This document shows positions 1 to 64,000 of a stretch of DNA of 64,000 nt, one piece after another. Made by a program: the position numbers and the translations under genes. This DNA comes from a virus, in the IMG/VR virus record IMGVR_UViG_3300045988_096313, positions 32,001-96,000 of that record, one strand, 5' to 3'. The first letter of the stretch is position 1. Every line of letters begins with the position of its first letter. Under the pieces are notes generated by a model. That model saw only the letters and a list, made by a program, of their open reading frames with translations. It had not been told where the DNA came from and did no database searches.

Positions 1-10
1 CACAATTGTT

Positions 11-265
11 ATGAAGATGATTACCGACAAGCAGAAGAAGTTCATCAATGATATTAAAGGTGTTATCACAGAAAATGGCATAAATGTTATTGATGCATTG
101 GACTTGAATAAGTTTACTTGTTATGATGCGTCTAAGCTTATTAGTGGCTTGCTTGGTCTTAGAGATTGCTACAAGGCGATTACAAGAGGTGCATGTGTAA
201 CTAGTACAGCGTATTGCGATGAGGCTTTAGATAACGTCTTTGATACAATTGAAAAGTACAAATAA
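11..265 (+). CDS. hypothetical protein (84 aa)
   Basis: Intact ORF heading a same-strand array. N-terminal ITDKQKKFI resembles MTDKQRKYI at the start of the 44580..44828 product. Confidence 0.5.
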   Translation: MKMITDKQKKFINDIKGVITENGINVIDALDLNKFTCYDASKLISGLLGLRDCYKAITRGACVTSTAYCDEALDNVFDTIEKYK

Positions 266-272
266 CATAAAA

Positions 273-295
273 GGTGAGACACACCCAAAAAACTG
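273..295 (+). promoter_or_regulatory. conserved hairpin-box copy 1 (GGTG-AGACA-CACC + CAAAAAACTG)
   Basis: 4-bp stem and 5-nt loop at 273..285, followed by an A-rich ACTG tail. It ends 9 nt before the ATG at 305. Confidence 0.6.
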
Positions 296-304
296 TCTAA
301 GAGA

Positions 305-490
305 ATGAATAGCAAAGAATTAGTAAGAAATATGATAGCTTTCTTAAACGAGCGTCACGATATGGATTGCGCTACTTTGCGCCAGCGTTTCGCAGTATGC
401 TATGGCATGAGTGAAGACGAGGCTAAGAAAGTTATTTTGGATTTGACTATGCTTCAGATTTTTGCAGAAAATTTTGGTGTTGAAATTTAA
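305..490 (+). CDS. hypothetical protein (61 aa)
   Basis: ORF starting 9 nt after hairpin-box copy 1. Confidence 0.5.
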   Translation: MNSKELVRNMIAFLNERHDMDCATLRQRFAVCYGMSEDEAKKVILDLTMLQIFAENFGVEI

Positions 491-501
491 AACTTAGAAT
501 T

Positions 502-972
502 ATGGATAAGAATACAGCATATCAAGTAATAAGCCAATTTAAGGAAAATAATTGCAAGAGCGGAGCTTTGGCTAACGCTTTGGATGAAGCTTTGAAAGCT
601 TTGAAGCCAGTGGCTACAAATAACGTTTACGTTATCAAGTTGGCTATATTGGGGACTACGTTATCTACGTTATGGATAGAAACATCTAACGATAAGAAAA
701 GGATGCAAGCACATATTGCAGAATGGAGAAGTAAGATAGTAGAGCGATGCAAAGATGATAATAGCTCTTTCGAGTTTGATTTTCAACATGGGAGTCCTTA
801 TAATTTCACGGCAAACAAAAAGAATTGCAATGAGTTGCCTTTTTACTTTGATGGCAAACATTATTGCTTTACGATATTAAAGGGTTATAAAAGTCTTAAA
901 AGCAAATATGAGCAGAGTATCGAGCACGATATGGATGCCGTTCAAGATATGATGTCTTATTTAAATTTATAG
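502..972 (+). CDS. hypothetical protein (156 aa)
   Basis: Intact ORF in a tightly packed same-strand array. Confidence 0.55.
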   Translation: MDKNTAYQVISQFKENNCKSGALANALDEALKALKPVATNNVYVIKLAILGTTLSTLWIETSNDKKRMQAHIAEWRSKIVERCKDDNSSFEFDFQHGSPYNFTANKKNCNELPFYFDGKHYCFTILKGYKSLKSKYEQSIEHDMDAVQDMMSYLNL

Positions 973-975
973 AGC

Positions 976-1242
976 ATGAGGTTATACGAGGTAGGCTGCA
1001 TCGTCAAAGAGGTGCAGCCAAAGAATGGAGAAAAGATTTCTCTAGAGGAGGCTCAGGCTTTGGTTGATGGATATGTTGAGCTGGTTCATCTTGAAGATGA
1101 TAATATATTGTTATGTGATGAAGAAGGACTTCTCAAACATAAACCTATAAATACTTTGGCTACAATACAAGCGAAGGGGCTTGGCTGGAAAGGTAGTTAT
1201 TTGGTTGGAAGCGTGTTATTTTTAAAGGATAAGGAGTTTTAA
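976..1242 (+). CDS. hypothetical protein (88 aa)
   Basis: Intact ORF 3 nt after the previous stop. Confidence 0.5.
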   Translation: MRLYEVGCIVKEVQPKNGEKISLEEAQALVDGYVELVHLEDDNILLCDEEGLLKHKPINTLATIQAKGLGWKGSYLVGSVLFLKDKEF

Positions 1243-1246
1243 ATAT

Positions 1247-1585
1247 ATGAGTAAGGCAAGAAAGAATGATGTGAATAAGGATATACCCGAAGAGCGAATA
1301 ACTCTTAGGGTATTGAAGAATTATTCCAAGATGCAAGAAGAGTTGTGTCGTCTTCGTAAGAAAACACGTGAACAAGGCTACAGACTTAATGAACTCAACA
1401 ATCAGCTACAGAGGCTTCACTCGAAAGAAGTTAGATGTGAGTTAGAGAAGTACAGAAAGTTACTCTTAGAGCGTGATGAGTTATGTGAAAAGAATAAGGC
1501 TTTGGAGCAGGTGGTAAAGCAATACGAAGGATTAAAAAAGTTTTTTACCAATGAGTTGAACGAAAAATTGGAGGGCAAAGAATGA
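1247..1585 (+). CDS. coiled-coil protein (112 aa)
   Basis: Heptad-like charged sequence (ELCRLRKKTREQ..LERDELCEKNKALEQ). Overlaps the next gene by 4 nt (ATGA). Confidence 0.5.
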   Translation: MSKARKNDVNKDIPEERITLRVLKNYSKMQEELCRLRKKTREQGYRLNELNNQLQRLHSKEVRCELEKYRKLLLERDELCEKNKALEQVVKQYEGLKKFFTNELNEKLEGKE

Positions 1586-2307
1586 TTATCGGTTCTATGA
1601 CAGGGCGTGAACTCTTTGAGATATTCAAGAAGGATAAGTCTATGCTAGAAAAGTTTGCTATCGAAAAAGCAAAGAAACTCATCCGTGAGCTTCGTAAAGG
1701 AATGGGGCAATGCACTACTCAGTGTTATGATTTCAAGACGAAAGATGCTACCGAGTACAAAGTATGCGTGTATGTAAATAGAGGGAACATCAGACAATTC
1801 TATTTCGATATGTTTATCTATTGCAAGGAGACGAATGACTATGTATGTGCTACTTCCTTGTTGGACGAAGAGAATAGCGCAGAGCAGTTCAGTTATACGC
1901 CCCATTTCTTACGAAGATATGCCGAGCGAGCATTGGGAATAGAGAATATGCCAATTAATAGGGTATTAGCTCATATAGAAAGAGAAGTGGCTTGTACGGT
2001 GCTTATTTATAAGAATGATACAAGCAAGGTTGTAGCTACGAGTATGGGGCTTTATCTGCAAAAGATTGACTATAAGCGAGGTATTAATATCTGCAAGACT
2101 TTTGTGAGCGTAGATATGCTTAAATCTTCCAAAATTAAAGCATATATGGTAGTTGCCGACTTAATTAAAGAATATTCTGAACGATACACTAAAGTTCAAA
2201 GGAATGATAATGTACAGGTAGATTTCGCTAATGATTGTTTGAGTAGAGGTATTACTGAAAAAGATTTGGTTAATGCCTATGGTGAATATTTCAAGAACAA
2301 AAAATAA
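1582..2307 (+). CDS. hypothetical protein (241 aa)
   Basis: Long intact ORF, translationally coupled to the upstream gene. Confidence 0.55.
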   Translation: MIIGSMTGRELFEIFKKDKSMLEKFAIEKAKKLIRELRKGMGQCTTQCYDFKTKDATEYKVCVYVNRGNIRQFYFDMFIYCKETNDYVCATSLLDEENSAEQFSYTPHFLRRYAERALGIENMPINRVLAHIEREVACTVLIYKNDTSKVVATSMGLYLQKIDYKRGINICKTFVSVDMLKSSKIKAYMVVADLIKEYSERYTKVQRNDNVQVDFANDCLSRGITEKDLVNAYGEYFKNKK

Positions 2308-2322
2308 AAGAAAGGGGTTTGT

Positions 2323-3321
2323 ATGGAGAGAATGACAAGAAATGATGCCGCTGCTTATTTAGGTGTTGACCCTCAGACGATTACAAACTGGGTTAACAAG
2401 GGTTTGCTTGGAGGCTACAATGATAAGAGTAGTAAACGCTTTTGGGTGAATGCAGATGATGTTAAGAAGTATTCCGAGAAGTACAAGATGTTGTCTGTTT
2501 CAGAAGACTTGCTTGATAAAGAACAGAAAGAGTTGTTGGCAAGTGAGCGCAAGGTAAATGCGAAGATACAAATGTTAATGCATGATGCCTTGAACGTTTC
2601 TTCTTTCAGCTATGACAAAATAGGTGGTTCGCTTTGTACGTTATTGGAGTTAACGTCACAAGGTGGAATGCGAGAGAAGAAGATTATGCAAGCATTTTTT
2701 AATGGGGAAAGAATTTGTAATATAGCCGAAGAATTTGAACTTTCAAGGGAGAGGGTGCGCCAGATTGTCATTAAGGCTATCAGAAAGTTTAACTATGCGA
2801 TTGAAGAACTTGCTGACTTGAAGCAGGAGAACAATTCCTTGAAAGAAGAAATTAAGAATGTAAAAATGCAGTTGATTATGCAAGAGGGTGAAAAAGAAGA
2901 AGAACATTCTGAAGATGTTCCCCCTTCTGTGTTCTCCATCCGATTAGTTAATTGTAATTTACCAGTACGTGTCCTTAATGTGACAAAGGCAGCCAATATA
3001 GATACTATTGGAGATTTGGTACAATATTCCAAGTTCGAAATGGTAAAATTCAGAAACTTCGGAAAGAAAAGCCTTATGCAATTGGATGAATTCATTCACG
3101 AAATGGGCTTGGAATGGGGAATGGATAAGGCTAAGATATACGCAAGAGGTATTCAGCGAATGAAGGATGACACTTACATTGAAGAACTTTTTGGGATACA
3201 TCTTGCGGACATAACAAGCGATATTGAGAAAAAGTATAATCTTTCTCCGGCTGAGGCTATGAAGAGAGCTTATAGTGAAATGAAGAGATATGTAGGATTT
3301 AAAGAGAAGAGCAATGAATGA
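2323..3321 (+). CDS. putative transcription factor: N-terminal MerR/excisionase-like HTH, sigma-70 region-4-like segment and RNAP alpha-CTD-like C-terminus
   Basis: AAAYLGVDPQTITNWVNKGLL looks like an HTH. EFELSRERVRQIVIKAIRKF resembles sigma region 4.2. LPVRVLNVTKAANIDTIGDLVQYSKFEMVKFRNFGKKSLMQLDEFIHEMGL resembles the alpha-CTD helix-hairpin-helix pattern. Confidence 0.6.
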   Translation: MERMTRNDAAAYLGVDPQTITNWVNKGLLGGYNDKSSKRFWVNADDVKKYSEKYKMLSVSEDLLDKEQKELLASERKVNAKIQMLMHDALNVSSFSYDKIGGSLCTLLELTSQGGMREKKIMQAFFNGERICNIAEEFELSRERVRQIVIKAIRKFNYAIEELADLKQENNSLKEEIKNVKMQLIMQEGEKEEEHSEDVPPSVFSIRLVNCNLPVRVLNVTKAANIDTIGDLVQYSKFEMVKFRNFGKKSLMQLDEFIHEMGLEWGMDKAKIYARGIQRMKDDTYIEELFGIHLADITSDIEKKYNLSPAEAMKRAYSEMKRYVGFKEKSNE

Positions 3322-3589
3322 AGTATATAACGATGTTTTAGGTAAGGTATTAAACATTAAATCAAACAATAATATTGCCGTTAAAGTTGAACAAGGAGCA
3401 TTAGAAGTTAATCTGAAACAATGCAGTGTAAAGCGAATTATGTGGTTCTCTGTCTTCTTGGTTGATGGGTTTACTATGCGACCATGTAGCTATACTTTCT
3501 ATTCCTCTATGAGTGATGACGAGTTGGATGATACCTTTACACAAGTAGAAGACAGATTGAACTTTCTGAAAAACTTAAATTCTAAATGA
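3314..3589 (+). CDS. hypothetical protein (91 aa)
   Basis: ORF overlapping the upstream stop by 8 nt. Confidence 0.45.
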   Translation: MNEVYNDVLGKVLNIKSNNNIAVKVEQGALEVNLKQCSVKRIMWFSVFLVDGFTMRPCSYTFYSSMSDDELDDTFTQVEDRLNFLKNLNSK

Positions 3590-3590
3590 T

Positions 3591-4019
3591 ATGACGGAAC
3601 AAGAAAGAAGAGTTGTAAACCATGCAATGAAAATTTTGGAACAAAGCCAAGATGATGAGGCTAGAGTTCTGGCGGTCAGATTATTGGAGCGAGGAACAAA
3701 AGTTCCTCTTCAAAAAGTTCAGCATTATGCAGCATATTGCAAAGGCTTACGTGATGGGTATTCAAGAATATTCGACCTTATACAAGGTGGTGGGTGGCTT
3801 GCGAAAGTTAGCAAGAAGGATATGACGTACTTCGAAGCAGAGAAGAATCTTGTAGAGAGTTGTATAGATGCTTGTTATGATTATCAAATGGGTAAGTATG
3901 ATATTAGGTACAAAGATAAAGTGTTATCTAAGAGTGGTAAGCTATTGTCTTGCAAGGCAGTTTTTGTGAAACAAACGATTGCAGGTGTTGAGGTTCGTTA
4001 CAACAAAGATAAAGAATGA
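3591..4019 (+). CDS. hypothetical protein (142 aa)
   Basis: Intact ORF, last gene of the leftmost plus-strand array. Confidence 0.5.
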   Translation: MTEQERRVVNHAMKILEQSQDDEARVLAVRLLERGTKVPLQKVQHYAAYCKGLRDGYSRIFDLIQGGGWLAKVSKKDMTYFEAEKNLVESCIDACYDYQMGKYDIRYKDKVLSKSGKLLSCKAVFVKQTIAGVEVRYNKDKE

Positions 4020-4022
4020 TTG

Positions 4023-4039
4023 CACAATATAAATAAGTG
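4023..4039 (+). promoter_or_regulatory. CAC-N11-GTG dyad (CACAATATAAATAAGTG), candidate activator site
   Basis: Its first C lies exactly 61 nt upstream of the first T of the -7 box at 4084. The dyads at 9531 and 11087 have the same spacing. Confidence 0.5.
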
Positions 4040-4083
4040 AAGTTGCAAGCCTTTGATATTTAGGTACTCCCAAGGTTATTTCG

Positions 4084-4091
4084 TATCTTTG
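4084..4091 (+). promoter_or_regulatory. Bacteroidota-type -7 promoter box TATCTTTG
   Basis: Matches TAnnTTTG. Lies 24 nt upstream of the ATG at 4115. Confidence 0.6.
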
Positions 4092-4114
4092 CAAATAAAA
4101 AAGGAGATTTATAT

Positions 4115-4756
4115 ATGGCAGATAGAGGATATAGAGGCAGACCTCAACGAGGCGAAAGAGCAGATAGGCAAATCAATGCCGGACATAGCCGTGGGTTGGA
4201 TGCGGCTTTGTCCGACACTGAAGCTAAAATTAGAAAGCTAAAGACAGAACGTATTTATGCTTATGACCAAAATGGAAAAGAGATAAGCCATTCCACAAGA
4301 GGTACTTCTACAAGTACGAAATTGCCAAGTGGCTATAATTACAAAGATGCAATATTGACGCATAACCACCCAGGAGAAGGGTTGGATAGCAATATTGCAG
4401 GTAGGATAGGAAGAAGCTTTAGTAGTGCAGATATTGCTACTACGGTCATAAATAACGCATCAGAGATAAGAGCTATCACAGGCTCTTATACATACTCTAT
4501 GAAAAGACCGAAGAATGGTTGGGGAATAAGTACGCAACGTCAAGCCGTGAATGTTGCAAGAAAAATAAAGGATAGGCGTATGAAATATTTTAATTCATAT
4601 GTCGCTAAACCAAGTTCCGATTACACTCACGGAAGAATAAGTAGAGAGCAGTTGTCAATTGCTTGGGACAGAGCTGATGTAGTTAGTACTAATAAAGCTC
4701 TTCGTGAAGTCGCAAAGGAATTAGGTTGGAATTATACTCGCAAGCGTACAAGTTAA
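4115..4756 (+). CDS. hypothetical protein with JAB/MPN (RadC-type) like motif
   Basis: THNHPGEG..(15 aa)..SFSSADI fits the HxH...S..D JAMM pattern. The N-terminus is Arg-rich. It has its own promoter. Confidence 0.4.
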   Translation: MADRGYRGRPQRGERADRQINAGHSRGLDAALSDTEAKIRKLKTERIYAYDQNGKEISHSTRGTSTSTKLPSGYNYKDAILTHNHPGEGLDSNIAGRIGRSFSSADIATTVINNASEIRAITGSYTYSMKRPKNGWGISTQRQAVNVARKIKDRRMKYFNSYVAKPSSDYTHGRISREQLSIAWDRADVVSTNKALREVAKELGWNYTRKRTS

Positions 4757-4782
4757 GGCATATATTCAAAGGATGGGTAGTA

Positions 4783-5226
4783 TTACCCCTCCTCATGTGG
4801 AAAGAACTTTCCCATCATCGCAAGCGCAGTAGTACATTTTTCAAATTGTTTTTGGAATCCGTACTTCTTGGCTCTCGATTGGTTGTGATGCAGGTCATTG
4901 ATTTTGACTTGGATTGCAACCATATCTTTTGAGTCGATGATAGATTGTACGTAGTCGAAATACGGAACACCTTCCTTGTGGGTTAGGACACATACACTAT
5001 CGGCAATGTCTTTTCTAACACCTAGTGATAACAGCTTGTCGTAGGTCATATCCGTATCTTCTATCGTATCATGGAGAAATCCAACACAAATCTCTTCGGT
5101 ACTATTACCCATTTCTCCTACATGGATAGGATGCAATATCACCGGAAGTCCAACCTTATCAATCTGTCCTTTGTGCGCCTTGCAAGCGATACCGAGGCAC
5201 AATTCAATCATTTCAGAATCTTTCAT
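4783..5226 (-). CDS. HD-domain small alarmone ((p)ppGpp/ppApp) hydrolase-like protein
   Basis: AHKGQIDKVGLPVILHPIHV...FLHDTIEDT...VKINDLHHN matches the RelA/SpoT HD hydrolase (Mesh1/SAH) signature. Confidence 0.75.
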   Translation of the reverse strand: MKDSEMIELCLGIACKAHKGQIDKVGLPVILHPIHVGEMGNSTEEICVGFLHDTIEDTDMTYDKLLSLGVRKDIADSVCVLTHKEGVPYFDYVQSIIDSKDMVAIQVKINDLHHNQSRAKKYGFQKQFEKCTTALAMMGKFFPHEEG

Positions 5227-5452
5227 ATTCTTCTTTCGTTATTAGCTCACCTAACTCAAGAGCATCTTGTGCATAGGTGTTTTCATTAAACTTAAACTCC
5301 TTTGGCTTACGTCCTTTGCCTTTAGGGTAACACATAAGTTCTTTATTTACATATTGATAACGGACAACGATGTCATCCTCCCAATAGTAAACATAAACCG
5401 ACTCTCCGTTTTTAAGGAGGTGGCTGATTTTGTTCTTATCTTTATTGTTCAT
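5213..5452 (-). CDS. hypothetical protein (79 aa)
   Basis: Start moved to ATG 5452, because the ORF-track start at 5479 lies inside the -7 box at 5477..5484. Overlaps the hydrolase gene by 14 nt. Confidence 0.5.
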   Translation of the reverse strand: MNNKDKNKISHLLKNGESVYVYYWEDDIVVRYQYVNKELMCYPKGKGRKPKEFKFNENTYAQDALELGELITKEEYERF

Positions 5453-5476
5453 AGTCTTTATCTCCTTATTACAATG

Positions 5477-5484
5477 CAAAGATA
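5477..5484 (-). promoter_or_regulatory. -7 promoter box (TATCTTTG on minus strand)
   Basis: The plus strand reads CAAAGATA. Lies 25 nt upstream of ATG 5452. Confidence 0.55.
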
Positions 5485-5546
5485 TAAAAAAGATATTAAA
5501 CTTGCAAATAAATTAATGTTTATTACTTGAAATTTAAATATATTAA

Positions 5547-6176
5547 TTATTGAAACATTGCATAGTAAGCTTGTTGCATAGATACCGACCTTTGCTTCTT
5601 GCCTCCGTTACTCTTGGCGGTTCTACTTTGCTCGTATAACGCATGTCCCCAACCGGATGGTTTCTTGGTCTCTTTATAGATTTCTCGCATGGTCTTTCCA
5701 CCCAACAGCTTATAGGCTATCGAGTAATTCTCCTTGGCGTAAATCATCTTGGCAGTGTTAACTTGTATCTCACCAATAAGTCCGGTCTTCTTGTTCCGAA
5801 TATTGATGATGTTTCCTGAATAGCCAGTATCCAGTTTCTGTTCCTTGAGTCTTACGAACTCAAAGCCTTTGTATTTGCCTTTTAGGTCTTTTATGATTTT
5901 CGGAATCGAGCCCTTATCTGCGATGATGGTTGTTCTGTACGAGTCCTTTATGTCTTTAATACCATTAGCCTCGCCCTTAGCTTTTCGTACTATAGAGTCA
6001 ACACTCTTGTAATTGATAGGAGTAACCCTTGCTCCATACTTCTTAGCTATACCTTCCGCTATAGCTTGTAGCTTATTACCAACCGACTCGGCTTTTCTCC
6101 GCATAGAGGTAGCTTGTGCTCGCAGCCTAGCATATGCCCCATTATTACCTACGTCTCCCATATCTTTTTTGTGCAA
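5547..6176 (-). CDS. RelA/SpoT-like nucleotidyltransferase (small alarmone synthetase / toxSAS-like)
   Basis: YKSVDSIVRKAK, IKDSYRTTII, TGYSGNIINI and GEIQVNTAKMIYAKE align with the RVKS..S, D..G.R.I, GY.S.H and EIQ.RT..M..WAE motifs. The start is ambiguous: TTG at 6176 or ATG at 6161. Confidence 0.65.
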   Translation of the reverse strand: MHKKDMGDVGNNGAYARLRAQATSMRRKAESVGNKLQAIAEGIAKKYGARVTPINYKSVDSIVRKAKGEANGIKDIKDSYRTTIIADKGSIPKIIKDLKGKYKGFEFVRLKEQKLDTGYSGNIINIRNKKTGLIGEIQVNTAKMIYAKENYSIAYKLLGGKTMREIYKETKKPSGWGHALYEQSRTAKSNGGKKQRSVSMQQAYYAMFQ

Positions 6177-6251
6177 AAGTAACCAAAATATAAGCCAATT
6201 AATATGTTACTGCGGTATGTTATTTCACTAAAAAGACAAAGTGAAAAGACA

Positions 6252-6259
6252 CAAAGATA
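6252..6259 (-). promoter_or_regulatory. -7 promoter box (TATCTTTG on minus strand)
   Basis: The plus strand reads CAAAGATA. Divergent from the plus-strand box at 6288. Confidence 0.5.
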
Positions 6260-6287
6260 AACATTTCTCTTAAACAATTATTATTCA

Positions 6288-6295
6288 TACCTTTG
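6288..6295 (+). promoter_or_regulatory. -7 promoter box TACCTTTG
   Basis: Matches TAnnTTTG. Lies 23 nt upstream of ATG 6318. Confidence 0.55.
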
Positions 6296-6317
6296 CAAGA
6301 AACAATGAGTTGATAAG

Positions 6318-7124
6318 ATGACGAAACCAAGAGATTATTTCACAGGTAAGCAAGAAGAGTTCAAACGCTCCGAAGTGCAGATAGCACCATATAATCCAAG
6401 GAGGATTTCACCGCAGCAGAAAGCTACATTGAAACGTTCCATAAGAAAATATGGCGTTGTTGGTGGTATAACCGTCAATAAGCAAACAATGACCATCGTA
6501 GGCGGCAACCAAAAAGTAACCATCGTGGATGAGATTATGGGCTATCCCGAAAAGGATTATACTCTTTTGGCTGAGGCTGTAAATATGGATTACAAGACCG
6601 AAGTTGAACTGAATTTCATGCTTAATTCCGAGAATGCTCATGGAGAATGGGATGACATGAAAGTCCGTGAATTACTGCCGGACATAAACTATATGGATGC
6701 TGGATTAACGGAAGAAGACCTATCCTTGTTTGGATATGATGCAATGGTAAAGACTGAAGGCGAAGATGAGTTAGGTAAAGAACTCAATTCCTTACTAGAC
6801 CCATTTGCCCAAGAAAGCGAAAACAGAAAAGTGCCAGCACCAAAGGAAGTGCAAGAAGAGCAGAGACGACAGATAGAACAGAACCAAGTCATAGCCAATC
6901 AGCAACAGGAGGCTCAATACCAAGCGAATAAGGAACGTATGCAACAGGTAAAGAAAGAAGTAAATACCAAGGCAGCAGAAAAAGCATTGGAAGCCGAGTC
7001 TTACGTCATGCTATCCTTTGATAACATCGAGAACAAGGAACGATTTATGAGCACCTTTGGCTTTATTGAAACCGATAAGGTGATAAAGGGAGAAATGCTT
7101 ATGAAGGTTGCTAAACGCATATAA
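6318..7124 (+). CDS. ParB/Srx-fold N-terminal domain-like protein with acidic/Gln-rich C-terminus
   Basis: IAPYNPRRISPQQKATLKRSIRKYGVVGGITVN...IVGGNQ resembles the ParB-like nuclease domain. The canonical GxxR motif is not conserved. Confidence 0.5.
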   Translation: MTKPRDYFTGKQEEFKRSEVQIAPYNPRRISPQQKATLKRSIRKYGVVGGITVNKQTMTIVGGNQKVTIVDEIMGYPEKDYTLLAEAVNMDYKTEVELNFMLNSENAHGEWDDMKVRELLPDINYMDAGLTEEDLSLFGYDAMVKTEGEDELGKELNSLLDPFAQESENRKVPAPKEVQEEQRRQIEQNQVIANQQQEAQYQANKERMQQVKKEVNTKAAEKALEAESYVMLSFDNIENKERFMSTFGFIETDKVIKGEMLMKVAKRI

Positions 7125-7135
7125 ACAAAAACAAA

Positions 7136-7327
7136 ATGAAAGCAATGAAAAAGATTATAAGATTCACGTTAGGGTTTATAATGGCGGCAATAACAATAGG
7201 TATGCTCATTCCCTTTATGATTGCTTCTATGTTTCTTGGCAAGAGGAGAAAGAACGCATTCAATATGTGGGTGTCGTGTTTCTTTACTCCTTTGATAAAC
7301 AAGGTAGGGCAATTGGTCAACTCATAA
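7136..7327 (+). CDS. small membrane protein (63 aa)
   Basis: Hydrophobic stretch FTLGFIMAAITIGMLIPFMIASMFL. Confidence 0.45.
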   Translation: MKAMKKIIRFTLGFIMAAITIGMLIPFMIASMFLGKRRKNAFNMWVSCFFTPLINKVGQLVNS

Positions 7328-7340
7328 ATATCGAAAGATT

Positions 7341-7466
7341 ATGAAGACAAACAGGAAAAGATTAATGAAGATTGCGAACTTGGCTATAGCTATGGTATTG
7401 GCAATACCGATGTTCATTCTAGCCGTTCCTTTCTATATATATAACAAGATTAGAGGCAAGGTATAA
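7341..7466 (+). CDS. small membrane protein (41 aa)
   Basis: Hand-translated as MKTNRKRLMKIANLAIAMVLAIPMFILAVPFYIYNKIRGKV. Below the ORF-track size cutoff. Confidence 0.35.
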   Translation: MKTNRKRLMKIANLAIAMVLAIPMFILAVPFYIYNKIRGKV

Positions 7467-7512
7467 ATCCCATCTGCCCAATATATAGCGAAACAATAAT
7501 AAATACAAGAAA

Positions 7513-8091
7513 ATGGCAAAACCGAAATTTGATTACAATGGCGATGCTTTCTACGATGAGATAGAACAGCTTGCAAAGCAAGGTCAGAAGGATTCTGAAA
7601 TTGCTTACGCCCTTGGTTTGAAGTTTGGGGTTGACCTAAATCCACAGGTCTTCAACCGAATGAAAAACGGAAAATATGAGAATTGGAATGAAGACGAAAA
7701 TGCGGAAAGAGGCGAAAGAATAACTCAATCCCTCGTGCGTGGCAGAGAGTTTATTAATGCAATAGTGCGTGGTAGATACCTTAAATGTGCCCTTGGCGGT
7801 GTAAAAGTAAAAGGAAAGACGACTACCAAAAGACACATGGTTGTAGATGGAGTTATGACGGATGATATAGTAGTAGAAACTAGAGAAACAGAACAGGAAA
7901 CCCCACCTAACATACAAGCTCTTTCTACTTGGTTATTCCATTATGATATGACTTGGAGAGAGATACAGAGAGGTAAAAAGGATGAAGAGGAAAAGGGCAT
8001 TCCTTTTGACCCTAAGAAAGGTATATCCGTCAACAAGTGGATTGAAAGAGAGATTGAGCAGGAAGCAGAAGAGCAAGAGGAGGATGAATAA
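7513..8091 (+). CDS. terS: terminase small subunit (putative)
   Basis: Lies directly upstream of terL and overlaps it. N-terminal HTH-like segment QKDSEIAYALGL and an acidic C-terminus. Confidence 0.55.
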   Translation: MAKPKFDYNGDAFYDEIEQLAKQGQKDSEIAYALGLKFGVDLNPQVFNRMKNGKYENWNEDENAERGERITQSLVRGREFINAIVRGRYLKCALGGVKVKGKTTTKRHMVVDGVMTDDIVVETRETEQETPPNIQALSTWLFHYDMTWREIQRGKKDEEEKGIPFDPKKGISVNKWIEREIEQEAEEQEEDE

Positions 8092-9374
8092 TGGCAAAAA
8101 CACATTCCGTTTATTATCCGTTATATAACGACAAGACGCATTTCATTTACCTTATTACAGGAAGCCGTGCGTCAGGAAAAAGTTTCTCTGTCTCTCAGTT
8201 TATCGAAAGGCTTACTTTTGAATACAATGCCGAAAGGAAGATAGCGCATAAGATTCTTTATACACGTTACACGATGGTAAGTGCCGCTATTTCCGTAATT
8301 CCAGAGGTTAAAGAGAAGATAGAGATTGATGGCACACAGGATTACTTCAAGAATACTAAGACAGATATTGTCAACAAAATGACAGGAGCTGAAATCATGT
8401 TCCGTGGTATCAATACTTCTAGTGGTAATCAGACTGCTAAGTTGAAGTCTATTCATGGCGTGACTATATTTGTTGTTGATGAGGCTGAGGAGTGGACTAG
8501 TGAGGAAGACTTTGAGCGAATTATGCTCTCAATCCGTCAGAAAGGCTTGCACAACCGAGTAATAATCATTATGAACCCATGTGATTCTAATCATTGGGTA
8601 TATAAGCGTTTTATAGAAAAGACACACAAAGAGGTCTACTTTGATGGCGTTCCCGTCCAGATCAGTACCGACCCTAGAGTGCTTCATATACATACAACAT
8701 ACCTTGACAACATAAAGCATCTGTCACCGGAGTTCCTTAACGAGGTATTGGAAATGAAGGAGAAAGAACCTGAGAAATATGCGCATATAATGATTGGCAG
8801 ATGGTTAGATGTCTCTGAAGGTGCTATATTCAAGCATGTAGGTATCGTTGACAAGTTCCCTAGTAACGCTAGGAAAGTAGCCATCGGTGTAGACTGGGGA
8901 TATTCGAAAGACTATACTGCTATTGTGAAGTGCGGTATAGTTGACAATCGTCTTTATATAGAGGAACTTTGTTATAAAACGGAAATGTTGTCTAGTGACA
9001 TCATAAGATTCTTGCGCCCTTATGCGGACGAAGGCTTGTTTGTGTATGCAGATAGTGCTGACCCTAGACTTATAGATGAGGTAGCTCTTGGTGGAATAGT
9101 CATATATGGAGCACAAAAGGGTGCTGGTTCGATATTGGCTGGTATTGACAAGATGCAGACATTCGAAATCTTCACAACTAGGCAATCAGTCCATTTACAG
9201 AGCGAGTTCCGTAAATATGTGTGGTCAAAGGATAAGGATGGTAATTATATCAATGTTCCGGAAGACCATGACAATCATTTAATAGATGCTGCTAGGTATT
9301 ATATTCTTGCTGTATTACTCGGTAAGGTGATGAAGCCAAGGAAAGCATCTAAATCAGACTTAGGAGTGTACTAA
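8091..9374 (+). CDS. terL: terminase large subunit
   Basis: Walker A-like ITGSRASGKSFS and Walker B-like IFVVDEAEE. C-terminal nuclease-type acidic motifs (ADSADPRLI, EDHDNHLIDAARY). Confidence 0.88.
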   Translation: MAKTHSVYYPLYNDKTHFIYLITGSRASGKSFSVSQFIERLTFEYNAERKIAHKILYTRYTMVSAAISVIPEVKEKIEIDGTQDYFKNTKTDIVNKMTGAEIMFRGINTSSGNQTAKLKSIHGVTIFVVDEAEEWTSEEDFERIMLSIRQKGLHNRVIIIMNPCDSNHWVYKRFIEKTHKEVYFDGVPVQISTDPRVLHIHTTYLDNIKHLSPEFLNEVLEMKEKEPEKYAHIMIGRWLDVSEGAIFKHVGIVDKFPSNARKVAIGVDWGYSKDYTAIVKCGIVDNRLYIEELCYKTEMLSSDIIRFLRPYADEGLFVYADSADPRLIDEVALGGIVIYGAQKGAGSILAGIDKMQTFEIFTTRQSVHLQSEFRKYVWSKDKDGNYINVPEDHDNHLIDAARYYILAVLLGKVMKPRKASKSDLGVY

Positions 9375-9480
9375 ATGACAAATATAATTACTTTTGTAAG
9401 AAAAATACAAGTGTTTAAATATTAGATAGTTAGTGTAAGTACTCTATAAGGGTGAATAAACGTCTAGTGTAAATAAAAAA

Positions 9481-9527
9481 GATTGTTTACTAAATAAAGA
9501 TATATTCTTTAGTAAATAGTCTTTTTT
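9481..9527 (+). terminator. intrinsic terminator after terL
   Basis: A 14-bp stem (two G-T wobbles), GATTGTTTACTAAA/TTTAGTAAATAGTC, followed by TTTTTT. Confidence 0.75.
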
Positions 9528-9530
9528 ATT

Positions 9531-9547
9531 CACTTAAAAACTAAGTG
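9531..9547 (+). promoter_or_regulatory. CAC-N11-GTG dyad (CACTTAAAAACTAAGTG)
   Basis: Palindromic arms CACTTA/TAAGTG. The first C lies 61 nt upstream of the -7 box at 9592. Confidence 0.55.
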
Positions 9548-9591
9548 AAAGGCATACGTAGATTAAAGTGTGTAGAAACCCTGTTTATTAT

Positions 9592-9599
9592 TACCTTTG
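9592..9599 (+). promoter_or_regulatory. -7 promoter box TACCTTTG (portal promoter)
   Basis: Matches TAnnTTTG. Lies 19 nt upstream of ATG 9618. Confidence 0.6.
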
Positions 9600-9617
9600 C
9601 TTCAAAAAGTTATAAGG

Positions 9618-11030
9618 ATGTTTGTAGATTCAATTATTCAGATAAAGACATATTTTCGAAACCTCACGCTCAACGCATTGGGTGTGGAGAGAAGCATCTT
9701 CGAACGTTTGGAAGATAATGATGTTGATTCTGTCGTAAACATGATGGAACAACATGATTTCGATGTGGATAATGCTATTTCGGAATATAATCCGCAAACT
9801 CACAAGGTGATGAGCCGTGAGGATAAATGGGTAAAGGGAGAGAAGCCATATAGGACGGAGAAGTTGGCAAGGACAAGACAGAGATACATTAATGAGGTAG
9901 AATTGTTTTTTTTGTTAGGTAATCCGGTAATGTGGAAGAAGACTGAAGGTGATGATGAAGCCTTTGAGTTATACAAAAAATACTTGAAGGATATATACTT
10001 CAATACCAAACTACGCCAATGCAAGCGACTTGCAGGTTCGGAAACCGAAAGCGGTTTTGTTTTTAATTTCTCGCAAAAAAACGGAAAAATGCATGTTGAT
10101 GTGTATGTTGCAGCTCGTTCAAAGGGACATAAGATGAGAGAGTTGTTTGACCAGTATGGAAACATGCTTGCTTTTGCTATTGGTTATTCCTTAAAGCGAG
10201 AGTCAAAGACTATCGAATGTTGGGATATATTGACATCCGTTTTTAACTATCATTGTGAACGTGGTGGCTTTGGGTGGAAAGTGTATAAGTATCCTAATCC
10301 GACAGGAAAAATTAATGGCATTTATTTTCGTCAGCCAAAGGCATGGGAAGGAGCAGAACCGAGAATGGAACGTGAAGAAATGCTTGATTCCAAGATAGGA
10401 GATACTAACAACTACTTTGCTGACCCTATTGCCGCTGCAACTGCTGACGTGATACAATCAATCCCTAAGCGGAACAAGCCAGGTAAACTCATACAACTTA
10501 CAGGCAAGAACTCTAGGTTTGAATATATCAACCCACCTCAGAATTCCGAAATCCGCAAGGCAGAGAAAGAAGACTTGGCTCAGTCTATATTGTTTGATAC
10601 GTTTACACCGGATATGTCACCGGAACTGATGAAAGCTATGAGTACGCTTACAAGTGTAGGCATAAAACGAGCGTTGGTATTGGGTTACATCAAACGAGCG
10701 AACCGAATGGAAATCTATGAAGAACTTGTCGGTAGATTATCGCATGTGATTATAGCCGTTATGAAGGAACTATATCCTGAGATGAGAAGCAAGTTGGATA
10801 AGCTGGAAGTGGAGTTCGATTTCGCAGAGCCGTTCGAGGATGACAAAAAGGATAAGTGGAAAGTAATAGCGGAACTATACAATCAAGGTGTACTATCATT
10901 GGAGACTGCTGTTCAAATGTTGGCTCTTACTGATGCTCCTGCTGAAGAAATCGAAAAGATACGCAAAGATTCAGAAGATAAAGTAGCATTAGCTGCAAAA
11001 GTAAAGGGAAACGAAAACACAACTTCATAA
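9618..11030 (+). CDS. portal protein (SPP1 gp6-like)
   Basis: About 470 aa, immediately after the terminase genes. Start moved to the first ATG after the promoter, because the ORF-track TTG at 9597 lies inside the -7 box. Confidence 0.7.
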   Translation: MFVDSIIQIKTYFRNLTLNALGVERSIFERLEDNDVDSVVNMMEQHDFDVDNAISEYNPQTHKVMSREDKWVKGEKPYRTEKLARTRQRYINEVELFFLLGNPVMWKKTEGDDEAFELYKKYLKDIYFNTKLRQCKRLAGSETESGFVFNFSQKNGKMHVDVYVAARSKGHKMRELFDQYGNMLAFAIGYSLKRESKTIECWDILTSVFNYHCERGGFGWKVYKYPNPTGKINGIYFRQPKAWEGAEPRMEREEMLDSKIGDTNNYFADPIAAATADVIQSIPKRNKPGKLIQLTGKNSRFEYINPPQNSEIRKAEKEDLAQSILFDTFTPDMSPELMKAMSTLTSVGIKRALVLGYIKRANRMEIYEELVGRLSHVIIAVMKELYPEMRSKLDKLEVEFDFAEPFEDDKKDKWKVIAELYNQGVLSLETAVQMLALTDAPAEEIEKIRKDSEDKVALAAKVKGNENTTS

Positions 11031-11051
11031 TTTTAAATACTTATTGTTTTT

Positions 11052-11085
11052 GGGCGCATTTCCTGTTGGGATTTGCGCCCTTTTT
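11052..11085 (+). terminator. intrinsic terminator after portal
   Basis: GGGCGCA/TGCGCCC stem followed by TTTTT. Confidence 0.75.
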
Positions 11086-11086
11086 G

Positions 11087-11103
11087 CACTTAAATTTTAA
11101 GTG
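11087..11103 (+). promoter_or_regulatory. CAC-N11-GTG dyad (CACTTAAATTTTAAGTG)
   Basis: 7-bp arms CACTTAA/TTAAGTG. The first C lies 61 nt upstream of the -7 box at 11148. Confidence 0.55.
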
Positions 11104-11147
11104 AAAGCATTGTGGTAAAAATATAATATTATTCCTCATTTTGTTTT

Positions 11148-11155
11148 TAACTTTG
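11148..11155 (+). promoter_or_regulatory. -7 promoter box TAACTTTG
   Basis: Matches TAnnTTTG. It lies only 5 nt before ATG 11161, implying a near-leaderless transcript. Confidence 0.45.
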
Positions 11156-11160
11156 TTGGC

Positions 11161-11646
11161 ATGAACACGAATGAACTTATCATAAACGGAAAAGATGCTT
11201 GGACTACCTATCGGGTCAAGATGGGGTATGGCTTTTTGGATGCGTTGGAAGCTGACGCAGACAATAAAAGTTATATTACCAATGAAGTAAGGACAGAGAA
11301 TGGAACTAGGGTAGTTCCTATCCGTCCAAAAAAGGCTGAAAGAAGTATAACCTTGGAGTTCGTTATTGTCGGTAAAGACCATAATGATTACAACAATAGG
11401 GTAAAAGCCTTTGATACACTTATGGATAATGGTTTTGTTACGATACAGGTTCCGAAGTCGAAGGATGATGTCTATCGTTTGTTTTGTGCGAGGAAGTCGC
11501 CTACCTATTCAAGAGGAAAAGGAGGGGTTATAGGCAAGAAGAGTTTGAAGTTTGTAGAATATAATCCTACTAATAGGGGAGTGTTGACGGATTCAGATAT
11601 TGATATGTTCACGTTGAAAGAATTTGAGGATATAGAGCAATTATGA
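11161..11646 (+). CDS. distal tail protein (Dit)-like / phage tail family protein
   Basis: 161 aa, directly upstream of the giant fibre or tail-tip gene. The call rests mainly on position. Confidence 0.45.
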   Translation: MNTNELIINGKDAWTTYRVKMGYGFLDALEADADNKSYITNEVRTENGTRVVPIRPKKAERSITLEFVIVGKDHNDYNNRVKAFDTLMDNGFVTIQVPKSKDDVYRLFCARKSPTYSRGKGGVIGKKSLKFVEYNPTNRGVLTDSDIDMFTLKEFEDIEQL

Positions 11647-11694
11647 AAACTTACAAGGATATTGAGCGATTATGAAAACTTACAAGGATATTGA
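11641..11694 (+). repeat. 29-bp-period tandem duplication of the fibre start region
   Basis: TTATGAAAACTTACAAGGATATTGA occurs at 11641..11665 and again at 11670..11694. The first copy gives a 9-codon mini-ORF overlapping the Dit stop. Confidence 0.9.
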
Positions 11695-14600
11695 TATAAA
11701 GTATTACGATAATGACGGAAACATACATGTAAGATGTTCTGTTCCCGTAACACAGGATGCATTGGTTCACTATGAATTAATGCAGTCCCACTATTGTAAG
11801 CTTTCCTTTAAGCTTACTAAGCCTACATATTTCTTACTTGGTGATTTTATAGATACACCATATGGACGATTTGAACTAATAGACTTAATTAAGGCCAAGG
11901 ATAATGATACTATTGGATATTCCTATGAGATACAATTTGATGCATATTATCGTAAGTTAAAGAATAAGATCTTGAAGTATCGCCCTAATACAGGTTCACA
12001 AGAAGCGACATTCTCTCTTACTTCAAAAATAAGCACCCATGTAGAGGTGATTATGAAAAGTTTAGCTTATTATGCGAAGTTAGACAAGTCTTATCTTTAC
12101 GACCCTAAATTTGAAGGCGAAGGTACGGACTATACTTATGTTATTGATGCGAGCGTAGACGCAAATGCTGCAAAGCTTATAACCTACTCAAACACAAGTA
12201 TGTTGGATGCTATTGCAAATATTGCTCAGACGTTTGAATGTGAATGGTGGTTTGAAGGCAATATTCTACATTTTGGTACTTGCGAGAATACAAATGCGAT
12301 TGTTGATTTCAGACTAAACGACAACATCGTTTCTATGTCAAGTTCGCAAAGCCAGTCCACTTATGCAAACAGGGTATATGCTTTTGGAGCTGCAAGGAAC
12401 TTGCCTAGTGGATATAAGAATGATGCAGATGCGGACATAACAAAGGATGGTGTTGTAGAAAAACGTCTCATGCTTCCTACTTCAGCAGAATGCTCTGACA
12501 AAAACAAGCAATTGTTAGCAGAGAATGGCTTTGAGCTGAAAAACGGATATATACAAGTCGGTGGACTCCATGAAGACCAGTATGTAGAGGGAGTAACAAC
12601 AAATGATGATATTTATCCAAGAAACCTTATCAAAACGTCTAAGGTGACATCATACGAAAAAGATGTAGAGGATGAAAGTACGCCCGAAGAGGGTGATTAC
12701 ATCAAACGGACTTTCTATCGTGTAAATTCGCTTACTATTGTCAATGATGATGGCGAAAAAACAGGTGATATGGCTTTCCGAAAGGCGTATATTCTTAGTG
12801 GTAAGAATTTACATATAGTGTTCCAAAGCGGTTCACTTAATGGTATGGACTTCGAGTGTGAGTTTAATCCAGATGGAGTTTCGGAAATACTTAGAGATAA
12901 TGATGGCAATCCGATTTTAAAGTATGGAAAGGAACAGATAAATCCAAAATCACAGGTCTTTGAGATTGTTGCTAATGAGGATTATGGTCGTTTTTTGCCG
13001 GACACGGCATTACACCCAAAAGATGGAGATACTTTTGTTCTCTATAATTGGGATTCTACCAAATTGGGCGATACTTTGGTTTCTGCTGCTTCGAATGAGT
13101 TGTTGACGGACGCTATTAAAAATTTGAAGAAGTCTATGATAGACCCTACGACATATACATGTACCGCTGAGGCTAATTATTCATTCAGTCAAGGTCGTGG
13201 CAACTTTCATGGGGTAGGAGACAGGGTTAACCTTTACAATAAGGGTTATGATGACAGCTATAGGTCTTCAAGAATTATCGGCTATGAACTTAATTTGGAT
13301 ATTCCTTATGATGGAGCAAAATATTATGTCGGAGAAAAACCGTCATATTCACGGCTCAATGCAATGGAGTCTAAAATTGAGGAACTTGTTTATAACGGAC
13401 AGAGTTATCTTAATGGCAATGGAGGCGGTGGAAAATCAATTTACATTATTAAAAGTTACGACAAGACTGCACCTACTGATTACAATGTGTATTCCGCAAA
13501 GGCTGTTGACGAGCAAAGATTAAACAAACTTAAGGATGACACCGCCAAGGGAACTATCACTTGGGAGAAGGTGCAGAAGCTTCTAAGTGGTTTGCTTATC
13601 GGTAACTCCAACAATGAGAACGGAGGCTCGTGGACTCCAGATGCAGAAGGTCGTTCGCACCTCATCACAGATTACTTGGAGGTAAGAATGAAGGCTATCT
13701 TCGAGGAGCTGGTCATTAATAAAACATCCACCATCGGTGGTAAGGAGATAATCTCTCCTGCTGGTGGCGTGGTGGCTCATAAGGTAGAAGAAGTTACTGT
13801 GACATACAATAATGTGTCACAGAAGGCTTATCGTTGCTATTTCTTAGCAGAGCAAGACGGCGACAAGATAGACAACGACTTTGTTGTTGAAGACCAAGTG
13901 CGCTCGGAGTCATTCAACTTGAATGCAGGAAAGTACCACAAGACAGGCAACCACTTCTTTTGGCGATTGGCAATCGGTCGTGACGAGGAACCTGTAGAGT
14001 TGGAAGGAAAGAAATACCATTACATCGACCTCTCGGAAACGGATTGCGCAACAGGTAGCGATGTTCCTATGAAGGGCGATGTACTCAGCCAATGCGGTAA
14101 CAGAAGCGACCCTATGAGACAGAGCTGCTTGGTATTCTCTTCGGTAGATACCTATTCGCCATCCATTAGCCTCTATCACGGCATCAACAGCTATTCCTTT
14201 GCCAATAGGGAGTATGTGGAATATGGTGTGAATAAGCAGACTAACAAGGCATTCTTCCACGTCTACGGAGATATGTACTTCGGAGACCGACCTACTAGTG
14301 CCAATAACTACGAGGGTGATTCCTACGTCAAGTATGATAGCGACAAGAAGAAAGTAACCATCAAGGGAGACTTGGATATTAAGTCCACCTATGATGGCAA
14401 AACCTTGGATAAGTATATCGCAGACAAGAGTTTGGATAAGAATGCCGTTGAGACCATTATCAAGAAATCGGAGACGATTATCGACCTTCAAAACCAGATA
14501 GACGGTGCAATCGAGACATGGTTCTACGATGGCGTTCCTACATTGAAAAATGAGCCAGCAGTCGGATGGGACACGGACATGATGAAAAACCATCTTGGGG

Positions 14601-17600
14601 ATTTGTATTATGACAATAAGACGGGCAAGGCATACCGCTTTGCCAAGGATGGCTCTACCTATAAGTGGATTATCATCACAGACACGGAACTGACCAAGGC
14701 ACTCGAAGATTCAAGCCAAGCACTCAAAGATGCAAAATCAAAGAGACGTATCTTCGGCTCTCAGCCAGTTCCACCATACGACGTGAACGATATGTGGGTC
14801 AATGCCACCTATCCTAGCGATGGAAGTACCTACAAGAATGAAATCTTGAAGTGTTCCACCTCCAAGGCAGAAGGTGAAGAGTTTGATATTGCCGATTGGA
14901 AATTGGCTAGCAAGTATACCGATGACACGAAGGCAGAGGAAGCAAAGAAAGCTGCTGAGAAGGCGCAAGCAGAGATTAAGGACACGCAAACTAATTTGAT
15001 TGCCCTCGGAACGACCGTATCTAACAATAAGAAGGCTTTCGATGCTTTTACCTCTGATGGCTACTTGGATAGTTCTGAGATTGCGGCTATTGCGCAGGAT
15101 AGCAAGCGTTTGGAGGACGATTATAATGCAGCCGTTGAGTCGTATAATAATGTTGTTGGCTCTAAGTTCTTGTTAGATAAGGATGGTAAAGAAACGACCT
15201 ATAAAACGGATTTGGTTTCAGCTAAGGCTACACTCGATAGCGCAAAAAATGAACTCATTACCTATCTTTCTGACATCGTAAGCAGATACAACGCTTCTGA
15301 TTCCAATGAAAAGGCTACCATCAAGGCGGCTGCGGCTCAGAAGTATACCAACTTCACCAATGCTTATAAGGCTTTCTACGACAAGCTGGGTGTGGCGAAC
15401 AACTATATCACGTCTAATCTGTTTGATGGTCTCAATACTAAGCTCATCACCAATATGGCTGGTCTTGAATACATCAAGGCTGCACTTGTTGATGGAGACA
15501 CAGTAGTCAAGGGTGGTCTTATCCTCTCTACATTGATAGCCTTACGTAACGATAAGGGAAATGTTACCGCAGGTATCAATGGAGCGGACACGAAGGAGAA
15601 TGGCATCGCCCTTTGGCTTGGTGGTAAGGCTATCGACAAGCAAGCCTCCACGACAACAGAGGAAGAGAAGAAAATTGCTGCCAAGTCCCTCCTACGCTTT
15701 GACGGAACTGGCTACTTCGCCAACGGCAACCTTTGGTGGGACGCAGATGGTACTTTGCACGCAGACCCGACATCTTTCATTATCAACAAGAATAATGTTG
15801 GTGTACAGCTTGCTCTCTTCGCACCTGTATGGAAGAGCGGAACGACCGACACAACAAAGCTGGCAAACGTATTATCTATCGACCCACAGAAGCCTTTCAC
15901 TCATCTTGACGTATCGGGTAACGTGACAACCGAAGGCAGCTTGAAAATTGGTGGAATCTATCTATCGTATGATAGTACCAACAATGCCCTTCGACTATCC
16001 AAGGATGCGGCAGGAAAGGAGGCTGCTAACTTCTATGCTCTTGGTGGTATTACCGCATACGGAAAAGGTGCAGGTACTTCTGGCGGTGGTGGCGGCTTGA
16101 ACGGCAGTGTGAAGAGTTATTCAAATGCCTTGAAACTTACATCAGAATCGCTGAATGAGATTGCCTCTGCCTACTCCATCAAGGCTCTTGATTCTCGTAT
16201 CTCCAGCCTAGAAGGTGGTAGTGCTACTGCTATTTCTGTCAGCGGTAGCGGTAATGCGGTTACGTCTGTCACCAAGAATGGTACTACTATCAGCGTAGTT
16301 AAAGGTGCAACGTTCCTCACCAGTCATCAGTCACTTGATGGTTACGTTAATGCAATATCTGTAAGTGGAAGTGGGAATGCTATCACGTCTGTATCTAAAA
16401 GCGGAAAGGGTATTACATTTACTAAAGGTGCTACATTTTTAACTTCTCACCAAAGTCTTGCTAACTATTATACCAAAAGTAGTGTAGATTCACTTCTTAG
16501 TGGTAAGTCGGCAACTAGTCATACACATAGTGTTAAGATTAACGGTGTTACTAAAACTATTGCAGCTACTGGTGGAACTGCTGTAGATTTAGGTACTTAT
16601 CTTACTTCTCATCAATCTTTAGCAAATTATGTTACTACTACAGATAGTAGACTTAGTGATAGTCGTTATCCTAAATTTGCTAATCGTACTTGGTATTTAG
16701 TAGGATACGATGCTTATATTGGCGACCATAATTTAAGTGGTTATTTTTGTGTTAAAAGTGCTAATGATAGTACTCGAGTTGGTATTTCATTATGGAATCG
16801 TGCTGAAAATGATTATGCTAATATATGGTTCGATAATACAAATATAAACCTTGATAAACAACTTGTTATGAATAACAAGCGTATTTGGATTCAAGGTGTC
16901 GGTACTGCTGGAGGTAATAATAATAGACTTACTCTTGTAGCAGGTATGCCTAGCGGATTAGCATATAATACTTCATGCCGTGGAACGATTCTTTATTCTA
17001 ACGGTATAGCATTTGCTGACCCATATAATGGTAAATCAAATAATGATAGTGGATGGATTAGACATTTAGAAACTTCTGGTAATAGTGGAACTTTAGAAAT
17101 AGCAGTAGGTGATGATGCTTCAAATGAAGAAATTCATTTCAGATGGTATGATACTACTCCAACTTCAGAACATATAAGATATGATATAACTGTTCCTAGA
17201 GCTACAGGTACTTTAGCTTTAACTAGTCAAATACCTACTTCTCTTAAATCTCCAAATTCATTATCTTGGAGTGGTTATAATACAGGTTCTTATGATGGTT
17301 CTAGTCCTAAAAGTTTTGTTATACCTAGTAATACTAATCAGTTAACTAATGGAGCTGGTTTTATAACTTCTAGTGCTAGCATTAGTGGTAATGCTGCTAC
17401 AGCAACAAATGCTGATAAACTTGATGGTATACACGCTAATGGTCTTCTCACTGCTATATCTAATTCCGATAAAGGTATTAGTATAACAGTTGGCGGAACT
17501 ACTAAAAGTGTTAGTAATATTAGTGTTAACTATGCTAGTAGTGCTGGAAATGCTGATACTGTTGATGGTTATCATGAAAGTTCATTTCTTAGATATAGAG

Positions 17601-19477
17601 GTGAGTATGGAGATGCATCTGTAACTAAAGATGGAGTTGGAGTTTATGGTTGGGCTCATACTAATGAGGGACATAATAATTTTCATGAAAGCTATGGTGA
17701 TATAATTAATATACAAGGCTATTCTACTTGGAGAACTAGATTTGATATAGGAACTAGTGGAAGAATTAGAATAATGCATGGTATAAATACTACTACTGCA
17801 ACTCAGGTTGGTTATCTTGCTTATTTACATGATAATGTGGCTTCTGCAACTAAACTTCAAACTGCTAGAACTATTTGGGGGCAAAGCTTTGATGGTACTG
17901 GTAATGTTAATGGAACTATTTACATAAACAATAATAATTCCTCTAACGGTGCTATACGATTAAACAATGATATAAATTCTAATGCTCGTATATCTGCTAT
18001 AGATAACCAAGTAATATTTAATACTGGTGCTGCTATTCGTTTTGGTGAAACTGCTTGGGATTGGAATCAGTGGGCTGGACTTAAATATAATCATTCCTAT
18101 AAAATTATTTATCTTGGTATAGCTGATGGTTCTGCATTTAATGCTAATAACGCACAAAGTGAAGGTACGCTTAGACTTGCTGGTATTAAAACTGTAACTC
18201 CTGATAGTGGAGCTAGAATTGGAAATACTGGTGGAGATTTATATCTAGGTAATAACAATAATAGTGCTTGGGTGAAAGTTCAAGACATGTGTAGTCAACA
18301 AAATAGTAATAATTGGCGTATATATCAAGCTGGTGGTGCTGTATTTAATACTCTTACAATTAATGGTGGCAGTACTTTTAATGGTGCAGTTAAAGTTAAC
18401 AATATGCTTACTGCTAAAGCTATAATGTTTACTACTACTGATGCAAATGCGTTTGGTACTGATATAAATAATTGGGATGGTAGTATTGGGGCTAATGTTA
18501 CTAATATGTTTAATGGTATTCCTCAGGACAATATACAAGTAGAATATTCAATGGATAATGGTGCTAGTTGGAATACATATCCTGGTAATCCAGAAAGTAG
18601 ATTTAATCTTGTAAATGATAATACTAGGGTATTTAATTATTATTTAGGGTGTAATAATATGCTTGGTGATACTGAGGCTGATAAACTTGCTCAAATAAAG
18701 AAAAATCAACTTAGGGTTACTGTTAAAATTCCTGCTGAAATATATCAAGAACTTAGTTGGATAAGTGTTGACGTAAATAACGGAGTTGATATAAAATGTC
18801 AAGTATACTTTGGAAGTAGTACTGGTGGTTATAAAGAATATGTTTCTAAAATAATGTTAGGATGGGCACACAAATGTGATATTTGTGTTGGTCCTTTAAA
18901 TGTAAATGTTGGTAATGATACATATCGTTATGTAAGATTAGTATTTAGTCATCCTAGTAATAATACTGCTTTACGTAATGGTATTGTTGCTAAAATTAGA
19001 GCTTTAGCTTTAACTAAATATATTTATAATAATGGCAGATATACATTTAGTACTACTGGTCATATATATGATTATGATGCTTATATGAATACTTATTTCC
19101 CTAATAGCATTCTTGCTGCTGGTGGAGTTACAGCTTATAAATCTTCTGATGTTCGTCTTAAAACTAACATTACTAAACTTAATTGTTTAAATGTTATTAA
19201 AAGTATTGGAGGTACTTATGAATTTGATTATCTTCGTGACCATAAACATAGTATTGGTTTTATTGCTCAACATGTAAATAATCCATTACTTAAAGATATA
19301 GTTGCTAAGGATAAAGATGGTTATCTAAAGATTAACTATTGGAGTCCTAAACTTATTAGTCTTGCTTTTGGTGCTTTAACTGAAATAGATGATGAAGTTG
19401 ATAGACTTAAAGCTAGAGTTAGAGAATTAGAAACTGAAGTTGAATATTTAAAAAATAAAGATTATGCCTTACAATAG
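11672..19477 (+). CDS. giant tail fibre / tail-tip receptor-binding protein (2601 aa) with C-terminal intramolecular chaperone
   Basis: Uninterrupted 7.8-kb ORF with fibre-type repeats (NADKLDGIHA, NADTVDGYHES, SHTHS, LTSHQSL). C-terminal SSDVRLKTNI...IGFIAQHV...coiled coil matches Peptidase_S74. Confidence 0.88.
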   Translation: MKTYKDIDIKYYDNDGNIHVRCSVPVTQDALVHYELMQSHYCKLSFKLTKPTYFLLGDFIDTPYGRFELIDLIKAKDNDTIGYSYEIQFDAYYRKLKNKILKYRPNTGSQEATFSLTSKISTHVEVIMKSLAYYAKLDKSYLYDPKFEGEGTDYTYVIDASVDANAAKLITYSNTSMLDAIANIAQTFECEWWFEGNILHFGTCENTNAIVDFRLNDNIVSMSSSQSQSTYANRVYAFGAARNLPSGYKNDADADITKDGVVEKRLMLPTSAECSDKNKQLLAENGFELKNGYIQVGGLHEDQYVEGVTTNDDIYPRNLIKTSKVTSYEKDVEDESTPEEGDYIKRTFYRVNSLTIVNDDGEKTGDMAFRKAYILSGKNLHIVFQSGSLNGMDFECEFNPDGVSEILRDNDGNPILKYGKEQINPKSQVFEIVANEDYGRFLPDTALHPKDGDTFVLYNWDSTKLGDTLVSAASNELLTDAIKNLKKSMIDPTTYTCTAEANYSFSQGRGNFHGVGDRVNLYNKGYDDSYRSSRIIGYELNLDIPYDGAKYYVGEKPSYSRLNAMESKIEELVYNGQSYLNGNGGGGKSIYIIKSYDKTAPTDYNVYSAKAVDEQRLNKLKDDTAKGTITWEKVQKLLSGLLIGNSNNENGGSWTPDAEGRSHLITDYLEVRMKAIFEELVINKTSTIGGKEIISPAGGVVAHKVEEVTVTYNNVSQKAYRCYFLAEQDGDKIDNDFVVEDQVRSESFNLNAGKYHKTGNHFFWRLAIGRDEEPVELEGKKYHYIDLSETDCATGSDVPMKGDVLSQCGNRSDPMRQSCLVFSSVDTYSPSISLYHGINSYSFANREYVEYGVNKQTNKAFFHVYGDMYFGDRPTSANNYEGDSYVKYDSDKKKVTIKGDLDIKSTYDGKTLDKYIADKSLDKNAVETIIKKSETIIDLQNQIDGAIETWFYDGVPTLKNEPAVGWDTDMMKNHLGDLYYDNKTGKAYRFAKDGSTYKWIIITDTELTKALEDSSQALKDAKSKRRIFGSQPVPPYDVNDMWVNATYPSDGSTYKNEILKCSTSKAEGEEFDIADWKLASKYTDDTKAEEAKKAAEKAQAEIKDTQTNLIALGTTVSNNKKAFDAFTSDGYLDSSEIAAIAQDSKRLEDDYNAAVESYNNVVGSKFLLDKDGKETTYKTDLVSAKATLDSAKNELITYLSDIVSRYNASDSNEKATIKAAAAQKYTNFTNAYKAFYDKLGVANNYITSNLFDGLNTKLITNMAGLEYIKAALVDGDTVVKGGLILSTLIALRNDKGNVTAGINGADTKENGIALWLGGKAIDKQASTTTEEEKKIAAKSLLRFDGTGYFANGNLWWDADGTLHADPTSFIINKNNVGVQLALFAPVWKSGTTDTTKLANVLSIDPQKPFTHLDVSGNVTTEGSLKIGGIYLSYDSTNNALRLSKDAAGKEAANFYALGGITAYGKGAGTSGGGGGLNGSVKSYSNALKLTSESLNEIASAYSIKALDSRISSLEGGSATAISVSGSGNAVTSVTKNGTTISVVKGATFLTSHQSLDGYVNAISVSGSGNAITSVSKSGKGITFTKGATFLTSHQSLANYYTKSSVDSLLSGKSATSHTHSVKINGVTKTIAATGGTAVDLGTYLTSHQSLANYVTTTDSRLSDSRYPKFANRTWYLVGYDAYIGDHNLSGYFCVKSANDSTRVGISLWNRAENDYANIWFDNTNINLDKQLVMNNKRIWIQGVGTAGGNNNRLTLVAGMPSGLAYNTSCRGTILYSNGIAFADPYNGKSNNDSGWIRHLETSGNSGTLEIAVGDDASNEEIHFRWYDTTPTSEHIRYDITVPRATGTLALTSQIPTSLKSPNSLSWSGYNTGSYDGSSPKSFVIPSNTNQLTNGAGFITSSASISGNAATATNADKLDGIHANGLLTAISNSDKGISITVGGTTKSVSNISVNYASSAGNADTVDGYHESSFLRYRGEYGDASVTKDGVGVYGWAHTNEGHNNFHESYGDIINIQGYSTWRTRFDIGTSGRIRIMHGINTTTATQVGYLAYLHDNVASATKLQTARTIWGQSFDGTGNVNGTIYINNNNSSNGAIRLNNDINSNARISAIDNQVIFNTGAAIRFGETAWDWNQWAGLKYNHSYKIIYLGIADGSAFNANNAQSEGTLRLAGIKTVTPDSGARIGNTGGDLYLGNNNNSAWVKVQDMCSQQNSNNWRIYQAGGAVFNTLTINGGSTFNGAVKVNNMLTAKAIMFTTTDANAFGTDINNWDGSIGANVTNMFNGIPQDNIQVEYSMDNGASWNTYPGNPESRFNLVNDNTRVFNYYLGCNNMLGDTEADKLAQIKKNQLRVTVKIPAEIYQELSWISVDVNNGVDIKCQVYFGSSTGGYKEYVSKIMLGWAHKCDICVGPLNVNVGNDTYRYVRLVFSHPSNNTALRNGIVAKIRALALTKYIYNNGRYTFSTTGHIYDYDAYMNTYFPNSILAAGGVTAYKSSDVRLKTNITKLNCLNVIKSIGGTYEFDYLRDHKHSIGFIAQHVNNPLLKDIVAKDKDGYLKINYWSPKLISLAFGALTEIDDEVDRLKARVRELETEVEYLKNKDYALQ
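16229..16474 (+). repeat. two tandem 123-nt (41-aa) repeats inside the fibre
   Basis: AISVSGSGNAVTSVTKNGTTISVVKGATFLTSHQSLDGYVN is followed by AISVSGSGNAITSVSKSGKGITFTKGATFLTSHQSLANYYT. A partial third copy (TYLTSHQSLANYV) lies near 16600. Confidence 0.9.
19142..19474 (+). other. Peptidase_S74 / endosialidase-type intramolecular chaperone auto-cleavage domain
   Basis: SSDVRLKTNITKL..YEFDY..HSIGFIAQHV..LKINY, then the coiled coil VDRLKARVRELETEVEYLK. Confidence 0.8.
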
Positions 19478-20747
19478 TGAAACTGGAATTATTAGTGCTC
19501 CTGTTAGCATTGATGATGTTAAACAAGCTCTTGGAGAGAGTAGCAATGACCTTGCTACTCTTTGTAAGAGTGAGAATATAAATATATGGAGTAGGTATAA
19601 ACCTATTAGTTGTAAAGGTGACTTTAAAGAATATCCTATTAGAGAAGATTCTGATGAAAAAGCAACATCTTCATATAATAAGTATGCTTGTGTTGTTCGT
19701 TGTGGTATGAATATACCTATAGATACTTATAAGAACTTACGTTATAATTATGGTGGAGAAGGTTTTGCAATTAACGCTTGTGAATTTTTTTATGTGGATA
19801 ATGTATACGGTCTTTATGGTGGTATTCATGATAATACAACTACAAGGGTATCAGGAAAACATTTTCCAAAAGGTGGTGCTAATTCTCCTTATAGATTAAG
19901 TGATTTTAGAAACTATAATAGTAAAGCTGAAAGTAATATATTTCTGACTTCTCTTCCTATATTAACTAGTGTTGAAATTTATTATTCTTCAACTCCTAAA
20001 CTTAATTGTGTATTATATATGAATGCAAATGTAGGTATTAATACAAATCTTACTATGGATGATATAATACCTGATTTATCTTTAGCTTGGTCTCTTTGGG
20101 TTCAAATTCGTTATGAATCACCATATAATGTTAACGATACGATTTATAAAAATTATTATGTTGGTAATTGTAAAAAACCAACAGATTTTGTATATGTTAG
20201 TAAAGAAATAACTTTTGATATAACTGGTGATAAAAAAATTGATATTGTACCTTTTTTAGCTGATGTTCGTAACGGATATTTATACGATAATTCAAAAATA
20301 ATTTTTATAAGTCCTCCAGGTAGTATTTATTTTAGCTATTATCCTAGACAAATTAATATGGAACGTATTAAAAGTGGTTCTAGTGATTTTGTTTATTTCT
20401 CAGAATTGAGAGAATTAGTTGGTGGTACTTGTATTTGTAAAGCAAGAATACATAAACTTCCTGATGCTGCATTTACAGTTACTGATGGTATATTTAGAAG
20501 TGTTTGTGCATATGGTAATAATAAGATAACATACGGAAGAGGTTATGTATCTAATAGCTCTGGTCAAAATATATCTTCTGTAACTGTTCCTAACGGTAAT
20601 AGAACAGATTATATTGATGTATATATAAGATTTGATAATGTTTATGAAGGAGCTTATTATGGACAAAAATGTGAATTGTCTTTTGAAATTAATATAGATG
20701 GCGGATGGAAACAAGTTCCTCCAGGAGGTTATTATATTATGCATTAA
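19464..20747 (+). CDS. hypothetical protein (427 aa), probably tail-fibre associated
   Basis: Overlaps the fibre stop by 14 nt and shares the AT-rich, T-ending codon usage of the distal fibre. Confidence 0.5.
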   Translation: MPYNSETGIISAPVSIDDVKQALGESSNDLATLCKSENINIWSRYKPISCKGDFKEYPIREDSDEKATSSYNKYACVVRCGMNIPIDTYKNLRYNYGGEGFAINACEFFYVDNVYGLYGGIHDNTTTRVSGKHFPKGGANSPYRLSDFRNYNSKAESNIFLTSLPILTSVEIYYSSTPKLNCVLYMNANVGINTNLTMDDIIPDLSLAWSLWVQIRYESPYNVNDTIYKNYYVGNCKKPTDFVYVSKEITFDITGDKKIDIVPFLADVRNGYLYDNSKIIFISPPGSIYFSYYPRQINMERIKSGSSDFVYFSELRELVGGTCICKARIHKLPDAAFTVTDGIFRSVCAYGNNKITYGRGYVSNSSGQNISSVTVPNGNRTDYIDVYIRFDNVYEGAYYGQKCELSFEINIDGGWKQVPPGGYYIMH

Positions 20748-20834
20748 GAAGTAGATATTCTTAACATAATAAATATGCTAGAAATGATATTAACTTTACT
20801 TATCAAATAAGTATAATTATTTAATAATACAATT

Positions 20835-21149
20835 ATGGAAATTAAAGTAACTAAAATTGTAAGTATGACTTCTAATGTAGAAGCTACTGTAAATGAACTT
20901 AGTATTAATGCTAATGTTCGAGTTCGTAACAATGACACTATCGAAGGTGTAGATAGTGGTAATGTAATTGATAGTACTGGTGACCAACTAGCTACTTTTA
21001 GTTATTACGGAAGTAATAATCTTAATATTAATTATAACAATATTGAGAATGGTAATGTTGCTGCTGTTAGTACTGCTGTTAATGATTTCATTAAAGAACT
21101 AGAGAAAAATCCTGCTCTTGTTAGTATTGCAAATACTAGTGAAATCTAA
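20835..21149 (+). CDS. hypothetical protein (104 aa)
   Basis: Last ORF of the AT-rich cassette. Asn/Ser/Val-rich. Confidence 0.45.
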   Translation: MEIKVTKIVSMTSNVEATVNELSINANVRVRNNDTIEGVDSGNVIDSTGDQLATFSYYGSNNLNINYNNIENGNVAAVSTAVNDFIKELEKNPALVSIANTSEI

Positions 21150-21170
21150 GTGTAATGATTAGCTTGGTTT

Positions 21171-21204
21171 GTGGGTATGAAAGCAGAATGCAAGTAATAC
21201 CCAC
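21171..21204 (+). terminator. hairpin at the end of the AT-rich cassette (possible terminator)
   Basis: GTGGGTAT/ATACCCAC 8-bp stem followed by TTTCC. The T tract is weak. Confidence 0.4.
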
Positions 21205-21265
21205 TTTCCGCTAATTTGTTTAGACAAAAAGTGTTAAAAAGATGTTTTTTGTACTGATTATTTTG

Positions 21266-21273
21266 TACCTTTG
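21266..21273 (+). promoter_or_regulatory. -7 promoter box TACCTTTG
   Basis: Matches TAnnTTTG, upstream of ATG 21336. Confidence 0.55.
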
Positions 21274-21335
21274 TGTGCAAATATAAATTATTATTTTTTT
21301 TATTATTTCTACAGTTGTAGACAACCAAGTTAATT

Positions 21336-21800
21336 ATGAAGAAGATTAAGACAATCGAGGCGGTCAACGCCTACAAAACATTGAAGGGCTTTAAGACAAG
21401 CTCTTTGAGTGAGGAAACCATGTTGGCGGTATGGAAGAACATGAAGGCTCTTCGTTCTATCGCCGACACCTTCGACAAGGATAAGGATGAGGCTCAGGAT
21501 TCCTTGAAGGATGACAAGTTCGAGGAGATGCAAGGCAAGCTCAAAACCGCACAGAAAAACGAGCTCAAGATGAAGAACGATGGCTATACCTACACCAAGG
21601 AGGATGCTGAACTCTTGGAAGAGGTGAACACCTACTTTGCTGCCTTTAGCAAGAAGACCATGGAGTACTTCAACGAACTCGCCGACAAGGAGGTCGAGGT
21701 GGAAATCACCGAGGTCGAGGAAGCCGAGCTGCTTAAGGCTATCAAGGCTTGCGAGAAGAGCTTCGATGACATGGAGATGCTCGCTTGCATCTGCAAGTAA
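21336..21800 (+). CDS. acidic helical protein (154 aa), monocistronic
   Basis: Flanked by its own promoter and a strong terminator. GC-rich, C/G-ending codons unlike its neighbours. Asp/Glu/Lys-rich. Confidence 0.6.
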   Translation: MKKIKTIEAVNAYKTLKGFKTSSLSEETMLAVWKNMKALRSIADTFDKDKDEAQDSLKDDKFEEMQGKLKTAQKNELKMKNDGYTYTKEDAELLEEVNTYFAAFSKKTMEYFNELADKEVEVEITEVEEAELLKAIKACEKSFDDMEMLACICK

Positions 21801-21831
21801 CGTAAAAGAAAATGAGAATGTTTCTTTATTG

Positions 21832-21866
21832 TGGGCGGCTGATTATTTCGGTCGCCCATCATTTTT
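21832..21866 (+). terminator. intrinsic terminator
   Basis: TGGGCG/CGCCCA stem followed by ATTTTT. Confidence 0.7.
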
Positions 21867-21871
21867 ACTTA

Positions 21872-21919
21872 CAATCTGTAATTTACCCCACATTTTTGAA
21901 TGGTAAATCTTACAGATTG
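21872..21919 (+). repeat. extended 16-bp interrupted hairpin
   Basis: CAATCTGTAA-TTTACC ... GGTAAA-tc-TTACAGATTG, immediately after the terminator. Confidence 0.7.
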
Positions 21920-21962
21920 GTACTTTAGCAAAGTTTAACTCTAAAAAGTTGCTCAAAATGAA

Positions 21963-21970
21963 TATCTTTG
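21963..21970 (+). promoter_or_regulatory. -7 promoter box TATCTTTG
   Basis: Matches TAnnTTTG. Lies about 95 nt upstream of ATG 22065. Confidence 0.5.
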
Positions 21971-22064
21971 TGCAGAATTGTTTATTTTTGCGGCACTTTC
22001 CTTATTATTAAGAATGAGGAACTAAGAACAAATAATAAACCCAAAAACAAAAGGAGAAGAATTT

Positions 22065-22616
22065 ATGACTAAAGAGGAAGAAGATGAAGTCCATCGGTTA
22101 GTTCAATCAGTCGGTGTTGTACAGTTGTCAAGAGTAATGTTTAAGGGTATGGACGTTAGCGAAATGATTAACGTCATTATCCTAGCAGGTAGAGGCTACA
22201 GCGTGAAGCTACTCACTTGGTTCAAGTATTATTGTGAGGTTATGCCGCTATTCATCATGCTTTTTCATGTTGCATGCATGGTGACATTTGCATCACACGA
22301 AAAAGAAATGTGTGTGTGGTTTAAGGAGAATTGGGTATCAGCAGCATTTATCTATTTCTCTGTTTACATCCATCCGCTTGTGCTTATACTTGCAAGTAGG
22401 TTCTTCTGGCTCTGCTACAGATGGCGTATTCCTATGATTATATACCTATTCGGTATTAATGCTATACACATTGTATACTGGAATGTTTTTACCACCAACG
22501 AAATGGTGGAAGCTAATGTTGTAATACTTGTAATGACAATCATATTTTATGCATATGGTTTCGCAGATAAGTATTTCTCAGGCAAGGGCTGTCAAAGTTT
22601 AATCTCTAGATTATAA
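22065..22616 (+). CDS. multi-pass membrane protein (183 aa)
   Basis: Several hydrophobic segments (VMPLFIMLFHVACMVTF, AAFIYFSVYIHPLVLILA, VVILVMTIIFYAYGF). Confidence 0.55.
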   Translation: MTKEEEDEVHRLVQSVGVVQLSRVMFKGMDVSEMINVIILAGRGYSVKLLTWFKYYCEVMPLFIMLFHVACMVTFASHEKEMCVWFKENWVSAAFIYFSVYIHPLVLILASRFFWLCYRWRIPMIIYLFGINAIHIVYWNVFTTNEMVEANVVILVMTIIFYAYGFADKYFSGKGCQSLISRL

Positions 22617-22620
22617 TGAT

Positions 22621-22965
22621 ATGGGAAAGTTATTTGGTTATCACACCTTGGGAGTGTTATTAAAATCATTGTCTGACTCTTGCTTTCGAGCAGACGAGCA
22701 AGAGAAGAGAGGGGAGAAGGTAACTGCTTGCGGAATGAGTAGCGATGAGATAGAAGACCTTTGTGAGAACTATCTGCCGTATGCTCTCAACCCTATGCTG
22801 AGCACCGAGGAAGTTAAGGAGAAGCTGCACGTTTCAGATGCTACCCTTAATCGTATGGTGGCTAGGGGCGATTTGCCCCATGGCGAATGCAAAAAGCGAG
22901 GGCACACCCGATATTGGAAGAAGTGGGATATACTACACTTCATAAAGAGCAAGAGAGGTAAGTGA
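22621..22965 (+). CDS. excisionase/MerR-like HTH protein (114 aa)
   Basis: C-terminal LSTEEVKEKLHVSDATLNRMVARGDLP...W..W resembles the HTH_17/Xis type. Confidence 0.5.
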   Translation: MGKLFGYHTLGVLLKSLSDSCFRADEQEKRGEKVTACGMSSDEIEDLCENYLPYALNPMLSTEEVKEKLHVSDATLNRMVARGDLPHGECKKRGHTRYWKKWDILHFIKSKRGK

Positions 22966-22982
22966 TTGCCTCTCTTTTTTAT
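22952..22982. terminator. terminator between convergent genes
   Basis: AGAGAGG/CCTCTCT stem followed by TTTTTT. Confidence 0.65.
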
Positions 22983-22987
22983 TGTTT

Positions 22988-23497
22988 TCATATTTTCAAG
23001 AAGTCTTCTACATCAATGTACTCAATTCCGAAATTCTCTGCGCATTGTTTGTCGGAGTCTGAGAAGTCACCTTCTTTTCCACTGGCATCACCTATCATAA
23101 TCAGCTCACTCTTTTTCCAAGAAGAATACGACTCAAGCATTCCTGTATTTGGCTTTCTCATGCAAATCTCTGCATTTGATGGGCAATACATGGAGTTGAC
23201 AAAGATGTTGCGTCCGGTATGATGGCGAAGATATTTTTGCATAAAGCTTTCTATAGCCTTAATCTTTCCGATAAATTCCTGTTCGTCAACGAATTGAGGT
23301 ATGCCACCTTGGTTTGAAACTATTTCTACATAGTATAGGGTAGGGAACGCTTCTACTATCTTATCCAAAACCTCTTTACGTATTTTGAAATCTGTTACAT
23401 CTGTAGGAAAGGTGTTTCCTGAAATAGTCTTGATTATAGTATCGTCTAAATCAATGAATAGTACTTTTTTCTTGATTAAATATCCTTTTTCTATCAT
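22988..23497 (-). CDS. HAD-family polynucleotide 3'-phosphatase-like protein (PNK phosphatase domain only)
   Basis: FIDLDDTII (DxDxT), VSNQGGI and MIGDASGKEGDFSDSDKQCAENFG match the PNKP/T4 Pnk phosphatase motifs. There is no kinase P-loop. Start moved to ATG 23497, downstream of the promoter and box. Confidence 0.65.
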   Translation of the reverse strand: MIEKGYLIKKKVLFIDLDDTIIKTISGNTFPTDVTDFKIRKEVLDKIVEAFPTLYYVEIVSNQGGIPQFVDEQEFIGKIKAIESFMQKYLRHHTGRNIFVNSMYCPSNAEICMRKPNTGMLESYSSWKKSELIMIGDASGKEGDFSDSDKQCAENFGIEYIDVEDFLKI

Positions 23498-23553
23498 ATT
23501 TTGCTTATCCTTTATATTAATGTCATTACCTAAAAAATGAAGTTTATAAAACA

Positions 23554-23576
23554 CAGTTGTTTTGGTGTGTCTCACC
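23554..23576 (-). promoter_or_regulatory. conserved hairpin-box copy 2
   Basis: The minus strand reads GGTGAGACACACC-AAAACAACTG, 12 nt downstream of the -7 box. Confidence 0.6.
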
Positions 23577-23588
23577 TCTTTAACAATG

Positions 23589-23596
23589 CAAAGATA
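23589..23596 (-). promoter_or_regulatory. -7 promoter box (TATCTTTG on minus strand)
   Basis: The plus strand reads CAAAGATA. Confidence 0.55.
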
Positions 23597-23644
23597 CGAC
23601 AAAATGGATATTCTTGCAAATAAATTAATGCAAATTTTGAATCG

Positions 23645-23989
23645 TTATCTGTTTTTAAAGAAATTATTAATAATTCTCGAAATAGCTTCTTGTTTGATGA
23701 TGATAGGGGCATCACCTTGATATTCTATCACTTGGCAACCGCATTCCTTCCAAAATAGAGTGCTATTGATGCGCTCGCCATCTACTAAGATCCAATCCGG
23801 ATAATACTCAAAAGAATGCATCTTAGTTAAAGGAACAAGAACGAATAATTTATTTTCTTTCTTGTTTACGAGTACAGACAAGTCTGTATCATCAAATGTG
23901 ATGATAACTCGATTTTCATTCTCGGAAAGAACGTTGTAATCCTCGTTATAACGTTCGAAAAGATAATTTTTAATGCTAGAACAACTCAT
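23645..23989 (-). CDS. hypothetical protein, LVPLTK-family paralog (114 aa)
   Basis: LVPLTKMHSFEYYPDWILVDGERINSTLFWKECGCQVIEY aligns with the 58964..59260 and 62782..63081 products. Confidence 0.55.
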   Translation of the reverse strand: MSCSSIKNYLFERYNEDYNVLSENENRVIITFDDTDLSVLVNKKENKLFVLVPLTKMHSFEYYPDWILVDGERINSTLFWKECGCQVIEYQGDAPIIIKQEAISRIINNFFKNR

Positions 23990-24065
23990 ATTCTTGTAAT
24001 TTTATAGGAGGGCAGATGGAAAAATCCAAGGTCTGCCCGCCAAGTTAAACTTATAAGGAAATCTT

Positions 24066-24434
24066 CTATAATATCGACTGACAAAGCCATCCCATAAGAT
24101 AGCATGGTTCTTCGCCTTGCATATCTATTCCCAGATGGTTGCATATATGTGCTACTACATGAAACATTTCATGTGTGAGACTATTTATATACTCACCTTC
24201 AGAAGTAGACTTGCAAATGAGCACAACACTTGTGTTTTTTGAAACATTTGTGTACGTCAACCCTTTGTTTGGTGAATTGGTTGAAATGTGGTCGTATGCA
24301 TCCAACAATGGTTGTCCTTTACAATCAATGGAACTTAGTAAATCCATAGCCTCGTCAACCTCTTCTTGATTAGCAACATGACATACAATTACATTCCAAT
24401 CATATTTCTCCAAGTAAATTTCTTGTTTAATCAT
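24066..24434 (-). CDS. small HExxH-motif protein (possible metallopeptidase-like)
   Basis: HEMFHVVAH is the only recognisable motif. Confidence 0.4.
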   Translation of the reverse strand: MIKQEIYLEKYDWNVIVCHVANQEEVDEAMDLLSSIDCKGQPLLDAYDHISTNSPNKGLTYTNVSKNTSVVLICKSTSEGEYINSLTHEMFHVVAHICNHLGIDMQGEEPCYLMGWLCQSIL

Positions 24435-24859
24435 AATACATCATCCCATGGAATGCCGATACCATTATGGTTGCAATCGGCATAAAATCTGTTGAAAATA
24501 AATCCGTCTGCTTGGTCAGGGTCATCCACCATATCCTTAATGAATTGAGCCAAAGCCGCTTCATCCTTTAGAGAGGACTTAAAGAAGTCAGCTCTTGCCA
24601 TATTTGCGACATAGACAAAATCGTAATTATCAGCATTCTCCAACTTTACGTTGTTGACTTTAAGAAGTTCCTCTACAGTGTCTTTTTCTGTAGGTTCTAC
24701 TCTTTCCAATTTGCCTGTCGTTGCGTTTGTCTTTCGCATTAAGGTGATAGCCCAATCACACATCTTTTTGTTGAAGTGCCATCCATTGTAGCGAAGGTAT
24801 GCAATCATTCCTTCGGGCTTCATGTCATATGCATCAAGTGGCATTTTGTATCTTCCCAT
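24431..24859 (-). CDS. hypothetical protein (142 aa)
   Basis: Intact ORF, overlapping the next gene by 4 nt. Confidence 0.55.
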   Translation of the reverse strand: MGRYKMPLDAYDMKPEGMIAYLRYNGWHFNKKMCDWAITLMRKTNATTGKLERVEPTEKDTVEELLKVNNVKLENADNYDFVYVANMARADFFKSSLKDEAALAQFIKDMVDDPDQADGFIFNRFYADCNHNGIGIPWDDVL

Positions 24860-24910
24860 AATAAATGTTTTTAAAGGAGGTGGAGATTTCTCCCCACCTC
24901 AAGTGTAATA

Positions 24911-25147
24911 CTAATAGCGATAGCCGCCACCTCTGCGACCACCATGTCTTTCACCATAGCGGTCTTCATCGTCATCCCAATTGTCTCGGTAATCCGGCAT
25001 TGGGCTTCTGTGACCCATTCGTCCATACTTGTCATCCCCCATTTCATCAATGCAGTGCATGAGTTTACCACCATACTTAAGCATCTTCTCTACAAGTTCC
25101 GACATTTCATTTACCTTGTTTTCGGTAATTTCTATCATGTATCCCAT
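24911..25147 (-). CDS. hypothetical protein (78 aa) with Arg/Gly/Tyr-rich tail
   Basis: C-terminus reads RYGERHGGRRGGGYRY. Confidence 0.45.
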   Translation of the reverse strand: MGYMIEITENKVNEMSELVEKMLKYGGKLMHCIDEMGDDKYGRMGHRSPMPDYRDNWDDDEDRYGERHGGRRGGGYRY

Positions 25148-25153
25148 AATGAT

Positions 25154-25672
25154 TTACTTTTTTGTATTAACTTTTTCCAAAGCCACTGACAACATAGACT
25201 TAATATCGGTCAAAGTTCCCTTCATTCCGCTAACCTCGCTTTTGAGGTTATTGATGTCTTCTTCCTGTTGTCTGTCTTTGGCTATCTGTGGATTCAAGAC
25301 GGCACGCATCTTAGCGCACTCTTCCATAACCTTTTTATGGTATGGCTCGCTTTCCACAATCTCCTTGGAATGCCGATACATAGCCTCAACTTCCGCATCC
25401 ATAGCTTCACGACTTTCAGAAACCACAAGGTTCTCTGAGTTTGCGATTTGCATGTTGGATGGGAGCTGTTTGAACTCCATTTGTTCATTAGGCAATTTTA
25501 CGACAACATCAACGGTAGTCTCCATTGGTTGTGGGTTGAATTGCCCAGGAGTATATGTCGGGAACTTAGGTTGTGGGTTGCTGACCGATACAACCTGTCC
25601 GATTTTAAGACTTGGGTTTTCACCCTTGTCAAGCACATAGAATATGCTGTTAGGTCGAAGTCCTTGAAACAT
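25154..25672 (-). CDS. hypothetical protein (172 aa), C-terminal coiled coil
   Basis: Intact ORF in the minus-strand operon. Confidence 0.55.
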   Translation of the reverse strand: MFQGLRPNSIFYVLDKGENPSLKIGQVVSVSNPQPKFPTYTPGQFNPQPMETTVDVVVKLPNEQMEFKQLPSNMQIANSENLVVSESREAMDAEVEAMYRHSKEIVESEPYHKKVMEECAKMRAVLNPQIAKDRQQEEDINNLKSEVSGMKGTLTDIKSMLSVALEKVNTKK

Positions 25673-25691
25673 AGCTTTGTAATGTTAATTG

Positions 25692-26036
25692 TTAAACAAT
25701 ACCCGTCATTAGCTGAAGGGTGTTAGTATCTCGCTCGAACCAAAACTGATAAACTCCAGTTCCTGCAATGTCGGCTACCGTCAAAGGATTGCCGTTGAAC
25801 TTAGTTACAGCTTGGGTTACGCCATTGGTCTCGAAAAGGATTGGCAGCGTATTTGTCGTACCAGTCGGAATAGCTTGATGTAGGTTCACAAAGATAGTTC
25901 CCCTATAGTTAGCATTCACGAAGGCGTGGTTTCTGAACGAGAAAACGACATTTTCGGTGTTCACCACCACGCCTGTAGATGCGATAGCTGCCGAGCCGTT
26001 ACGATTAACCCATGCAAAAGGTCTCATCCATAACAT
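25692..26036 (-). CDS. hypothetical beta-rich protein (114 aa)
   Basis: Intact ORF with no recognisable motif. Confidence 0.5.
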   Translation of the reverse strand: MLWMRPFAWVNRNGSAAIASTGVVVNTENVVFSFRNHAFVNANYRGTIFVNLHQAIPTGTTNTLPILFETNGVTQAVTKFNGNPLTVADIAGTGVYQFWFERDTNTLQLMTGIV

Positions 26037-26054
26037 AGCAGCCTCCTTTCCTAA

Positions 26055-27041
26055 TTAACCCCAAAAGCTTGCATTGTTGACACCATTCAGACCATATAAG
26101 CCTGTTTGCCAAGCAACACAATTTGGAACAGCAGTAAATGGACTATAGCTTGTCGTAACTGTTGATGGAAGCTTGCACTTGATACCATCTACCTCTTTTT
26201 GCAAGCCAGCCAACATAGCGTTGACAGGTGCGATAGCTTGACCTACAATCTGAGAAGTCATGGCAGAAGACTTATAAGTTCCATTCTCTTCACGAAGATG
26301 GTCTATCTTGTCCTGCATATCTCTGAGTTCTGCTTGGCGTTGACCATTAACTACAGTCTGAGTGCTATCCTTGATAGCATTCAAGATGTCGCATGTCTGA
26401 CCCTTGGTTTCGAAAGCAACACTAGAAAAGCCTCGTTCCTGACCTACGGCTACATTGTTGATGGCATTCTGCAAAGTGCCAGTCTGCTGACACATAGCCA
26501 ACTTGACGTTTCCGTCCATAGCCGTAATATTGTTATTTACACGGCAGCAGCAATCAGCGAGTTGTGATGCAATCTGCATATTACCTTGCTGAAGAGCGTT
26601 GATGGTTTGCATTCCGCTCATGCCTACTTGGTTGCCCACGTTCTGGACTTGGGTTGTCAAGGCAGAGATAGCTTGCTGAATCTGTCCTTCAGTACAATTG
26701 AGCTGAGTAGCGAGATTACTGAGTGCATTACGATTGCCACCGATTGCATCCATAAGCAAGGAACGACCATAGTCATTGTTGATTTCGTTAGCAAGACCTG
26801 CGCCATTGCCACGACCACCAAAGCCGAAACCATTACCGCCCCAACCACAGAAGCAAAGGATAAAGAGCAGCCAAATGAACCAAGAACCATCGCCATTGCC
26901 GAATCCGTTATTACCCTTCATCGCAAGAAGAACGTTTGGATCAACGCCTCTCTGTTGGAGCAAAGGAGCTATCAAGCTCATCATTCCTCCATTGTTACCT
27001 GAACCCTCTGGATTAAAAACATAAGTTTTTGATGTCTCCAT
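26055..27041 (-). CDS. membrane-anchored Gly/Asn/Gln-rich protein (328 aa)
   Basis: Hydrophobic segment SWFIWLLFILCFCGWGG flanked by GNG/GFG repeats. Long Q/N-rich region with a CCC cluster and a C-terminal coiled coil. Confidence 0.55.
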   Translation of the reverse strand: METSKTYVFNPEGSGNNGGMMSLIAPLLQQRGVDPNVLLAMKGNNGFGNGDGSWFIWLLFILCFCGWGGNGFGFGGRGNGAGLANEINNDYGRSLLMDAIGGNRNALSNLATQLNCTEGQIQQAISALTTQVQNVGNQVGMSGMQTINALQQGNMQIASQLADCCCRVNNNITAMDGNVKLAMCQQTGTLQNAINNVAVGQERGFSSVAFETKGQTCDILNAIKDSTQTVVNGQRQAELRDMQDKIDHLREENGTYKSSAMTSQIVGQAIAPVNAMLAGLQKEVDGIKCKLPSTVTTSYSPFTAVPNCVAWQTGLYGLNGVNNASFWG

Positions 27042-27085
27042 AAGAATAATCTTTTTGTGTTAAACCTTAATTAAACTAACTCTAT

Positions 27086-27095
27086 GTAACGTTAC
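27086..27095. promoter_or_regulatory. palindrome GTAACGTTAC overlapping the predicted start of the minus-strand operon transcript
   Basis: Perfect 10-bp palindrome, 6-15 nt downstream (minus sense) of the -7 box at 27101..27108. Confidence 0.45.
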
Positions 27096-27100
27096 GGCTG

Positions 27101-27108
27101 CAAAGTTA
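27101..27108 (-). promoter_or_regulatory. -7 promoter box (TAACTTTG, context TAACTTTGCAGCCG)
   Basis: The plus strand reads CAAAGTTA. The same 14-mer context recurs at 62566. Confidence 0.5.
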
Positions 27109-27283
27109 CGAATAATAAGGATAAGATTAAATAACTCTATCAAACTTTCTTTTAATCGCTAATAATCAAGTAGTTAAGGTGATAGGAGGTAATATCATAC
27201 TTTCGAATGCATGAAAAACAAAGGCTTGTTTGCAAATTCCGTTTGCAGAAAACGATAAATGCAAACGGAACTGCAAACGGAAA

Positions 27284-27901
27284 TTAAGCACACACAAATT
27301 TGAAACCAAACTTTTCAGTATAGTATTCCTCTTTAGGGTGTCTTTTTGTCTCGGAGTCATAGCAGAGAATAAACGGCTCACCCTTAGAGTAGAAATAGTT
27401 ATAAGACTTTCGCAAATACATCTTTGCATTCAAAGCCTTTGGGGAGAGCTTTCTTATTCTTAACTTTGTCTCTTGTGGTTTGCCCGACATAACTCTAAGT
27501 TCATCCATTTTGTATTGCATGTGAAGTTTTCTTCCTTTACTTGCATATCTTTCTTTAGTCCAATAGTTTCTTAGAGACTTGTTTCGCTCTTTACGAATCC
27601 TATTTATCGTTTCTACATCGTGTTTCAAGCCAAGCTTACTGATTTGTCCTAATATTGTAGACTGAGGAATATTCGTTACTTCTGAGATTTCTCTCGCTGT
27701 CATCGTTTTGTACATGTCGGAGATTTTGCTGATAGTCTCATTGTTCAATTTATTGTCTATTTTCGTACCACCTAAAATAGTGATATACTTGTATAATGTA
27801 TGTAAGGTTACACCAGCAGCCTTGGCTACTTCCTTTCGTGGGTAGTCATTGATGTGGACTTTGATATAGTCCATCTGTTCTTGTGTTAATCTTCTTGGCA
27901 T
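27284..27901 (-). CDS. HTH DNA-binding regulator, paralog A (205 aa)
   Basis: Two HTH-like segments (PRKEVAKAAGVTLHTLYKYI; TAREISEVTNIPQSTILGQISKLG). Collinear similarity to the adjacent gene. Confidence 0.6.
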   Translation of the reverse strand: MPRRLTQEQMDYIKVHINDYPRKEVAKAAGVTLHTLYKYITILGGTKIDNKLNNETISKISDMYKTMTAREISEVTNIPQSTILGQISKLGLKHDVETINRIRKERNKSLRNYWTKERYASKGRKLHMQYKMDELRVMSGKPQETKLRIRKLSPKALNAKMYLRKSYNYFYSKGEPFILCYDSETKRHPKEEYYTEKFGFKFVCA

Positions 27902-28527
27902 TCTTCGTCCTCCTCAAAAGAAAATCCGTATTTGTTCTTGTAGAATTCTTCATCCATTCTGCGAGTATTCCGGTCATAACCTAAGATGTATGGTTCACCT
28001 TCAAACGCAAAATACCCATACTTATTTATAAGATGGTACTTGGCATGATATGATTTTATCGGCATTTCTGAAAATTTGAATTTCGTCTGCTGCGGAATAC
28101 AAGATATAACTCGGAATTTCTCCATCTGCATAGTTCTTTGCCAGCTTTTCACCCTTTTGCCAATAGTTGCTTTATCATATGCTTTTTTTAAGTTAGCCAA
28201 ACTATTCTTTTTAAGTCTTTCGATAGTTTCTTCTGAATGAGTAAGCTTTAGTCTTTTTGCCGCCTTTCCTACTGTAGATGGATGACACCCTACAATCTCG
28301 GCAATCTCTCTGACCGAATGGTCAGGATAAAGCATTGTGATTTGCTCGTCACGCTTCTTGTTGGGTTGCGGAACAGGTGTTTTATGTTCGATTTTACAAT
28401 TGCAATCATGTAGAATCTTATACAAGAATTTCACGCTGACACCCATTCTTTGTGCCAACTTGTATCTTGGTCGTTCATTTATGTGCGCCTTAATAAAGTT
28501 TATTGTGTCTTGTTCTATAACTTTCAT
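27886..28527 (-). CDS. HTH DNA-binding regulator, paralog B (213 aa)
   Basis: PRYKLAQRMGVSVKFLYKIL and SVREIAEIVGCHPSTVGKAAKRL. Shares the GEP[FY]IL.YD and KYGF.F C-terminal motifs with paralog A. Confidence 0.6.
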   Translation of the reverse strand: MKVIEQDTINFIKAHINERPRYKLAQRMGVSVKFLYKILHDCNCKIEHKTPVPQPNKKRDEQITMLYPDHSVREIAEIVGCHPSTVGKAAKRLKLTHSEETIERLKKNSLANLKKAYDKATIGKRVKSWQRTMQMEKFRVISCIPQQTKFKFSEMPIKSYHAKYHLINKYGYFAFEGEPYILGYDRNTRRMDEEFYKNKYGFSFEEDEECQED

Positions 28528-28534
28528 TTTTATT

Positions 28535-28557
28535 CAGTTTTTGTGGTGTGTCTCACC
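28535..28557 (-). promoter_or_regulatory. conserved hairpin-box copy 3
   Basis: The minus strand reads GGTGAGACACACC-ACAAAAACTG and ends 7 nt before ATG 28527. Confidence 0.6.
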
Positions 28558-28567
28558 TGTTTTTTTG

Positions 28568-28575
28568 CAAAGGTA
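28568..28575 (-). promoter_or_regulatory. -7 promoter box (TACCTTTG on minus strand)
   Basis: The plus strand reads CAAAGGTA. Confidence 0.55.
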
Positions 28576-28708
28576 ATTAGATTTTGTTGAAAAAGCAAAT
28601 ATTTTAATGTGTAATAACTTAGTTTAAGGAAATATTTAATTATTTGCACAAAAATTAATTGTGCGGTTATCCGGTTAGGCTGTTTACACATTATTATATA
28701 TAAATTAC

Positions 28709-28716
28709 TATCTTTG
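28709..28716 (+). promoter_or_regulatory. -7 promoter box TATCTTTG (lysis cassette)
   Basis: Matches TAnnTTTG. Lies 19 nt upstream of ATG 28735. Confidence 0.55.
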
Positions 28717-28734
28717 CAACAAAAACACGAGAAA

Positions 28735-29163
28735 ATGACAGCGGAAACTATTCAATTGATACAGACAGGAATTAATCTTCTTTGCGCATCGGGAGTTATC
28801 TCTACGTTGCTGTACTATAATAGTAGAAAACGAAAGGAGGCGGCACTCGCATCACAGGAAGAGAATAAGACTATTTCATCATATGCCGATGAGTGGAAGG
28901 CTCTCTATGAACGTTCCAACGAGTCGGTCGTTAATCTTAATAGTAAAGTAGATGAATTGTATGAGGAAATCAACCAATACAGAATTACGATACGCAATCT
29001 TAGGGACGAGAAGAACGATTTGAAGCTTGCCTTGCATGAGGCACAATGGAACAGATGCATCAAGGATGGATGCCAACTTAGAACTCCACCAAGAAAGCGA
29101 GAATCCTTAGAATCGTTGGTTGAAAAGGAAGAAGATGCGATATATCGTGATAGGGAGGATTAA
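28735..29163 (+). CDS. N-terminal TM + coiled-coil protein (i-spanin-like or holin accessory)
   Basis: TM segment GINLLCASGVISTLLYY followed by a coiled coil. First gene of the lysis cassette. Start moved past the promoter box. Confidence 0.4.
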   Translation: MTAETIQLIQTGINLLCASGVISTLLYYNSRKRKEAALASQEENKTISSYADEWKALYERSNESVVNLNSKVDELYEEINQYRITIRNLRDEKNDLKLALHEAQWNRCIKDGCQLRTPPRKRESLESLVEKEEDAIYRDRED

Positions 29164-29166
29164 GTT

Positions 29167-29436
29167 ATGATAAAGTATCTGAAATTACTCATACAAGTTA
29201 ATAGCGGACATTCAAGCAAGGCATTCTTCTTAGTGTCCGTGACCTTGATAGGTTTCTTGATGCTCTTAGTTGTATGCTTCATCTTAGTGTGGGAAGTGGT
29301 GACTTATGGGACGATCAAGACCGATTTGATGGGGTTAAGTGCATTTGTTGGTAGTGTAGCTAGTTTGTTCGTCACGGCTGGCATTACCAAGACGATAGGG
29401 GAACGTGGCGAACATCAAAACATAAACGACAAATAG
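29167..29436 (+). CDS. holin-like membrane protein (89 aa)
   Basis: Two hydrophobic segments (AFFLVSVTLIGFLMLLVVCFILVW; LSAFVGSVASLFVTAGI), directly upstream of the endolysin. Confidence 0.45.
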   Translation: MIKYLKLLIQVNSGHSSKAFFLVSVTLIGFLMLLVVCFILVWEVVTYGTIKTDLMGLSAFVGSVASLFVTAGITKTIGERGEHQNINDK

Positions 29437-29439
29437 ACT

Positions 29440-29988
29440 ATGGCAGACTCAAGTATTTTACAACCATTCATCCTCTCATTCGAGGGTGGATATTCTAACA
29501 AAAAGAGTGATAGGGGAGGCGCAACGATGAAAGGCGTGACTCTAGAGACGTTCCGTAAAGTTTATGGTGCTAGAAAGACCGCATCGGACTTGAAGAAGAT
29601 AACCGATGAACAATGGCATCACATATTCAAGAAATATTATTGGGATGCATGTAAGGCAGACCAAATCAACAATCAGTCAGTGGCTAACTTATTGGTTGAC
29701 TTCGCTTACAATAGTGGAGTAAGCAGAGCCGTACAAAAGATTCAGACTATCGTAGGAACGAAAGCTGATGGCATTATGGGTAACATGACCTTGGCTGCTA
29801 TTAATTCATACAAACAAGGACAATGGGCTTTGTTCGATAAGCTGAAGGTGTCACGTATTGCTTTTCTCAATGCGATTGTGAACAATGACCCAAGGCAGGG
29901 CGTGAATTTGCATGGTTGGCTTCGTAGGGTAGGGAACATACAATACGGAAAGCTCGTATGTAATACCGGAAAGATAATCACTTGGTAA
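29440..29988 (+). CDS. endolysin, GH108 N-acetylmuramidase with PG_binding_3-like C-terminus
   Basis: ILSFEGGYSNKKSDRGGATMKGVT matches the GH108 EGGY...D.GG.T motif. ADGIMGNMTLAAIN matches the peptidoglycan-binding motif. Confidence 0.8.
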   Translation: MADSSILQPFILSFEGGYSNKKSDRGGATMKGVTLETFRKVYGARKTASDLKKITDEQWHHIFKKYYWDACKADQINNQSVANLLVDFAYNSGVSRAVQKIQTIVGTKADGIMGNMTLAAINSYKQGQWALFDKLKVSRIAFLNAIVNNDPRQGVNLHGWLRRVGNIQYGKLVCNTGKIITW

Positions 29989-29994
29989 TCTATA

Positions 29995-30024
29995 TAGGGT
30001 GCATCTTATGATACACCCTATTTT
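29995..30024. terminator. bidirectional terminator between convergent genes
   Basis: TAGGGTG/CACCCTA stem followed by TTTT. Confidence 0.65.
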
Positions 30025-30205
30025 ATATACCTTTTAAATTCCTAACAATCCAAGAACCTATTGTTATATTCTCTTCTTTAGCTTTCTGTTTTATAATTTC
30101 TGCTATATCTTTAGGTATTCTAATGTGTAAATATACATGATTTAGTGCTTTTCGTCCAGATCCTTCTCTTGCACCGCCTCGTTTACTTGTTTTATTACTA
30201 TTCAT
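30023..30205 (-). CDS. ribbon-helix-helix-like DNA-binding protein with basic GGAREGSGRK arm
   Basis: The strand-helix-helix pattern VYLHIRIPKDIAEIIKQKAKEENITIGSWIVRNL. Paralogous N-terminal motif to the 60361..60549 product. Confidence 0.5.
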   Translation of the reverse strand: MNSNKTSKRGGAREGSGRKALNHVYLHIRIPKDIAEIIKQKAKEENITIGSWIVRNLKGI

Positions 30206-30225
30206 ATCTAGTTTTTATTCTTGTT

Positions 30226-30720
30226 TTAATAAATCCTTGACATTCCGGTTGGGCAGAATGATGTGCCATACGCCTTATCAATCTCTCCCAAATAGATTTC
30301 AATCTCGTTGTTTGCTTGAAGAAGCTCGCTGACGATGCGGTTTTTGTTCTCCCAATACCAAGTATCATAATCTTTACTATCGTGGTCTTCGGGAATATCG
30401 TCCGAATATTCCATAAGTCCGTCAATATCATCAATCATAGCGACCTCTCCACAATCCGCACTAAACGACACACCATCTAATCCGGACAATCTGATTTCTT
30501 CATTCAGTTCATCAATCTTTGCTAGAATGCCGTTTTCGGAAGATTCTGCGCAATTGTCAATATTGGTATGAAGTTCATGTCGCAAGCCGCATAATCTGGT
30601 AATCATGTCTGCTTGTTCTTTTGTCATACCATTACTGATGGCGATCTCTTCATTGTGAGCATTTCTTTCGGCTGCACTATTTTTGCGATACTCGTATTGT
30701 TCTTTATTAAGATAAGCCAT
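30226..30720 (-). CDS. acidic hypothetical protein (164 aa)
   Basis: Intact ORF, Asp/Glu-rich. Confidence 0.5.
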   Translation of the reverse strand: MAYLNKEQYEYRKNSAAERNAHNEEIAISNGMTKEQADMITRLCGLRHELHTNIDNCAESSENGILAKIDELNEEIRLSGLDGVSFSADCGEVAMIDDIDGLMEYSDDIPEDHDSKDYDTWYWENKNRIVSELLQANNEIEIYLGEIDKAYGTSFCPTGMSRIY

Positions 30721-30749
30721 AAAGTTGCTTTAACCGTGATAGCGAGGGC

Positions 30750-31064
30750 TTAAAATCTTTTTGTTTTCTTTCCGTTTATATATTCTTCTTGCCACATCTC
30801 TTTATAGTCAGACATATCGTCTGAATAGTAACAGATTATGGTTACTTGCGCAAGACCCGCATCTAATGATGTTGATTCTTTGTAACGCATGTTTTCAGAG
30901 CCAATATCTAACGAATACTTCTTAGCCATTTTTACAGCTTCTCTATAATTGTCTGCTCCATCGAACTCTACACTTTCGTAATCGTCTTCCACGCTACCTT
31001 TTACGTGCTGTTTAAGAGCAATTTCGTATTTTGGATATACTGTCTTTCCATAGATATTTTTCAT
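30750..31064 (-). CDS. hypothetical protein (104 aa)
   Basis: Intact ORF in the minus-strand operon. Confidence 0.5.
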   Translation of the reverse strand: MKNIYGKTVYPKYEIALKQHVKGSVEDDYESVEFDGADNYREAVKMAKKYSLDIGSENMRYKESTSLDAGLAQVTIICYYSDDMSDYKEMWQEEYINGKKTKRF

Positions 31065-31067
31065 ATC

Positions 31068-31340
31068 TTATGCCTTATCCGTGTTGGCGAGGGCTGATAG
31101 AAATTGTAATTTTAGTTTCTTAAACATAACCTTTTGGTCAAGGCTATCGGAAAAACAAAGAGAAATAGACTCTTTTAATTGTTCGTCCGTTCGGCAATCT
31201 ATATAATCTGCATAAATAGCTTCAATATAGCTATTATACCTATTAAAATCATATTTTATAGAGCCGTCAGATAGGTGAACAATATTTTTTGTTCTTCTAT
31301 CTATATTCTTGTTCTTTAGAACGTATAAAGTATTACTCAT
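31068..31340 (-). CDS. hypothetical protein (90 aa)
   Basis: Intact ORF in the minus-strand operon. Confidence 0.5.
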   Translation of the reverse strand: MSNTLYVLKNKNIDRRTKNIVHLSDGSIKYDFNRYNSYIEAIYADYIDCRTDEQLKESISLCFSDSLDQKVMFKKLKLQFLSALANTDKA

Positions 31341-31473
31341 CCTTTAATTCTTTTAGTGCATAATCCAAAAGCTTATCAATATCCATTGATAGCGAATAAC
31401 AGTTCTCGTCATCTATTCTTTCTAGCTTTTTTCGAGCACGATTTATTAATTCTATTAAATTTTCTGTATTCAT
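31333..31473 (-). CDS. hypothetical small protein (46 aa)
   Basis: Hand-translated as MNTENLIELINRARKKLERIDDENCYSLSMDIDKLLDYALKELKDE. Its stop overlaps the next start (ATGAGTAA). First ORF after the promoter at 31540. Confidence 0.35.
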   Translation of the reverse strand: MNTENLIELINRARKKLERIDDENCYSLSMDIDKLLDYALKELKDE

Positions 31474-31539
31474 ATACATTCGCTTATCCGTGGTGCGTAG
31501 GGCTTAATTGGTTATTAACCTTGTTTCTTAATTACATTG

Positions 31540-31547
31540 CAAAGATA
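31540..31547 (-). promoter_or_regulatory. -7 promoter box (TATCTTTG on minus strand)
   Basis: The plus strand reads CAAAGATA. Confidence 0.55.
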
Positions 31548-31722
31548 CAAAGAATAATTGAAAGATGCAACTAAAAACCAAAGATTTTCCTTGCAATTAA
31601 TAATATTTTACTGAAAAGAGTAGTCTCGTAAGGTTCATTAACAGAAAAGACTTATTTTTCACTTTTTCTTGTTTTGCAAAAACGAAGTCTATAATTTGTA
31701 TGGATATAGTAATATAAATGTT

Positions 31723-31730
31723 TATCTTTG
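31723..31730 (+). promoter_or_regulatory. -7 promoter box TATCTTTG
   Basis: Matches TAnnTTTG. Lies 21 nt upstream of ATG 31751. Confidence 0.55.
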
Positions 31731-31750
31731 CACTCAAAAAGGAGGTAGAT

Positions 31751-32344
31751 ATGGAACTCAGATTCGATTGGTGGCGTTGGCTCGTTACCATATTGGTAGG
31801 TTTCTTCATCATGCTGATGATGTACGGATGCCGGACAACAAGATATGTAGAAGTGGAAAAGGTGGTGCGAGACACTACTACTTATGCTCATTGGGACTCA
31901 ATCGTCAATGAAAGGGTTAAGCTCATTCGGGATAGCTTACTATCTTATCATTGGGAGCAGACCGAAAAGCATGTTAAGGACTCCACTTACATCAAGGATG
32001 ATGTCAAGACAAGGGTAGATGAGAGTGGTAAGGTGCTAGGTAAGGATTCTACTCATATAGAGATTAGATACAGGGACAGCAAGGAACTATCCAAGTTTCG
32101 TGATAGCCTTATTCATTATAAGGAGATAGCAGAGCGAGCGAGTATATATAAGGCTCAGAGGGATAGCCTAAACAGAGAATTGAGTATCGCCCAGACCAAA
32201 AAGGAATATATTGAGAAAGACTTGGAGGGATGGGATTTGTTCTATTGGAAATTCGGTATGATTTCCTTTTGGGTCGTTTCCTTGATGCTGGTTACAATGA
32301 TTTTCTTTCTCACGGTAAAATATAAGAAAAAGTTATTTTATTAG
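31751..32344 (+). CDS. unimolecular-spanin-like protein (N-terminal signal/lipobox-like, C-terminal TM)
   Basis: N-terminus WWRWLVTILVGFFIMLMMYGC (non-canonical lipobox), a charged helical middle and a C-terminal TM MISFWVVSLMLVTMIFFLTV. Start moved past the promoter. Confidence 0.4.
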   Translation: MELRFDWWRWLVTILVGFFIMLMMYGCRTTRYVEVEKVVRDTTTYAHWDSIVNERVKLIRDSLLSYHWEQTEKHVKDSTYIKDDVKTRVDESGKVLGKDSTHIEIRYRDSKELSKFRDSLIHYKEIAERASIYKAQRDSLNRELSIAQTKKEYIEKDLEGWDLFYWKFGMISFWVVSLMLVTMIFFLTVKYKKKLFY

Positions 32345-32395
32345 GTTGGTTTTTAGTTATTAAGGTTTTAGATTGGTTTAAGGTAACAACTTATG

Positions 32396-32431
32396 GAGCA
32401 GCTGCCAGTGATGGTGGTTGCTCTTTTTTTT
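32396..32431 (+). terminator. intrinsic terminator
   Basis: GAGCAGC/GTTGCTC stem (one G-T wobble) followed by TTTTTTTT. Confidence 0.75.
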
Positions 32432-32587
32432 ATCTTGAAAATGCATTAGGGTGCTAGATGTTAAAAATGCAAGTGGTTTAATGTGTTTATAGTTTTATAT
32501 ATGTAACTAAAATCGAATTGTGTGTTAAAAATTCGCAGAAAATAAAATAAAACACACTAAACCACTTGCGGATTGAAAATAAATTAG

Positions 32588-32595
32588 TATCTTTG
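32588..32595 (+). promoter_or_regulatory. -7 promoter box TATCTTTG
   Basis: Matches TAnnTTTG. It would drive the roughly 230-nt leader of the 32830 gene. Confidence 0.55.
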
Positions 32596-32601
32596 CAGCG
32601 T

Positions 32602-32736
32602 GCTTTGTTGGTGCTGACCCGCTTACAAGAATCAATAAGATTTTCCGTGGCGAAAGCCATATCACGATAATCCTTACCTAGATTTCGGGGTCAGACGAAT
32701 GAAGGGTAAGGATTTCTTTTTAGAATCCTTATTTTT
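32602..32736 (+). ncRNA. structured 5' leader with mutually exclusive antiterminator and terminator helices (riboswitch/attenuator-like)
   Basis: Helix A pairs 32614-32620 with 32688-32694. A GAAA-loop hairpin TGGC/GCCA lies near 32648-32659. The antiterminator pairs AATCCTTACC (32669-78) with GGTAAGGATT (32705-14). The terminator pairs TAAGGATT (32707-14) with AATCCTTA (32724-31), followed by TTTTT. Confidence 0.55.
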
Positions 32737-32829
32737 GAGTCGAAACATTCTTAGATAGCTCTAAGTAAGTAATGGGCTATAATTGTTGGAGTAAGCGAAA
32801 CACAAATAAGTTAAACAAATAAGGAATTT

Positions 32830-33660
32830 ATGGGAAAGCATTATTTACATATACGTATGGACTTGGTAAAGAAGTATACCTATGGTGCGTCATCATCAGA
32901 AGTGAAGGCGCACAAGGAGACGCTTTGCTTTGCTATTTGGTGTAAGATGCAACACAGAAATTCTGTAATATTTAACTTAACCATTAAGGATGTAAAGAAA
33001 AAACTCGGTGTAGGCTATCCAAAGGCAAGAAAATTGCTAAAGGATGTCAAGGAGGATGGACTCTTTACAGAACTTGGTAACGGGCGATTTATCGTGAATA
33101 CGTTCCGTGATAAAGAAAAGAAGACCAATAAAAAGGGCGGTCGCTTCCAAGGGGCTTATGTTTGTCGTATTCCTATTAGCAAGAACTATAAGCTAAAGGA
33201 GTTATATTCTATAGTCAACAATATTTTGTACACATCGGTTATTAGTGGTGCTCGTCAAGACTGTTTTAACGTTGGAAACAATAATTGTGCTTGGCATCAA
33301 CTAACTACTAACTCGTTTGCAAAGGTTGTGAATATGGGACATGGCTCTATATGCCGAATCAAGAAGAATCTTATCAGCAAAGGTAAGATTAAGTCCACGT
33401 ATGCGGAAATGCACATGGCAGATGATAGAAACGAGGGAGAGATGGAACGAACATTGCAAAGGTTTGGTCGTAGGAACTTTACGTTTAACGTAGGTAACTT
33501 GCACTATTTAATCATACCTTGCTCTTACTCTTTTGGAGACCGAGAGACTTCTGTTGCTATCAAGCACAGAATCTATGGTTATAAATTGAAGGGACATCGA
33601 ATGCAAATAAAGGAAAATGGCACAATAGGAAATCTACCTGATGACTTCTATGGTGGATAA
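32830..33660 (+). CDS. hypothetical protein with two winged-helix-like segments (possible replication initiator)
   Basis: TIKDVKKKLGVGYPKARKLLKDVKEDGLF and FAKVVNMGHGSICRIKKNLISKGKI. The Rep call is an inference from architecture and context only. Confidence 0.4.
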   Translation: MGKHYLHIRMDLVKKYTYGASSSEVKAHKETLCFAIWCKMQHRNSVIFNLTIKDVKKKLGVGYPKARKLLKDVKEDGLFTELGNGRFIVNTFRDKEKKTNKKGGRFQGAYVCRIPISKNYKLKELYSIVNNILYTSVISGARQDCFNVGNNNCAWHQLTTNSFAKVVNMGHGSICRIKKNLISKGKIKSTYAEMHMADDRNEGEMERTLQRFGRRNFTFNVGNLHYLIIPCSYSFGDRETSVAIKHRIYGYKLKGHRMQIKENGTIGNLPDDFYGG

Positions 33661-33772
33661 GTTCTATTTTGGACATTTTCATATTAGTAGTTAGTTGGAA
33701 TAAGTATAGGAGTCTTTAAGAGGCTAACGTGTTCCTTGACATATTACGTGTTATTATTATATATACGAGATT

Positions 33773-34963
33773 ATGAAGAAGATAGAAGAAAAGTACTTGG
33801 AATCAGAACATCAAGTTAGAGCTTATGATGTTTATCTGAGTTCATATCGTGTGAAAGGTGCAAATCGAGTGTTGGCTTGTAGTCGATTGTATGATGGTGA
33901 CAAATTCATTCGTGACAACTTCCTGGTCAACGAGCAACAAGCCGACAAAATAGAGGCTATGTTTGACTTGGTTAATAGAATGTTGGAAACTTGTAAGGAT
34001 ATAGATTTGTTTACGATTCGTGTTTCAAACAAAACTTTTGCGAATTTAGTGAAGAATGCTGACTTTGCGGAAGAGTCTAATCGCTACTTTGGCAATATAT
34101 CTAGATTCAAACGTCTGCTTGGCAAGAGGGAGGTGATAATTGTTATTCCCAATTGGTGTACCGCAAACAAAAAAGATTATGCTATTGACGAAATGGCAAA
34201 GGATTTGTATGCGAAGATACCATCTTCCCGAGTCTTTTCGGGTTTCTGTATAAAGAAAAATTGGATAGAAAAGGGCTTTATCGAAGATTTGTGGGACTTG
34301 TTATGGAAAAACGAATGGAGACAGAAAGATGGAAACTATTGTGATGATTGGCGAACATTGGCAGGTGCTTACAATTCCGTTTTGCGAACAGGCAAGAATG
34401 CAAAGTATGGCAAGGTTCAACCTAAGAAAGAAGAAACTGTTGTGGAAAGAAAAAGGCTTCTTCCAAACTATATTTGCTATACAGATGGCAGCTGCGATAA
34501 CTATTCCACCCATAAGGCAGGTGGTTCTGCGTATATTGTTGTGAATACATCTACAGGTGAACTTGAAAAGGTCAAGACACACCATTGCTTGCATACTACC
34601 AATAATAGAATGGAGATGTTAGCGATAATATCAGCCGTTAATTATTGCCCGAAAGGTTCTGTCATAGAGGTTCGAAGTGATTCCAAGTACGCATTAAAGA
34701 TGTTCCGCTATACAGATTGGGAAATAGGCGCAGATATAAAGAACACAGACTTAATCAAGTTGTATCGTAAGTGTGCAAAGGATAAGCTTGTTATTTTGAC
34801 TTGGGTAAAGGGACATAATGGTGATGATTTGAACGAGCAAGCGGATTGCTTGGCTTTTGGTGCATATGAGAAAGCATTAAAAGAGAATGGCTTACCAATG
34901 GCTCCTGAGAAGTATCGTGCTATGAGACGAGGCAAGCAGACTGTGTTTGAAACAGATAATTAA
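33773..34963 (+). CDS. RNase HI domain protein with a roughly 230-aa unknown N-terminal domain
   Basis: C-terminal CYTDGSC (D), NNRMEMLAI (E), VRSDSKYAL (D), VKGHNGDDLNEQADCLA (D), giving the RNase H DEDD set. Confidence 0.75.
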   Translation: MKKIEEKYLESEHQVRAYDVYLSSYRVKGANRVLACSRLYDGDKFIRDNFLVNEQQADKIEAMFDLVNRMLETCKDIDLFTIRVSNKTFANLVKNADFAEESNRYFGNISRFKRLLGKREVIIVIPNWCTANKKDYAIDEMAKDLYAKIPSSRVFSGFCIKKNWIEKGFIEDLWDLLWKNEWRQKDGNYCDDWRTLAGAYNSVLRTGKNAKYGKVQPKKEETVVERKRLLPNYICYTDGSCDNYSTHKAGGSAYIVVNTSTGELEKVKTHHCLHTTNNRMEMLAIISAVNYCPKGSVIEVRSDSKYALKMFRYTDWEIGADIKNTDLIKLYRKCAKDKLVILTWVKGHNGDDLNEQADCLAFGAYEKALKENGLPMAPEKYRAMRRGKQTVFETDN

Positions 34964-34981
34964 AGAAAAATTTGATTTATT

Positions 34982-35332
34982 ATGAAAGAGTTAAGTTTTG
35001 ATAAGCTATACGTAAATTTTAGCAATTTATATTGTGAGTATCGTAGTAGAAAGCAATTCTTGAAGTGGTTGAAATCCTCAAAGAATCTTTCTGAAGAGTT
35101 GTTTGAAGTAACGCCAAGTGAAGGTGGTTCGTTTGATGTTGTGTTGTCTTTTGAAGAGATAAAGGATGTATTCCCGATTATGGAGAATTCATTGCCTAAG
35201 TACGAAAACGATATAAAGCAAGTTCTTTTGGCTATAAAGGAAATGGGACAGCTTGAAGTTGCAAAGATATGGCATGAGGATGATTGGGGTGATGGCTTTG
35301 TAGAGGATTTTTGTAAAACACATGATATTTAA
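34982..35332 (+). CDS. hypothetical protein (116 aa)
   Basis: Intact ORF whose stop overlaps the MTase start. Confidence 0.5.
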   Translation: MKELSFDKLYVNFSNLYCEYRSRKQFLKWLKSSKNLSEELFEVTPSEGGSFDVVLSFEEIKDVFPIMENSLPKYENDIKQVLLAIKEMGQLEVAKIWHEDDWGDGFVEDFCKTHDI

Positions 35333-36381
35333 TGAGGATACGGACGTTTGAACTTTGTGCCGGATATGACTCTCAACTGATGGCTTTAGAGCGGTTGAAG
35401 AAGAAATATTCTGATTTCGATTACGAGTGCATCGGCTGGTCGGAGATAGAGCCAAGTGCAATAGCCTTGCATAATGCTTGTTTTCCTAGTCTATCCTGCA
35501 AGAATTTCGGTGATATGACAAAGATAGATTGGAGCAAGGTTGAAGACTTTGACTTGCTGACATATTCAACACCTTGCCAGTCCATTTCGCAAGCCGGAAA
35601 GCAGAAAGGAATAGAGGAGGGGAGTAACACCCGTTCCTCTATCCTTTGGCTTACAAGAAACGCCATTATTACCACGAGACCGAAATACCTCTTGATGGAG
35701 AATGTTGAGGCTTTGGTTCAAACAAAGTTCATCGGGTTCTTCAATAAGTGGCGTAAGGAGTTGGAATCCTATGGATATGTCAACTATGCTAAGGTGATAA
35801 ATGCAGCCGATTGTGGTGTTCCTCAGAACAGAAAGCGTGTCTTTATGCTCTCTATACGAAATGATGGAGAAAAGACCGATTATCACTTTCCGAGAAAGAT
35901 AAAGCTGGAGAAACACTTAGTTGATGTCTTGGAGGAAAATGTGGACGAGAAGTACTTTTTGAGCGATGCCCTGCTATGTAAAGAGAAGTTTGTGTCAAAT
36001 GAAAGGAAAGAGCCTATGAGTGCAGCTATAAGAACTCGTTCTGAGGGGAAGTGGATAAAAGGCGAAATGCATAGTCCAAAGGTCGAGCTTGGAAAGAATA
36101 TAGCCAATACCATTACATCTGCGAGCAAGGACTCCTTGGTTGTGCTTGGAGAGACAAGGTTGCGCATTAGGCGTTTGACTCCGAGAGAACTCTTCCGCTT
36201 AATGAACGTTGACGAAGAATACATAGACAAGATGCTTGAAAGTGGAGTGTCGAAGTCAAGTCTTCAAAAGGCAGCTGGAAATTCGATTGTCGTAGCTTGC
36301 ATGGAAAGGATATTAGAGGAACTTTGGTTTAATAGCAAAGAGTTCGACGTTTCCGATGACGGACAATTATATATATTTTAG
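35332..36381 (+). CDS. DNA (cytosine-5)-methyltransferase
   Basis: FELCAGYDS (motif I-like), TYSTPCQSISQAGK (PCQ, motif IV), LLMENV (motif VI), QNRKRVF (motif VIII), GNSIVV (motif X). Confidence 0.85.
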   Translation: MRIRTFELCAGYDSQLMALERLKKKYSDFDYECIGWSEIEPSAIALHNACFPSLSCKNFGDMTKIDWSKVEDFDLLTYSTPCQSISQAGKQKGIEEGSNTRSSILWLTRNAIITTRPKYLLMENVEALVQTKFIGFFNKWRKELESYGYVNYAKVINAADCGVPQNRKRVFMLSIRNDGEKTDYHFPRKIKLEKHLVDVLEENVDEKYFLSDALLCKEKFVSNERKEPMSAAIRTRSEGKWIKGEMHSPKVELGKNIANTITSASKDSLVVLGETRLRIRRLTPRELFRLMNVDEEYIDKMLESGVSKSSLQKAAGNSIVVACMERILEELWFNSKEFDVSDDGQLYIF

Positions 36382-36401
36382 CATATGTTTATAAGGGTAG
36401 C

Positions 36402-36509
36402 CATATTATCGTGGATTGCAAGCGGTTCGATTCTGACATCTTTTTCCGCAAGGATGCTTGTCAATGGATTCAGATGCAACCTAAAGAAATGCTATCAATG
36501 GTAGCGTAA
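36402..36509 (+). pseudogene. 3' fragment of an LVPLTK-family gene
   Basis: Encodes ..IIVDCKRFDSDIFFRKDACQWIQMQPKEMLSMVA*. The last 81 nt differ at only 3 positions from the 3' end of 62782..63081 (reverse complement). No N-terminal part is present. Confidence 0.75.
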
Positions 36510-36576
36510 AGAAACAAGGTATAATTTTTCGGTGAAAGTTCTTGCCAATTCCCTTGCATATATGAAGAAATTTTCG

Positions 36577-36584
36577 TATCTTTG
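36577..36584 (+). promoter_or_regulatory. -7 promoter box TATCTTTG upstream of tnpB
   Basis: Matches TAnnTTTG. The upstream TTGCATAT resembles the promoter modules at 39.06 kb and 44.24 kb. Confidence 0.55.
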
Positions 36585-36596
36585 CAAGTGGATTTC

Positions 36597-36621
36597 GGTG
36601 AGACACACCTTTCAAAAACTG
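36597..36621 (+). promoter_or_regulatory. conserved hairpin-box copy 4
   Basis: GGTGAGACACACC-TTTCAAAAACTG. Lies 12 nt after the -7 box and ends 16 nt before the tnpB ATG. Confidence 0.6.
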
Positions 36622-36637
36622 TTTAAAATTTAGGGAT

Positions 36638-37774
36638 ATGATTTCATACAAGTATAAGCTATATCGGACAAAGAAGACGAAGCATTTGGATAAGATGCTC
36701 CGAGAGGCTTGCTATGTTTGGAATCATGCGCTTGCCTTGCAGATGAGGTACTATAAGCTGTACCACAAGTATATTCCAAAATTTACGATGTTTAAGCATT
36801 TCTCTAAGCGATATAAGCCAATATTGCTTAACGGTCATACCATTAGAGAAATTTTAGAGCGTTTGGATATAGCTTACCAACGTTTCTTCAAACACGATGC
36901 GAAGCGTCCACCGAAATTCAAAAAGGCATCTGAGTTTTGCTCATTTGTTTTTACTGATTGTGGTTATTCTCTTAGTGGAAATGAGTTGGCGATAAACAAG
37001 ATTAAGAAGTCCTTCAAGTTCTTTCTGAGCCGTTCCTACGATGGCAAGGTCAAGAGGGTGTCAGTTAAGCGCAACAAGTTGGGCGAGTACTTCATTATCC
37101 TTTGCTTAGATAAAGAAGCCAGACCTTACGGAAAGTCACACGATGGTGCATCCGTTGGCATCGACTTTGGATTGAAGAAGTACCTGACTTTGAGCGATGG
37201 GCGTGAGATTGATAATCCTCAGTTCCTTAAAGCTGACTTGCAGGAGCTTAGGCGCAGGTCTCGCAACTTCTCGAAGTGCAAGAAGGGCAGCAACAACCGC
37301 AAACGAAAGAAGCTGGAGTTGGAGCGATTGTATCGAAACATCGTGAACAAGCGTTCCGATTTTCAGTGGAAGTTGGCGCATGAGTTGTGCAAGCGTTATG
37401 ACTTGATTTGCTTGGAGGATTTGAACTTGGAGGGAATGATAAAGCGTTGGGGACGCAAGATGTCTGACTTGGCTCATGGCGATTTCGTTGTGAAGTTGGA
37501 GCACGTAGCGAAGAAGTATGGCGTTCAGGTTCATAAGATAGACCGCTTCTTCCCTTCGAGCCGTCTCTGTACCTGTGGTTACAAGAATGATAAGCTGTCA
37601 TTGAGTGATAGGATTTGGACTTGTCCTAGTTGTGGTGCAGTTCATCCTAGAGACCTCTTCGCAGCTGAGAATATACTTCGGCAGGGCATTGCCGAATTGG
37701 GGAGTGGTAGTAAGTCACCCAAGCACTCGCAAGGGCGCAGCCACGTTAGCCACCCAACAATTCCTTGCAAATAA
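36638..37774 (+). CDS. tnpB: TnpB (OrfB) RNA-guided RuvC nuclease
   Basis: Typical N-terminus MISYKYKLYRTKKT. RuvC triad candidates VGIDFGLKK (D), ICLEDLNL (E), HPRDLFAAENI (D). Zinc ribbon CTCG...CPSCG. Confidence 0.85.
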   Translation: MISYKYKLYRTKKTKHLDKMLREACYVWNHALALQMRYYKLYHKYIPKFTMFKHFSKRYKPILLNGHTIREILERLDIAYQRFFKHDAKRPPKFKKASEFCSFVFTDCGYSLSGNELAINKIKKSFKFFLSRSYDGKVKRVSVKRNKLGEYFIILCLDKEARPYGKSHDGASVGIDFGLKKYLTLSDGREIDNPQFLKADLQELRRRSRNFSKCKKGSNNRKRKKLELERLYRNIVNKRSDFQWKLAHELCKRYDLICLEDLNLEGMIKRWGRKMSDLAHGDFVVKLEHVAKKYGVQVHKIDRFFPSSRLCTCGYKNDKLSLSDRIWTCPSCGAVHPRDLFAAENILRQGIAELGSGSKSPKHSQGRSHVSHPTIPCK

Positions 37775-37785
37775 GCAAGGAAGTA
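37560..37785 (+). ncRNA. predicted omega/reRNA scaffold region of TnpB (position inferred, not demonstrated)
   Basis: In characterised TnpB systems the guide RNA scaffold overlaps the tnpB 3' end. An 8-bp hairpin TTCCTTGC/GCAAGGAA (37761..37782) spans the stop codon. Confidence 0.3.
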
Positions 37786-38087
37786 TGCCAACAGCTATGT
37801 TTATTTTAAATATTGATGATATGATGTTTTTGAATAATAAAGAGAAAAAGGAGAAAGCAAATGCTATCTCATACAAGATAGAGGAGTACATCTGGGGACG
37901 TAAGGATTTCGTTACCGACTGCCCCTATGGAGAGAAAGGCAGATATACCAACGCCATTAATAAGGTTGGTGATTTGGGATGTAACACTTGCAAATGGCAG
38001 GTAAGGCATAGCCCAAGAGCGCAAGTTGTGACGTGCTCCCATCCAAAGGAGGAGAATTGCGAGGTTAAGAAACAGTTTAAGGATTAA
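37785..38087 (+). CDS. hypothetical Cys-containing protein (100 aa)
   Basis: Start moved to ATG 37785, 3 nt after the hairpin. The longer ORF-track version overlaps tnpB out of frame. Confidence 0.45.
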   Translation: MPTAMFILNIDDMMFLNNKEKKEKANAISYKIEEYIWGRKDFVTDCPYGEKGRYTNAINKVGDLGCNTCKWQVRHSPRAQVVTCSHPKEENCEVKKQFKD

Positions 38088-38500
38088 TGATTATGGATAA
38101 AGAAAAGTTAAAGAAAGATTACGAGAATGCTTGTAATGCTTATTTGAAGGCATTTTGTGAGAAGCATGAGTTTTACGGATTAGATAATCCGGAGACATTT
38201 TGGATAGGAGACCAAGTTGGAGGAATAGCCAATTGCGGTGATTTTACCTTCGATATGGCTACTATTGTAACTGATATAGACAAGGAGGCTCCAGAGGAAG
38301 AGTTGTTGAAATGGTATGACTATACGATTGAAGCCAGTGACTTCAATTTACCTGTTCCAAACTTCGACCATTGGCTGATGGGATGTCCTATAACACCAAG
38401 TAAATGGTTTGAGAATATGCGAGCAAAGCGCAAGGAGTTTGAGGACTTGTTGAAACAAGAAAACGAAAGACTGAAAAATGGAAAAGAGCAATCTTTATAA
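38087..38500 (+). CDS. hypothetical protein (137 aa)
   Basis: TAATG overlap with the upstream gene. Confidence 0.5.
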   Translation: MIMDKEKLKKDYENACNAYLKAFCEKHEFYGLDNPETFWIGDQVGGIANCGDFTFDMATIVTDIDKEAPEEELLKWYDYTIEASDFNLPVPNFDHWLMGCPITPSKWFENMRAKRKEFEDLLKQENERLKNGKEQSL

Positions 38501-38756
38501 TCATTTGCAAAGGCTCTTTGATGAGGGGCTCTGCATGAAGACTACCGAACTTGAATTCGGTACACTTGAAGTAACGGTTGAGAATCGAAGCCAAGACAAG
38601 AAAATCACATTCTTAGCAAATGGTATAGAGGATGCAAAGCAGAAAGCCATGGAGTGGCAAGTTGGTCAGATGCTGCTGAATTCCGAAGATTTCGAGGAGG
38701 TTGTTATGTTCTTGGCTCAAAGAAAGAAACTTAAAAAGGAAATGTCAAATGGATAA
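38478..38756 (+). CDS. hypothetical protein (92 aa)
   Basis: Intact ORF overlapping the upstream gene. Confidence 0.5.
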   Translation: MEKSNLYNHLQRLFDEGLCMKTTELEFGTLEVTVENRSQDKKITFLANGIEDAKQKAMEWQVGQMLLNSEDFEEVVMFLAQRKKLKKEMSNG

Positions 38757-38910
38757 GAATTTTAGAAGTTGTTTTTGTTGCGTCCATTTCTTGGAAATAC
38801 AAAATACAAGTACAGGAAACGTTTTGAAATGCAAGAAGGGTAGCACTACGAAAGTGCAAGGGAAGCGACTGACAGAAATCGCTGCAAGATGCAGAAATTA
38901 TAAAGCGTGA
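38749..38910 (+). CDS. small Cys-rich protein (53 aa)
   Basis: MDKNFRSCFCCVHF...C..C. Start chosen at the ATG overlapping the previous stop. Confidence 0.4.
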   Translation: MDKNFRSCFCCVHFLEIQNTSTGNVLKCKKGSTTKVQGKRLTEIAARCRNYKA

Positions 38911-38928
38911 GCCACACGTTAAAAACTG
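38906..38928 (+). promoter_or_regulatory. conserved hairpin-box copy 5 (variant CGTG-AGCCA-CACG)
   Basis: CGTGAGCCACACG-TTAAAAACTG overlapping the stop of the previous gene. It is followed after 12 nt by only an 8-codon ORF. Confidence 0.5.
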
Positions 38929-39084
38929 ACTTTGATTAATATGGTTACAAAAACTTTCAATTGTTAGAACGCATAAAATGCAAAAATCTACTAAATGAAT
39001 GGTTGTATTAATGTTTAAAGATTAAAATACTTTAAACGTGTACATAAACACATTAAATAATTTGCATATTTCGATATTAGTTTG

Positions 39085-39092
39085 TATCTTTG
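39085..39092 (+). promoter_or_regulatory. -7 promoter box TATCTTTG with TTTG 24 nt upstream
   Basis: Matches TAnnTTTG. A candidate -33 TTTG lies at 39061. Confidence 0.6.
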
Positions 39093-39129
39093 CACTGTAA
39101 TTAAGAGACAAAGATTACTAATTTGAAAA

Positions 39130-39152
39130 GGTGAGACACACCATAAAAACTG
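39130..39152 (+). promoter_or_regulatory. conserved hairpin-box copy 6
   Basis: GGTGAGACACACC-ATAAAAACTG, ending 6 nt before ATG 39159. Confidence 0.6.
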
Positions 39153-39158
39153 GTGATA

Positions 39159-39467
39159 ATGACAAAGAAAGAAATTTTAAAACAATGGCTTGAAGAACCA
39201 AAAGTGAAATATTGTGGCAATTCAAATTTCACATTAGGTTATGGTGATGGTTGGGATTGGGTTAAAGATACCCTACGACCAACTATCACGAAGAATGCGA
39301 TGTTCCTTAGACTCTTGGAGCATGTTTTCCGTGAGATAGAAGAATTTCTTAAGCCCAAGTCTGGGAAACCGAGCGAAGAGGATTGTACCTTGTATTCTGT
39401 TGGATACAAAGATGGAGTCAAGGATGCTATAATAGCAATAAAGAATAGATTTGAAATATATAAATAG
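39159..39467 (+). CDS. hypothetical protein (102 aa)
   Basis: First gene after the promoter-box module. ATG 39159 preferred over GTG 39153. Confidence 0.5.
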   Translation: MTKKEILKQWLEEPKVKYCGNSNFTLGYGDGWDWVKDTLRPTITKNAMFLRLLEHVFREIEEFLKPKSGKPSEEDCTLYSVGYKDGVKDAIIAIKNRFEIYK

Positions 39468-39476
39468 GAGGTTTTA

Positions 39477-39767
39477 ATGGATTTAGGTAAGGCGATTAAG
39501 ACAATTAGGGTAAGCAAGGGCTTGACCCAACGACAACTGGCTATGGCTATCGGTTGTAGTGAGACGAATATGTTGTTTATGGAGACCGGAAGAACGTTTC
39601 CACGTAAGAGTAAGATAGATGCAATATGCAAGGTGTTGGGGATTCCGGTGTCCTATTTGTTAATGTTCTCAATTACACAGGATGATATTCCTGAAGGCAA
39701 GCAGAGTTTGTACACAAGCATCGTTGAGCCGATGCGTAACGAATTTACTAGGGAGTTACTGCGATGA
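39477..39767 (+). CDS. XRE-family HTH transcriptional regulator
   Basis: IRVSKGLTQRQLAMAIGCSETNMLFMETGRTFP matches the Cro/C1-type HTH. Confidence 0.7.
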   Translation: MDLGKAIKTIRVSKGLTQRQLAMAIGCSETNMLFMETGRTFPRKSKIDAICKVLGIPVSYLLMFSITQDDIPEGKQSLYTSIVEPMRNEFTRELLR

Positions 39768-39994
39768 AAAGATACTTTTATTTTTCCGCAAGATTCATCA
39801 AGGATGGACGTATGAGGTATTCCGCCGGAATATCGGAATCAGATGATGGATATTTTGATTTTGTTAAGACCACAAAGGATATTGCACAAGAAGAAGGGGT
39901 TGATGTCAAAAATATTATTATAGTTTTTTGGACAGAGACCAATTCTATTATGAAGGATAAGTTTGAAGCTTTAAAAGAAGAGGAAAATTGGTAG
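39764..39994 (+). CDS. hypothetical protein (76 aa)
   Basis: ATGA overlap with the upstream gene. Confidence 0.5.
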   Translation: MKRYFYFSARFIKDGRMRYSAGISESDDGYFDFVKTTKDIAQEEGVDVKNIIIVFWTETNSIMKDKFEALKEEENW

Positions 39995-40176
39995 AATTTT
40001 ACTTTGAAGGGAATATCATTTGGAAAAATTACGACTTCCATTTCATGCCTTGTGTTGGAGATAAGGTCGTAATAAACAATCTTACATATAAAATTAAGAC
40101 TCGTGTGTTCAAGTGTGATGGGAAGACAGTTAAAGTTGTTTTAAAAAAGGTAGATAATGAAATTACGAATAGTTAA
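39988..40176 (+). CDS. hypothetical protein (62 aa)
   Basis: Overlapping ORF in the same-strand array. Confidence 0.45.
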   Translation: MVEFYFEGNIIWKNYDFHFMPCVGDKVVINNLTYKIKTRVFKCDGKTVKVVLKKVDNEITNS

Positions 40177-40498
40177 ACATGTTTGTACCGATGGAGTAGA
40201 AAGAGGTATTTTGGAGTACCGCAATCATTGGTGGGAGAAATGGATGCCATTACATCAAGACGGCAAGCTGGCTTATGTTGCGTTTATGGGAACGAAACCA
40301 TATAAGTCATTGCAGGAAGAGTGCTTTGATGTACTTGGATTGAATGAAGAGCAGATAAATGTTCGTGAACAGATGTTCCGCTATATCTTGGATGCAAAAG
40401 AGGTATATGTTGGTGCTAGAATAGGCAACGAATATCATATCGGCTATGATGTTGATAATGATGAGAGTCTTGAAACGCTTAGAAATTTGGAGGACTAG
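40157..40498 (+). CDS. hypothetical protein (113 aa)
   Basis: Intact ORF in the same-strand array. Confidence 0.5.
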   Translation: MKLRIVKHVCTDGVERGILEYRNHWWEKWMPLHQDGKLAYVAFMGTKPYKSLQEECFDVLGLNEEQINVREQMFRYILDAKEVYVGARIGNEYHIGYDVDNDESLETLRNLED

Positions 40499-40500
40499 TT

Positions 40501-40797
40501 ATGTTCGTAAAGATTTTTTCGGTTAAGACCGATATTGTTTATCGTAGAGAGGAGAGCTTGAATCTCTTCGAAGGCAAGAAGAAACTTGATAAGGTGGTGT
40601 CAGGTCGGGTATTCAAGGAACAAATCAAGTTGCTTGGTTTTACCATCAGGACAAAGTATTATTATCAGATTTGTTGTCCGCAAGTCAATATGAATGATAC
40701 CCATGAGGTTATCGTATTGAATAAGGTCGAGGATTTGGTAAGAACGGGGTGCTATAACAAGGTTGTTGAATATTCTGTTAGAAAACATCATGCCTAG
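40501..40797 (+). CDS. hypothetical protein (98 aa)
   Basis: Intact ORF in the same-strand array. Confidence 0.5.
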   Translation: MFVKIFSVKTDIVYRREESLNLFEGKKKLDKVVSGRVFKEQIKLLGFTIRTKYYYQICCPQVNMNDTHEVIVLNKVEDLVRTGCYNKVVEYSVRKHHA

Positions 40798-41614
40798 TGT
40801 AAATTGTTTCAGAAGAGTCTTGTTGAACGTAGGTGGCAAGAAGATAATCATCAGTGTTCCGCATGGAATGACCGAAACCGAAGTAAACAAGGTTATGATT
40901 GTTACTAGAGGTTATCTTCAGCAATATGTCTATGTTGAAATGGTGTTGGCAGAGTGCTTCATGCAGAAAATCGAAAAGAGTATTCTGAAGAAGAAATGCG
41001 TTAGGTTTGAAGTTAAGAAGAAGTGGGTGGACTGCAAGAAGAACCTTCGCAAGGCGGTTAAGTATTATGACGCTTATGTTCCTAATGCAGATTTCAATAA
41101 CGAATTCGCAATGACGTTCTATGACAAGATAAGTGGAGATTTGTATAAGTTGCGAGATAAGATTGCGGTGAGGTTGCAGAACTTAGGAATTGGTGAAAAA
41201 TCGGGAGTTTATGCGAATGCAATCATCCTTTATAATCTTACCAACCTTTGTTTGGGCACTTATGAGAATATCATCCGTAAGCTGTTTGAAGAGTTGCACG
41301 TTAACTTAATGCAAGCGTTCAAGGACTTTGCCCCTATCTTGGCCTTTGAAAACTCTTATGACTTCATGGCATTAGTGATGGATAAGGATTTCGAGAGACT
41401 GGCTGACCATTTGATGACGAAAGAAATACTTTCTTATTTCGACAAGGTGAGAAAAGGTGTCTTTGACGAACAGACATTGAATGAGGCGGCTATCAACGCA
41501 ACGGAAGACATGATGGGCGACGAGAAGGATTTGCAGCGGACATACATAGGAATTAGTGACTTTATGAAGAGTGACTATCCATTGGAGAGTGTGACATCTA
41601 AGAAAGCAAGCTGA
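40790..41614 (+). CDS. hypothetical protein (274 aa)
   Basis: Start placed at ATG 40790, overlapping the upstream stop (ATGCCTAG). The ORF-track start at 40763 is possible. Confidence 0.5.
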   Translation: MPSVNCFRRVLLNVGGKKIIISVPHGMTETEVNKVMIVTRGYLQQYVYVEMVLAECFMQKIEKSILKKKCVRFEVKKKWVDCKKNLRKAVKYYDAYVPNADFNNEFAMTFYDKISGDLYKLRDKIAVRLQNLGIGEKSGVYANAIILYNLTNLCLGTYENIIRKLFEELHVNLMQAFKDFAPILAFENSYDFMALVMDKDFERLADHLMTKEILSYFDKVRKGVFDEQTLNEAAINATEDMMGDEKDLQRTYIGISDFMKSDYPLESVTSKKAS

Positions 41615-41871
41615 TGAAAATCGAACCAAGTGAGTTCTTGTCGATAGGTAATGAATTTCAGAAAATCTTCGGTGTTAGCTTTGGAAAGTTCATTGATATG
41701 CGGTTTCTTTTAGCGAGAAAAGAGTTGGTCTTTAACTTACTGAAGTTCACGGATTGGCTTGAAGAACGTTATCCAGATGAGTGTTCCATTGATGAAGTGA
41801 GTTACAATGCGGTTGTCGAGCGAAAGTTTGGCAAGCGAGGTGTTAAAATGATTAAGAAGTTGATAGGATGA
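41614..41871 (+). CDS. hypothetical protein (85 aa)
   Basis: Start overlaps the upstream stop, and the stop overlaps the Dam start. Confidence 0.5.
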   Translation: MKIEPSEFLSIGNEFQKIFGVSFGKFIDMRFLLARKELVFNLLKFTDWLEERYPDECSIDEVSYNAVVERKFGKRGVKMIKKLIG

Positions 41872-42593
41872 AGTACATGGGTAGTAAGGCTAGAATCGTG
41901 CATGAGATATTGCCGATTATGCTGGACAAAGAGCATAATACGTTTGTAGATGCTTTCTGTGGTGGCTGTAGCGTTATTGAGAACGTTCCGGACACGTATC
42001 GCAGGATTGCCAACGACAAGAATAAGTACCTTATCGAAATGTGGAAGTATCTACAGAACGATGGATTTGTCTTCAACCATATTAGTAAGACGTTGTATGA
42101 CTTTGCACGAGATTGTTATCACGGAAAGAATAATTTCTTTACCGAAGCTGGTGTTGGACTAATAGGGTTTATGGCTAGCTTTAATGGCCGTTTCTTTGAT
42201 GGTGGCTATAGCGGACATAATGTTGTCGGCAAGAACGGAAAGGCTAGAGATTACATAAGGGAGCAGATAGAAAATACAATGCGTGATGTGCCTCTTCTCA
42301 AAGGTGTTGAGTTCTATAGCGGCAGTTATGATGAACTTGTGATACCGGATAGGAGTATAGTGTATTGCGATCCACCTTACAAATCTACGAAAAAGTATGA
42401 TGTATCAAAGAATTTCGATTACGAAAACTTCTATATATGGTGCATGGAAATGGCTAGAAGAGGTCATAAGGTATTTATCAGCGAGTACCAGATGCCGCAA
42501 GAGTTCAGATGTGTTTGGGAAAAGGAAGTAACAAACTCTCTTAACCCGAATATCACAAAGAGACCAGTTGAAAGGTTATTTACGATAGATTAA
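41868..42593 (+). CDS. DNA N6-adenine methyltransferase (Dam / D12 class)
   Basis: N-terminal MKYMGSKARI, FVDAFCGGCSV (AdoMet motif) and VYCDPPY (catalytic DPPY). Confidence 0.85.
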   Translation: MKYMGSKARIVHEILPIMLDKEHNTFVDAFCGGCSVIENVPDTYRRIANDKNKYLIEMWKYLQNDGFVFNHISKTLYDFARDCYHGKNNFFTEAGVGLIGFMASFNGRFFDGGYSGHNVVGKNGKARDYIREQIENTMRDVPLLKGVEFYSGSYDELVIPDRSIVYCDPPYKSTKKYDVSKNFDYENFYIWCMEMARRGHKVFISEYQMPQEFRCVWEKEVTNSLNPNITKRPVERLFTID

Positions 42594-42600
42594 AATCGGT

Positions 42601-42759
42601 ATGAAAGAAACTTGTTGCTTAGAAGATACGCTTTACAACACAAAGCGTTACTTCACTTTGGAAAATGGTGTAGTATCAGGAACGGAACTTTCGCAGGAAG
42701 ACTTTAATGTGTTCCTCGACCTTGCAAGTCGTCTTGGTTATAATGTAGTGAAACTATGA
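42601..42759 (+). CDS. hypothetical small protein (52 aa)
   Basis: Hand-translated as MKETCCLEDTLYNTKRYFTLENG.... ATGA overlap with the next small ORF. Confidence 0.35.
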   Translation: MKETCCLEDTLYNTKRYFTLENGVVSGTELSQEDFNVFLDLASRLGYNVVKL

Positions 42760-42917
42760 CAAGGCGAGTAAACAAGGATTGTCCGTTCACAGCAGAAGAA
42801 CTGGATGGGTTCAGAGCTGCTTTGTATAGTGTGAATACATCGTTTCTCTGCTGCAATGCAGCTCCGGTAGATTGGGCAGCAGGATGGCAGCGGTATGATA
42901 TAAGGAAGACGAGGTAG
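42756..42917 (+). CDS. hypothetical small protein (53 aa)
   Basis: Hand-translated as MTRRVNKDCPFTAEELDGFRAALYSVNTSFLCCNAAPVDWAAGWQRYDIRKTR. Confidence 0.35.
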   Translation: MTRRVNKDCPFTAEELDGFRAALYSVNTSFLCCNAAPVDWAAGWQRYDIRKTR

Positions 42918-43364
42918 GATTCCATAATCTACAAATACCCACGTGTCAAAGCCGTGTGATGCCTTGCGTGGGGGCGGGATTGTAAACTTAGGAGTCGCAC
43001 GGCTTTATTTGGAAGTTTCATAACTACAATAGCCTATCGCTAATGGTTGTTCCCTTGGGCAGGGAGATAGTTAATACCGCATCGTAAGATGTGAACACTT
43101 GAAATTTGTCGGCAATCATTGGCAAATGCCTATTAGTCAGCGGCAGAAACCCTTGGGCAAGGTTGGAAATGGTGCAAAGTCTTCAAATTCGCATCTGTCG
43201 CTGACAAACGGATGAGTGGCATTGGCAACTGAAAGCAATGCGACCCTCGCAAACTTGGAGCGGATTTTCTGATTAAATATTCCGTGTACCAGGTCACTGG
43301 GGAGGTGTTGACATCAACAAGGGTTTAAATCCCTTGTCATCCACTAATTTTAAAAGGTTAAATT
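42918..43364 (+). ncRNA. ORF-free 447-nt GC-richer region with multiple helices and two degenerate roughly 100-nt repeats (candidate structured RNA or cis-acting DNA site)
   Basis: 9-bp helix 42948-56/42998-43006. 11-bp helix 43136-46/43195-43205. GUAA-loop hairpin 43078-93. Two hairpins share the loop TTGGGCA on different stems (TCCC/GGGA at 43051-65; AACC/GGTT at 43148-64). CATTGGCAA occurs twice. 6-bp helix 43219-24/43236-41. Confidence 0.45.
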
Positions 43365-43592
43365 ATGAATGAATATTGTAAGAATTTGATTTCAAATGGT
43401 GTTCCTAGCTGGATAGTAGAGGAGGCTTATAAATTTACAATTGAGCCTTTGAAATCAACAGAAGGCTTGGTAGAAATTGATAAGGAAAATAGTGAGCTAT
43501 ATAGAAATGTCATTATCGCAGCCTACATTGAGGGTGCTAGTGCTACATTGGAAAAAGTGCAAAGATATTATGGCAGTGAGGAACATAGTTAG
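43365..43592 (+). CDS. hypothetical protein (75 aa)
   Basis: First ORF after the non-coding region. Confidence 0.45.
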   Translation: MNEYCKNLISNGVPSWIVEEAYKFTIEPLKSTEGLVEIDKENSELYRNVIIAAYIEGASATLEKVQRYYGSEEHS

Positions 43593-43809
43593 ACAATGGA
43601 ACGAGGCAACAGGAGGATATTCGTACCGCTTCAAAGGTGGAGATATTTTCCTTCGCTTGGTAAAGGCTGATGGTATTTATGAATTGCGTAACCCTATAGG
43701 TTATGGTGTTCAAGTAGTCAAATGCAAAGACTTGGATGAAGCAGATGCAAAAGCCAAGGAAGTGCTAGAAGCTTTTTTTGAAGACAAAGTTAACATAAAA
43801 GTTATTTGA
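43570..43809 (+). CDS. hypothetical protein (79 aa)
   Basis: Start placed at ATG 43570, overlapping the end of the upstream gene. Confidence 0.45.
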   Translation: MAVRNIVRQWNEATGGYSYRFKGGDIFLRLVKADGIYELRNPIGYGVQVVKCKDLDEADAKAKEVLEAFFEDKVNIKVI

Positions 43810-43811
43810 TT

Positions 43812-44081
43812 ATGGACTTAGAAATGTTGATTGATAAGATAGACTTTAGTCAAGGTGCAAGGCAGATAGCCAAGCAAGCCTTGGAGTTGGGAATAAAATA
43901 TCAAAAGGAAGATGCTTGGCATTCGGTTGAAGAATTGCCGGAGCACAACAGACGCATTGTCGGTTTGACCAAGGTTCGCAAGCGTTTCAAGCATCTGAAT
44001 TTCTTAGGAGAGGAATGGTGGAAGAAGTTTACGAAGTCAAATGCTATCTATAAATGGGCTTATGTGGACGATTTAGTTTGA
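43812..44081 (+). CDS. DUF551-like small protein
   Basis: WHSVEELPEHNRRIV core and a C-terminal YKWAYVDDLV motif shared with paralogs. Confidence 0.5.
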   Translation: MDLEMLIDKIDFSQGARQIAKQALELGIKYQKEDAWHSVEELPEHNRRIVGLTKVRKRFKHLNFLGEEWWKKFTKSNAIYKWAYVDDLV

Positions 44082-44128
44082 TAGTAATCGTAGAAATCCA
44101 TAATGCTATTTTGTTTTAAATGTTTGCC

Positions 44129-44167
44129 CCATCACTATATATAATAATGTAGTGGTGGTTTTTTTTT
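44129..44167 (+). terminator. intrinsic terminator
   Basis: CCATCACTA/TAGTGGTGG stem (one wobble) followed by TTTTTTTTT. Confidence 0.75.
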
Positions 44168-44261
44168 GTTAACGTCAGCAAATTATTCGTTTATATTATT
44201 ATAGAGTGTTAAAGGTTATAAGAAATACATTAAATAACTTGCATATTTCGGGATTTATTCG

Positions 44262-44269
44262 TATCTTTG
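44262..44269 (+). promoter_or_regulatory. -7 promoter box TATCTTTG
   Basis: Matches TAnnTTTG. Confidence 0.6.
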
Positions 44270-44305
44270 CATCGTAGTTAAGAAACAAAGGTTACTAATT
44301 TAAAA

Positions 44306-44328
44306 GGTGAGACACACCTTAAAAACTG
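44306..44328 (+). promoter_or_regulatory. conserved hairpin-box copy 7
   Basis: GGTGAGACACACC-TTAAAAACTG, ending 10 nt before GTG 44339. Confidence 0.6.
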
Positions 44329-44338
44329 TAAGAAGAAA

Positions 44339-44599
44339 GTGGAAAAGAATAATGTTTATGTAGAGGTGTTGGCAAAGATTGCCAGCCTCATGGGTAGAAC
44401 AAAGGAGTCTATCCAGATGTCGTCTTCAAATACTCATACGAGTATTACGATGTTTGCTGAAAATAATAGCAAGATTATTGGAAATTGGTATTTTGATGCT
44501 TCCGATAGCAAGGAGTTGGTGGATGCTACTTTCAATGGTCTGAAGGCTTTGGTTGAGTCTCTTGAGCACAATAAGAGCAATGACGGACAAGCAGCGTAA
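44339..44599 (+). CDS. hypothetical protein (86 aa, GTG start)
   Basis: First ORF after promoter-box module B. Confidence 0.45.
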   Translation: MEKNNVYVEVLAKIASLMGRTKESIQMSSSNTHTSITMFAENNSKIIGNWYFDASDSKELVDATFNGLKALVESLEHNKSNDGQAA

Positions 44600-44828
44600 G
44601 TACATAGAAAGACTTATCAAGAAAGTGTTTCGTAATGCAGATTCGCAGAGCGAAATACTTTCTAGATTGGATAGGGTTAAGATTTCAAGCCATCAAGCTT
44701 CGGTAATGATACATGCATTGAAGTTAGAGTGCAATATCGGTCGCTCCGTTCCGGCATATATGTTAATGGCAAACAATCTAAATTCAAAAATGGATGAGTT
44801 CTTTAGTATATTAGGGTACGATGAATGA
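44580..44828 (+). CDS. hypothetical protein (82 aa)
   Basis: Start at ATG 44580 (MTDKQRKYIERL), similar to the N-terminus of the 11..265 product. Confidence 0.45.
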   Translation: MTDKQRKYIERLIKKVFRNADSQSEILSRLDRVKISSHQASVMIHALKLECNIGRSVPAYMLMANNLNSKMDEFFSILGYDE

Positions 44829-44857
44829 CGTATTCTTCAAGAAGAAAAGAAGTTGAT

Positions 44858-45133
44858 ATGAAAAAGGTAATTATGATAATAGCCGTTGCCGCCATTTTGG
44901 TAGGTTGCAAAGGTAAGGGTACAAGAGTCCAAATCTCGGATTCTGTTGACAAATTCAATGTCGAGAAATTGTTTGTTGTTGATAGTATAACAGTGTACAG
45001 GTTCTATGACCAAGGAAATGCTATCTATTTCACTAACCGGAAAGGTAGGGTAGATGCAACCCATTCTGAGTACAATCCGGTTACTCACACATACAATGAC
45101 GAGGTTAACGAAACTTTATGTGAAGGAGACTGA
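44858..45133 (+). CDS. lipoprotein (91 aa)
   Basis: Signal peptide MKKVIMIIAVAAILVGC with an LVGC lipobox. Confidence 0.55.
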   Translation: MKKVIMIIAVAAILVGCKGKGTRVQISDSVDKFNVEKLFVVDSITVYRFYDQGNAIYFTNRKGRVDATHSEYNPVTHTYNDEVNETLCEGD

Positions 45134-45136
45134 AAA

Positions 45137-45367
45137 ATGGAAAAGAGATTAACTAAGGAAGAGTTCCTGAAGGATTTATGGCATCCATACAATGAAGAGC
45201 CTAGAAATGACTCTAAAATTGTATACGAAGATTGCGATAGAGACATTCATAACAAACAATACATTAAAGAAGACTACGAAGAGGGTTGGAGGGATTTTGT
45301 TTGTTTTTATAGCGTTTGGAAATGGGCTTATAAAGATGATTTACTTCCAAAGGAAGGAGGTGAATAA
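45137..45367 (+). CDS. DUF551-like small protein
   Basis: LWHPYNEEPRNDSKIV core and a C-terminal WKWAYKDDLLPKEGGE. Confidence 0.5.
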   Translation: MEKRLTKEEFLKDLWHPYNEEPRNDSKIVYEDCDRDIHNKQYIKEDYEEGWRDFVCFYSVWKWAYKDDLLPKEGGE

Positions 45368-45555
45368 TGACAAAATGGTACTCTGCAAAAGAAGCTCCAA
45401 ACTACGAAGAATGGATTCTTACAGAATGGTATGATGGAGACGATGGATGTCTTAAGTACGAAGCTGATTATCTTTACTCTTTTGTTTATTGGAAAGATTA
45501 TGTAAAGAGAAACAACATCACAAAGTGGTGCTATATTAAAGACATAAAAGATTAG
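45367..45555 (+). CDS. DUF551-like small protein
   Basis: KWYSAKEAPNYEEWIL core and a C-terminal TKWCYIKDIKD. Confidence 0.5.
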   Translation: MTKWYSAKEAPNYEEWILTEWYDGDDGCLKYEADYLYSFVYWKDYVKRNNITKWCYIKDIKD

Positions 45556-45654
45556 GCGTATGAAAGAACTTAAGAAGATGTTTGCTGAGCGTGTTTTCGA
45601 TAATAGAAATAAAGGTTTGTAGTGTTAGTCCAAATTTAAAAAGGAGGTTTGATT

Positions 45655-45873
45655 ATGAAATTATCTGAAATAGAATTAGAATTTTTGTATGAAAAATCAG
45701 CAGAGTTGTTTAGAGATAAAGTAAAACAACGAGGGGAAGATTACGAGCATTATAATAGATGCGCTTGCCCTGATGCTGTTCGCAGAACTCATCTACGAAC
45801 TCTCGCAAGAGAATCCATAGAAGATGTCAAGATTTTAATTGATGAACTACGTAATAATGGTTATGAAGCTTAA
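45655..45873 (+). CDS. hypothetical protein (72 aa)
   Basis: ATG 45655 preferred over the ORF-track TTG at 45649. Confidence 0.45.
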   Translation: MKLSEIELEFLYEKSAELFRDKVKQRGEDYEHYNRCACPDAVRRTHLRTLARESIEDVKILIDELRNNGYEA

Positions 45874-45877
45874 TAAA

Positions 45878-46297
45878 ATGGTTTTAGACAATAAGAAAAT
45901 AGAAGAAGCTGCACAAGGAGCAGCAGACTTGTATGAGCAAGACTTGCCTATAATGTCTTATAATGAAGACACAGAGGTTGATGGCCAGCATCATTTCTGC
46001 CAAGAGTTTGGCGCAGAGTTGTTTAAGGATGGTGTTAAGTGGGCTATCAATGAATTCCAGAAGAGCTTGTGTCACCCTGCTAGCGAAGTTCCTCAAATTG
46101 GCAGAGGAAGAGTTCTTGCATACTCTATAGACTGCTGTTATAGAAATCTTTACAACCTATACGATATGATGTCCAAGACCGATTGTAACACATATCAAGA
46201 AATGTGGGAATTAGAAGTTAAGGCATACGATTTGGATGGTTGGATATACGCAGATGAATTGTTTGGTTTAATTATAGAAGGAGGCAATCATGATTAA
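45878..46297 (+). CDS. DUF551-like protein, paralog of 54480..54803
   Basis: LDNKKIEEAAQGAADLYEQ...DGVKWAINEFQKSLCHPASEVP aligns with DDKKIEAAAFEEY...EGAKWAIKAFLEGLWHQTNKEP. Confidence 0.5.
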   Translation: MVLDNKKIEEAAQGAADLYEQDLPIMSYNEDTEVDGQHHFCQEFGAELFKDGVKWAINEFQKSLCHPASEVPQIGRGRVLAYSIDCCYRNLYNLYDMMSKTDCNTYQEMWELEVKAYDLDGWIYADELFGLIIEGGNHD

Positions 46298-46514
46298 GGA
46301 AGTAACAATGTACTCTGTCGTTTGTGACAGATGTGGAAAGACTTATGGTGTGGACGATGGCATAGACTGCTGGGTAGACATCTGTACCGCTAGAGAGCAA
46401 GCAATGGAAAGCGAATGGGCGGAGATAGGTGATAAACACTACTGTCCAGACTGCTACGAGTTTGAAGAGAAACTTGATGAGTATATTCCCAAAAAGAAAG
46501 GAGGTGAACAATGA
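46290..46514 (+). CDS. zinc-ribbon small protein, paralog of 50730..50945
   Basis: MYSVVCDRCG...KHYCPDCYEFE aligns with MYQIVCDRCG...KHYCPDCYEVE. Confidence 0.5.
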   Translation: MIKEVTMYSVVCDRCGKTYGVDDGIDCWVDICTAREQAMESEWAEIGDKHYCPDCYEFEEKLDEYIPKKKGGEQ

Positions 46515-46672
46515 AAAAGAATAAGCACTCATTAAAGATAAGTCGTAGTTTCTTTGGTGATACTACCCTTGATGGATATCCAATAGCAACATATTCAAAT
46601 GACGAATTGAAGATTCTAAAGAACCTGCTAACAAAGGTTCTGTGTGAAGTAAATGAATATATAAAAGACTAG
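46511..46672 (+). CDS. hypothetical small protein (53 aa)
   Basis: Hand-translated. ATGA overlap upstream, and it ends in the junction TAGGCGTATG. Confidence 0.35.
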   Translation: MKKNKHSLKISRSFFGDTTLDGYPIATYSNDELKILKNLLTKVLCEVNEYIKD

Positions 46673-46676
46673 GCGT

Positions 46677-46865
46677 ATGAAAGAGCTTAAAGTTGGAGAA
46701 AAGACCAAATGTGTCGTCACTATTAAAGCTGTTAGATGTGGTACATGCGAGGAATGTTTATTTTATGATGAATATTATCACTGTGCTAATGAAAAAAAAA
46801 TCGAATGTTTGGGTAAGTATCGCTCAGATGGAGAGAATGTAATCTTTAAATTGGTAAAGGAGTAA
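46677..46865 (+). CDS. small Cys-rich protein (62 aa)
   Basis: VRCGTCEECLFYDEYYHCANEKKIEC. Confidence 0.45.
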   Translation: MKELKVGEKTKCVVTIKAVRCGTCEECLFYDEYYHCANEKKIECLGKYRSDGENVIFKLVKE

Positions 46866-46869
46866 GCGT

Positions 46870-46992
46870 ATGAGTTACGAATCAAGAAGTAGATGTAAGG
46901 AAAGACAAATAACACCTTGTGGAATTTGTCCTTTAATGTTTAAGTGTCCTTATGATGAAGATGAGGATAAGTATAATCATCGTAAAAAGTAA
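46870..46992 (+). CDS. hypothetical small Cys-rich protein (40 aa)
   Basis: Hand-translated as MSYESRSRCKERQITPCGICPLMFKCPYDEDEDKYNHRKK. Flanked by TAAGCGTATG-type junctions. Confidence 0.3.
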   Translation: MSYESRSRCKERQITPCGICPLMFKCPYDEDEDKYNHRKK

Positions 46993-46997
46993 AGCGT

Positions 46998-47381
46998 ATG
47001 GCGCAGAAATATATTAAAGATGACATTGTAATGTATAAAAACAGAATACATACAATCATAGATACACTTGGACTAAATAATTATGAATTATCTTATGTAA
47101 GACATTCTGTAAATCAAGCTGAATTATCAGGCATTCCTCTTACTCTAGAGATTCTAGAGAAGAACGGATGGGTAAAAGATACGCATCGCCATTGTTTGGA
47201 TGAAATGCCGGCAGAGGCTTATGGAAAGAAGGACTTCCCGTTATCGTATTTTAATGTGACTTTTGGAAAGACAAGAATACAGGCTTCTCATGATTGCCTG
47301 TTTGTTAGAAATCTAAAATATGTGTCAGATTTACAACACCTTCTCTTCGGTCTAGGGCTTAACTCAGAAATGGAGGTGTAG
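46998..47381 (+). CDS. hypothetical protein (127 aa)
   Basis: Intact ORF in the array. Confidence 0.5.
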   Translation: MAQKYIKDDIVMYKNRIHTIIDTLGLNNYELSYVRHSVNQAELSGIPLTLEILEKNGWVKDTHRHCLDEMPAEAYGKKDFPLSYFNVTFGKTRIQASHDCLFVRNLKYVSDLQHLLFGLGLNSEMEV

Positions 47382-47383
47382 GT

Positions 47384-47551
47384 ATGGCTATATTATTATT
47401 AACATTAACAATGATTTTGGATATTACGGTACAATTTGGAATGGATAGAACTGAAAGTGTATGGTATGTTCCTATAAGTATCTTTGTTTTTATTTTAAGT
47501 GTAGCCGCTTTAGTGGTAGCATTTTTGGGTTTGATATATTTGATTGTTTAA
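47384..47551 (+). CDS. small two-TM membrane protein (55 aa)
   Basis: Hand-translated as MAILLLTLTMILDITVQFGMDRTESVWYVPISIFVFILSVAALVVAFLGLIYLIV. Confidence 0.4.
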   Translation: MAILLLTLTMILDITVQFGMDRTESVWYVPISIFVFILSVAALVVAFLGLIYLIV

Positions 47552-47577
47552 CGCCTTCGGGCATAACTTTTAAAGAT

Positions 47578-47883
47578 ATGACAAAAGAAGAATTAAAAGC
47601 AAAGGTTGCAAAGCAACAAAGTATCATTAATGATGCTAACAATCAGATTTGTTCTGATGTGAAGGAGTACATAGAAAGTCTTCCATACAAGGTTGGTGAC
47701 AAAGTTAGCTGTTCTAGATGTGATGTTTGTTGGATTGCAAGCATTGTTCCAGAGCGAGGTTATAAAGGTTATACTGGCGAGATTGATGTAAGAATCAACC
47801 CTGCTAAGAAAGATGGCACTCGCTCCAGTAGAGAGTTTGTACTATGGAGTATGGAAATTGATAGTATCAAGAAGATTGATTAA
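47578..47883 (+). CDS. hypothetical protein (101 aa)
   Basis: Start placed at ATG 47578 (MTKEELKAK). The longer ORF-track version overlaps the membrane ORF. Confidence 0.45.
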   Translation: MTKEELKAKVAKQQSIINDANNQICSDVKEYIESLPYKVGDKVSCSRCDVCWIASIVPERGYKGYTGEIDVRINPAKKDGTRSSREFVLWSMEIDSIKKID

Positions 47884-47914
47884 TCATCCTGCAAAGGATA
47901 TAAAAAGTAGTAAT

Positions 47915-48127
47915 ATGGATATTGATAAATTAGAAAGAGCAAATATCTTAGCAAAAAGTTTGATTCCTAAAGTAGATAACCTCTTAAATATGGGTTCAGT
48001 TATAAATAGTAAACTTGCTGATGCCATTTTGGGACTATCACAGCGTGATAAGGAATTTGAAACTAAATTCAAGAAGCTTCTGAATGAAACAAAACAGAGA
48101 TTTCAGAAAGAGTTTGATGAACTTTAG
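47915..48127 (+). CDS. hypothetical protein (70 aa)
   Basis: Start placed at ATG 47915 (MDIDKLERAN). Confidence 0.4.
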   Translation: MDIDKLERANILAKSLIPKVDNLLNMGSVINSKLADAILGLSQRDKEFETKFKKLLNETKQRFQKEFDEL

Positions 48128-48165
48128 TAACTAACCATTCCTTTTGGGATATAAATATAAGTAAT

Positions 48166-48315
48166 ATGGAAGAAATTTCTTTTAAAGTAATTCTGAGAGG
48201 TGAAGAATTAGACAAGGCGGAAGAATATCTTTATAGTATCAAAAATGCTATTAAAGAAGATATTGTAGAACAGAATTGTGAATTTGAAGATTTTGATGTA
48301 TTGATAACAGAGTAA
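48166..48315 (+). CDS. hypothetical small protein (49 aa)
   Basis: Hand-translated as MEEISFKVILRGEELDKAEEY.... Flanked by the direct 12-mer AGTAACTAACCA at 48126 and 48311. Confidence 0.3.
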   Translation: MEEISFKVILRGEELDKAEEYLYSIKNAIKEDIVEQNCEFEDFDVLITE

Positions 48316-48321
48316 CTAACC

Positions 48322-48549
48322 ACCCTCTCCTTGGTGAAGTTAAGATAATAATGAAAAAGTCGTGCTCGAATTAGATTGGTTGGCATCAGGTGTAGCCGTA
48401 AAATATCAATTACCGCTTGACAATTCACCTCAGAGCACTCTTATGTGGAAAAGGCATCAAGCATTTAGTACACATTGAAGAACGTTAATGAGTGAAAGGC
48501 TCATAAAGACTCCAATCCGTTATTATTTTAACAACATCAGGGAGAGGGT
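48322..48549 (+). ncRNA. candidate structured RNA (about 228 nt) closed by a 15-bp long-range helix
   Basis: 48322-48336 pairs with 48535-48549 (9 Watson-Crick pairs, then 6 more including two G-T wobbles valid only on the plus strand). Nested helices: GTGCTC/GAGCAC (48362-67/48433-38), AGGTG/CACCT (48388-92/48426-30), ATGAG/CTCAT (48488-92/48500-04). No plus-strand ORF above the size cutoff. Confidence 0.45.
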
Positions 48550-48563
48550 AAAAAGAAGAGAAT

Positions 48564-48695
48564 ATGGATGCAGGCAAAATAACATTAGGTAGCTATATTG
48601 CCTATCTCAAAAGTATGTATCAGCGATATGGTAATATAAGTATTACGCAACTAAAGCATATAGAAAGAAACAGGAAAAAGGAGAATAAACAATGA
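48564..48695 (+). CDS. hypothetical small protein (43 aa)
   Basis: Hand-translated. ATGA overlap with the next gene. Confidence 0.3.
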   Translation: MDAGKITLGSYIAYLKSMYQRYGNISITQLKHIERNRKKENKQ

Positions 48696-49096
48696 GCATA
48701 TATGTAACAATAAACTTGGATAGCTTGATATGCAAGCTGTCTAATAAAGAATTATATGATTTCATGATTGAAACATTCCGTGATAGAGTACCTGATGAAT
48801 CTCATATAAGCCTTATAACAGAAATGTTTAAGGTTATGTATGATACAGACCAAGAAGATGCACTTGCCAAAATGGTTGCTAACATACAAGGAAGAAGACC
48901 AAAGCAAGTGTCTCCCGTATGGGTTTCTGTCAAGGATAGACTTCCACCAGTAGATAAAGAAGCTGTAGTACTCACTACAGATGGTGAAATATGTTTCGGA
49001 CATATAGTAGATAAAAAGATAGCCAAAGACTACAACGGATGGAATATTCCTGATGTAGAATACTGGCTACCATTCGTTGACCCAAAAGATGAATAA
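48692..49096 (+). CDS. DUF551 domain protein
   Basis: WVSVKDRLPPVDKEAVVLTTDGEICFGH...EYWLPF is the characteristic DUF551 pattern. Confidence 0.6.
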   Translation: MSIYVTINLDSLICKLSNKELYDFMIETFRDRVPDESHISLITEMFKVMYDTDQEDALAKMVANIQGRRPKQVSPVWVSVKDRLPPVDKEAVVLTTDGEICFGHIVDKKIAKDYNGWNIPDVEYWLPFVDPKDE

Positions 49097-49098
49097 TT

Positions 49099-49434
49099 AT
49101 GGATTTTATGAACTCAGAGCGTAAAGCACGCAAACCTCACAAATGTTATATGTGTGGTTGTGAAATAGAAGTAGGACATAAATATATTCGTCAGTTTGTA
49201 CCAGAATACAGGTCTGCAACCTGTATGCACAAGGAATGTGTAGACCTTCTAAGCTATGAAGGTTTCTGTGATGAAGAATCTAGCGAGGGTACAAGTGATG
49301 ATTTCTTTTGCAACGCAATCTTTGATTACGTCAATAGGTATCATACTTCTTCTGATGGCAAAGCGTTAGATGAAGGTTGGGATGCGCCTATATATGAACA
49401 AGTAAAACTAATTTTAAAAGAATTGGAGGATTGA
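49099..49434 (+). CDS. Cys-rich hypothetical protein (111 aa)
   Basis: HKCYMCGCEIEVGHKY...CMHKEC. Confidence 0.5.
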   Translation: MDFMNSERKARKPHKCYMCGCEIEVGHKYIRQFVPEYRSATCMHKECVDLLSYEGFCDEESSEGTSDDFFCNAIFDYVNRYHTSSDGKALDEGWDAPIYEQVKLILKELED

Positions 49435-49436
49435 TT

Positions 49437-49592
49437 ATGACAAAATTTAAAGTAGTTAGATATTGGGATACATATCCCGATGGAGTTGTTGCAACTTGTG
49501 ACACAGAGGAGGAGGCTGAAAAGATACGTAAGAAATATCTTAGTAATTGCAAGCCTATGTATGACTATTTGGTTAGAAAGGAGAACGAGTAA
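49437..49592 (+). CDS. hypothetical small protein (51 aa)
   Basis: Hand-translated as MTKFKVVRYWDTYPDGVVATCDTEEEAEKIRKKY.... Confidence 0.35.
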   Translation: MTKFKVVRYWDTYPDGVVATCDTEEEAEKIRKKYLSNCKPMYDYLVRKENE

Positions 49593-49759
49593 TGACTAGA
49601 GAAGAGTTAAGAAATAATTATGGAAATGACATCTGTGAGTTATGCCACCGTGAGTTCTATACTAGCAGAGCATACCCAGAATCACTTTGCGAAGGTCTGT
49701 TTTGCGAAGAGGCAGAAGATGACTACGCAGCAGAAAATAACATAGAGTTGGAGGATTGA
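49592..49759 (+). CDS. hypothetical small protein (55 aa)
   Basis: Hand-translated as MTREELRNNYGNDICELCHREFY.... TAATG overlap upstream. Confidence 0.35.
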   Translation: MTREELRNNYGNDICELCHREFYTSRAYPESLCEGLFCEEAEDDYAAENNIELED

Positions 49760-49760
49760 T

Positions 49761-50015
49761 ATGACAGAAGAAATTTATAACAAAGCTACAAACTTAAGAA
49801 GTTTAATTGAAAAAGACAAGAAGACTCTTAAGTATTGGAAGGAAGCAGTAGATGCAACAGAAGAAACTATCACATTGTCTAACGGATTAGGATATAATGG
49901 ATATGTAAAAACATCTATTGCTATGTTTATATCTTTCAAAGAATTGAAAGATATGGCTATTGAGAGACTTACAAAGAGTTTAGAACGACATCAAAAAATG
50001 TATGAAGAATTATAA
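49761..50015 (+). CDS. hypothetical protein (84 aa)
   Basis: Intact ORF in the array. Confidence 0.45.
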   Translation: MTEEIYNKATNLRSLIEKDKKTLKYWKEAVDATEETITLSNGLGYNGYVKTSIAMFISFKELKDMAIERLTKSLERHQKMYEEL

Positions 50016-50029
50016 TGGAGAACTAAATT

Positions 50030-50458
50030 ATGGACAGAAATCAAGCTAAAGAATTTTATCCTATTCTGCAAGCTTATGCTGAAGGAAAGGTAATAGAGTG
50101 TAGAACCAAACCAAGTGCCATAGAAGATGAGAACGTTCCGAATGAATGGGCAGAAATAAAGGTTATAGAGTTTAATGGCAATAAAGAGTATCGCATTAAG
50201 CCAAATCTAGAACCAGAGTCAGAGTACCGTCCTTTCAAGGATGCTATAGAGTGCTGGACTGAAATGCGTAAGCATAAGCCGTTTTCAATTTTGAAGGATA
50301 AAAAAGATGGACATCGGATTCAAATCTCTTCTATCTCTGATGGAATTAATTCAATTAGTTCAAGTCCAGATTCAAATTTTTGCTGTGATTTTAAATACAG
50401 AATGGATTCATGTACCTTTGATGATGGGGCTCCATTCGGCGTAAAAGTGGAGGAATAG
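50030..50458 (+). CDS. hypothetical protein (142 aa)
   Basis: Intact ORF in the array. Confidence 0.5.
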   Translation: MDRNQAKEFYPILQAYAEGKVIECRTKPSAIEDENVPNEWAEIKVIEFNGNKEYRIKPNLEPESEYRPFKDAIECWTEMRKHKPFSILKDKKDGHRIQISSISDGINSISSSPDSNFCCDFKYRMDSCTFDDGAPFGVKVEE

Positions 50459-50460
50459 TT

Positions 50461-50703
50461 ATGGAAATTAATGAAAAAATAAATGAAATAATTCAACAAG
50501 CAAAAGAAGAAGGAGATTATAAGGAAGATTTTGACGCATTTGAACAAGCGATATATGACCAAGGTTTTCATAATGCAATTTCTTTCATGCTGTGGAATCC
50601 AAGCGAGCGAAGTTGTTCTAATTGTCAGTATCAGCACAGTAGACAGCTATGTGGGGAAGAGTACTGCGGGCAAAAATACTGGAGACCAAAATTGGAGGAA
50701 TAG
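50461..50703 (+). CDS. hypothetical protein (80 aa)
   Basis: Intact ORF in the array. Confidence 0.45.
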   Translation: MEINEKINEIIQQAKEEGDYKEDFDAFEQAIYDQGFHNAISFMLWNPSERSCSNCQYQHSRQLCGEEYCGQKYWRPKLEE

Positions 50704-50729
50704 ATATGCCATGTAAAGAAGAATAGCTT

Positions 50730-50945
50730 ATGTATAGACCGATTACAATGTATCAGATTGTTTGCGATAGATGCGGAGAAGTGTTTGGTGGTACAGATAC
50801 TTGCTCTGCACTATTCAGTAACAAAGAAGTTGATATTGGTGACTACTCTGATTGGGAAATGATAGATAGCAAACACTATTGTCCCGATTGTTATGAAGTA
50901 GAGGTCATTGATGGAGTGTATAACGTTAAAGCAAAGGAGAAATAG
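50730..50945 (+). CDS. zinc-ribbon small protein, paralog of 46290..46514
   Basis: Shared CDRCG...HYCPDCYE motifs. Confidence 0.5.
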   Translation: MYRPITMYQIVCDRCGEVFGGTDTCSALFSNKEVDIGDYSDWEMIDSKHYCPDCYEVEVIDGVYNVKAKEK

Positions 50946-50947
50946 AT

Positions 50948-51262
50948 ATGGAAGTATTAAAAGACATAAGTCAGTTAACAAAAGGTTGCGGAGTGACATT
51001 CATTAAAAATGATAATTTCCACTTCTACGAGTACCTTATGGTACACCCTAATCGTGAAACCTATTATCTTTTTATAGATAACTGGACGCAAGACGTTGTA
51101 CGAATACACGTCAGCGAACTCTTAAATGGAGATTACTATATAGGTGAATATGATACTGTTTTCGTTAATAAAAAGATGATAGAATTTTATAAACGTATGA
51201 TTCACTGTCACGAGAATAGAATTAAAGAGAGTTTAAAGAAAAATAGTTATGGCAACCTATAG
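50948..51262 (+). CDS. hypothetical protein (104 aa)
   Basis: Intact ORF in the array. Confidence 0.5.
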   Translation: MEVLKDISQLTKGCGVTFIKNDNFHFYEYLMVHPNRETYYLFIDNWTQDVVRIHVSELLNGDYYIGEYDTVFVNKKMIEFYKRMIHCHENRIKESLKKNSYGNL

Positions 51263-51503
51263 AATAGTAGATATGTATCGTAAAAGCAAGGCTGTTAGAG
51301 GCATACATTACGATTCTTGGAATGAGCAAATCCTTGCTTATCGTGTAGATAAAAGACATTCATTGCTCTTTGGGCTTATCCATTATTGGGATTATGGCGC
51401 ATATAACCTTTGTCCAGAGTATTTGTTTCCTTCGGTTGATAAAGCCAAGGAGGCTATATTAAAAGTGAACAAAAATAGAAGAGTGACAATTTTACATAAA
51501 TAG
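51249..51503 (+). CDS. hypothetical protein (84 aa)
   Basis: Intact ORF overlapping the upstream gene. Confidence 0.45.
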   Translation: MATYRIVDMYRKSKAVRGIHYDSWNEQILAYRVDKRHSLLFGLIHYWDYGAYNLCPEYLFPSVDKAKEAILKVNKNRRVTILHK

Positions 51504-51506
51504 CTT

Positions 51507-51884
51507 ATGAAAATAGAAAACATAAAGTTCAAGGCTAAACGTCTTGACAACGGAGAATTGGTTTATGGTAGCCTAATCAGAAGTACTGCTGGGATAAAAG
51601 AAAGAGCTTACATAGTAGATAATTTTAGTAGTATGAGCGATTATAGTGTTATTGGTATTGACCATTCTACCATCTGCCAGTTTACAGGGCTGAAAGACAA
51701 GAACGGAACACCTATCTATGAAGGCGATATAGTTATATACAAAGACAACAATGCTGAGAGGCGAGGTGCTATTGTTTGGGACAACGAATCAATAGCATTC
51801 TGCTTTGAAAAAGGTTTCTTCTTGTGCCATTTCCCTTCAAAAAATATGGTCGTTGTTGGCAATAAATTCGATAAAAATAAGTAG
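51507..51884 (+). CDS. YopX family protein
   Basis: KFKAKRLDNGELVYGSL...CQFTGLKDKNGTPIYEGDIV matches the YopX pattern. Confidence 0.7.
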   Translation: MKIENIKFKAKRLDNGELVYGSLIRSTAGIKERAYIVDNFSSMSDYSVIGIDHSTICQFTGLKDKNGTPIYEGDIVIYKDNNAERRGAIVWDNESIAFCFEKGFFLCHFPSKNMVVVGNKFDKNK

Positions 51885-51887
51885 CTT

Positions 51888-52268
51888 ATGAATATAGCAA
51901 TTTTGTATATTTGTGTAAGCATTGTCTATATCTTCTTTGTCTGTTTAGATGGAGAAGATGTAAAGCCAAAATGGAAACAATGGCTAGCTGAAAAACTAGG
52001 CATCAAACCAAATATAGAAGTTAGATACATAGAGCCACAAATCGTTAAGCTTCATTCAAGGGTTGCAATATCACGTTTTGAAATGGAGTACTATGGTCGT
52101 GATAAATCTAGCATGGTACAATTGAAGAGAAGAGCAATAGAAAGTGTGTACGATGAAATTCTTAAGGGAATGAAGGCAAATGGATTGGTTTCCATTTCGC
52201 AATATAATGACATTTATAGTAATAACACTATTTATGAGGGGACATGTGAAATTTATAAAAATAATTAG
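51888..52268 (+). CDS. hypothetical protein with N-terminal TM (126 aa)
   Basis: MNIAILYICVSIVYIFFVCL. Confidence 0.45.
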   Translation: MNIAILYICVSIVYIFFVCLDGEDVKPKWKQWLAEKLGIKPNIEVRYIEPQIVKLHSRVAISRFEMEYYGRDKSSMVQLKRRAIESVYDEILKGMKANGLVSISQYNDIYSNNTIYEGTCEIYKNN

Positions 52269-52271
52269 TAT

Positions 52272-52532
52272 ATGAAGATAAGACAAGCTAAGAAGATAAT
52301 GAAGCAAGTCTATAAAACCCGATATTGGGCTTATAGACAAGGCTATTATTGTGGCAAAACGGATGCAGGAAAACTAGCCGGAGACCATCGTTTGTTAAAG
52401 GCTATGCGTCTTACACAGAAGTGGGAAATCCGCAAGATGCGAAATAAAATATTGAAGAAGAATCCGTTCAAACCGAGAGACCTTCGACGTAGTGTTTTAA
52501 AATTAATGAGATATGGATGTAGCAATGCTTAA
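52272..52532 (+). CDS. highly basic small protein (86 aa)
   Basis: Lys/Arg-rich throughout (RQAKKIMKQVYKTRYW...RKMRNKILKK...RDLRRSVLKLMR). Confidence 0.45.
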   Translation: MKIRQAKKIMKQVYKTRYWAYRQGYYCGKTDAGKLAGDHRLLKAMRLTQKWEIRKMRNKILKKNPFKPRDLRRSVLKLMRYGCSNA

Positions 52533-52589
52533 TCGTAAAATTCTCGGTGTAGATTTTGAATATAAAAACTTCTAAAATGAAAAAGAGAT

Positions 52590-53018
52590 ATGGAAATTAA
52601 AGATAACAAATTAGTCCTTGATATTCCTGAAGGAATGGAAGTGGACGTTGAAAAAAGTGACTTGAAAGCTGGCATTATTATGCTTAGAAAAAAGGTAATC
52701 TGCTATGCGGATGTCTTATCTGCTTTAGCTGAGGAAGGTGTTTGTCCCGTTGACATGAAAGTTCCTGGTTTGATTGCAGGAAAGATAATCGCATTAGCTA
52801 GGTTAATGACCATAGCTAAGTACTATAATGGAGATTGGAAACCGGATTGGAAGTCTAAAGAATATAAGCATAATATCATGCGAACCAGCGAATATGGTAT
52901 AACTTCTAGTGGTAATTATAACGAAGGTGCTATTTACTTCAAGAACAAAGAAGATGCCCAAGCCGTTATTGATAATCCGAATTTCAGAAGTATTCTTGAT
53001 GCAATCTATAAGGACTAA
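52590..53018 (+). CDS. hypothetical protein (142 aa)
   Basis: Intact ORF in the array. Confidence 0.5.
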   Translation: MEIKDNKLVLDIPEGMEVDVEKSDLKAGIIMLRKKVICYADVLSALAEEGVCPVDMKVPGLIAGKIIALARLMTIAKYYNGDWKPDWKSKEYKHNIMRTSEYGITSSGNYNEGAIYFKNKEDAQAVIDNPNFRSILDAIYKD

Positions 53019-53023
53019 GGCTT

Positions 53024-53263
53024 ATGAAAGAAATGTTCTTTAAGAGTGTAAAGTTCCGTGAAGTTCAGCATTGGTCATTCTCGGATGAATATATAACCGC
53101 ATACGTGTCGGTGAACCATGTTCCAAAGATGCACATGAGTGTTAATACACCTCGTGACGAATATGGATTTGCGAAAGGCAAACCAAAGCGTTACTTTAGA
53201 GTGGGGTTTGGAAAATGGCTTACCGAAAGAGCGTTTATTAAAAAATATTTTAGCGAAGAATAA
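53024..53263 (+). CDS. hypothetical protein (79 aa)
   Basis: Intact ORF in the array. Confidence 0.45.
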   Translation: MKEMFFKSVKFREVQHWSFSDEYITAYVSVNHVPKMHMSVNTPRDEYGFAKGKPKRYFRVGFGKWLTERAFIKKYFSEE

Positions 53264-54316
53264 ATGAATATAAAAAAGTCTGATATGGAAACAAAGATTA
53301 ATATAGAGGAAATCCTTAAGGATAAGCCGCAAGGAACAAAGCTGTATGACTGGTTGTATAATATAGACGTGGAGTTAGATACTATCAGTACTACAGATAC
53401 AGAAACAGTCGTTTGGTGTACAAATGAGACTGATAATAATACAACATGCCATCGTGGTTATTCCGGATTTGGTACAGTAAGAGGATGCAATGATGGCTTA
53501 CAGATTCTTCTTCCATCTAAGGAAATGCGTGATTGGCGCAAGTTCTCTTGGAAGAAGGGCGATGTTCTGGTTAGCAATGATAGCGACACACATATAATCT
53601 TTAAGGGTTTCTCAAAAAGTGATTATACTACATTTGAAGGTAAACACTGGATTAGTGTAAGTAAAAAGAGACATGTATCTTGTTTGAAAATGCAGAATGT
53701 ACAAGATTATCATATTGAAGATAACAAAGAATCTGCTCAGACCTACATCAACACCATCGAGGAAAGATTGGGTGGTAAGCTCAATCGTGAAACCTTCGAG
53801 ATTGAGAAGGTTCAGCCAGAGTTCAAGGATGGGGATATAATCTATGCAGAAAGTGATGCTTATCATTATCCTTCGATTCATATTTTAAACACTAATTGTG
53901 ATTCAAGACGTTATTATGCTAGGTTAGTAATTAATGGTAGTTATGATGGAGCTATCGACTATGATATATCAGCATTTGATGACGCTGCCCCAGATAGACT
54001 TCGCTTTGCAACAGAAGAAGAGAGACAACAACTCTTCAAAGCTCTTGCAAATGAAGGCAAGGCTTGGGATGCTGAGAAGAAAATGATTGTGGTCTTGAAG
54101 TCATTGTGGACTCCAAAGCCTTTTGATAAGGTGCTGGTTAGAAATTCGGATGCAGATAAATGGTTGGCAGGGTTCTTCGAGAAATTCGAGAAGTCTTGGA
54201 ATAATCCATACCATATAATGAATCTTCATCACATGACAGATTTTGCTTTTAAGCAGTGCATTCCTTACGAGGGTAACGAATCATTGTTAGGTACAACTAA
54301 AGATGTGGAGGGCTAA
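53264..54316 (+). CDS. hypothetical protein (350 aa)
   Basis: Largest ORF of the small-gene array, with no recognisable motif. Confidence 0.55.
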   Translation: MNIKKSDMETKINIEEILKDKPQGTKLYDWLYNIDVELDTISTTDTETVVWCTNETDNNTTCHRGYSGFGTVRGCNDGLQILLPSKEMRDWRKFSWKKGDVLVSNDSDTHIIFKGFSKSDYTTFEGKHWISVSKKRHVSCLKMQNVQDYHIEDNKESAQTYINTIEERLGGKLNRETFEIEKVQPEFKDGDIIYAESDAYHYPSIHILNTNCDSRRYYARLVINGSYDGAIDYDISAFDDAAPDRLRFATEEERQQLFKALANEGKAWDAEKKMIVVLKSLWTPKPFDKVLVRNSDADKWLAGFFEKFEKSWNNPYHIMNLHHMTDFAFKQCIPYEGNESLLGTTKDVEG

Positions 54317-54319
54317 GAT

Positions 54320-54466
54320 ATGGACGAAGCTTTTAAGAAAGAACTTATAAAACATTGCAAAAGGCAGATACAATACTTTAAGAGAATGGGCAGAACTGAT
54401 TCTTTCGCATATAAGGAACATGTTATCTTGCTTAGTTTTCTCGAACGTCCATATTTACCTTTTTAA
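54320..54466 (+). CDS. hypothetical small protein (48 aa)
   Basis: Hand-translated as MDEAFKKELIKHCKRQIQYFKRMGRTDSFAYKEHVILLSFLERPYLPF. Confidence 0.3.
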   Translation: MDEAFKKELIKHCKRQIQYFKRMGRTDSFAYKEHVILLSFLERPYLPF

Positions 54467-54479
54467 TACAACAATAGTT

Positions 54480-54803
54480 ATGATAGACGATAAGAAAATA
54501 GAAGCTGCCGCTTTTGAGGAATACCCTCTTAACAGCGATGGAAATATTATAGGAAGAAATGGTTTCAAAGAAGGTGCTAAGTGGGCTATCAAAGCGTTTT
54601 TAGAAGGCTTGTGGCATCAAACAAATAAAGAGCCAGAAGGATATGATGAATGGATATTGCTACACTATAATGTAGGAAACTATTATTCATTAGCCCAAGT
54701 CAAAGACTTCAAATCTTGGAAAGGATTTGTTGAGAGAGCACCTATAGAAAACTGGCTCTATATTGATGATTTAGAATCAAAGGAAGGAGGTGAATGCAAA
54801 TGA
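54480..54803 (+). CDS. DUF551-like protein, paralog of 45878..46297
   Basis: Start at ATG 54480 by alignment to its paralog. C-terminal ENWLYIDDLESKEGGECK. Confidence 0.5.
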   Translation: MIDDKKIEAAAFEEYPLNSDGNIIGRNGFKEGAKWAIKAFLEGLWHQTNKEPEGYDEWILLHYNVGNYYSLAQVKDFKSWKGFVERAPIENWLYIDDLESKEGGECK

Positions 54804-54973
54804 CCGATGCAGAATTCTATAAGTTTGTGCTTGTACTAGAGAATGAAGCGTTTCGGTTTTCGAGAAGCCAAAACGAATTTAAGGAACATCGGGGGATTAT
54901 AGAACAGTCCTTCAAGCTAGGAGGATTGTTCATCCTTAGAGAACTGAAAAAGTATTTTAATCAAAAGAAGTAA
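54800..54973 (+). CDS. hypothetical small protein (57 aa)
   Basis: Hand-translated. ATGA overlap upstream, ending in the TAAGCGTATG junction. Confidence 0.35.
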   Translation: MTDAEFYKFVLVLENEAFRFSRSQNEFKEHRGIIEQSFKLGGLFILRELKKYFNQKK

Positions 54974-54977
54974 GCGT

Positions 54978-55151
54978 ATGAAAAAAGTTTCTTTGACTGA
55001 TGATGAGATGGAATTACTTATTATCGGGTTGCATTGTGTAGATAGGTCTAATTATAACAACTACGGACGATATTACGACTCTTATGATAAAGTGTCGCAA
55101 ATGAAGGAAGAACTTAGGATTAAACTTAAGAGAACGTTGTATAATTTTTAG
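54978..55151 (+). CDS. hypothetical small protein (57 aa)
   Basis: Hand-translated as MKKVSLTDDEMELLIIGLHCVDRSNYNNYGRYYDSYDKVSQMKEELRIKLKRTLYNF. Confidence 0.35.
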   Translation: MKKVSLTDDEMELLIIGLHCVDRSNYNNYGRYYDSYDKVSQMKEELRIKLKRTLYNF

Positions 55152-55181
55152 TTTTGAATAGTAGTTTAAATATATTAAGAT

Positions 55182-55457
55182 ATGGAATTAAAGATAAAAA
55201 CGCATCATGCATTGCCTTGCCGTGCAGAGGTATTCACCATTAACGGAAAGAATGCCGAACAAAACGATTTTGGCGATATGTATGACCATCATGCTCAAGA
55301 TGCAGAGCCTTATGCTTGTGCCGATATGAGCTTTGACCCAAAGCCTCCAACAAAGGAAGTACTAGACCGATATAATATAACGGATAAAGAATATTATGAA
55401 ATCTGCAACGAACTAGAATGTGAGTTGTGCGTTGGTCGTTGCGGATGGTGTGTTTGA
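55182..55457 (+). CDS. Cys-rich hypothetical protein (91 aa)
   Basis: C-terminal CELCVGRCGWCV. Confidence 0.45.
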   Translation: MELKIKTHHALPCRAEVFTINGKNAEQNDFGDMYDHHAQDAEPYACADMSFDPKPPTKEVLDRYNITDKEYYEICNELECELCVGRCGWCV

Positions 55458-55485
55458 TAGTATTTGAGAATAAACAATATAAGCA

Positions 55486-55665
55486 ATGACAAAGGAAGAA
55501 ATATTAGAGAAGGCATCCGACTTTGAGGATGAAGATGAGTTTGTGAAGTGTGATAGATTGCCGTTCACTGAGGAATGGTGGCTTTTGCATCAACTAGTGT
55601 ATCATCTTGGCTTGACTTGTACCTATACAGGTCGTGGTTATATAATTGAGAAACTTAAAGATTAG
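55486..55665 (+). CDS. hypothetical small protein (59 aa)
   Basis: Hand-translated as MTKEEILEKASDFEDEDEFVKCDRLPFTEEWW.... Confidence 0.35.
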   Translation: MTKEEILEKASDFEDEDEFVKCDRLPFTEEWWLLHQLVYHLGLTCTYTGRGYIIEKLKD

Positions 55666-55678
55666 TAAAGTTTAAGAG

Positions 55679-55701
55679 CGTGAGACACACGTTAAAAACT
55701 G
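55679..55701 (+). promoter_or_regulatory. conserved hairpin-box copy 8 (CGTG-AGACA-CACG)
   Basis: CGTGAGACACACG-TTAAAAACTG with no adjacent -7 box. Ends 14 nt before ATG 55716. Confidence 0.6.
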
Positions 55702-55715
55702 AAAAGAAGAAACAA

Positions 55716-56471
55716 ATGGAAAGTAAGATTGTTTTGACAAAAGAAAGCTCTTCATTGGATTTGGAGAGTTACTTTCGTGGAGTTTTGGAATTAGATAAGC
55801 AGAGAAAGGAATATCCTGTAAATCTTGATGAAGTTTGGCAACTTTGCTATGCGGAGAAAGGAAAGGCAGTGCGTGCATTGAAGACCAACTTCATTGAGAA
55901 TGTGGATTTTATCAGTATTGCCAAAAATGGCAAAACTGCAACAGGTGGTTACAAAGAGGTTAGCTATCACCTCACCTCCGCTTGTTTGGAATATTTTGTT
56001 GCTCGCAAGGTTCGTCCGGTGTTTGAAGTGTACCGCAAGGTCTTTCATTGTGTAGCACAAGGCATGATACCTTCTTATCAGATTGAAGACCCAATTGAGA
56101 GAGCGAAGCGTTGGATAAAGGAGCAGGAAGAGAAGAAAGCTATTGAGGAAAAGAACAAGGAAATGCAGCCAAAGGCAGAATACTTTGATAACTTAGTTGA
56201 CAAAGGCTTGCTTACGAACTTCCGAGATACAGCAAAGGAGATTGGTATGAAGCAGAATCTGTTCATCAAAATCTTGATTAAGAAGAAATACGTCTATCGT
56301 GATAAACAGAATCACATTAAGCCATATTCACAATACAATGATGACTTGTTTAAGGTGAAAGACTGGGGAAATGACAAAGCTGTTGGTACAAGAACACTTA
56401 TCACACCAAAGGGAAAGGAGACATTCAGACTGCTTTTCGGAAATGGTAATATGCCTTCGTTGAATTTCTAG
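55716..56471 (+). CDS. phage antirepressor, KilAC domain protein
   Basis: C-terminal KAEYFDNLVDKGLLTNFRDTAKEIGMKQNLFIKILIKKKYVYRD matches the KilAC/ANT pattern. Start moved to the first ATG after the box. Confidence 0.7.
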   Translation: MESKIVLTKESSSLDLESYFRGVLELDKQRKEYPVNLDEVWQLCYAEKGKAVRALKTNFIENVDFISIAKNGKTATGGYKEVSYHLTSACLEYFVARKVRPVFEVYRKVFHCVAQGMIPSYQIEDPIERAKRWIKEQEEKKAIEEKNKEMQPKAEYFDNLVDKGLLTNFRDTAKEIGMKQNLFIKILIKKKYVYRDKQNHIKPYSQYNDDLFKVKDWGNDKAVGTRTLITPKGKETFRLLFGNGNMPSLNF

Positions 56472-56568
56472 GTAGAAGGAGAGGAATGTTACTTCCCCTC
56501 CTTTGCCTTAATCTCAAGCTCGATAGGCTTGCCGCAATGAGGGCAGATGATAGCCGGAGATTATATAA

Positions 56569-56588
56569 AGTGAGTCACACAAAAACTG
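56569..56588 (+). promoter_or_regulatory. conserved hairpin-box copy 9 (degenerate, AGTG-AGTCA-CACA)
   Basis: AGTGAGTCACACA-AAAACTG, ending 7 nt before ATG 56596. The closing pair is not complementary. Confidence 0.45.
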
Positions 56589-56595
56589 AAAAATT

Positions 56596-57306
56596 ATGGA
56601 AATTGATAAAAGTAAAGTGTATTATTCCGTGGAGGGATTTCCTTTTAAGATTGTAAAAATGACATCAAAGTTGACTTGTATTGTTTTTGCTTTCAAACAA
56701 GGATTTATGAAAGGAGTAAGAATAGACAAGATTAACAATGTTTCTTTTCTTATAAATGGAAAAGGTTACTTTGATGTAACTACCATTGAGGAGTATTGTG
56801 ATAAGTATAATTCAAAAGCGTACCAAATTTGGACTGGTATTTTATGCCGCATAGGGGTATCTGGGTATAAAGATGTGAGTGTTTGTAAGGAGTGGTTATT
56901 GTTCTCTCGTTTTGAAAAATTTCATACCAGGTGGTATCAAGAAGGTTATGCAATAGATAAAGATTTGCTTTCGGGTGATACTAAGATATATTCCCCTGAT
57001 ACTTGTACTTATATGCCGGGTTATTTGAACAATTCAATAACTCCCGAATTTAGTAAACGAGAATATGATTTTAAGAAATCTAATGGTATCTATTATTATG
57101 ATATAGCTGATATAAAACAACGTATTTATAGTTCCACAAAGGATGGAATTATTCACAAATACGCCATTTGTAGATGCATAAGGGTTAAAACGTATTATTC
57201 TTCGTGTTGGAAGTTTTTGCGTCCGGAAGCGAGAGAAAAGATAGAAAATATGTATCAGGTAGAACATTTAGAAAAGTATATAAAGGAACACTTAAAGGAG
57301 GATTAA
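56596..57306 (+). CDS. hypothetical protein (236 aa)
   Basis: Intact ORF following box copy 9. Confidence 0.5.
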   Translation: MEIDKSKVYYSVEGFPFKIVKMTSKLTCIVFAFKQGFMKGVRIDKINNVSFLINGKGYFDVTTIEEYCDKYNSKAYQIWTGILCRIGVSGYKDVSVCKEWLLFSRFEKFHTRWYQEGYAIDKDLLSGDTKIYSPDTCTYMPGYLNNSITPEFSKREYDFKKSNGIYYYDIADIKQRIYSSTKDGIIHKYAICRCIRVKTYYSSCWKFLRPEAREKIENMYQVEHLEKYIKEHLKED

Positions 57307-57317
57307 TCCTCCTTTAA
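57292..57317. terminator. perfect 26-nt palindrome between convergent genes (bidirectional terminator candidate)
   Basis: TTAAAGGAGGATT|AATCCTCCTTTAA. Overlaps the stop of the 56596..57306 gene. Confidence 0.6.
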
Positions 57318-57373
57318 ATTAATTCCCATATTAATAGGTTTGCCACAAAGAAGCCAATTTAACTTGGTTGGCT

Positions 57374-57697
57374 CTATTTCGTCTTTGAAGAAATTTCCAG
57401 CTTATCAACAATAGAACGAAGTTCTTGCAAGGAAGATGCGACAAATGTATCTCCATTTTCTGAGCGGACAAATGCGCAGAAGTTAAACCTTGGTGAACAC
57501 TCGCAGTAGATGTCTTCTGGGTCAACAAATAGTTGCCAAGTTGGAACACCAAGAAGTTGTGCCATTTCTTCCAATCTTGCTTTTGTAGGGTTGCCATTGA
57601 TAAGGTTTGTAATGGCTTGCTTTGAAATCCCCAACATTTGGGCAAACTCTGTTTTTGAGATACCCTTTTGCTTTAAAATACTTTCTAGTCTATACAT
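57374..57697 (-). CDS. XRE/cI-Cro-type HTH repressor-like protein
   Basis: LKQKGISKTEFAQMLGISKQAITNLINGNPT. Divergently transcribed from the 57979 operon. Confidence 0.75.
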   Translation of the reverse strand: MYRLESILKQKGISKTEFAQMLGISKQAITNLINGNPTKARLEEMAQLLGVPTWQLFVDPEDIYCECSPRFNFCAFVRSENGDTFVASSLQELRSIVDKLEISSKTK

Positions 57698-57737
57698 ATT
57701 ATACCTTATTATATATTAATACAAACTTATTCGTATG

Positions 57738-57745
57738 CAAAGATA
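57738..57745 (-). promoter_or_regulatory. -7 promoter box (TATCTTTG on minus strand)
   Basis: The plus strand reads CAAAGATA. Confidence 0.55.
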
Positions 57746-57760
57746 CGGCAAAAACCATAA

Positions 57761-57780
57761 AGTACAAAGAAAATAGTACT
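57761..57780. promoter_or_regulatory. operator-like repeat O1 (AGTACAAAGAAAATAGTACT)
   Basis: 20-mer with inverted arms AGTAC/GTACT. Lies 16-35 nt upstream of the minus-strand -7 box. Confidence 0.55.
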
Positions 57781-57834
57781 AATAAATGTAAATAAGAGAG
57801 TAGTAAAAACATCTTTTTATAAATAATAGTTAAA

Positions 57835-57854
57835 AGTACAAAGAAAATGGTACT
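57835..57854. promoter_or_regulatory. operator-like repeat O2 (AGTACAAAGAAAATGGTACT)
   Basis: 19 of 20 positions identical to O1. Lies 29-48 nt upstream of the plus-strand -7 box. Confidence 0.55.
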
Positions 57855-57882
57855 TTTATTTGGTGGATTACAAAAATGTTTG

Positions 57883-57890
57883 TATCTTTG
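57883..57890 (+). promoter_or_regulatory. -7 promoter box TATCTTTG
   Basis: Matches TAnnTTTG. Confidence 0.55.
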
Positions 57891-57947
57891 CAATGTCTTT
57901 AAGAGATAAAGGCTTTAAAGTTTAACTATTAATTGCTGTTATGCAGC

Positions 57948-57961
57948 CGAGTCGGCACTCG
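57948..57961 (+). promoter_or_regulatory. variant leader hairpin CGAGT-CGGC-ACTCG followed by TAAAACGGT
   Basis: 5-bp stem and 4-nt loop, ending 17 nt before ATG 57979. The same 24-mer recurs inverted at 63821..63844. Confidence 0.5.
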
Positions 57962-57978
57962 TAAAACGGTTTGAGGAT

Positions 57979-58317
57979 ATGACTACTTCAATTAAGAACA
58001 AGATGAGAAAGGTAATGCAGTTGGCACATAGAGCCTATCAGTTGAAATCAGCTTATATGAGTTGGGCAGAATGCTTGAAGCAAGCTTGGCAGGTAATCAA
58101 GCTGAAGGCTCGCATGAAGAAGCAGGTCGTTGAGTTCTACTTTCAGAAGATGAATGGTGAGGTAAGACAAGCCTTTGGTACTCTCCTTCAGAGCCACATT
58201 GACTATACTCCAAATGGTACAGGGCATGCAGCATCAAGAGATTGCATCCGCTATTGGGATGAAGCAAAGGGCGCATGGAGACAATTCAAGGCTTACAACT
58301 TCTTGCGAGTTGCATAA
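57979..58317 (+). CDS. hypothetical protein (112 aa), paralog of 63475..63810
   Basis: Roughly 75-80% amino-acid identity (by-eye estimate) to the inverted copy. Confidence 0.6.
   Translation: MTTSIKNKMRKVMQLAHRAYQLKSAYMSWAECLKQAWQVIKLKARMKKQVVEFYFQKMNGEVRQAFGTLLQSHIDYTPNGTGHAASRDCIRYWDEAKGAWRQFKAYNFLRVA
58027..58161 (+). repeat. 135-bp perfect inverted repeat, arm 1
   Basis: Identical to the reverse complement of 63628..63762 (checked base by base). Confidence 0.95.
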
Positions 58318-58356
58318 AGATATATTCACGTTCTAAGGTGTTTGGCGAGGCTTAAT

Positions 58357-58386
58357 AGGGGGTGTGCCTTTAAACACCCCTTTAGT
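58357..58386 (+). terminator. intrinsic terminator candidate
   Basis: GGGGTGT/ACACCCC stem followed by TTTAGTTT. Confidence 0.55.
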
Positions 58387-58411
58387 TTAGGACTTTTAAA
58401 GTATTTGAGAT

Positions 58412-58660
58412 ATGGAGACAATTGCTAAGTGTTTGAAAGAAGTGTTCTACAAAGGGCATCATATTACCAAGGTGGAGGACGTATTCGGTCAGATTGCCGT
58501 TCGCATTGATAATGTTGTTGAACCGGACTATGCTAGCATAGCAGAGGCGAAACGTGTAATCAATGGTAAAGCCCCAAAGTGGTTTAATGATGGTTATATG
58601 TGGGACGAAGCCAGCAAGAAAGTTGTAAAAGACCCTAACGCTTTCCGATGGGAGGAGTAA
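58412..58660 (+). CDS. hypothetical protein (82 aa)
   Basis: Intact ORF. Confidence 0.45.
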   Translation: METIAKCLKEVFYKGHHITKVEDVFGQIAVRIDNVVEPDYASIAEAKRVINGKAPKWFNDGYMWDEASKKVVKDPNAFRWEE

Positions 58661-58959
58661 GAAAACATAAGGTAAAGAACTTAAAACAATTGGTTATGGA
58701 AAAGTTTATTGATGGCAGTTATGTATTCGAGAAAACAAATGAGTTTCCGGATGGCTACGAAATTTGGGCGATTGGTCGAAGAAATTTCGAGCACAAAGGC
58801 TACGTACCATTGTGTGAGGTTGATGAGAACTACAACGTCAAAAGAGATACCTTGAAGGCTTTGAAAGTCAAGGATGAAGCATTTGCTTTGGCTTTGCTCT
58901 ATGAAGCCGTTAAACGAGGTGTCAACAAGAAGAAGTATAACAAAATGTTAAGTGCATAA
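58648..58959 (+). CDS. hypothetical protein (103 aa)
   Basis: Overlaps the upstream gene by 13 nt. An alternative start lies at 58696. Confidence 0.45.
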   Translation: MGGVRKHKVKNLKQLVMEKFIDGSYVFEKTNEFPDGYEIWAIGRRNFEHKGYVPLCEVDENYNVKRDTLKALKVKDEAFALALLYEAVKRGVNKKKYNKMLSA

Positions 58960-58963
58960 GAAC

Positions 58964-59260
58964 ATGGATGAGAATTTCTTGAATGTGCTCTATATCGAGC
59001 ACACGGACAAAATAGGCGTTCTAAAGGACGATAAGAACGAAAGGGTATCGGTTGTTCGTGGGACAGACAAAACGCTTGTAGAACGCAAAAGAGAGGGCAA
59101 AACGTACCTTCTTGTACCATTAACAAAGAACCATACTTTCAAGTGCAATGGCGATAGCTTGGAGGTTGATGGCAAGATTATCCCTAGCAAGGTATTTTTC
59201 CGTAAGGATGGTGCTCAGTGGATTGAGATTGACAAAGAAACGTTATTTAAGGTTGCGTAA
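58964..59260 (+). CDS. hypothetical protein, LVPLTK-family paralog (98 aa)
   Basis: MDENFLNVLYIEHTDKIGVL...LVPLTKNHTFKCNGDSLEVDGKIIPSKVFFRKDGAQWIEI aligns with the 62782..63081 product. Confidence 0.55.
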   Translation: MDENFLNVLYIEHTDKIGVLKDDKNERVSVVRGTDKTLVERKREGKTYLLVPLTKNHTFKCNGDSLEVDGKIIPSKVFFRKDGAQWIEIDKETLFKVA

Positions 59261-59280
59261 GGAATTAGGAGGTTTAAGCT

Positions 59281-59538
59281 ATGAAACTATATGTAGTAAT
59301 ATCTTCATACCAACATGGATTGGGTGAAGCAGTGGAGGTTGACGCAGAAGTCTTCTCTACCATTGATAAGGCAAGAAAAGCGATAAGACACAAAGGGATG
59401 AACACTTTGGAGAATTACAAGCGAGTTTTGAATTGGGATGATTATCTATACAATATCTCAGATTCTTTCTTCCATATCTCAGACAGCGAAGGAGAAACGT
59501 GGGACAATTTCGACATCGTAGAACAAGAATTAAAATAA
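59281..59538 (+). CDS. hypothetical protein (85 aa)
   Basis: Intact ORF. Confidence 0.45.
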   Translation: MKLYVVISSYQHGLGEAVEVDAEVFSTIDKARKAIRHKGMNTLENYKRVLNWDDYLYNISDSFFHISDSEGETWDNFDIVEQELK

Positions 59539-59545
59539 TAAAGCT

Positions 59546-59794
59546 ATGAAGATTGATGTTATCAAAAATATTATAGAAGATGCGAAGGAGTGTGGTTGCC
59601 TTATGACGATTACACTTGCAAATGGACAGGTATCTCATGTAAACTTCAGTAAGCATATAAAGAAGTTTACTATAACAGATGATGTTATCTTAGACGAGGA
59701 TGGGCATCTTGTGACAATAATTGATACGGATGGAAGTTGTGACTACATTGATAGCGATTCCATCATTCGCATATTTAGTAAAGAAGGTTTATAA
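59546..59794 (+). CDS. hypothetical protein (82 aa)
   Basis: Intact ORF of the same length as the next gene. Weak similarity around YID..SI. Confidence 0.45.
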   Translation: MKIDVIKNIIEDAKECGCLMTITLANGQVSHVNFSKHIKKFTITDDVILDEDGHLVTIIDTDGSCDYIDSDSIIRIFSKEGL

Positions 59795-59813
59795 CAATTG
59801 ATTAGATAAGAAT

Positions 59814-60062
59814 ATGGATGCTGGTCATGTGAATGTGATATTGGGCAAAGCCGAGGACAAAGGTCTTAGAGGAACTATCAACTTGGTAGGTGGAGCAAAA
59901 ATAAGTTTCGACTTCAATGGTATTGGTATTGAAACATCTTTCAATTGCAATACAAAGAACAGAACACTTATGATTGGAAGTGGAAGTACAGTAGTGTTTA
60001 CACGTAAATATATTGATTGTAGCTCTATCCAGTATATTGAAGTGTTTGAACGTACAAAATAA
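59814..60062 (+). CDS. hypothetical protein (82 aa)
   Basis: Intact ORF. Confidence 0.45.
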   Translation: MDAGHVNVILGKAEDKGLRGTINLVGGAKISFDFNGIGIETSFNCNTKNRTLMIGSGSTVVFTRKYIDCSSIQYIEVFERTK

Positions 60063-60079
60063 TTATAGGAGACAAGAAT

Positions 60080-60364
60080 ATGAATATACTAGACTATTAT
60101 GAGGTTGTCACCTCAAAGATTTTCAAGTTGGAAAGCATGAACGAGGGGCTTGTATTGATAGCACCGGAGCAGGAGGTAGATGGAGTCCGTTCCTTGATGG
60201 TGGGATTATATGTTCCTGAGCATGAACGATACAAGATATATACTTTCCGTTCATCTATGAACGAGGGCGAACTTGGCGACAAGTACAAGGCGATGGTCGG
60301 CACGATGAATGTACTTAAACCGGATTGGGACAGAATTAGAAAGAAAAGACGGAAGAGGATTTAA
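60080..60364 (+). CDS. hypothetical protein (94 aa)
   Basis: Intact ORF, convergent with the RHH gene (4-nt overlap). Confidence 0.45.
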   Translation: MNILDYYEVVTSKIFKLESMNEGLVLIAPEQEVDGVRSLMVGLYVPEHERYKIYTFRSSMNEGELGDKYKAMVGTMNVLKPDWDRIRKKRRKRI

Positions 60365-60549
60365 CCTCTTACCGCCTTAAGGATGCATTCGTTGATGAAG
60401 TCACTCTTGTTTCCGTCTAAGGAATTGAGGATGTCGAGCGTTTCTTCTGTGGCAGAAAAGAACATACGTTTAGCGCATTTTTTCTTGCGTCCACACCCTT
60501 CTCTTGCACCTCCCCATGACTTGGTTGTCTTTTCTTCGTTTGTGCCCAT
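60361..60549 (-). CDS. ribbon-helix-helix-like protein with basic WGGAREGCGRKKK arm
   Basis: The strand-helix-helix pattern RMFFSATEETLDILNSLDGNKSDFINECILKAV. Paralogous arm to the 30023..30205 product. Confidence 0.5.
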   Translation of the reverse strand: MGTNEEKTTKSWGGAREGCGRKKKCAKRMFFSATEETLDILNSLDGNKSDFINECILKAVRG

Positions 60550-60583
60550 ACGTTAAAAATTTGGTGGTTTGAAATAAATTTCG

Positions 60584-60591
60584 TACCTTTG
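60584..60591 (+). promoter_or_regulatory. -7 promoter box TACCTTTG driving the antisense small RNA
   Basis: Matches TAnnTTTG. Its end lies 5 nt before the first paired base of the RNA (60596). Confidence 0.5.
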
Positions 60592-60595
60592 CAAC

Positions 60596-60733
60596 GAAAT
60601 CCCAAGGTGGGAGGCGGTGGTGTGAACACTACCTCCCTGTTGGAAATCTAAGCTTTACAATTCAATTGTAAGAGCAACTTTGATTTTCCAAATCCGAACT
60701 GAAATGTAAACTCTCATACGGCTTTGGGATTTC
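60596..60733 (+). ncRNA. candidate 138-nt structured small RNA, antisense to the 5' leader of the RHH gene
   Basis: P1 pairs GAAATCCCAA (60596-605) with TTGGGATTTC (60724-33). A hairpin GGGAGG...CCTCCC lies at 60609-37, and its inner G-T wobble is valid only on the plus strand. P2 pairs TTGGAAATC (60640-48) with GATTTTCCAA (60682-91), enclosing a TTACA/TGTAA hairpin. Confidence 0.5.
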
Positions 60734-60793
60734 ATTTCACCTACTCTTTCAGGTTTTCGGCATCCCCTTTGCAATCTCTCATTGATTACACAG

Positions 60794-60801
60794 CAAAGAT
60801 A
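60794..60801 (-). promoter_or_regulatory. -7 promoter box (TATCTTTG on minus strand) for the RHH gene
   Basis: The plus strand reads CAAAGATA. Implies a leader of about 240 nt. Confidence 0.5.
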
Positions 60802-60811
60802 CGAAAAATAT

Positions 60812-60834
60812 TTGAAATATGCAAACTATTTCAA
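60812..60834. promoter_or_regulatory. dyad TTGAAATA-N7-TATTTCAA (operator candidate)
   Basis: 8-bp inverted arms, 11-40 nt upstream of the minus-strand -7 box. Confidence 0.45.
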
Positions 60835-60896
60835 GATTATTTTAAGAAAATATGAAAATAAATTAGAGTTTTCTTGCATTTCACGAAGGTTTTTAT

Positions 60897-60904
60897 TACC
60901 TTTG
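60897..60904 (+). promoter_or_regulatory. -7 promoter box TACCTTTG
   Basis: Matches TAnnTTTG. Lies 29 nt upstream of ATG 60933. Confidence 0.55.
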
Positions 60905-60932
60905 CGAATGTAAACATCAAAACAATGAGCTT

Positions 60933-61337
60933 ATGAAAGTATTATCAATTCGTCAGCCGTATGCTTGGTTAATCGCTATCGGCTGCAAGACCATTGAAAA
61001 CAGAACCTGGAATAGAAAGTTCCGTGGTCGTTTCCTTATTCATGCTAGCCAAGCCAAACCTGAAAAACTTGACGGATGGCAGGAGAGCGCAATGAAGAAA
61101 TATTGCCAAGAGCATGGTATTGTTATTCCGGACTTCAAAGACTTGCCAACGTCAGCCATTATCGGCAGTGTAGAGTTGGATGATATTCAATTTCATGAGG
61201 CTTATCCGGATGCATTTGCTGAAGATTTCCAATATCATTGGTTCTTGAAGAATGCTAAATTGTTCGATGAGCCGATTAGAAACGTCAAAGGCAAGTTGTT
61301 CCTCTGGGATTATGAGTATAATGAAGCCGAAATGTAA
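60933..61337 (+). CDS. ASCH domain protein
   Basis: MKVLSIRQPYAWLIAIGCKTIENRTW..RGRFLIHAS is the typical ASCH/PUA-like N-terminus. Confidence 0.75.
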   Translation: MKVLSIRQPYAWLIAIGCKTIENRTWNRKFRGRFLIHASQAKPEKLDGWQESAMKKYCQEHGIVIPDFKDLPTSAIIGSVELDDIQFHEAYPDAFAEDFQYHWFLKNAKLFDEPIRNVKGKLFLWDYEYNEAEM

Positions 61338-61437
61338 AATAACAATACTTTTGTAATAAAAATACAAGCCATTGAAAATTAGCGCAAAAGTGTTTGTTCT
61401 TCTAAGAGATAGATAAGAAGTAAATGTAAAAATAAAG

Positions 61438-61470
61438 AAAGCCCCAATCTCGTTAGAGGTTGAGGCTTTT
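61438..61470. terminator. terminator between convergent ASCH and Rha genes
   Basis: AAAGCCCCAA/TTGAGGCTTT stem. The single mismatch becomes a G-U wobble on the minus strand. T and A runs lie on both sides. Confidence 0.6.
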
Positions 61471-61471
61471 A

Positions 61472-61494
61472 CAGTTGTCCTAGTGTGTCTCACT
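61472..61494 (-). promoter_or_regulatory. conserved hairpin-box copy 10 (AGTG-AGACA-CACT)
   Basis: The minus strand reads AGTGAGACACACT-AGGACAACTG. It overlaps the 3' end of the Rha gene, just before the terminator. Confidence 0.5.
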
Positions 61495-62331
61495 GCTTGC
61501 AAACATATCTACTTGCTTGGATGGTTTGTAGCCGATGATTTCCAATACCTCCTCAAACTTGTTGTCATACCACTTCGGAATGGTTTGCCCAGGCACATCC
61601 TTGTAGATGTCATTCAAAGCATACACCAAACCTTTCTCGGTGACGGAATAGTACTTGTGAACCTTTCCGTGCGTACCCTTTCGGGTCTTCTCTTCCAATA
61701 AGCCAGCAGTCAATGCCATCTTATTGAACTTGATAGCAGACAACACAACTCCACGTTCTTTCAATAATTCGCTGACTGCGTGCGAAGCACCATTCGGAGC
61801 GTGGACGTAATCGGGAACCGGAACACCATAAGGCTCTGCTATCTGGCTTACCAACTGCAAGCGAGCAGCATCACTATATCGCAACGAGTCCATTACCCAA
61901 TTGGCAACCGTCAACTTGTCTTGCAAGAAACTTTGCTGAGGCTTCATTTGCTCGGCTTGCATCTTGGCTTGTGCTTGCTCACGATGCTTGATTTCCAACT
62001 CCTCCCAACGCAAAATCAACTTCGCTCTTGCCTCGTCATTGAACTTGGTCGCAATGTAAAGACTCTCACGTTTGGTAAGGGAATAACAAGGACGCTCACG
62101 TCCGTTTTCATCTAAGTAAGAGCAGAGGGAAAAATTTCCCCGAGCCACCTTAAACCATGATTCTTCCATTTTACGAATAGCTTTCATCACATCTGCGTGA
62201 CGTTTATTTGCTATTGTAGCAATTTCTAACGAGGTGATTCTTTCTTCTCCATCACCTGTCGTACCAGATTTCACACTGCCCGATGGGAACACTGGCGGAT
62301 TCACCATCATCCGGTTTACATTTTCTGTCAT
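61480..62331 (-). CDS. Rha-family phage regulatory protein / antirepressor-like
   Basis: ITSLEIATIANKRHADVMKAIRKMEESW matches the Phage_pRha N-terminal domain. Confidence 0.7.
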   Translation of the reverse strand: MTENVNRMMVNPPVFPSGSVKSGTTGDGEERITSLEIATIANKRHADVMKAIRKMEESWFKVARGNFSLCSYLDENGRERPCYSLTKRESLYIATKFNDEARAKLILRWEELEIKHREQAQAKMQAEQMKPQQSFLQDKLTVANWVMDSLRYSDAARLQLVSQIAEPYGVPVPDYVHAPNGASHAVSELLKERGVVLSAIKFNKMALTAGLLEEKTRKGTHGKVHKYYSVTEKGLVYALNDIYKDVPGQTIPKWYDNKFEEVLEIIGYKPSKQVDMFASSETH

Positions 62332-62385
62332 AGTAACTCCAAATTTAAATTGTTAATAATTATATTTGGCTGTGGTGGAAACGAA

Positions 62386-62424
62386 AAGCCCCATCCGCTA
62401 ATGTGGAAAGTGCGAACGGGGCTT
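62386..62424 (-). terminator. terminator-like hairpin inside the Rha leader
   Basis: The minus strand reads AAGCCCC-(25 nt)-GGGGCTT followed by TTCGTTTCC. It lies between the -7 box at 62566 and ATG 62331. Confidence 0.4.
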
Positions 62425-62565
62425 AGCCACTTGCCCACTAAAGTAGAGAGATGAGCTTGTGGCAATTCTCCACGCTTGGAGAAAGTGAAATATCTAACAA
62501 ATTTTAATAGTTTCAATATCCTTATTAGCCGTGCTCTCTACTTCACAACCTTGTTGTTTCGGCTG

Positions 62566-62573
62566 CAAAGTTA
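62566..62573 (-). promoter_or_regulatory. -7 promoter box (TAACTTTG, context TAACTTTGCAGCCG)
   Basis: The plus strand reads CAAAGTTA. The extended context matches the promoter at 27101. Confidence 0.5.
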
Positions 62574-62616
62574 ATGCTTTTCTCTTTAACTTGCAAACGC
62601 TTTAGTGTTTTATTTA

Positions 62617-62630
62617 AAACGTTAACGTTT
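62617..62630. promoter_or_regulatory. palindrome AAACGTTAACGTTT upstream of the Rha promoter
   Basis: Perfect 14-bp palindrome centred about 50 nt upstream (minus sense) of the -7 box. Confidence 0.45.
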
Positions 62631-62738
62631 GTTTTACTTTGGAGGACTTCTGTCCTCGCCAGCACGACCAGCTATCGTGGCACGTTGCTGCACATTACTT
62701 CTTCTTTCCATTATTCACGGAATTTAATTGTTAAACAT

Positions 62739-62746
62739 CAAAGATA
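62739..62746 (-). promoter_or_regulatory. -7 promoter box (TATCTTTG on minus strand)
   Basis: The plus strand reads CAAAGATA. Downstream lie only a 25-codon ORF and hairpins. Confidence 0.4.
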
Positions 62747-62751
62747 ATGTG

Positions 62752-62772
62752 CAGTTTATAGTGTGCCTCACC
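62752..62772 (-). promoter_or_regulatory. conserved hairpin-box copy 11 (GGTG-AGGCA-CACT, G-U closing pair)
   Basis: The minus strand reads GGTGAGGCACACT-ATAAACTG, immediately 3' of the 62782..63081 gene. Confidence 0.5.
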
Positions 62773-62781
62773 TTATATATA

Positions 62782-63081
62782 TTATGCTACCATTGATAGC
62801 ATTTCTTTTGATTGCATCTGAATCCATTGACAAGCATCCTTGCGGAAAAAGATGTCAGAATCGAGCTGCTTGCCATCCACAATGATGTAATTACCCTTAT
62901 ACTCAAATTTGTGGTTTCGGGTCAATGGGACTAGCAGATAGACCGCCATGTCCTTTTTATCCAACACCAGTGTAAGGTCAGTACCCAATATATGTGAAAT
63001 AGTGTTGTCTTTGTCGTCACACAATACACCAATCTTCTCATCGTAGCTCACGTAGAGAGCATCCATTAAATTCTTATCCAT
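62782..63081 (-). CDS. hypothetical protein, LVPLTK-family paralog (99 aa)
   Basis: Start moved to ATG 63081 (MDKNLMDALYVSY) by alignment to 58964..59260. The ORF-track N-terminus covers box copy 12. Confidence 0.55.
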   Translation of the reverse strand: MDKNLMDALYVSYDEKIGVLCDDKDNTISHILGTDLTLVLDKKDMAVYLLVPLTRNHKFEYKGNYIIVDGKQLDSDIFFRKDACQWIQMQSKEMLSMVA

Positions 63082-63114
63082 ATCTCTTAAATATTTAATG
63101 TTCAAAGTCCGGTG

Positions 63115-63135
63115 CAGTTTAGCGTGTGCCTCACG
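63115..63135 (-). promoter_or_regulatory. conserved hairpin-box copy 12 (CGTG-AGGCA-CACG)
   Basis: The minus strand reads CGTGAGGCACACG-CTAAACTG in the intergenic gap, 33 nt before ATG 63081. Confidence 0.55.
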
Positions 63136-63142
63136 AAATCTA

Positions 63143-63442
63143 TTACAAATCACACTCGTATGAGTATTGCTTTTTCAGCTTGTTCAATGCGTTCTCGGTA
63201 ACGTAGTAGATGTTATCGAAATATTCGCTTTTCTTGATGCTTCGGCTTTCTTTCAGCTCTACCTTGTGATTGAATGTCACTTCGTAGCGGTTTGCGATGC
63301 TTGTAATCAAGAAATCGACCTCACGCTTATGTCTGTCCAGCTCGGTCTCTTTATACTCACCACGCTTGATAAATGCGTCCTTGTTCGTCTCTTCGATGGT
63401 TGCAACCATATTGCCTTGCATCACGATAATCTTTGCGCTCAT
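63143..63442 (-). CDS. hypothetical protein (99 aa)
   Basis: ATG 63442 is preferred. The ORF-track start at 63517 would overlap the upstream gene by 43 nt. Confidence 0.45.
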   Translation of the reverse strand: MSAKIIVMQGNMVATIEETNKDAFIKRGEYKETELDRHKREVDFLITSIANRYEVTFNHKVELKESRSIKKSEYFDNIYYVTENALNKLKKQYSYECDL

Positions 63443-63474
63443 ATATAGTTTCTTTTTAATCGTTAATAATCTTG

Positions 63475-63810
63475 TTAAGCAACTCGAATCAAGTTGTAGT
63501 TCTTGAATTGTCTCCACTCTCCCTTGACCTCATCCCAGTACTTGGTGCAGTCCTTGCAAGCGTAACCCTTGCCGTTTGGAGTGTAGTCAATGTGACTCTC
63601 CATCAAAGTGCCGAAAGCCTGACGAATCTCACCATTCATCTTCTGAAAGTAGAACTCAACGACCTGCTTCTTCATGCGAGCCTTCAGCTTGATTACCTGC
63701 CAAGCTTGCTTCAAGCATTCTGCCCAACTCATATAAGCTGATTTCAACTGATAGGCTCTATGCGCCATATTCATCACTTCTCTCATCATATTCTTAAAAA
63801 TAGTAGCCAT
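63475..63810 (-). CDS. hypothetical protein (111 aa), paralog of 57979..58317
   Basis: ATG 63810 is preferred, by analogy with the plus-strand copy. Confidence 0.6.
   Translation of the reverse strand: MATIFKNMMREVMNMAHRAYQLKSAYMSWAECLKQAWQVIKLKARMKKQVVEFYFQKMNGEIRQAFGTLMESHIDYTPNGKGYACKDCTKYWDEVKGEWRQFKNYNLIRVA
63628..63762 (-). repeat. 135-bp perfect inverted repeat, arm 2
   Basis: Reverse complement identical to 58027..58161. Confidence 0.95.
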
Positions 63811-63828
63811 AATCACTATACCGTTTTA

Positions 63829-63842
63829 CGAGTGCCGACTCG
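63829..63842 (-). promoter_or_regulatory. variant leader hairpin CGAGT-CGGC-ACTCG (inverted copy)
   Basis: The 24-mer CCGAGTCGGCACTCGTAAAACGGT is shared with 57947..57970. Confidence 0.5.
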
Positions 63843-63902
63843 GAGGTGCAACCTCAGCTAAATTAATAATGTTATTGTGACCTTTCTTTCTTAATCACGA
63901 TG

Positions 63903-63910
63903 CAAAGGTA
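63903..63910 (-). promoter_or_regulatory. -7 promoter box (TACCTTTG on minus strand)
   Basis: The plus strand reads CAAAGGTA. TGTAACGT-type repeats lie at 63919, 63951 and 63986, upstream in the minus sense. Confidence 0.5.
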
Positions 63911-64000
63911 ACATATTTACGTTACACTGCCAAATATTTTAGAAAGAAAATGTAACGTATTTAGGTTAATTAACAAATATTCATTTGTAACGTACTATTC

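Follow-up and report, generated by a model that had tools for sequence, protein, structure and literature searches.

Most tnpB genes in nature have no adjacent transposase, which poses the question of how such 'solo' TnpB are maintained and spread. In the 'restorative homing' of ISDra2, reported by Karvelis (2021) and Meers (2023), a copy that TnpA has excised from one sister chromosome is put back by homing. The guide of ISDra2 TnpB is approximately 16 nt of flank by the rule of Karvelis 2021, and cleavage was mapped at 20-21 bp (PMC8612924). Spread driven by TnpB was shown experimentally in multicopy plasmids with complete IS605 and has only been proposed in phages (PMC11870625; PMC13565253). 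A form independent of TnpA has been reported in plasmids, and its occurrence in phages was suggested on theoretical grounds (PMC13565253). In IS608, TCAA lies 10 nt 3' of the foot of the right-end hairpin (PMC3201880).

The locus described here lies in a 64,000-nucleotide stretch of viral DNA (the window; coordinates are given on the + strand unless marked). It is a concrete natural case pointing to transposase-independent spread by recombination of co-infecting phages. It unites an exact relation between guide and empty site, identical cassettes in backbones diverged by 5-14%, and tracts that end approximately where the nuclease should cut; guide, candidate TAM, donor allele and recipient allele were all identified. 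The phage is a gut phage of the Prevotella/Segatella type.

The tnpB gene, right end and guide

The open reading frame at 36638..37774 is an intact IS608-type TnpB of a TnpA-less derivative of the IS200/IS605 family. The 378-aa protein, an RNA-guided RuvC nuclease, was identified by ORF call and by matches to the Pfam models OrfB_IS605 (8.5e-26) and Cas12f1-like_TNB (2e-17), the NCBIfam model guided_TnpB (2e-70) and the solved structure of ISDra2 TnpB (1e-44). Alignment with ISDra2 TnpB (8EXA/8H1J) placed the RuvC D/E/D residues in GIDFG, LEDLN and HPRDLFAAEN, bearing out the length and intact triad given in an initial annotation of this DNA. The zinc motif had been read as CxxC...CxxC; the second CxxC stands and the first is CxC (LCTCG). 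The IS200_TnpB model scored 235 bits and the IS607_TnpB model 134 bits, and an IS607-type element was ruled out by these scores together with the Y1 TnpA of the canonical relative. GC content of the gene is 0.43-0.49 against 0.37-0.41 in the surroundings, as the initial annotation had also observed. The dN/dS between tnpB copies is 0.13, and the gene has its full length in 71 of the 80 copies; purifying selection acts on TnpB, by which nuclease function appears to be kept.

A canonical parent element with tnpA is present in Prevotella bivia, whose copy of TnpB is 72% identical to that of the window. The P. bivia TnpA, the closest canonical one, was used as a tblastn query and gave nothing better than E=3.6 in the 64-kb window, in agreement with the absence of TnpA stated before. 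By tblastn, no tnpA was found in the phage loci within 2.5-4 kb either side of tnpB or the methylase gene.

An IS608-type right end was located at 37761..37791 by conservation and fold (DNA fold, z = -3.35). It consists of a hairpin with stem TTCCTTGC/GCAAGGAA, followed by GTATGCCAA. The hairpin (8 bp, 37761-37782) spans the tnpB stop codon, as was originally described. The cleavage tetranucleotide is CCAA here and TCAA in most copies, and the geometry matches that of IS608 (PMC3201880). The right end is conserved between the phage copies and those of P. bivia and further Bacteroidales, its stems covary, and its boundary at 37791 was fixed to a single base by ~15 different, unrelated flanks. 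The ATG at 37785, 3 nt past the hairpin and formerly taken as the start of the next gene, falls within the conserved right-end terminus AGTATGYCAA, which is found in bacterial copies too. In empty-site relatives the downstream gene (37821..38087; 88 aa, no family match) begins at an ATGATG equivalent to 37821, from which its start was inferred.

An omega RNA scaffold is predicted at 37618..37791. An alignment of 14 relatives (TnpB 58-93% aa identity) gave two helices, 37677-84/37689-96 and 37701-08/37740-47, and a terminal hairpin at 37761-82 that coincides with the right-end hairpin; long-range pairing of 37618-27 with 37779-89 is possible. In the helices 98% of cells were paired and 6 pairs carried compensatory changes; 0 of 500 shuffles were as good, and slid controls gave 29-49%. 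The dS drops from 0.54 to 0.19 over tnpB codons 301-378, the overlap with the omega RNA. The omega RNA matched no Rfam family. An IStron was rejected, with no group I intron and no Rfam match at E<=1 over 36300-37950. Covariation and reduced dS point to an omega RNA encoded at about 37.62-37.79 kb and support the earlier placement around 37.56-37.80 kb.

Because the canonical right end stops at 37791, the guide is readable. The initial annotation had held both guide and target to be unreadable; with the boundary set by the ~15 flanks, the first bases past it, CAGCTATGTTTATTTT (37792..37807), are the predicted 16-nt guide under the flank rule (PMC8612924), and they match the 3' end of a methylase gene. 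A search of relatives and of this genome for guide matches had been proposed; matches were found in the methylase end of the relatives, and within the window, the only perfect match was the flank itself (37792-37807), which has no TAM-like context.

Left end, promoter and leader box

A left-end remnant with the 5' UTR, lacking a subterminal hairpin, was assigned to 36523..36637 by alignment with bacterial left ends and DNA fold. These ~115 nt are homologous to the inner, promoter part of the bacterial left end; the aligned sequences show no variation in TGAAAG, TTGC and TAT.TTTG, and the remnant moves together with tnpB at many different sites. The view that no room was left for a left end was abandoned, given this remnant and the complete left ends of TnpA-less bacterial relatives, which fit in about 105-125 nt. 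Within the remnant lie the TGAAAG block (36533-36538), the -33 TTG (36554-36556) and the -7 box TATCTTTG (36577-36584). A promoter box near the ATG had been correctly noted and was ascribed to the phage; by homology with the left-end promoter of the bacterial relatives, the predicted -33/-7 promoter is the element's own. The guide tetranucleotide and TTAC boundary of the left end are lost, and only the TGAAAG block and promoter are recognisable. DNA folds in search of the left-end hairpin gave z = +0.67 and +0.13 here versus -4.4 and -3.8 for bacterial left ends. Since both tnpA and the left-end hairpin for TnpA binding are absent, the element is unable to transpose canonically.

A phage leader box (hairpin-box), GGTGAGACACACC..AAAAACTG, occupies 36597-36621 and ends 16 nt before the tnpB ATG, exactly as first annotated. 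The box is common to 11 other places in the window, where both motifs, TATCTTTG and hairpin-box, are strongly over-represented (12 copies vs 1.2 expected, and 22 vs 1.9). It is the only phage-specific part of the promoter module on the left side and was gained between the element's own promoter and the ATG; tnpB would be expressed from that promoter and through the phage's own leader box.

Other readings of the left side were tried and rejected. A left-end hairpin hidden in the promoter module scored 23 in local alignment to the right end, which is not significant (shuffles: mean 16.9, maximum 26). The candidate stems TTCTT/AAGAA and ATTTCC/GGAA were weak, broken in locus L076 and without covariation. 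A manual alignment that gave the phage copies an AAAG guide resembling that of IS608, with TTA(C/T/G) as the boundary, was contradicted by MAFFT.

Methylase target and spread of the cassette

The insertion struck the 3' end of a C-5 cytosine DNA methylase gene (35332..36381; 349 aa; Pfam DNA_methylase, 3.6e-60). The empty site that was to be sought in related phages was found: the gene is uninterrupted in all 80 fetched IMG/VR relatives (91-94% aa identity), and the exact target 18-mer gave 14 IMG/VR contig matches, all with the site empty. The original gene end, CAG CTA TGT TTA TTT TAA (QLCLF*), was severed and lies orphaned at 37792..37809; 14 IMG/VR contigs and MT836190 have exactly this sequence at the end of the gene. 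The guide is predicted to target the final codons of the C5-methylase gene of the phage itself, and the insertion lies within the last five. The first 16 nt past the junction match the guide perfectly in 20 loci and with one mismatch in 66, these being overlapping sets in which some contigs are counted twice. About 70% of scanned empty-site loci have a mismatch at guide position 9 or 10, which is seed territory. The target is preceded by TGGT or TGGC in empty sites. Diversity of the TAM codon plus 18 nt was unremarkable (110 of 343 windows as high; ungapped columns, a rough test), so that there is no signature of resistance evolution.

On the left of the cassette the methylase gene has a divergent replacement 3' end (..WFNSKEFDVSDDGQLYIF; 36331..36381), where every one of the 80 relatives has ..WFSESNVKVADDGQLCLF instead. 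This end differs from the guide at 4 positions, with a change also in the base preceding the target, and it travels with the cassette, being identical in all cassette-bearing contigs. Its source was not found in IMG/VR with an exact 20-mer and a back-translated peptide pattern, nor by BLAST and tblastn of all fetched loci; GenBank phages gave nothing new. The replacement end may serve as a rescue or immunity copy, though certain backbones with the cassette (L326, L329) have a split methylase gene, which makes a need for rescue less plausible. It is followed by an 11-nt spacer, CATATGTTTAT (36382..36392), in which TATGTTTAT repeats part of the right-side target (37796-37804) and so stands on both sides of the insert. 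The dead 3' fragment of a small phage gene 'X' (39 codons and stop) occupies 36393..36509 and was recognised by its match to full gene X; 95 nt of it share 94.7% identity with the 3' end of the full-length paralog at 62782..63081 (-), whose 3' neighbour sequence is the empty site of an L083-type tnpB insertion. Full gene X is directly upstream of tnpB in L004, L005, L007, L019, L026, L074 and L083, and the fragment is a relic of an earlier insertion site. Compared with the empty site, the insert also brings in the replacement methylase end, the spacer and the gene X fragment, and is not a simple insertion with contiguous flanks and no duplication. The canonical pair of ends that had been named as the mark of an ordinary recent insertion was found in part: the right end is canonical and an empty site exists, and the left end is decayed and bordered by foreign cargo.

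The exact TnpB protein was found on 17 metagenome contigs from independent assemblies, always at the methylase site. The cassette block, about 36298-37816 (~1.5 kb), has 0-3 differences between contigs; its flanks differ by 5-14% and resemble empty-site phages, and bins flanking the block are 72-93% identical. The flanks of L326 are 96% identical to empty-site phage L167 and 86-92% to the window. Left breakpoints were mapped to 36274-36305 and right breakpoints to 37801-37816 in L330 and 37814-37882 in L326. In several backbones the crossovers lie tens of bases or less from the heterology at either edge, and the shortest right conversion tract stops where the TnpB cut is expected. The identical cassette has spread horizontally across diverged backbones: given the identical block and diverged flanks, its transfer from one backbone to another took place by homologous recombination whose conversion tracts were very short, and given non-IS DNA in the shared block and edges in the flanks, not by transposition. 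The phage backbones are themselves mosaic, with identity profiles that switch repeatedly and modules at different places in different relatives. The initial annotation had considered an immobilised, domesticated TnpB. The element indeed lacks the means of canonical transposition; a fixed phage gene was rejected because the site is empty in 80 of 80 relatives, the cassette moves between backbones and sister copies are at 15 or more other sites.

At least 15 sites carry related tnpB copies. Their right ends are exact and their left sides vary, and the copies group by site, with 98.3% identity at the same site and 88.6% between sites. K-R-Y stands directly 5' of the guide match in 13 of 13 empty sites, mostly as TGGT (P about 2.5e-12, before correction for choice of classes), and is the kind of trace expected from a TAM requirement; in bacterial relatives the insertions lie 3' of TTAC or TTAT. 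Left junctions of the sister copies are irregular: the cargo there ranges from 25 nt to 1.6 kb, the target has lost 6-244 nt, and junctions are nested in one tRNA gene. Off-target repair as the source of new right-end junctions was rejected, since different sites have unrelated guides and every guide matches its own empty site starting with the first base. A reading of the left junctions as TAM sites (pseudo-left-end excision) fitted in only 1-2 of 6 and was also rejected. A metagenome scan with a loose junction pattern returned 120 chance matches, none with right-end context. In a sweep test at the 43-kb site, tnpB is 99.1% identical and the flanks 97-98%, a contrast too weak to show a sweep. 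The ORF-poor region at 42.6-43.5 kb matched no Rfam family, and its single-sequence folds were not significant.

Proposed homing, rival explanations and known systems

TnpB-driven homing independent of TnpA is the best reading of the cassette, and a probable one; both the cleavage of empty sites by TnpB and the TAM, TGG(T/C), are inferred from sequence. Upon infection TnpB would be made from the left-end-derived Bacteroidota promoter and would bind the omega RNA, the 3' ~16 nt of which (CAGCTATGTTTATTTT) would be transcribed from the flank. A co-infecting relative with an intact methylase gene (..GATGATGG(T/C)|CAGCTATGTTTATTTTAA) would then be cut ~15-21 bp into the target, and the break would be repaired from the cassette-bearing genome, by which the whole block would be copied in. 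Such 'non-restorative homing' would amount to a gene drive independent of any transposase. A role in homing or in competition among related phages had been one of the first suggestions, and is the reading now favoured by the evidence.

Homing is supported by the guide, which matches the insert-free allele of relatives, by the same insert in diverged backbones, and by short tracts, purifying selection on TnpB, omega RNA covariation and K-R-Y at 13 empty sites. Against it, bacterial relatives use TTAC/TTAT and the empty sites here have TGGT/TGGC, which would not be cut if the TAM were still TTAY; most scanned empty sites mismatch guide position 9 or 10; target diversity is not elevated; and mosaic backbones may gain an identical insert by ordinary recombination with selection or drift. 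The last point leads to a rival in which the cassette is a passive passenger, mildly beneficial or hitch-hiking, spread by ordinary frequent recombination of co-infecting phages with no break made by TnpB; TnpB would be kept by selection for another selfish or unknown role. The visible mosaicism and the lack of excess diversity at the target suit this rival, and the TAM mismatch with bacterial relatives and the seed mismatches would make cutting inefficient. We nevertheless consider it rather unlikely, since in several backbones the conversion tracts are very short and keep close to the heterology at both edges, the 1.5-kb block has 0-3 differences against 5-14% in the flanks, strong purifying selection on nuclease and omega RNA scaffold requires a function, the guide matches exactly the insert-free allele, and a conserved motif precedes 13 of 13 targets.

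TnpB could instead be an exclusion weapon, by which competitors are destroyed and not converted, or a TldR-like regulator of the downstream gene acting through its own flank. Expression through the phage's own leader box and a guide that matches relatives agree with such roles, and homing and killing are not exclusive in phage homing endonucleases (PMC13565253). Entry of the cassette into other backbones, however, is conversion and not only killing, the D/E/D residues are intact, unlike those of TldR, and the one perfect match in the own genome is the flank, which lacks TAM-like context; roles of this kind are judged improbable. Recent insertion of an ordinary non-autonomous IS, mobilised in trans by a host IS608-family TnpA independently in each backbone at the same site, would account for the canonical right end and the empty site, and a tnpA-carrying relative exists in Prevotella; K-R-Y, as a relaxed TTAC, could reflect base-pairing with the left-end guide sequence. 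This explanation is very improbable in the face of the missing TnpA-binding hairpin, the non-IS DNA within the shared block (190 nt at its left, 25 nt or more at its right), edges that vary by backbone, the irregular left junctions of the sister copies with their cargo and target deletions, and the failure to find tnpA in the window or 2.5-4 kb around the phage loci. Mis-joining of assemblies through repeated tnpB sequence was considered, as tnpB is multi-copy in this phage group and two GenBank contigs break at tnpB edges; it is refuted by the same junctions on 17 contigs from independent assemblies and assemblers, and can practically be dismissed.

The homing reading may be extended to a home-and-rescue, RNA-guided phage gene drive that would propagate purely through cutting of relatives without the insert and would bring along a recoded, guide-immune version of the disrupted gene end, re-targeted by right-end-anchored rearrangements; this extension is tentative and held with less than even confidence. 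The exact right end may occasionally be re-joined to new K-R-Y-flanked sequence, as the nested junctions of the tRNA gene and the left cargo at 15 or more sites suggest, and a right end joined to a new flank automatically gives the nuclease a new guide. If true, re-targeting would be a primitive, spacer-acquisition-like change of specificity and a route for re-programming TnpB guides, and the locus would represent an RNA-guided gene drive among gut phages with a natural 'rescue' design. These possibilities are relevant to how CRISPR-Cas12 arose, to the competition between phages in the gut and to compact editing nucleases with unusual TAMs.

The cassette shares with IS608/ISHp608 of Helicobacter pylori and the IS608-like element of P. 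bivia a right end made of GAAT/CAAT, a subterminal hairpin, ~10 nt and TCAA (PMC3201880); the P. bivia element is also alike in its TnpB (72% identical) and its homologous -33/-7 promoter inside the left end. Unlike these elements, the cassette has no tnpA, left-end hairpin, guide tetranucleotide or TTAC boundary, carries a phage leader box in the 5' UTR and foreign cargo on the left, and belongs to a family whose targets are preceded by K-R-Y (mostly TGGT), not TTAC. ISDra2 TnpB-reRNA is similar in the RuvC D/E/D residues, in an omega RNA that overlaps the tnpB 3' end and right end, and in a guide taken from the flank, and the predicted target of the cassette is likewise the site without the element. 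Restorative homing of ISDra2 differs in that the cassette lacks TnpA, would target a co-infecting phage genome and would gain new hosts, not merely avoid loss. TnpB spread in plasmids ('transposon non-restorative homing') resembles the proposed mechanism in copying by TnpA-independent recombination into insert-free homologous molecules; the evidence here is population-genomic, comes from phages and concerns a degenerate element with a replacement gene end. TldR, a nuclease-dead prophage TnpB that acts as an RNA-guided repressor, is comparable in being a TnpB homologue carried by phages, in having an omega-like RNA and in lacking a transposase, whereas the cassette TnpB has an intact catalytic triad, a guide that matches the insertion site and not a promoter, and a gene polymorphic in presence and position. 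The free-standing homing endonucleases of T-even phages (SegF, MobE) are likewise encoded between conserved phage genes. In intronless homing and marker exclusion they cut the allele of a co-infecting relative, are copied into it together with short co-converted flanks and spare a donor allele shielded by sequence divergence. The cassette would differ from them in recognition by an RNA guide and a TAM, with the target set automatically by the flank.

An intact TnpB unit with a canonical right end

The tnpB ORF (36638-37774, +; 378 aa) matched OrfB_IS605 (8.5e-26), Cas12f1-like_TNB (2e-17) and NCBIfam guided_TnpB (2e-70) in profile searches, and its product was aligned to the solved ISDra2 TnpB with E = 1e-44. 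The RuvC triad was intact in this alignment, as the initial annotation had read it, with GIDFG, LEDLN and HPRDLFAAEN all in register; the four zinc-ribbon cysteines were also present, the first pair being CxC and not the CxxC originally described. The gene is indeed richer in GC than neighbouring DNA. The reported lack of TnpA was borne out by tblastn with the closest canonical TnpA, to which neither the window nor any related phage locus gave a match. From 353 IMG/VR relatives of TnpB the best 80 were fetched (87-93% aa identity to the window TnpB), and tnpB was full-length in 71 of these 80. Between phage copies dN/dS was 0.13 over codons 1-300, where dS was 0.54; dS dropped to 0.19 in the last 78 codons.

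The last ~115 nt before the right-end terminus were conserved far above coding needs among 14 relatives of 58-93% aa identity. Two omega RNA helices, predicted by covariation at 37677-84/37689-96 and 37701-08/37740-47, were 98% paired in these relatives with compensatory changes in six pairs; 0 of 500 shuffles were as good and slid controls reached 29-49%.

In a genome scan, Prevotella bivia DSM 20514 was found to encode a TnpB with 72% identity; it belongs to a complete element present in two copies, with a divergent 133-aa Y1 tnpA adjoining tnpB, a CTTAC left flank and a right end of AAGAAT-hairpin-AGTATGTCAA. Five more Bacteroidales copies and all phage copies shared this right end, the hairpin stems covarying among them. 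Its architecture is that of IS608, an element with target TTAC in which 10 nt separate the hairpin from a 3' TCAA (PMC3201880). In the window it reads TTCCTTGC-AAATAA-GCAAGGAA-GTATGCCAA with 37791 as last base, and includes the 8-bp hairpin already marked at 37761-82. The P. bivia locus (NZ_JH660659.1, 40207-47334) holds two complete inverted parental copies (tnpA + tnpB) with a 262-aa gene between them and a 750-aa ORF adjoining, possibly as a composite structure within a prophage.

Sequences after the terminus were unrelated among ~15 lineages, so the boundary at 37791 is exact and the guide, which the initial annotation took to be unreadable, can be read. The ISDra2 rule, by which the guide is the ~16 nt next to the right end (PMC8612924), predicts CAGCTATGTTTATTTT (37792-37807, +), for which no second match was found in the window.

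In three TnpA-less bacterial relatives (L183, L185, L189) a complete left end was contained within ~105-125 nt of the ATG, and the view that the window had no room for one is therefore wrong. These left ends open with TTAC or TTAT; 17-21 nt later comes a strong hairpin (8 bp, TTTA loop), then ATGAAAGC, TTGC at -33, TATCTTTG at -7 and finally the ATG. Phage copies align with the inner part (invariant columns TGAAAG, TTGC and TAT.TTTG), so the tnpB promoter is the left-end promoter of the IS family, presumably of the usual Bacteroidota TTG/TAnnTTTG type. The hairpin was not found in phage copies (DNA fold z = +0.67 and +0.13 versus -4.4 and -3.8 for bacterial left ends), which are without a functional left end. 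The initial annotation had correctly placed TATCTTTG at 36577-84 and the box GGTGAGACACACC..AAAAACTG at 36597-36621 and had assigned both to the phage; this holds for the box and not for the promoter. Intact and under selection, the TnpB-omega RNA unit retains a canonical right end but has neither a working left end nor a transposase.

Phage copies have acquired the phage-specific leader box, GGTGAGACACACC-N2-4-AAAAACTG, downstream of the -7 element and ahead of the tnpB ATG; it was absent from the bacterial relatives compared. Twelve copies were present in the window (1.2 expected), 3' of similar promoters and usually 10-40 nt downstream of the -7 box GTATCTTTGCA, itself present in 22 copies against 1.9 expected. 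A motif scan placed leader boxes at 273-300, 23565-23597 (-), 28546-28556 (-), 38907, 39084-39150, 44261-44330, 55680, 56570, 61483 (-), 62761 (-) and 63124 (-). In one related contig (L077, IMGVR_UViG_3300045988_093521) tnpB is fused to a resident promoter module equivalent to window 44273 and its right flank is the equivalent of window 60233; this copy is a recombinant between left-end promoter and phage promoter module and implies a rearrangement of ~16 kb.

Entry of one block into several phage backbones

The C5-methylase gene upstream of tnpB was uninterrupted in 80 of 80 IMG/VR relatives, in 14 contigs with the exact target 18-mer and in GenBank MT836190. An empty site and guide matches, both proposed as searches of related phages, were thereby found at this locus, which reads GATGATGG(T/C) and, across the junction, CAGCTATG(T/C)(T/C)TATTTTAA, with the next gene immediately after. 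By sequence comparison the predicted guide equals this insert-free allele. The window right end abuts CAGCTATGTTTATTTTAA, the orphaned last five codons and stop of the methylase. Upstream, the methylase gene instead closes with a substitute end of 51 nt (36331-36381; DDGQLYIF-stop versus DDGQLCLF-stop of relatives), not found in any methylase relative. It is followed by an 11-nt spacer, the last 39 codons of gene X (a small phage gene with an intact paralog at 62782-63081, -), 13 nt and the left-end remnant. Against the guide the substitute end has 4 mismatches in 16 positions, and it is preceded by A in place of T/C, so the element's own guide would not recognise it.

Seventeen independently assembled contigs (Hadza and other cohorts) carried the exact window TnpB, each time 256 nt downstream of the methylase gene, which excludes an assembly artefact. 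The block from ~36298 to ~37816 had 0-3 differences from the window in every contig, with identity down to 72-93% in flanking 250-nt bins. Flanks of the cassette-bearing ENA contig L326 were 96% identical to an empty-site phage (L167) and only 86-92% to the window. Three-way comparison placed left crossovers at 36274-36305, just outside the divergent methylase end at the first available homology, and right crossovers at 37801-37816 (L330), 37814-37882 (L326) and further out. Because the block includes non-IS DNA and its edges lie inside the flanks, these alignments show entry into several backbones by homologous recombination, not transposition. The shortest right tract stops 10-25 nt beyond the right end, about where a TnpB cut is expected.

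TATGTTTAT is present twice, at the left junction (36384-36392; AGCATATGTTTAT/AAGGG) and in the target sequence 3' of the right end (37796-37804; CAGCTATGTTTAT), and looks like a 13-nt imperfect target duplication; to our knowledge IS200/IS605 elements make none. The methylase locus is a selfish-nuclease hot spot. In two cassette-bearing ENA contigs (L326, L329) the methylase is split into ORFs of 181 and 154 aa, and in L329 a NUMOD4/HNH homing-endonuclease gene lies immediately 5' of it.

Relocation of the family

Sister tnpB sites were mapped on the window backbone at 32.4, 38.5, 38.8, 43.1, 60.2 and 62.7 kb, in a tRNA gene and elsewhere. Copies cluster by site (98.3% nt identity within, 88.6% between sites) and two copies in one genome are just 86-91% alike, so relocation is rare and old. 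In relocated copies the right end is always exact and the left side irregular: it keeps 25 nt to ~1.6 kb of cargo from the site occupied before, in many cases gene X together with WYL_2 and HTH genes, and 6-244 nt of target are deleted on this side.

K-R-Y stood immediately 5' of the guide match in 13/13 sites with a true empty site (4-mers: TGGT four times, ATGC and ATAC twice each, (A/T)GGT, GGGT, GGGC, TGGC and GTGT; chance probability ~2.5e-12, uncorrected). The motif reads as a relaxed TTAC. Either it may serve this TnpB clade as its TAM, kept because only TAM-flanked junctions can home, or it may be a footprint left by the junction-making enzyme. At positions aligned with ISDra2 K76/F77/Q80, which we take to contact the TAM, residues of the phage TnpB (NGHTIREI) differ from those of the TTAC-using P. 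bivia protein (HSQTVQEI), a possible lead for a changed TAM.

Three nested right-end junctions with a common left flank were observed in one tRNA gene (L014, L031, L001, all IMG/VR), and 3-nt variants (TCAA/ACC, TCAT-CAA/ACC and TCAA-CAA/ACC) at the 43-kb site among L028, L032 and L069. The right end seems to have been repeatedly re-joined to nearby sequences, the guide changing each time. An ORF-poor, locally GC-rich stretch of ~880 nt (42594-43476) gave no sign of a structured RNA (no Rfam match, fold z = -0.79); 44 related contigs have tnpB in place of 164 nt of it (43125-43288). Inverted paralogous cassettes at 57374-59260 (+) and 63816-62782 (-), holding a Cro/C1-type HTH gene, a WYL_2 gene, small genes and gene X, bracket 59.3-62.8 kb; the same cassette type occurs elsewhere in relatives fused to tnpB (L004, L019, L026). 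The only gathering-level RNA match in the window was the Rfam DUF805b motif RF02914 at 60738-60770 (-), which scored 40.3 bits (gathering cutoff 35.6). A single 2601-aa ORF spans 11672-19477 (+).

Mechanism and comparison with known systems

With the phage leader box in front of it, tnpB would be transcribed from its own promoter. The nuclease would cut the genomes of co-infecting relatives at TGG(T/C)+CAGCTATGTTTATTTT, and the block would be copied in as the break is repaired on the cassette-bearing template. Such non-restorative homing is a reported process in plasmids and a proposed one in phages (PMC13565253). TnpB-driven homing of this kind between co-infecting phages is the most likely mechanism, and we lean towards it with some reserve. 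Against it, bacterial relatives use TTAC or TTAT and not TGG(T/C), ~70% of scanned empty-site loci are mismatched at guide position 9 or 10, no arms-race sign was found in target diversity, and some backbones with the cassette already have a split methylase gene.

Ordinary recombination with selection or drift, TnpB cutting nothing, fits the mosaic backbones and is an appreciable though unlikely alternative; it fails to fit the tight tracts, selection on the nuclease and its RNA, and the K-R-Y motif. The observed conversions and intact catalytic site make it improbable that TnpB is an exclusion weapon or regulator without conversion. An ordinary IS mobilised in trans is more doubtful still, given the missing left-end hairpin, non-IS DNA in the block and variable block edges; a chimeric assembly, of negligible probability, is refuted by the 17 independently assembled contigs.

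TnpB, omega RNAs, solo tnpB genes and tnpB within phage genomes are already known; a literature search found no paper on this phage group, or on phage-to-phage TnpB homing with data. What is new is the combination of a decayed left end in an element re-wired with a phage leader, direct population-genomic evidence of horizontal spread independent of transposase, a cassette that brings its own guide-immune replacement for the disrupted gene end, and a family relocating by right-end-anchored, guide-changing events. The layout of promoter and leader box resembles the promoter-plus-stem-loop modules flanking shuffled cassettes in T4-like phages. By analogy only, the divergent methylase end may act like the recoded 'rescue' segment carried by engineered home-and-rescue drives.

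Follow-up and report, generated by a model that had tools for sequence, protein, structure and literature searches.

A gene-free block inside a phage operon

What does a 447-nt stretch without a plausible gene contribute to a phage operon that is otherwise closely packed with small genes? The DNA analysed here, which we call the window, is 64 kb long and comes from a gut Bacteroidales phage. As an earlier note on its sequence had held, positions 42918-43364 form the longest + strand stretch lacking an ORF of at least 45 aa between 38 and 56 kb (447 nt, against 376 and 257 nt for the runners-up), and the block is GC-richer than its surroundings (44.5% vs 36.6% across 39-55 kb). Methyltransferase genes lie upstream and an array of small genes lies downstream. 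A search of nine small neighbouring proteins against PHROGs and Pfam yielded no annotation.

The earlier note had also reported no promoter in the block, and our scan agrees, with neither a Bacteroidota-type (TTTG-N17-21-TAnnTTTG) nor a sigma-70-type promoter found inside it. Bacteroidota promoters were enriched, with 15 found vs 2.5 expected, and none of these fell within the block. One transcription unit, running from a Bacteroidota-type promoter at ~39.06-39.09 kb to a terminator at 44.13-44.16 kb, spans the block, which occupies the transcribed strand of that unit between two gene groups of one operon. Because the block has no promoter of its own, it is probably co-transcribed with the operon. 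The minimum free energy (MFE) of the whole 447 nt was not exceptional and was nominally better on the - strand (z = -1.6 for the + strand, z = -2.5 for the - strand); only the 3′ domain stood out (z = -3.3, with 0/200 shuffles as stable). The case for structure therefore rests on covariation and not on energy.

A conserved structured element on the transcribed strand

We set the block against ~150 contigs from related gut phages and against relatives at a greater distance. Every homologue belongs to one phage lineage, so the number of independent changes is limited. Judged by comparison of these sequences, 42918-43364 is a multi-domain structured element on the + strand and a conserved RNA family without a match in Rfam 15, in which the stems covary throughout while one motif and an arm of ~55 nt keep their sequence (Table 1). 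In a set of 46 distinct sequences from the close clade, the common variants that fall at paired sites kept pairing 17:1 on the + strand, the consensus structure for this count having come from the alignment itself. The ratio was 9:9 when these pairs were taken on the - strand, and slid partners gave about 7-8 : 9-14. When variants were counted on single-sequence MFE structures, 12-16 kept and 5-15 broke pairing, which weakly favours the + strand. Where helices had been defined in advance on the window sequence only, variants consisted of wobble-to-Watson-Crick switches and one C-G to G-C swap. Nucleotide diversity was 1.9-2.8% in 43211-43287 and module 1 (2.8% in the latter), as opposed to 9-15% for third codon positions in the flanking genes. 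The element is syntenic, its position being the same in every relative whether tnpB is there or not, and three different left flanks adjoin its 5′ side.

Each helix listed in the earlier note was found in 42918-43364, and covariation bears out the multi-helix structure it described for the transcribed strand. Of the roles it had put forward, a large phage non-coding RNA or an RNA scaffold fits the covariation. An iteron-type origin or a pac site does not, since common variants keep G-U wobble on the + strand only and the module is single-copy and unlinked to other IS copies. An Rfam scan, also proposed there, was run: with Rfam 15 at gathering thresholds and at E up to 10, there was no relevant match in the window, in the tnpB allele (L003) or in the relative L328, and no family matched, including ROOL, GOLLD, HEARO, YrlA, riboswitches and ribozymes. 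The best match in the block was DUF3577, at 17.3 bits vs a gathering score of 42.6 (E = 2.4).

Table 1. Features of the element, in window coordinates.
Feature	Position	Strand	Description
Domain 0	42938-43012	+	long hairpin; helix 42948-42964 / 42990-43006, inverted repeat I1
Module 1	43039-43123	+	13-bp closing stem P1 (43039-43051 / 43111-43123) around motif and GNRA hairpin
Conserved motif CCCUUGGGCAGGG	43052-43064	+	consensus CCUUGGGCARGG
GNRA hairpin	43078-43093	+	CGCAUC-GUAA-GAUGUG; invariant in close clade
Module 2	43131-43212	+	diverged tandem copy of module 1; stem 43136-43146 / 43195-43205
Domain 3	43210-43343	+	134-nt tRNA-like cloverleaf; covariation, model R2
Acceptor stem	43210-43216 / 43336-43342	+	6 bp and a G-G seventh pair in the window
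U at position-8 analogue	43217	+	
D-like hairpin	43219-43224 / 43236-43241	+	6-bp stem, 11-14-nt loop
Long conserved arm	43244-43305	+	~55 nt; replaces anticodon stem-loop
Short variable hairpin	43307-43317	+	
T-arm	43318-43336	+	loop UUUAAAU
Discriminator	A43343	+	

The 5′ hairpin has the shape of a terminator

The helix at the 5′ end had been noticed earlier as a perfect 9-bp pairing (42948-56 / 42998-43006), which is correct and extends to 17-nt arms with 82% complementarity; its terminator shape had been missed. An A-tract precedes the hairpin and UUUAUUU follows it, as in an intrinsic terminator, and the conserved apical part reads GCGUGGGGGCGGGAU..GUAAACUUAGG. In the alignment with distant relatives, none of the 17 predicted pairs is broken and 2 are compensatory. 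The A-tract, stem and U-tract occur in every relative, with a U-tract that is longer there (UUUAUUUUUU in L329). The loop spans ~25-50 nt. In the window the U-tract has an interruption, and the hairpin was not called by the terminator scan.

Two modules present a conserved motif

Module 1, whose architecture was taken from an RNAalifold consensus, is the most widely conserved part of the element and is retained in both alleles. In distant relatives P1 covaries at 3 pairs (GC/AU and UA/CG/GC), and a covariance model built from unit 1 alone (R1) scores 59.8 bits in L334, 48.4 in L329, 38.1 in L328 and 26.3 in L333. The motif is kept in every module 1 homologue found, including relatives whose neighbouring protein is 54-57% identical, and it is a probable recognition site. 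The GNRA hairpin described earlier lies where the table places it; L328 and L334 have a compensated stem (GCACC/GGUGU) and a loop of 10-11 nt at this point, and module 2 lacks the hairpin.

Two diverged units of ~100 nt had been proposed, and model R1 supports one common architecture for them, with corrected boundaries of 43034-43130 for unit 1 and 43131-43212 for unit 2. R1 recovered unit 2 at full length with 20.3 bits (E ~0.03), the second-best match in the whole window, ahead of the next at 12.6 bits. The closing stem of unit 2 is fully different from that of unit 1 yet complementary, and comprises the 11 bp reported before, with one G-U pair (G43143-U43198). Plain sequence similarity between the units, or between either unit and 36331-36530 of the window, was not significant, with z values from below 1 to 2.2; 36393-36510 is a carried gene fragment. 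Module 2 was found in the window's own clade only and is missing in L328, L334 and L333, where module 1 adjoins domain 3.

The sequence CCCTTGGGCA[G/A]GG occurs at 43052 and 43150, a spacing of 98 nt, and these two sites are the only matches to CCTTGGGCARGG on both strands of the 64 kb, where 0.21 would be expected by chance. In module 2 the motif reads CCCUUGGGCAAGG (43150-43162). The earlier note had seen here two hairpins with the same TTGGGCA loop on compensating stems; the repeat stands, and the pattern is better explained by a conserved motif of 12-13 nt inside long, covarying closing stems. Another repeat, the 12-mer CATTGGCAA[A/C]TG, does recur as described, at 43117 and 43220 (103 nt apart); the second copy belongs to the D-like stem of the cloverleaf and not to unit 2. 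This repeat is not kept in relatives and is thus probably fortuitous. Base pairing of the motif with the T-arm (43147-55 / 43318-26) was rejected, as it shows no covariation in L328. Searches of IMG/VR with the degenerate pattern CCTTGGGCA-N45-72-CATTGGCA returned the same family and chance matches only, and a distant-clade pattern returned 0 matches.

The 3′ domain resembles a tRNA

Near the 3′ end the earlier note had recognised a T-arm-like hairpin and the 6-bp helix at 43219-24 / 43236-41, without the full 134-nt cloverleaf to which both belong. We find that 14/37 cloverleaf pairs changed on both sides in a compensatory manner, whereas shuffles gave 5.1 +/- 1.5 (0/500 reached 14) and slid partners 1-3. 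Aligned cells were paired in 95.9% of cases vs 38-50% with slid partners. The acceptor stem occurs as GGAUGAG, GGAUGGG and GCGGAGG, with a 3′ strand that matches each, and has 7 bp in relatives (GGAUGGG/UCCAUCC in L328, GGAUGGG/CCCAUCC in L334, GCGGAGG/CCUCCGC in L333). Covariation is seen at 5/6 modelled acceptor pairs and at 4/6 pairs of the T stem. In all relatives compared, the discriminator A is followed by C, without CCA. Acceptor and discriminator are of the tRNA kind. The T-loop is the canonical UUCGAAU in L328, L334 and L329, whereas L333 and the window's clade have UUUAAAU or UUUGAAU, in which position 56 is U. The covarying stem and the canonical loop of those relatives favour reading the hairpin as a T-arm analogue. 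The arm at 43244-43305 consists of three stacked helices with a 16-nt terminal loop, is conserved in sequence, and is not an anticodon arm. A short ORF from NUG-AUU-AAA in its loop was considered and rejected, because the frame is not conserved. Model R2 found no second copy of domain 3.

Neither ARAGORN at default settings nor the Rfam tRNA model RF00005 made a call in the window or in L328. At a 70% threshold with introns allowed, ARAGORN reported 43210-43344 as 'tRNA-Gly(acc)' with a 41-nt intron, and the same run gave spurious calls on the opposite strand. Its tmRNA search was negative even at the relaxed threshold, and the cloverleaf encloses only ~120 nt. Features that count against tRNA mimicry in the window's clade are the U in place of C56 and the G-G seventh acceptor pair.

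A tnpB cassette replaces part of the element in many relatives

In 45/98 IMG/VR relatives, 43125-43287 is replaced by 16 nt and a 1.26-kb tnpB cassette of the IS605 family, a homologue of 36531-37793 in the window. Module 2 is lost in this exchange, as is the 5′ half of the cloverleaf. The right-end junction of the IS is precise (43287|43288) and is the same in the diverged clade of L329. Replacement at this frequency marks the lost part of the RNA as dispensable and shows that the element is unnecessary for growth, given that half of it is gone from many genomes. The omega-RNA region of TnpB is the 3′ end of the cassette; local alignment of 43125-43290 with it gave a shuffle z of ~3 and no convincing shared structure. 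At ten insertion points the sequence on the 5′ side ends in TGGT, ATGC, ATAC, TGGC or GTGT, with no single motif that could be taken as a TAM.

Since module 1 lies 5′ of tnpB at 45 loci and has low diversity in common with it, we considered module 1 as the left end of the IS; this was rejected, as other tnpB copies have no module and the IS left end differs elsewhere. Allele a as a PATE without tnpB was likewise rejected, because its ends are unlike IS ends and no empty site was found.

A proposed accessory RNA and its alternatives

The interpretation toward which we lean, with modest confidence, is that the block yields an accessory RNA, cut from the operon transcript by way of its tRNA-like domain, a function that we infer. 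The stack of acceptor and T-arm would make the domain a substrate of host tRNA-processing enzymes, with a predicted RNase P cut at ~43209|43210 and, as no CCA is encoded, a predicted RNase Z cut after A43343. The Rfam tRNA model and default ARAGORN miss the cloverleaf, so recognition by RNase P and RNase Z is assumed here from geometry. Processing would release a stable tRNA-like RNA. It would also fix where the downstream mRNA begins and where the upstream module RNA ends, the latter much as mascRNA processing does for MALAT1. The conserved motif may be displayed by modules 1 and 2 to a putative protein or RNA partner. The function would be an accessory one, the TnpB element having replaced module 2 and the 5′ cloverleaf half in about half of the relatives.

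A cis-acting cluster of attenuators or terminators would account for the block in another way: domain 0 and the closing stems would be partial terminators, possibly protein-controlled, that govern the amount of read-through from the methyltransferase genes to the small-gene array, with no separate RNA product. The position of the block between two gene groups suits this idea, as do the terminator features that domain 0 keeps in every relative, with UUUAUUUUUU as the U-tract of L329, and an alternative left-hand cassette (L058, L087) that ends with a terminator-like hairpin just before 43016. In L323-L325, where the neighbouring protein is 54% identical, the closing stem of module 1 runs directly into U9 and the cloverleaf is missing, which, on the accessory-RNA interpretation, also fits the terminator and the cloverleaf being interchangeable ends of the upstream RNA. 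However, no U-tract follows module 1, module 2 or the cloverleaf in the window, the terminator scan calls none of these elements, and a covarying four-way junction that includes acceptor and T arms, like a conserved arm of 55 nt, is more than a terminator needs. We consider this explanation unlikely, though it can coexist with an RNA product if applied to domain 0 alone. Less probable still is a real phage tRNA gene that is aberrant or decaying, with an insertion of ~45 nt in the anticodon loop and unrelated leaders as the upstream modules. Related phages carry tRNA genes, the acceptor stem, T-arm, U8, variable-arm-like hairpin and discriminator A are all present, and the relaxed ARAGORN run calls a tRNA-Gly; but that run also makes the opposite-strand calls, the default run and the Rfam model are negative in both genomes searched, the proposed anticodon stem (GCGAC/GUCAC) is lost in L328, and the D-like stem has 6 bp with a loop of 11-14 nt. 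The supposed insertion is moreover the best-conserved part, with a diversity of 1.9%, the opposite of what a relic would show, and we know of no bacterial mechanism that removes a short intron outside group I.

The association with tnpB could instead mean that the element acts as DNA, its single-stranded hairpins being ends or relics of IS200/IS605 (PATE-like), a landing pad, or a replication or packaging signal. The tnpB cassette does sit directly 3′ of module 1 in the 45/98 relatives, and in those genomes module 1 and tnpB have a diversity of 0.3-1.3% vs 3-7% in the flanks. The right-end hairpin of the IS (UCCCUUGC..GCGAGGGAG) has CCCUUG and GGGAG in common with the motif region of module 1, and DNA hairpins tolerate G-T wobble. 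Yet R1 finds no module beside other tnpB copies (35 loci, at least 8 insertion contexts), and at other sites the left end of the IS is a distinct one (AAGGUGAGGCACACC...). The position is fixed in all relatives whether or not they carry tnpB, and an empty site, with neither allele, turned up in none of the genomes. IS ends are not known to make use of a tRNA-type cloverleaf with a T-loop. The GC skew does not switch at the block, and 34 kb separate it from the terminase gene. A DNA-level role thus strikes us as very improbable. We give almost no credence to the idea that the block is a group I intron of the IStron type, lacking an ORF in the window and bearing tnpB in relatives, and is spliced from the transcript. 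In IStrons a group I intron is joined to tnpB, and these introns were first detected by existing group I intron covariance models (10.1101/2023.11.20.567912). Our locus is like them in having a structured RNA directly 5′ of tnpB in many relatives, an omega-RNA guide region at the 3′ junction and a GNRA tetraloop. It differs in showing no group I intron features (Intron_gpI has no match at E up to 10 in the window or the tnpB allele), no split reading frame, a variable upstream context with its three left flanks, and a downstream gene with its own start codon; here the RNA lies outside the mobile element, and the IS destroyed part of the RNA instead of carrying it.

Significance of the locus

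Gut-phage structured RNAs with a solid comparative basis are few, and this one offers a well-supported architecture and a precise processing prediction. If the cloverleaf is processed, it would be a case of phage operons employing tRNA mimicry to excise an RNA and to punctuate a polycistronic message. As a more speculative proposal, which we put forward tentatively and think rather doubtful, the element may represent a class of non-coding RNA new for phages, in which modules that present a motif are joined to a tRNA mimic, and which is encoded within the early array of accessory genes beside anti-restriction methyltransferases. In trans, such an RNA could be a decoy for, or an inhibitor of, a host system by which tRNAs are sensed or cleaved or tRNA-processing enzymes are recruited; alternatively, by analogy, it could be a bacterial counterpart of MALAT1/mascRNA 3′-end formation. 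RNA-guided homing would also have a natural arena here: the guide region of TnpB starts inside the cloverleaf (43288 onward), and the low-diversity tnpB haplotype appears to be spreading at the expense of the RNA. With tnpB in place of part of the RNA in about half of the sampled relatives, nature has set up a presence/absence experiment, convenient for studying both TnpB homing among co-infecting phages and the worth of the RNA to the phage.

Comparison with known systems

The cloverleaf is like a canonical tRNA in its acceptor stem, which reaches 7 bp in relatives, in a T stem of 5 bp under a T-loop of 7 nt (UUCGAAU in L328, L334 and L329), in U8 and in the discriminator base, and unlike one in that it has no anticodon stem-loop, an atypical D-arm and, in the window's clade, U at the C56 position. 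ROOL and GOLLD are large ornate RNAs of phages and prophages, often found beside tRNA genes, and both are in Rfam. The block shares with them the plan of a large multi-domain phage RNA physically linked to a tRNA-type structure, but it is smaller (~400 nt) and has no similarity to their Rfam models. YrlA and other bacterial Y RNA-like RNAs, some of them phage-encoded, combine a tRNA-mimicking domain with a helical module; in YrlA the RNA ends are situated in the Ro-binding stem, and the acceptor-like stem is capped. Here too a non-coding RNA pairs a tRNA mimic with another helical module, but the acceptor stem is an open, closing helix, and no family in Rfam gave a match at E up to 10. Neither rsr nor rtcB was seen near the block within the annotated part of the window.

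Another parallel in form is MALAT1, in which mascRNA is a tRNA-like processing element and processing sets the 3′ end of MALAT1. As in MALAT1/mascRNA and in viral tRNA-like structures (mentioned in PMC10690425), a mimic made of acceptor and T-arm is embedded in a longer transcript. The block differs from MALAT1/mascRNA in belonging to a Bacteroidales DNA phage, in having a ~55-nt arm in place of the anticodon stem-loop, a 6-bp D-like stem and one or two stem-enclosed modules upstream, and in that its processing is a prediction. The expected outcome is nevertheless of the same kind: cleavage by RNase P and RNase Z would free a small tRNA-like RNA and define the end of the RNA upstream of it.

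Coding content and transcriptional setting of the block

A large terminase and an SPP1-type portal mark the window as tailed-phage DNA. As an earlier note had described, it holds an ORF-free, GC-richer block: + strand ORFs of at least 45 aa are absent from 42918-43364, the longest such gap in 38-56 kb (the runners-up are 376 nt, at 48316-48691 and second longest in the gene array, and 257 nt), and GC content is 44.5% vs 36.6% in the surrounding gene array. A protein-coding block was rejected by this ORF analysis. Promoters in the window follow the Bacteroidota -33/-7 pattern TTTG-N17-21-TAnnTTTG (15 matches vs 2.5 expected), and the nearest + strand promoters and a clean 3′ terminator (Table) place the block within one transcription unit without a promoter of its own, so that the guess of co-transcription with its neighbors holds. 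A repeated promoter cassette of the same type (TTGCATATTTCG...GTATCTTTGCA) stands at the head of several transcription units, and a resident tnpB element has a closely related version as its promoter. The window also encodes a 332-aa protein in which sigma-70 region 4 is joined by an HTH domain and an RNA polymerase alpha C-terminal domain; this unusual combination is suggestive of a phage transcription factor.

A Dam-type methyltransferase and two tiny ORFs lie 5′ of the block, and a series of small genes without annotation follows 3′. Regions of small early genes and methyltransferases are a frequent location of phage counter-defense functions, and we treat the location of the block as a lead only toward such a role. 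A 20-mer from the element matches only two species-representative genomes, both metagenome bins, whose labels (Segatella copri and Rikenella) are a weak hint at the host.

Table. Coordinates of features in the window
Feature	Position	Strand	Basis
Domain 0	42938-43012	+	
Module 1	43039-43123	+	
Module 2	43131-43212	+	
3′ domain (cloverleaf)	43210-43343	+	
Nearest + strand promoters to block	39061-39092 and ~44239-44270	+	promoter scan
Clean terminator 3′ of block	44129-44158	+	terminator scan
Promoter cassette copies	39046-39152, 44220-44328, 31512-31570 (-), 60794-60825 (-), 36540-36600		
DUF805b RNA	60738-60770	-	Rfam, 40.3 bits
332-aa protein	2323-3321		
Methyltransferase cassette, variable	41868-42932		
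C5 cytosine methyltransferase gene	35332-36381		
IS605-family tnpB element	36331-37809		
ORF of this element	36638-37774		
Substitute methyltransferase C-terminus	36331-36381		
3′ end of unrelated gene	36393-36510		
Original last six methyltransferase codons	37792-37809		

Helices, paralogous modules and variation in the close clade

All helices listed in the earlier note were found at the positions given there, as were both of its short direct repeats. The 64-kb window contains just two copies of the 12-mer CCTTGGGCARGG, at 43053 and 43151 (chance expectation 0.21); the other repeat, CATTGGCAA[AC]TG, has its second copy outside unit 2 (the module 2 region) and is not conserved in relatives, and we treat it as chance. 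Folding energy by itself does not mark out the whole block (z = -1.6 for the 447 nt on the + strand, -2.5 on the - strand); the 3′ 138 nt alone are clearly unusual, at z = -3.3. A covariance model trained on unit 1 alone (43034-43130, the module 1 region) scored unit 2 (43131-43212) at 20.3 bits over its full length, with E about 0.03, making it the second-best match in a 128-kb search space; the following match reached 12.6 bits. The closing stems of the two units are wholly different in sequence and retain complementarity, and the CCCUUGGGCA motif occupies the equivalent position in both, which bears out in stricter form the proposal of two degenerate repeats. The GNRA hairpin is without counterpart in unit 2, and neither the module 1 nor the 3′-domain covariance model found further copies in the window.

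Among 46 distinct, ~5% divergent sequences of the tnpB-free allele, helices predefined on the window show wobble-to-Watson-Crick switches at 42957/42997, 43046/43116, 43047/43115 and 43143/43198, and further switch sites at 43113, 43121, 43123, 43221 and 43241. The foot of the T-arm-like hairpin carries a single true swap, from C-G to G-C, and just two variants, both singletons, disrupt a pair. On the consensus structure, common variants kept pairing 17:1 on the + strand, a count that is partly circular and far weaker with single-sequence MFE structures, vs 9:9 with identical pairs on the - strand and about 7-8 : 9-14 with slid partners. Variants that break consensus pairs are almost all rare. 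Diversity is 2.8% in module 1, 1.9% in 43211-43287 and 5-8% in the remaining parts, vs 9-15% at third codon positions in the genes on either side.

Covariation in distant relatives

Using the neighboring 274-aa protein as bait, we recovered phages with 75-50% protein identity. Module 1 was found at the syntenic position in the contigs L334 (59.8 bits), L329-L331 (48.4), L328 (38.1) and L333 (26.3), with a weak match in L323-L325 (12 bits); all of these copies retain the motif and have compensating stems. Since module 1 directly abuts the 3′ domain in L328, L334 and L333, module 2 is a duplication specific to the clade of the window. The domain 0 helix is retained (17 pairs, none broken, two compensatory), with its U-tract present. 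L328 (7383-7590) and L334 (3890-4070) carry an additional structured stretch of ~200 nt 5′ of domain 0, which holds a second, diverged domain-0-like hairpin (..CACACGUG..GCCUUGCGUGUGGGGAGGAUAGUAAAUCUGG..).

The 3′ domain aligns as a cloverleaf. Acceptor stems read GGAUGAG, GGAUGGG or GCGGAGG, with a matching 3′ strand each time; D-like stems are GCAUUG/CAAUGC, GCAUGG/CCAUGC or GGCACG/CGUGUC; and T stems are AAGGG, GAUGG, GAUAG or CAAGG, in each case with the complementary partner strand. Three lineages have UUCGAAU as T-loop; C comes after the discriminator A, and CCA is never encoded. Both sides change in 14 of 37 pairs, vs 5.1 +/- 1.5 in shuffles (0 of 500 reach 14) and 1-3 in slid controls; 95.9% of all cells are paired. 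Sequence conservation is highest in the arm standing in for the anticodon stem-loop (GGAGCGGA...UGAUUAAA...UCCGUGUACC). We regard this covariation as the decisive evidence for the predicted structure; it supports the original reading of a large structured phage RNA, and structure on the transcribed strand is well supported.

Two alleles and the origin of the tnpB association

A 33-mer from the block retrieved 98 IMG/VR contigs (11-222 kb, most 60-125 kb), and a flank search, metagenomes and a single GenBank record supplied extra copies. The window-like allele is present in 53 contigs. The remaining 45 have, in place of 43125-43287, 16 nt and a 1.26-kb cassette that is a homolog of window 36531-37793; the cassette encodes a 378-aa TnpB (OrfB_IS605, 8.5e-26; Cas12f1-like TNB, 2e-17), and its right end (...GGAGUAUGYCAA) adjoins 43288 exactly. 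A TnpB element has thereby overwritten part of the RNA in half of the population. No genome lacking both alleles was found among the relatives examined. To the left the block is variable, with a methyltransferase cassette missing in some genomes and two contigs diverging from the window up to ~43016. In L081 and L140 the tnpB copy at the block is joined straight to window 59825, and ~16.5 kb of small genes (43288-59824) are absent, apparently by deletion between two IS insertion sites.

The identical insertion point recurs in a diverged, 72% clade (L329 6380-6560) with a guide region diverged to match. That the structured RNA is part of the mobile element was ruled out: this tnpB has 353 IMG/VR relatives, frequently more than one in a genome and in at least eight contexts, the module 1 model found no match beside the other copies, the left end of the IS is a different one at other sites, and the block is syntenic in every relative, tnpB present or absent. 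The association therefore arose by insertion into the block. An IStron was rejected as well, with both a group I signal and a split gene absent. In tnpB-carrying genomes (e.g. L003, L012, L014, compared with window 43016-43364) module 1 and the cassette differ by 0.3-1.3% vs 3-7% in the flanks, suggesting a young, spreading haplotype; TnpB-guided homing between phages, with module 1 as left homology arm, would fit this low diversity and the recurrent insertion point.

Right-end junctions are precise at ten tnpB sites compared with empty sites, and no clean left junction occurs at any of at least 10 sites. The 5′ sequences of ten targets end in TGGT, ATGC, ATAC, TGGC or GTGT, and no single TAM stands out. 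The resident tnpB element lies within the last codons of a C5 cytosine methyltransferase gene, supplies a diverged substitute C-terminus and carries ~130 nt of an unrelated gene's 3′ end; the original last six codons of the methyltransferase gene persist (Table). Homing-type inserts also occur in methyltransferase genes of some relatives (L283 1481-3223; L324 1-1310), with a Dam-like gene of 580 aa that has a LAGLIDADG_3 domain and a Dcm-like gene of 673 aa that has Hint domains.

Proposed working and relation to known RNAs

In tRNA maturation, the geometry on which RNase P and RNase Z act is a 12-bp acceptor/T-arm stack with a discriminator and without an encoded CCA. Because the cloverleaf has this stack geometry, we expect cleavage at both of its ends, about 43209|43210 and after A43343. 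These cuts would release a tRNA-like RNA of ~134 nt and would determine where the upstream domain 0/module RNA ends and where the downstream message begins. One clade has U9 after module 1 and no cloverleaf, which agrees with cloverleaf and terminator being interchangeable endings for one upstream RNA. The invariant motif within covarying stems looks like a candidate recognition site. The element must be accessory in function, because 45 of the 98 relatives, and again the 72% clade, have lost module 2 and the cloverleaf's 5′ half to tnpB.

ARAGORN at default criteria called neither tRNA nor tmRNA. A relaxed run called the cloverleaf a tRNA with a 41-nt 'intron', a call we rejected since the run also made spurious other-strand calls and the proposed anticodon stem is not conserved. 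Rfam 15 gave no match in the block, the tnpB allele or L328, and a DUF805b RNA is the sole match in the window above gathering score. A published catalogue (PMC10690425) lists ~10,000 structured RNA candidates from IMG/VR. Relative to Rfam 15, the predicted anatomy is new, in that a terminator-shaped 5′ hairpin and two modules presenting the motif are combined with a tRNA-like cloverleaf whose anticodon arm has been substituted.
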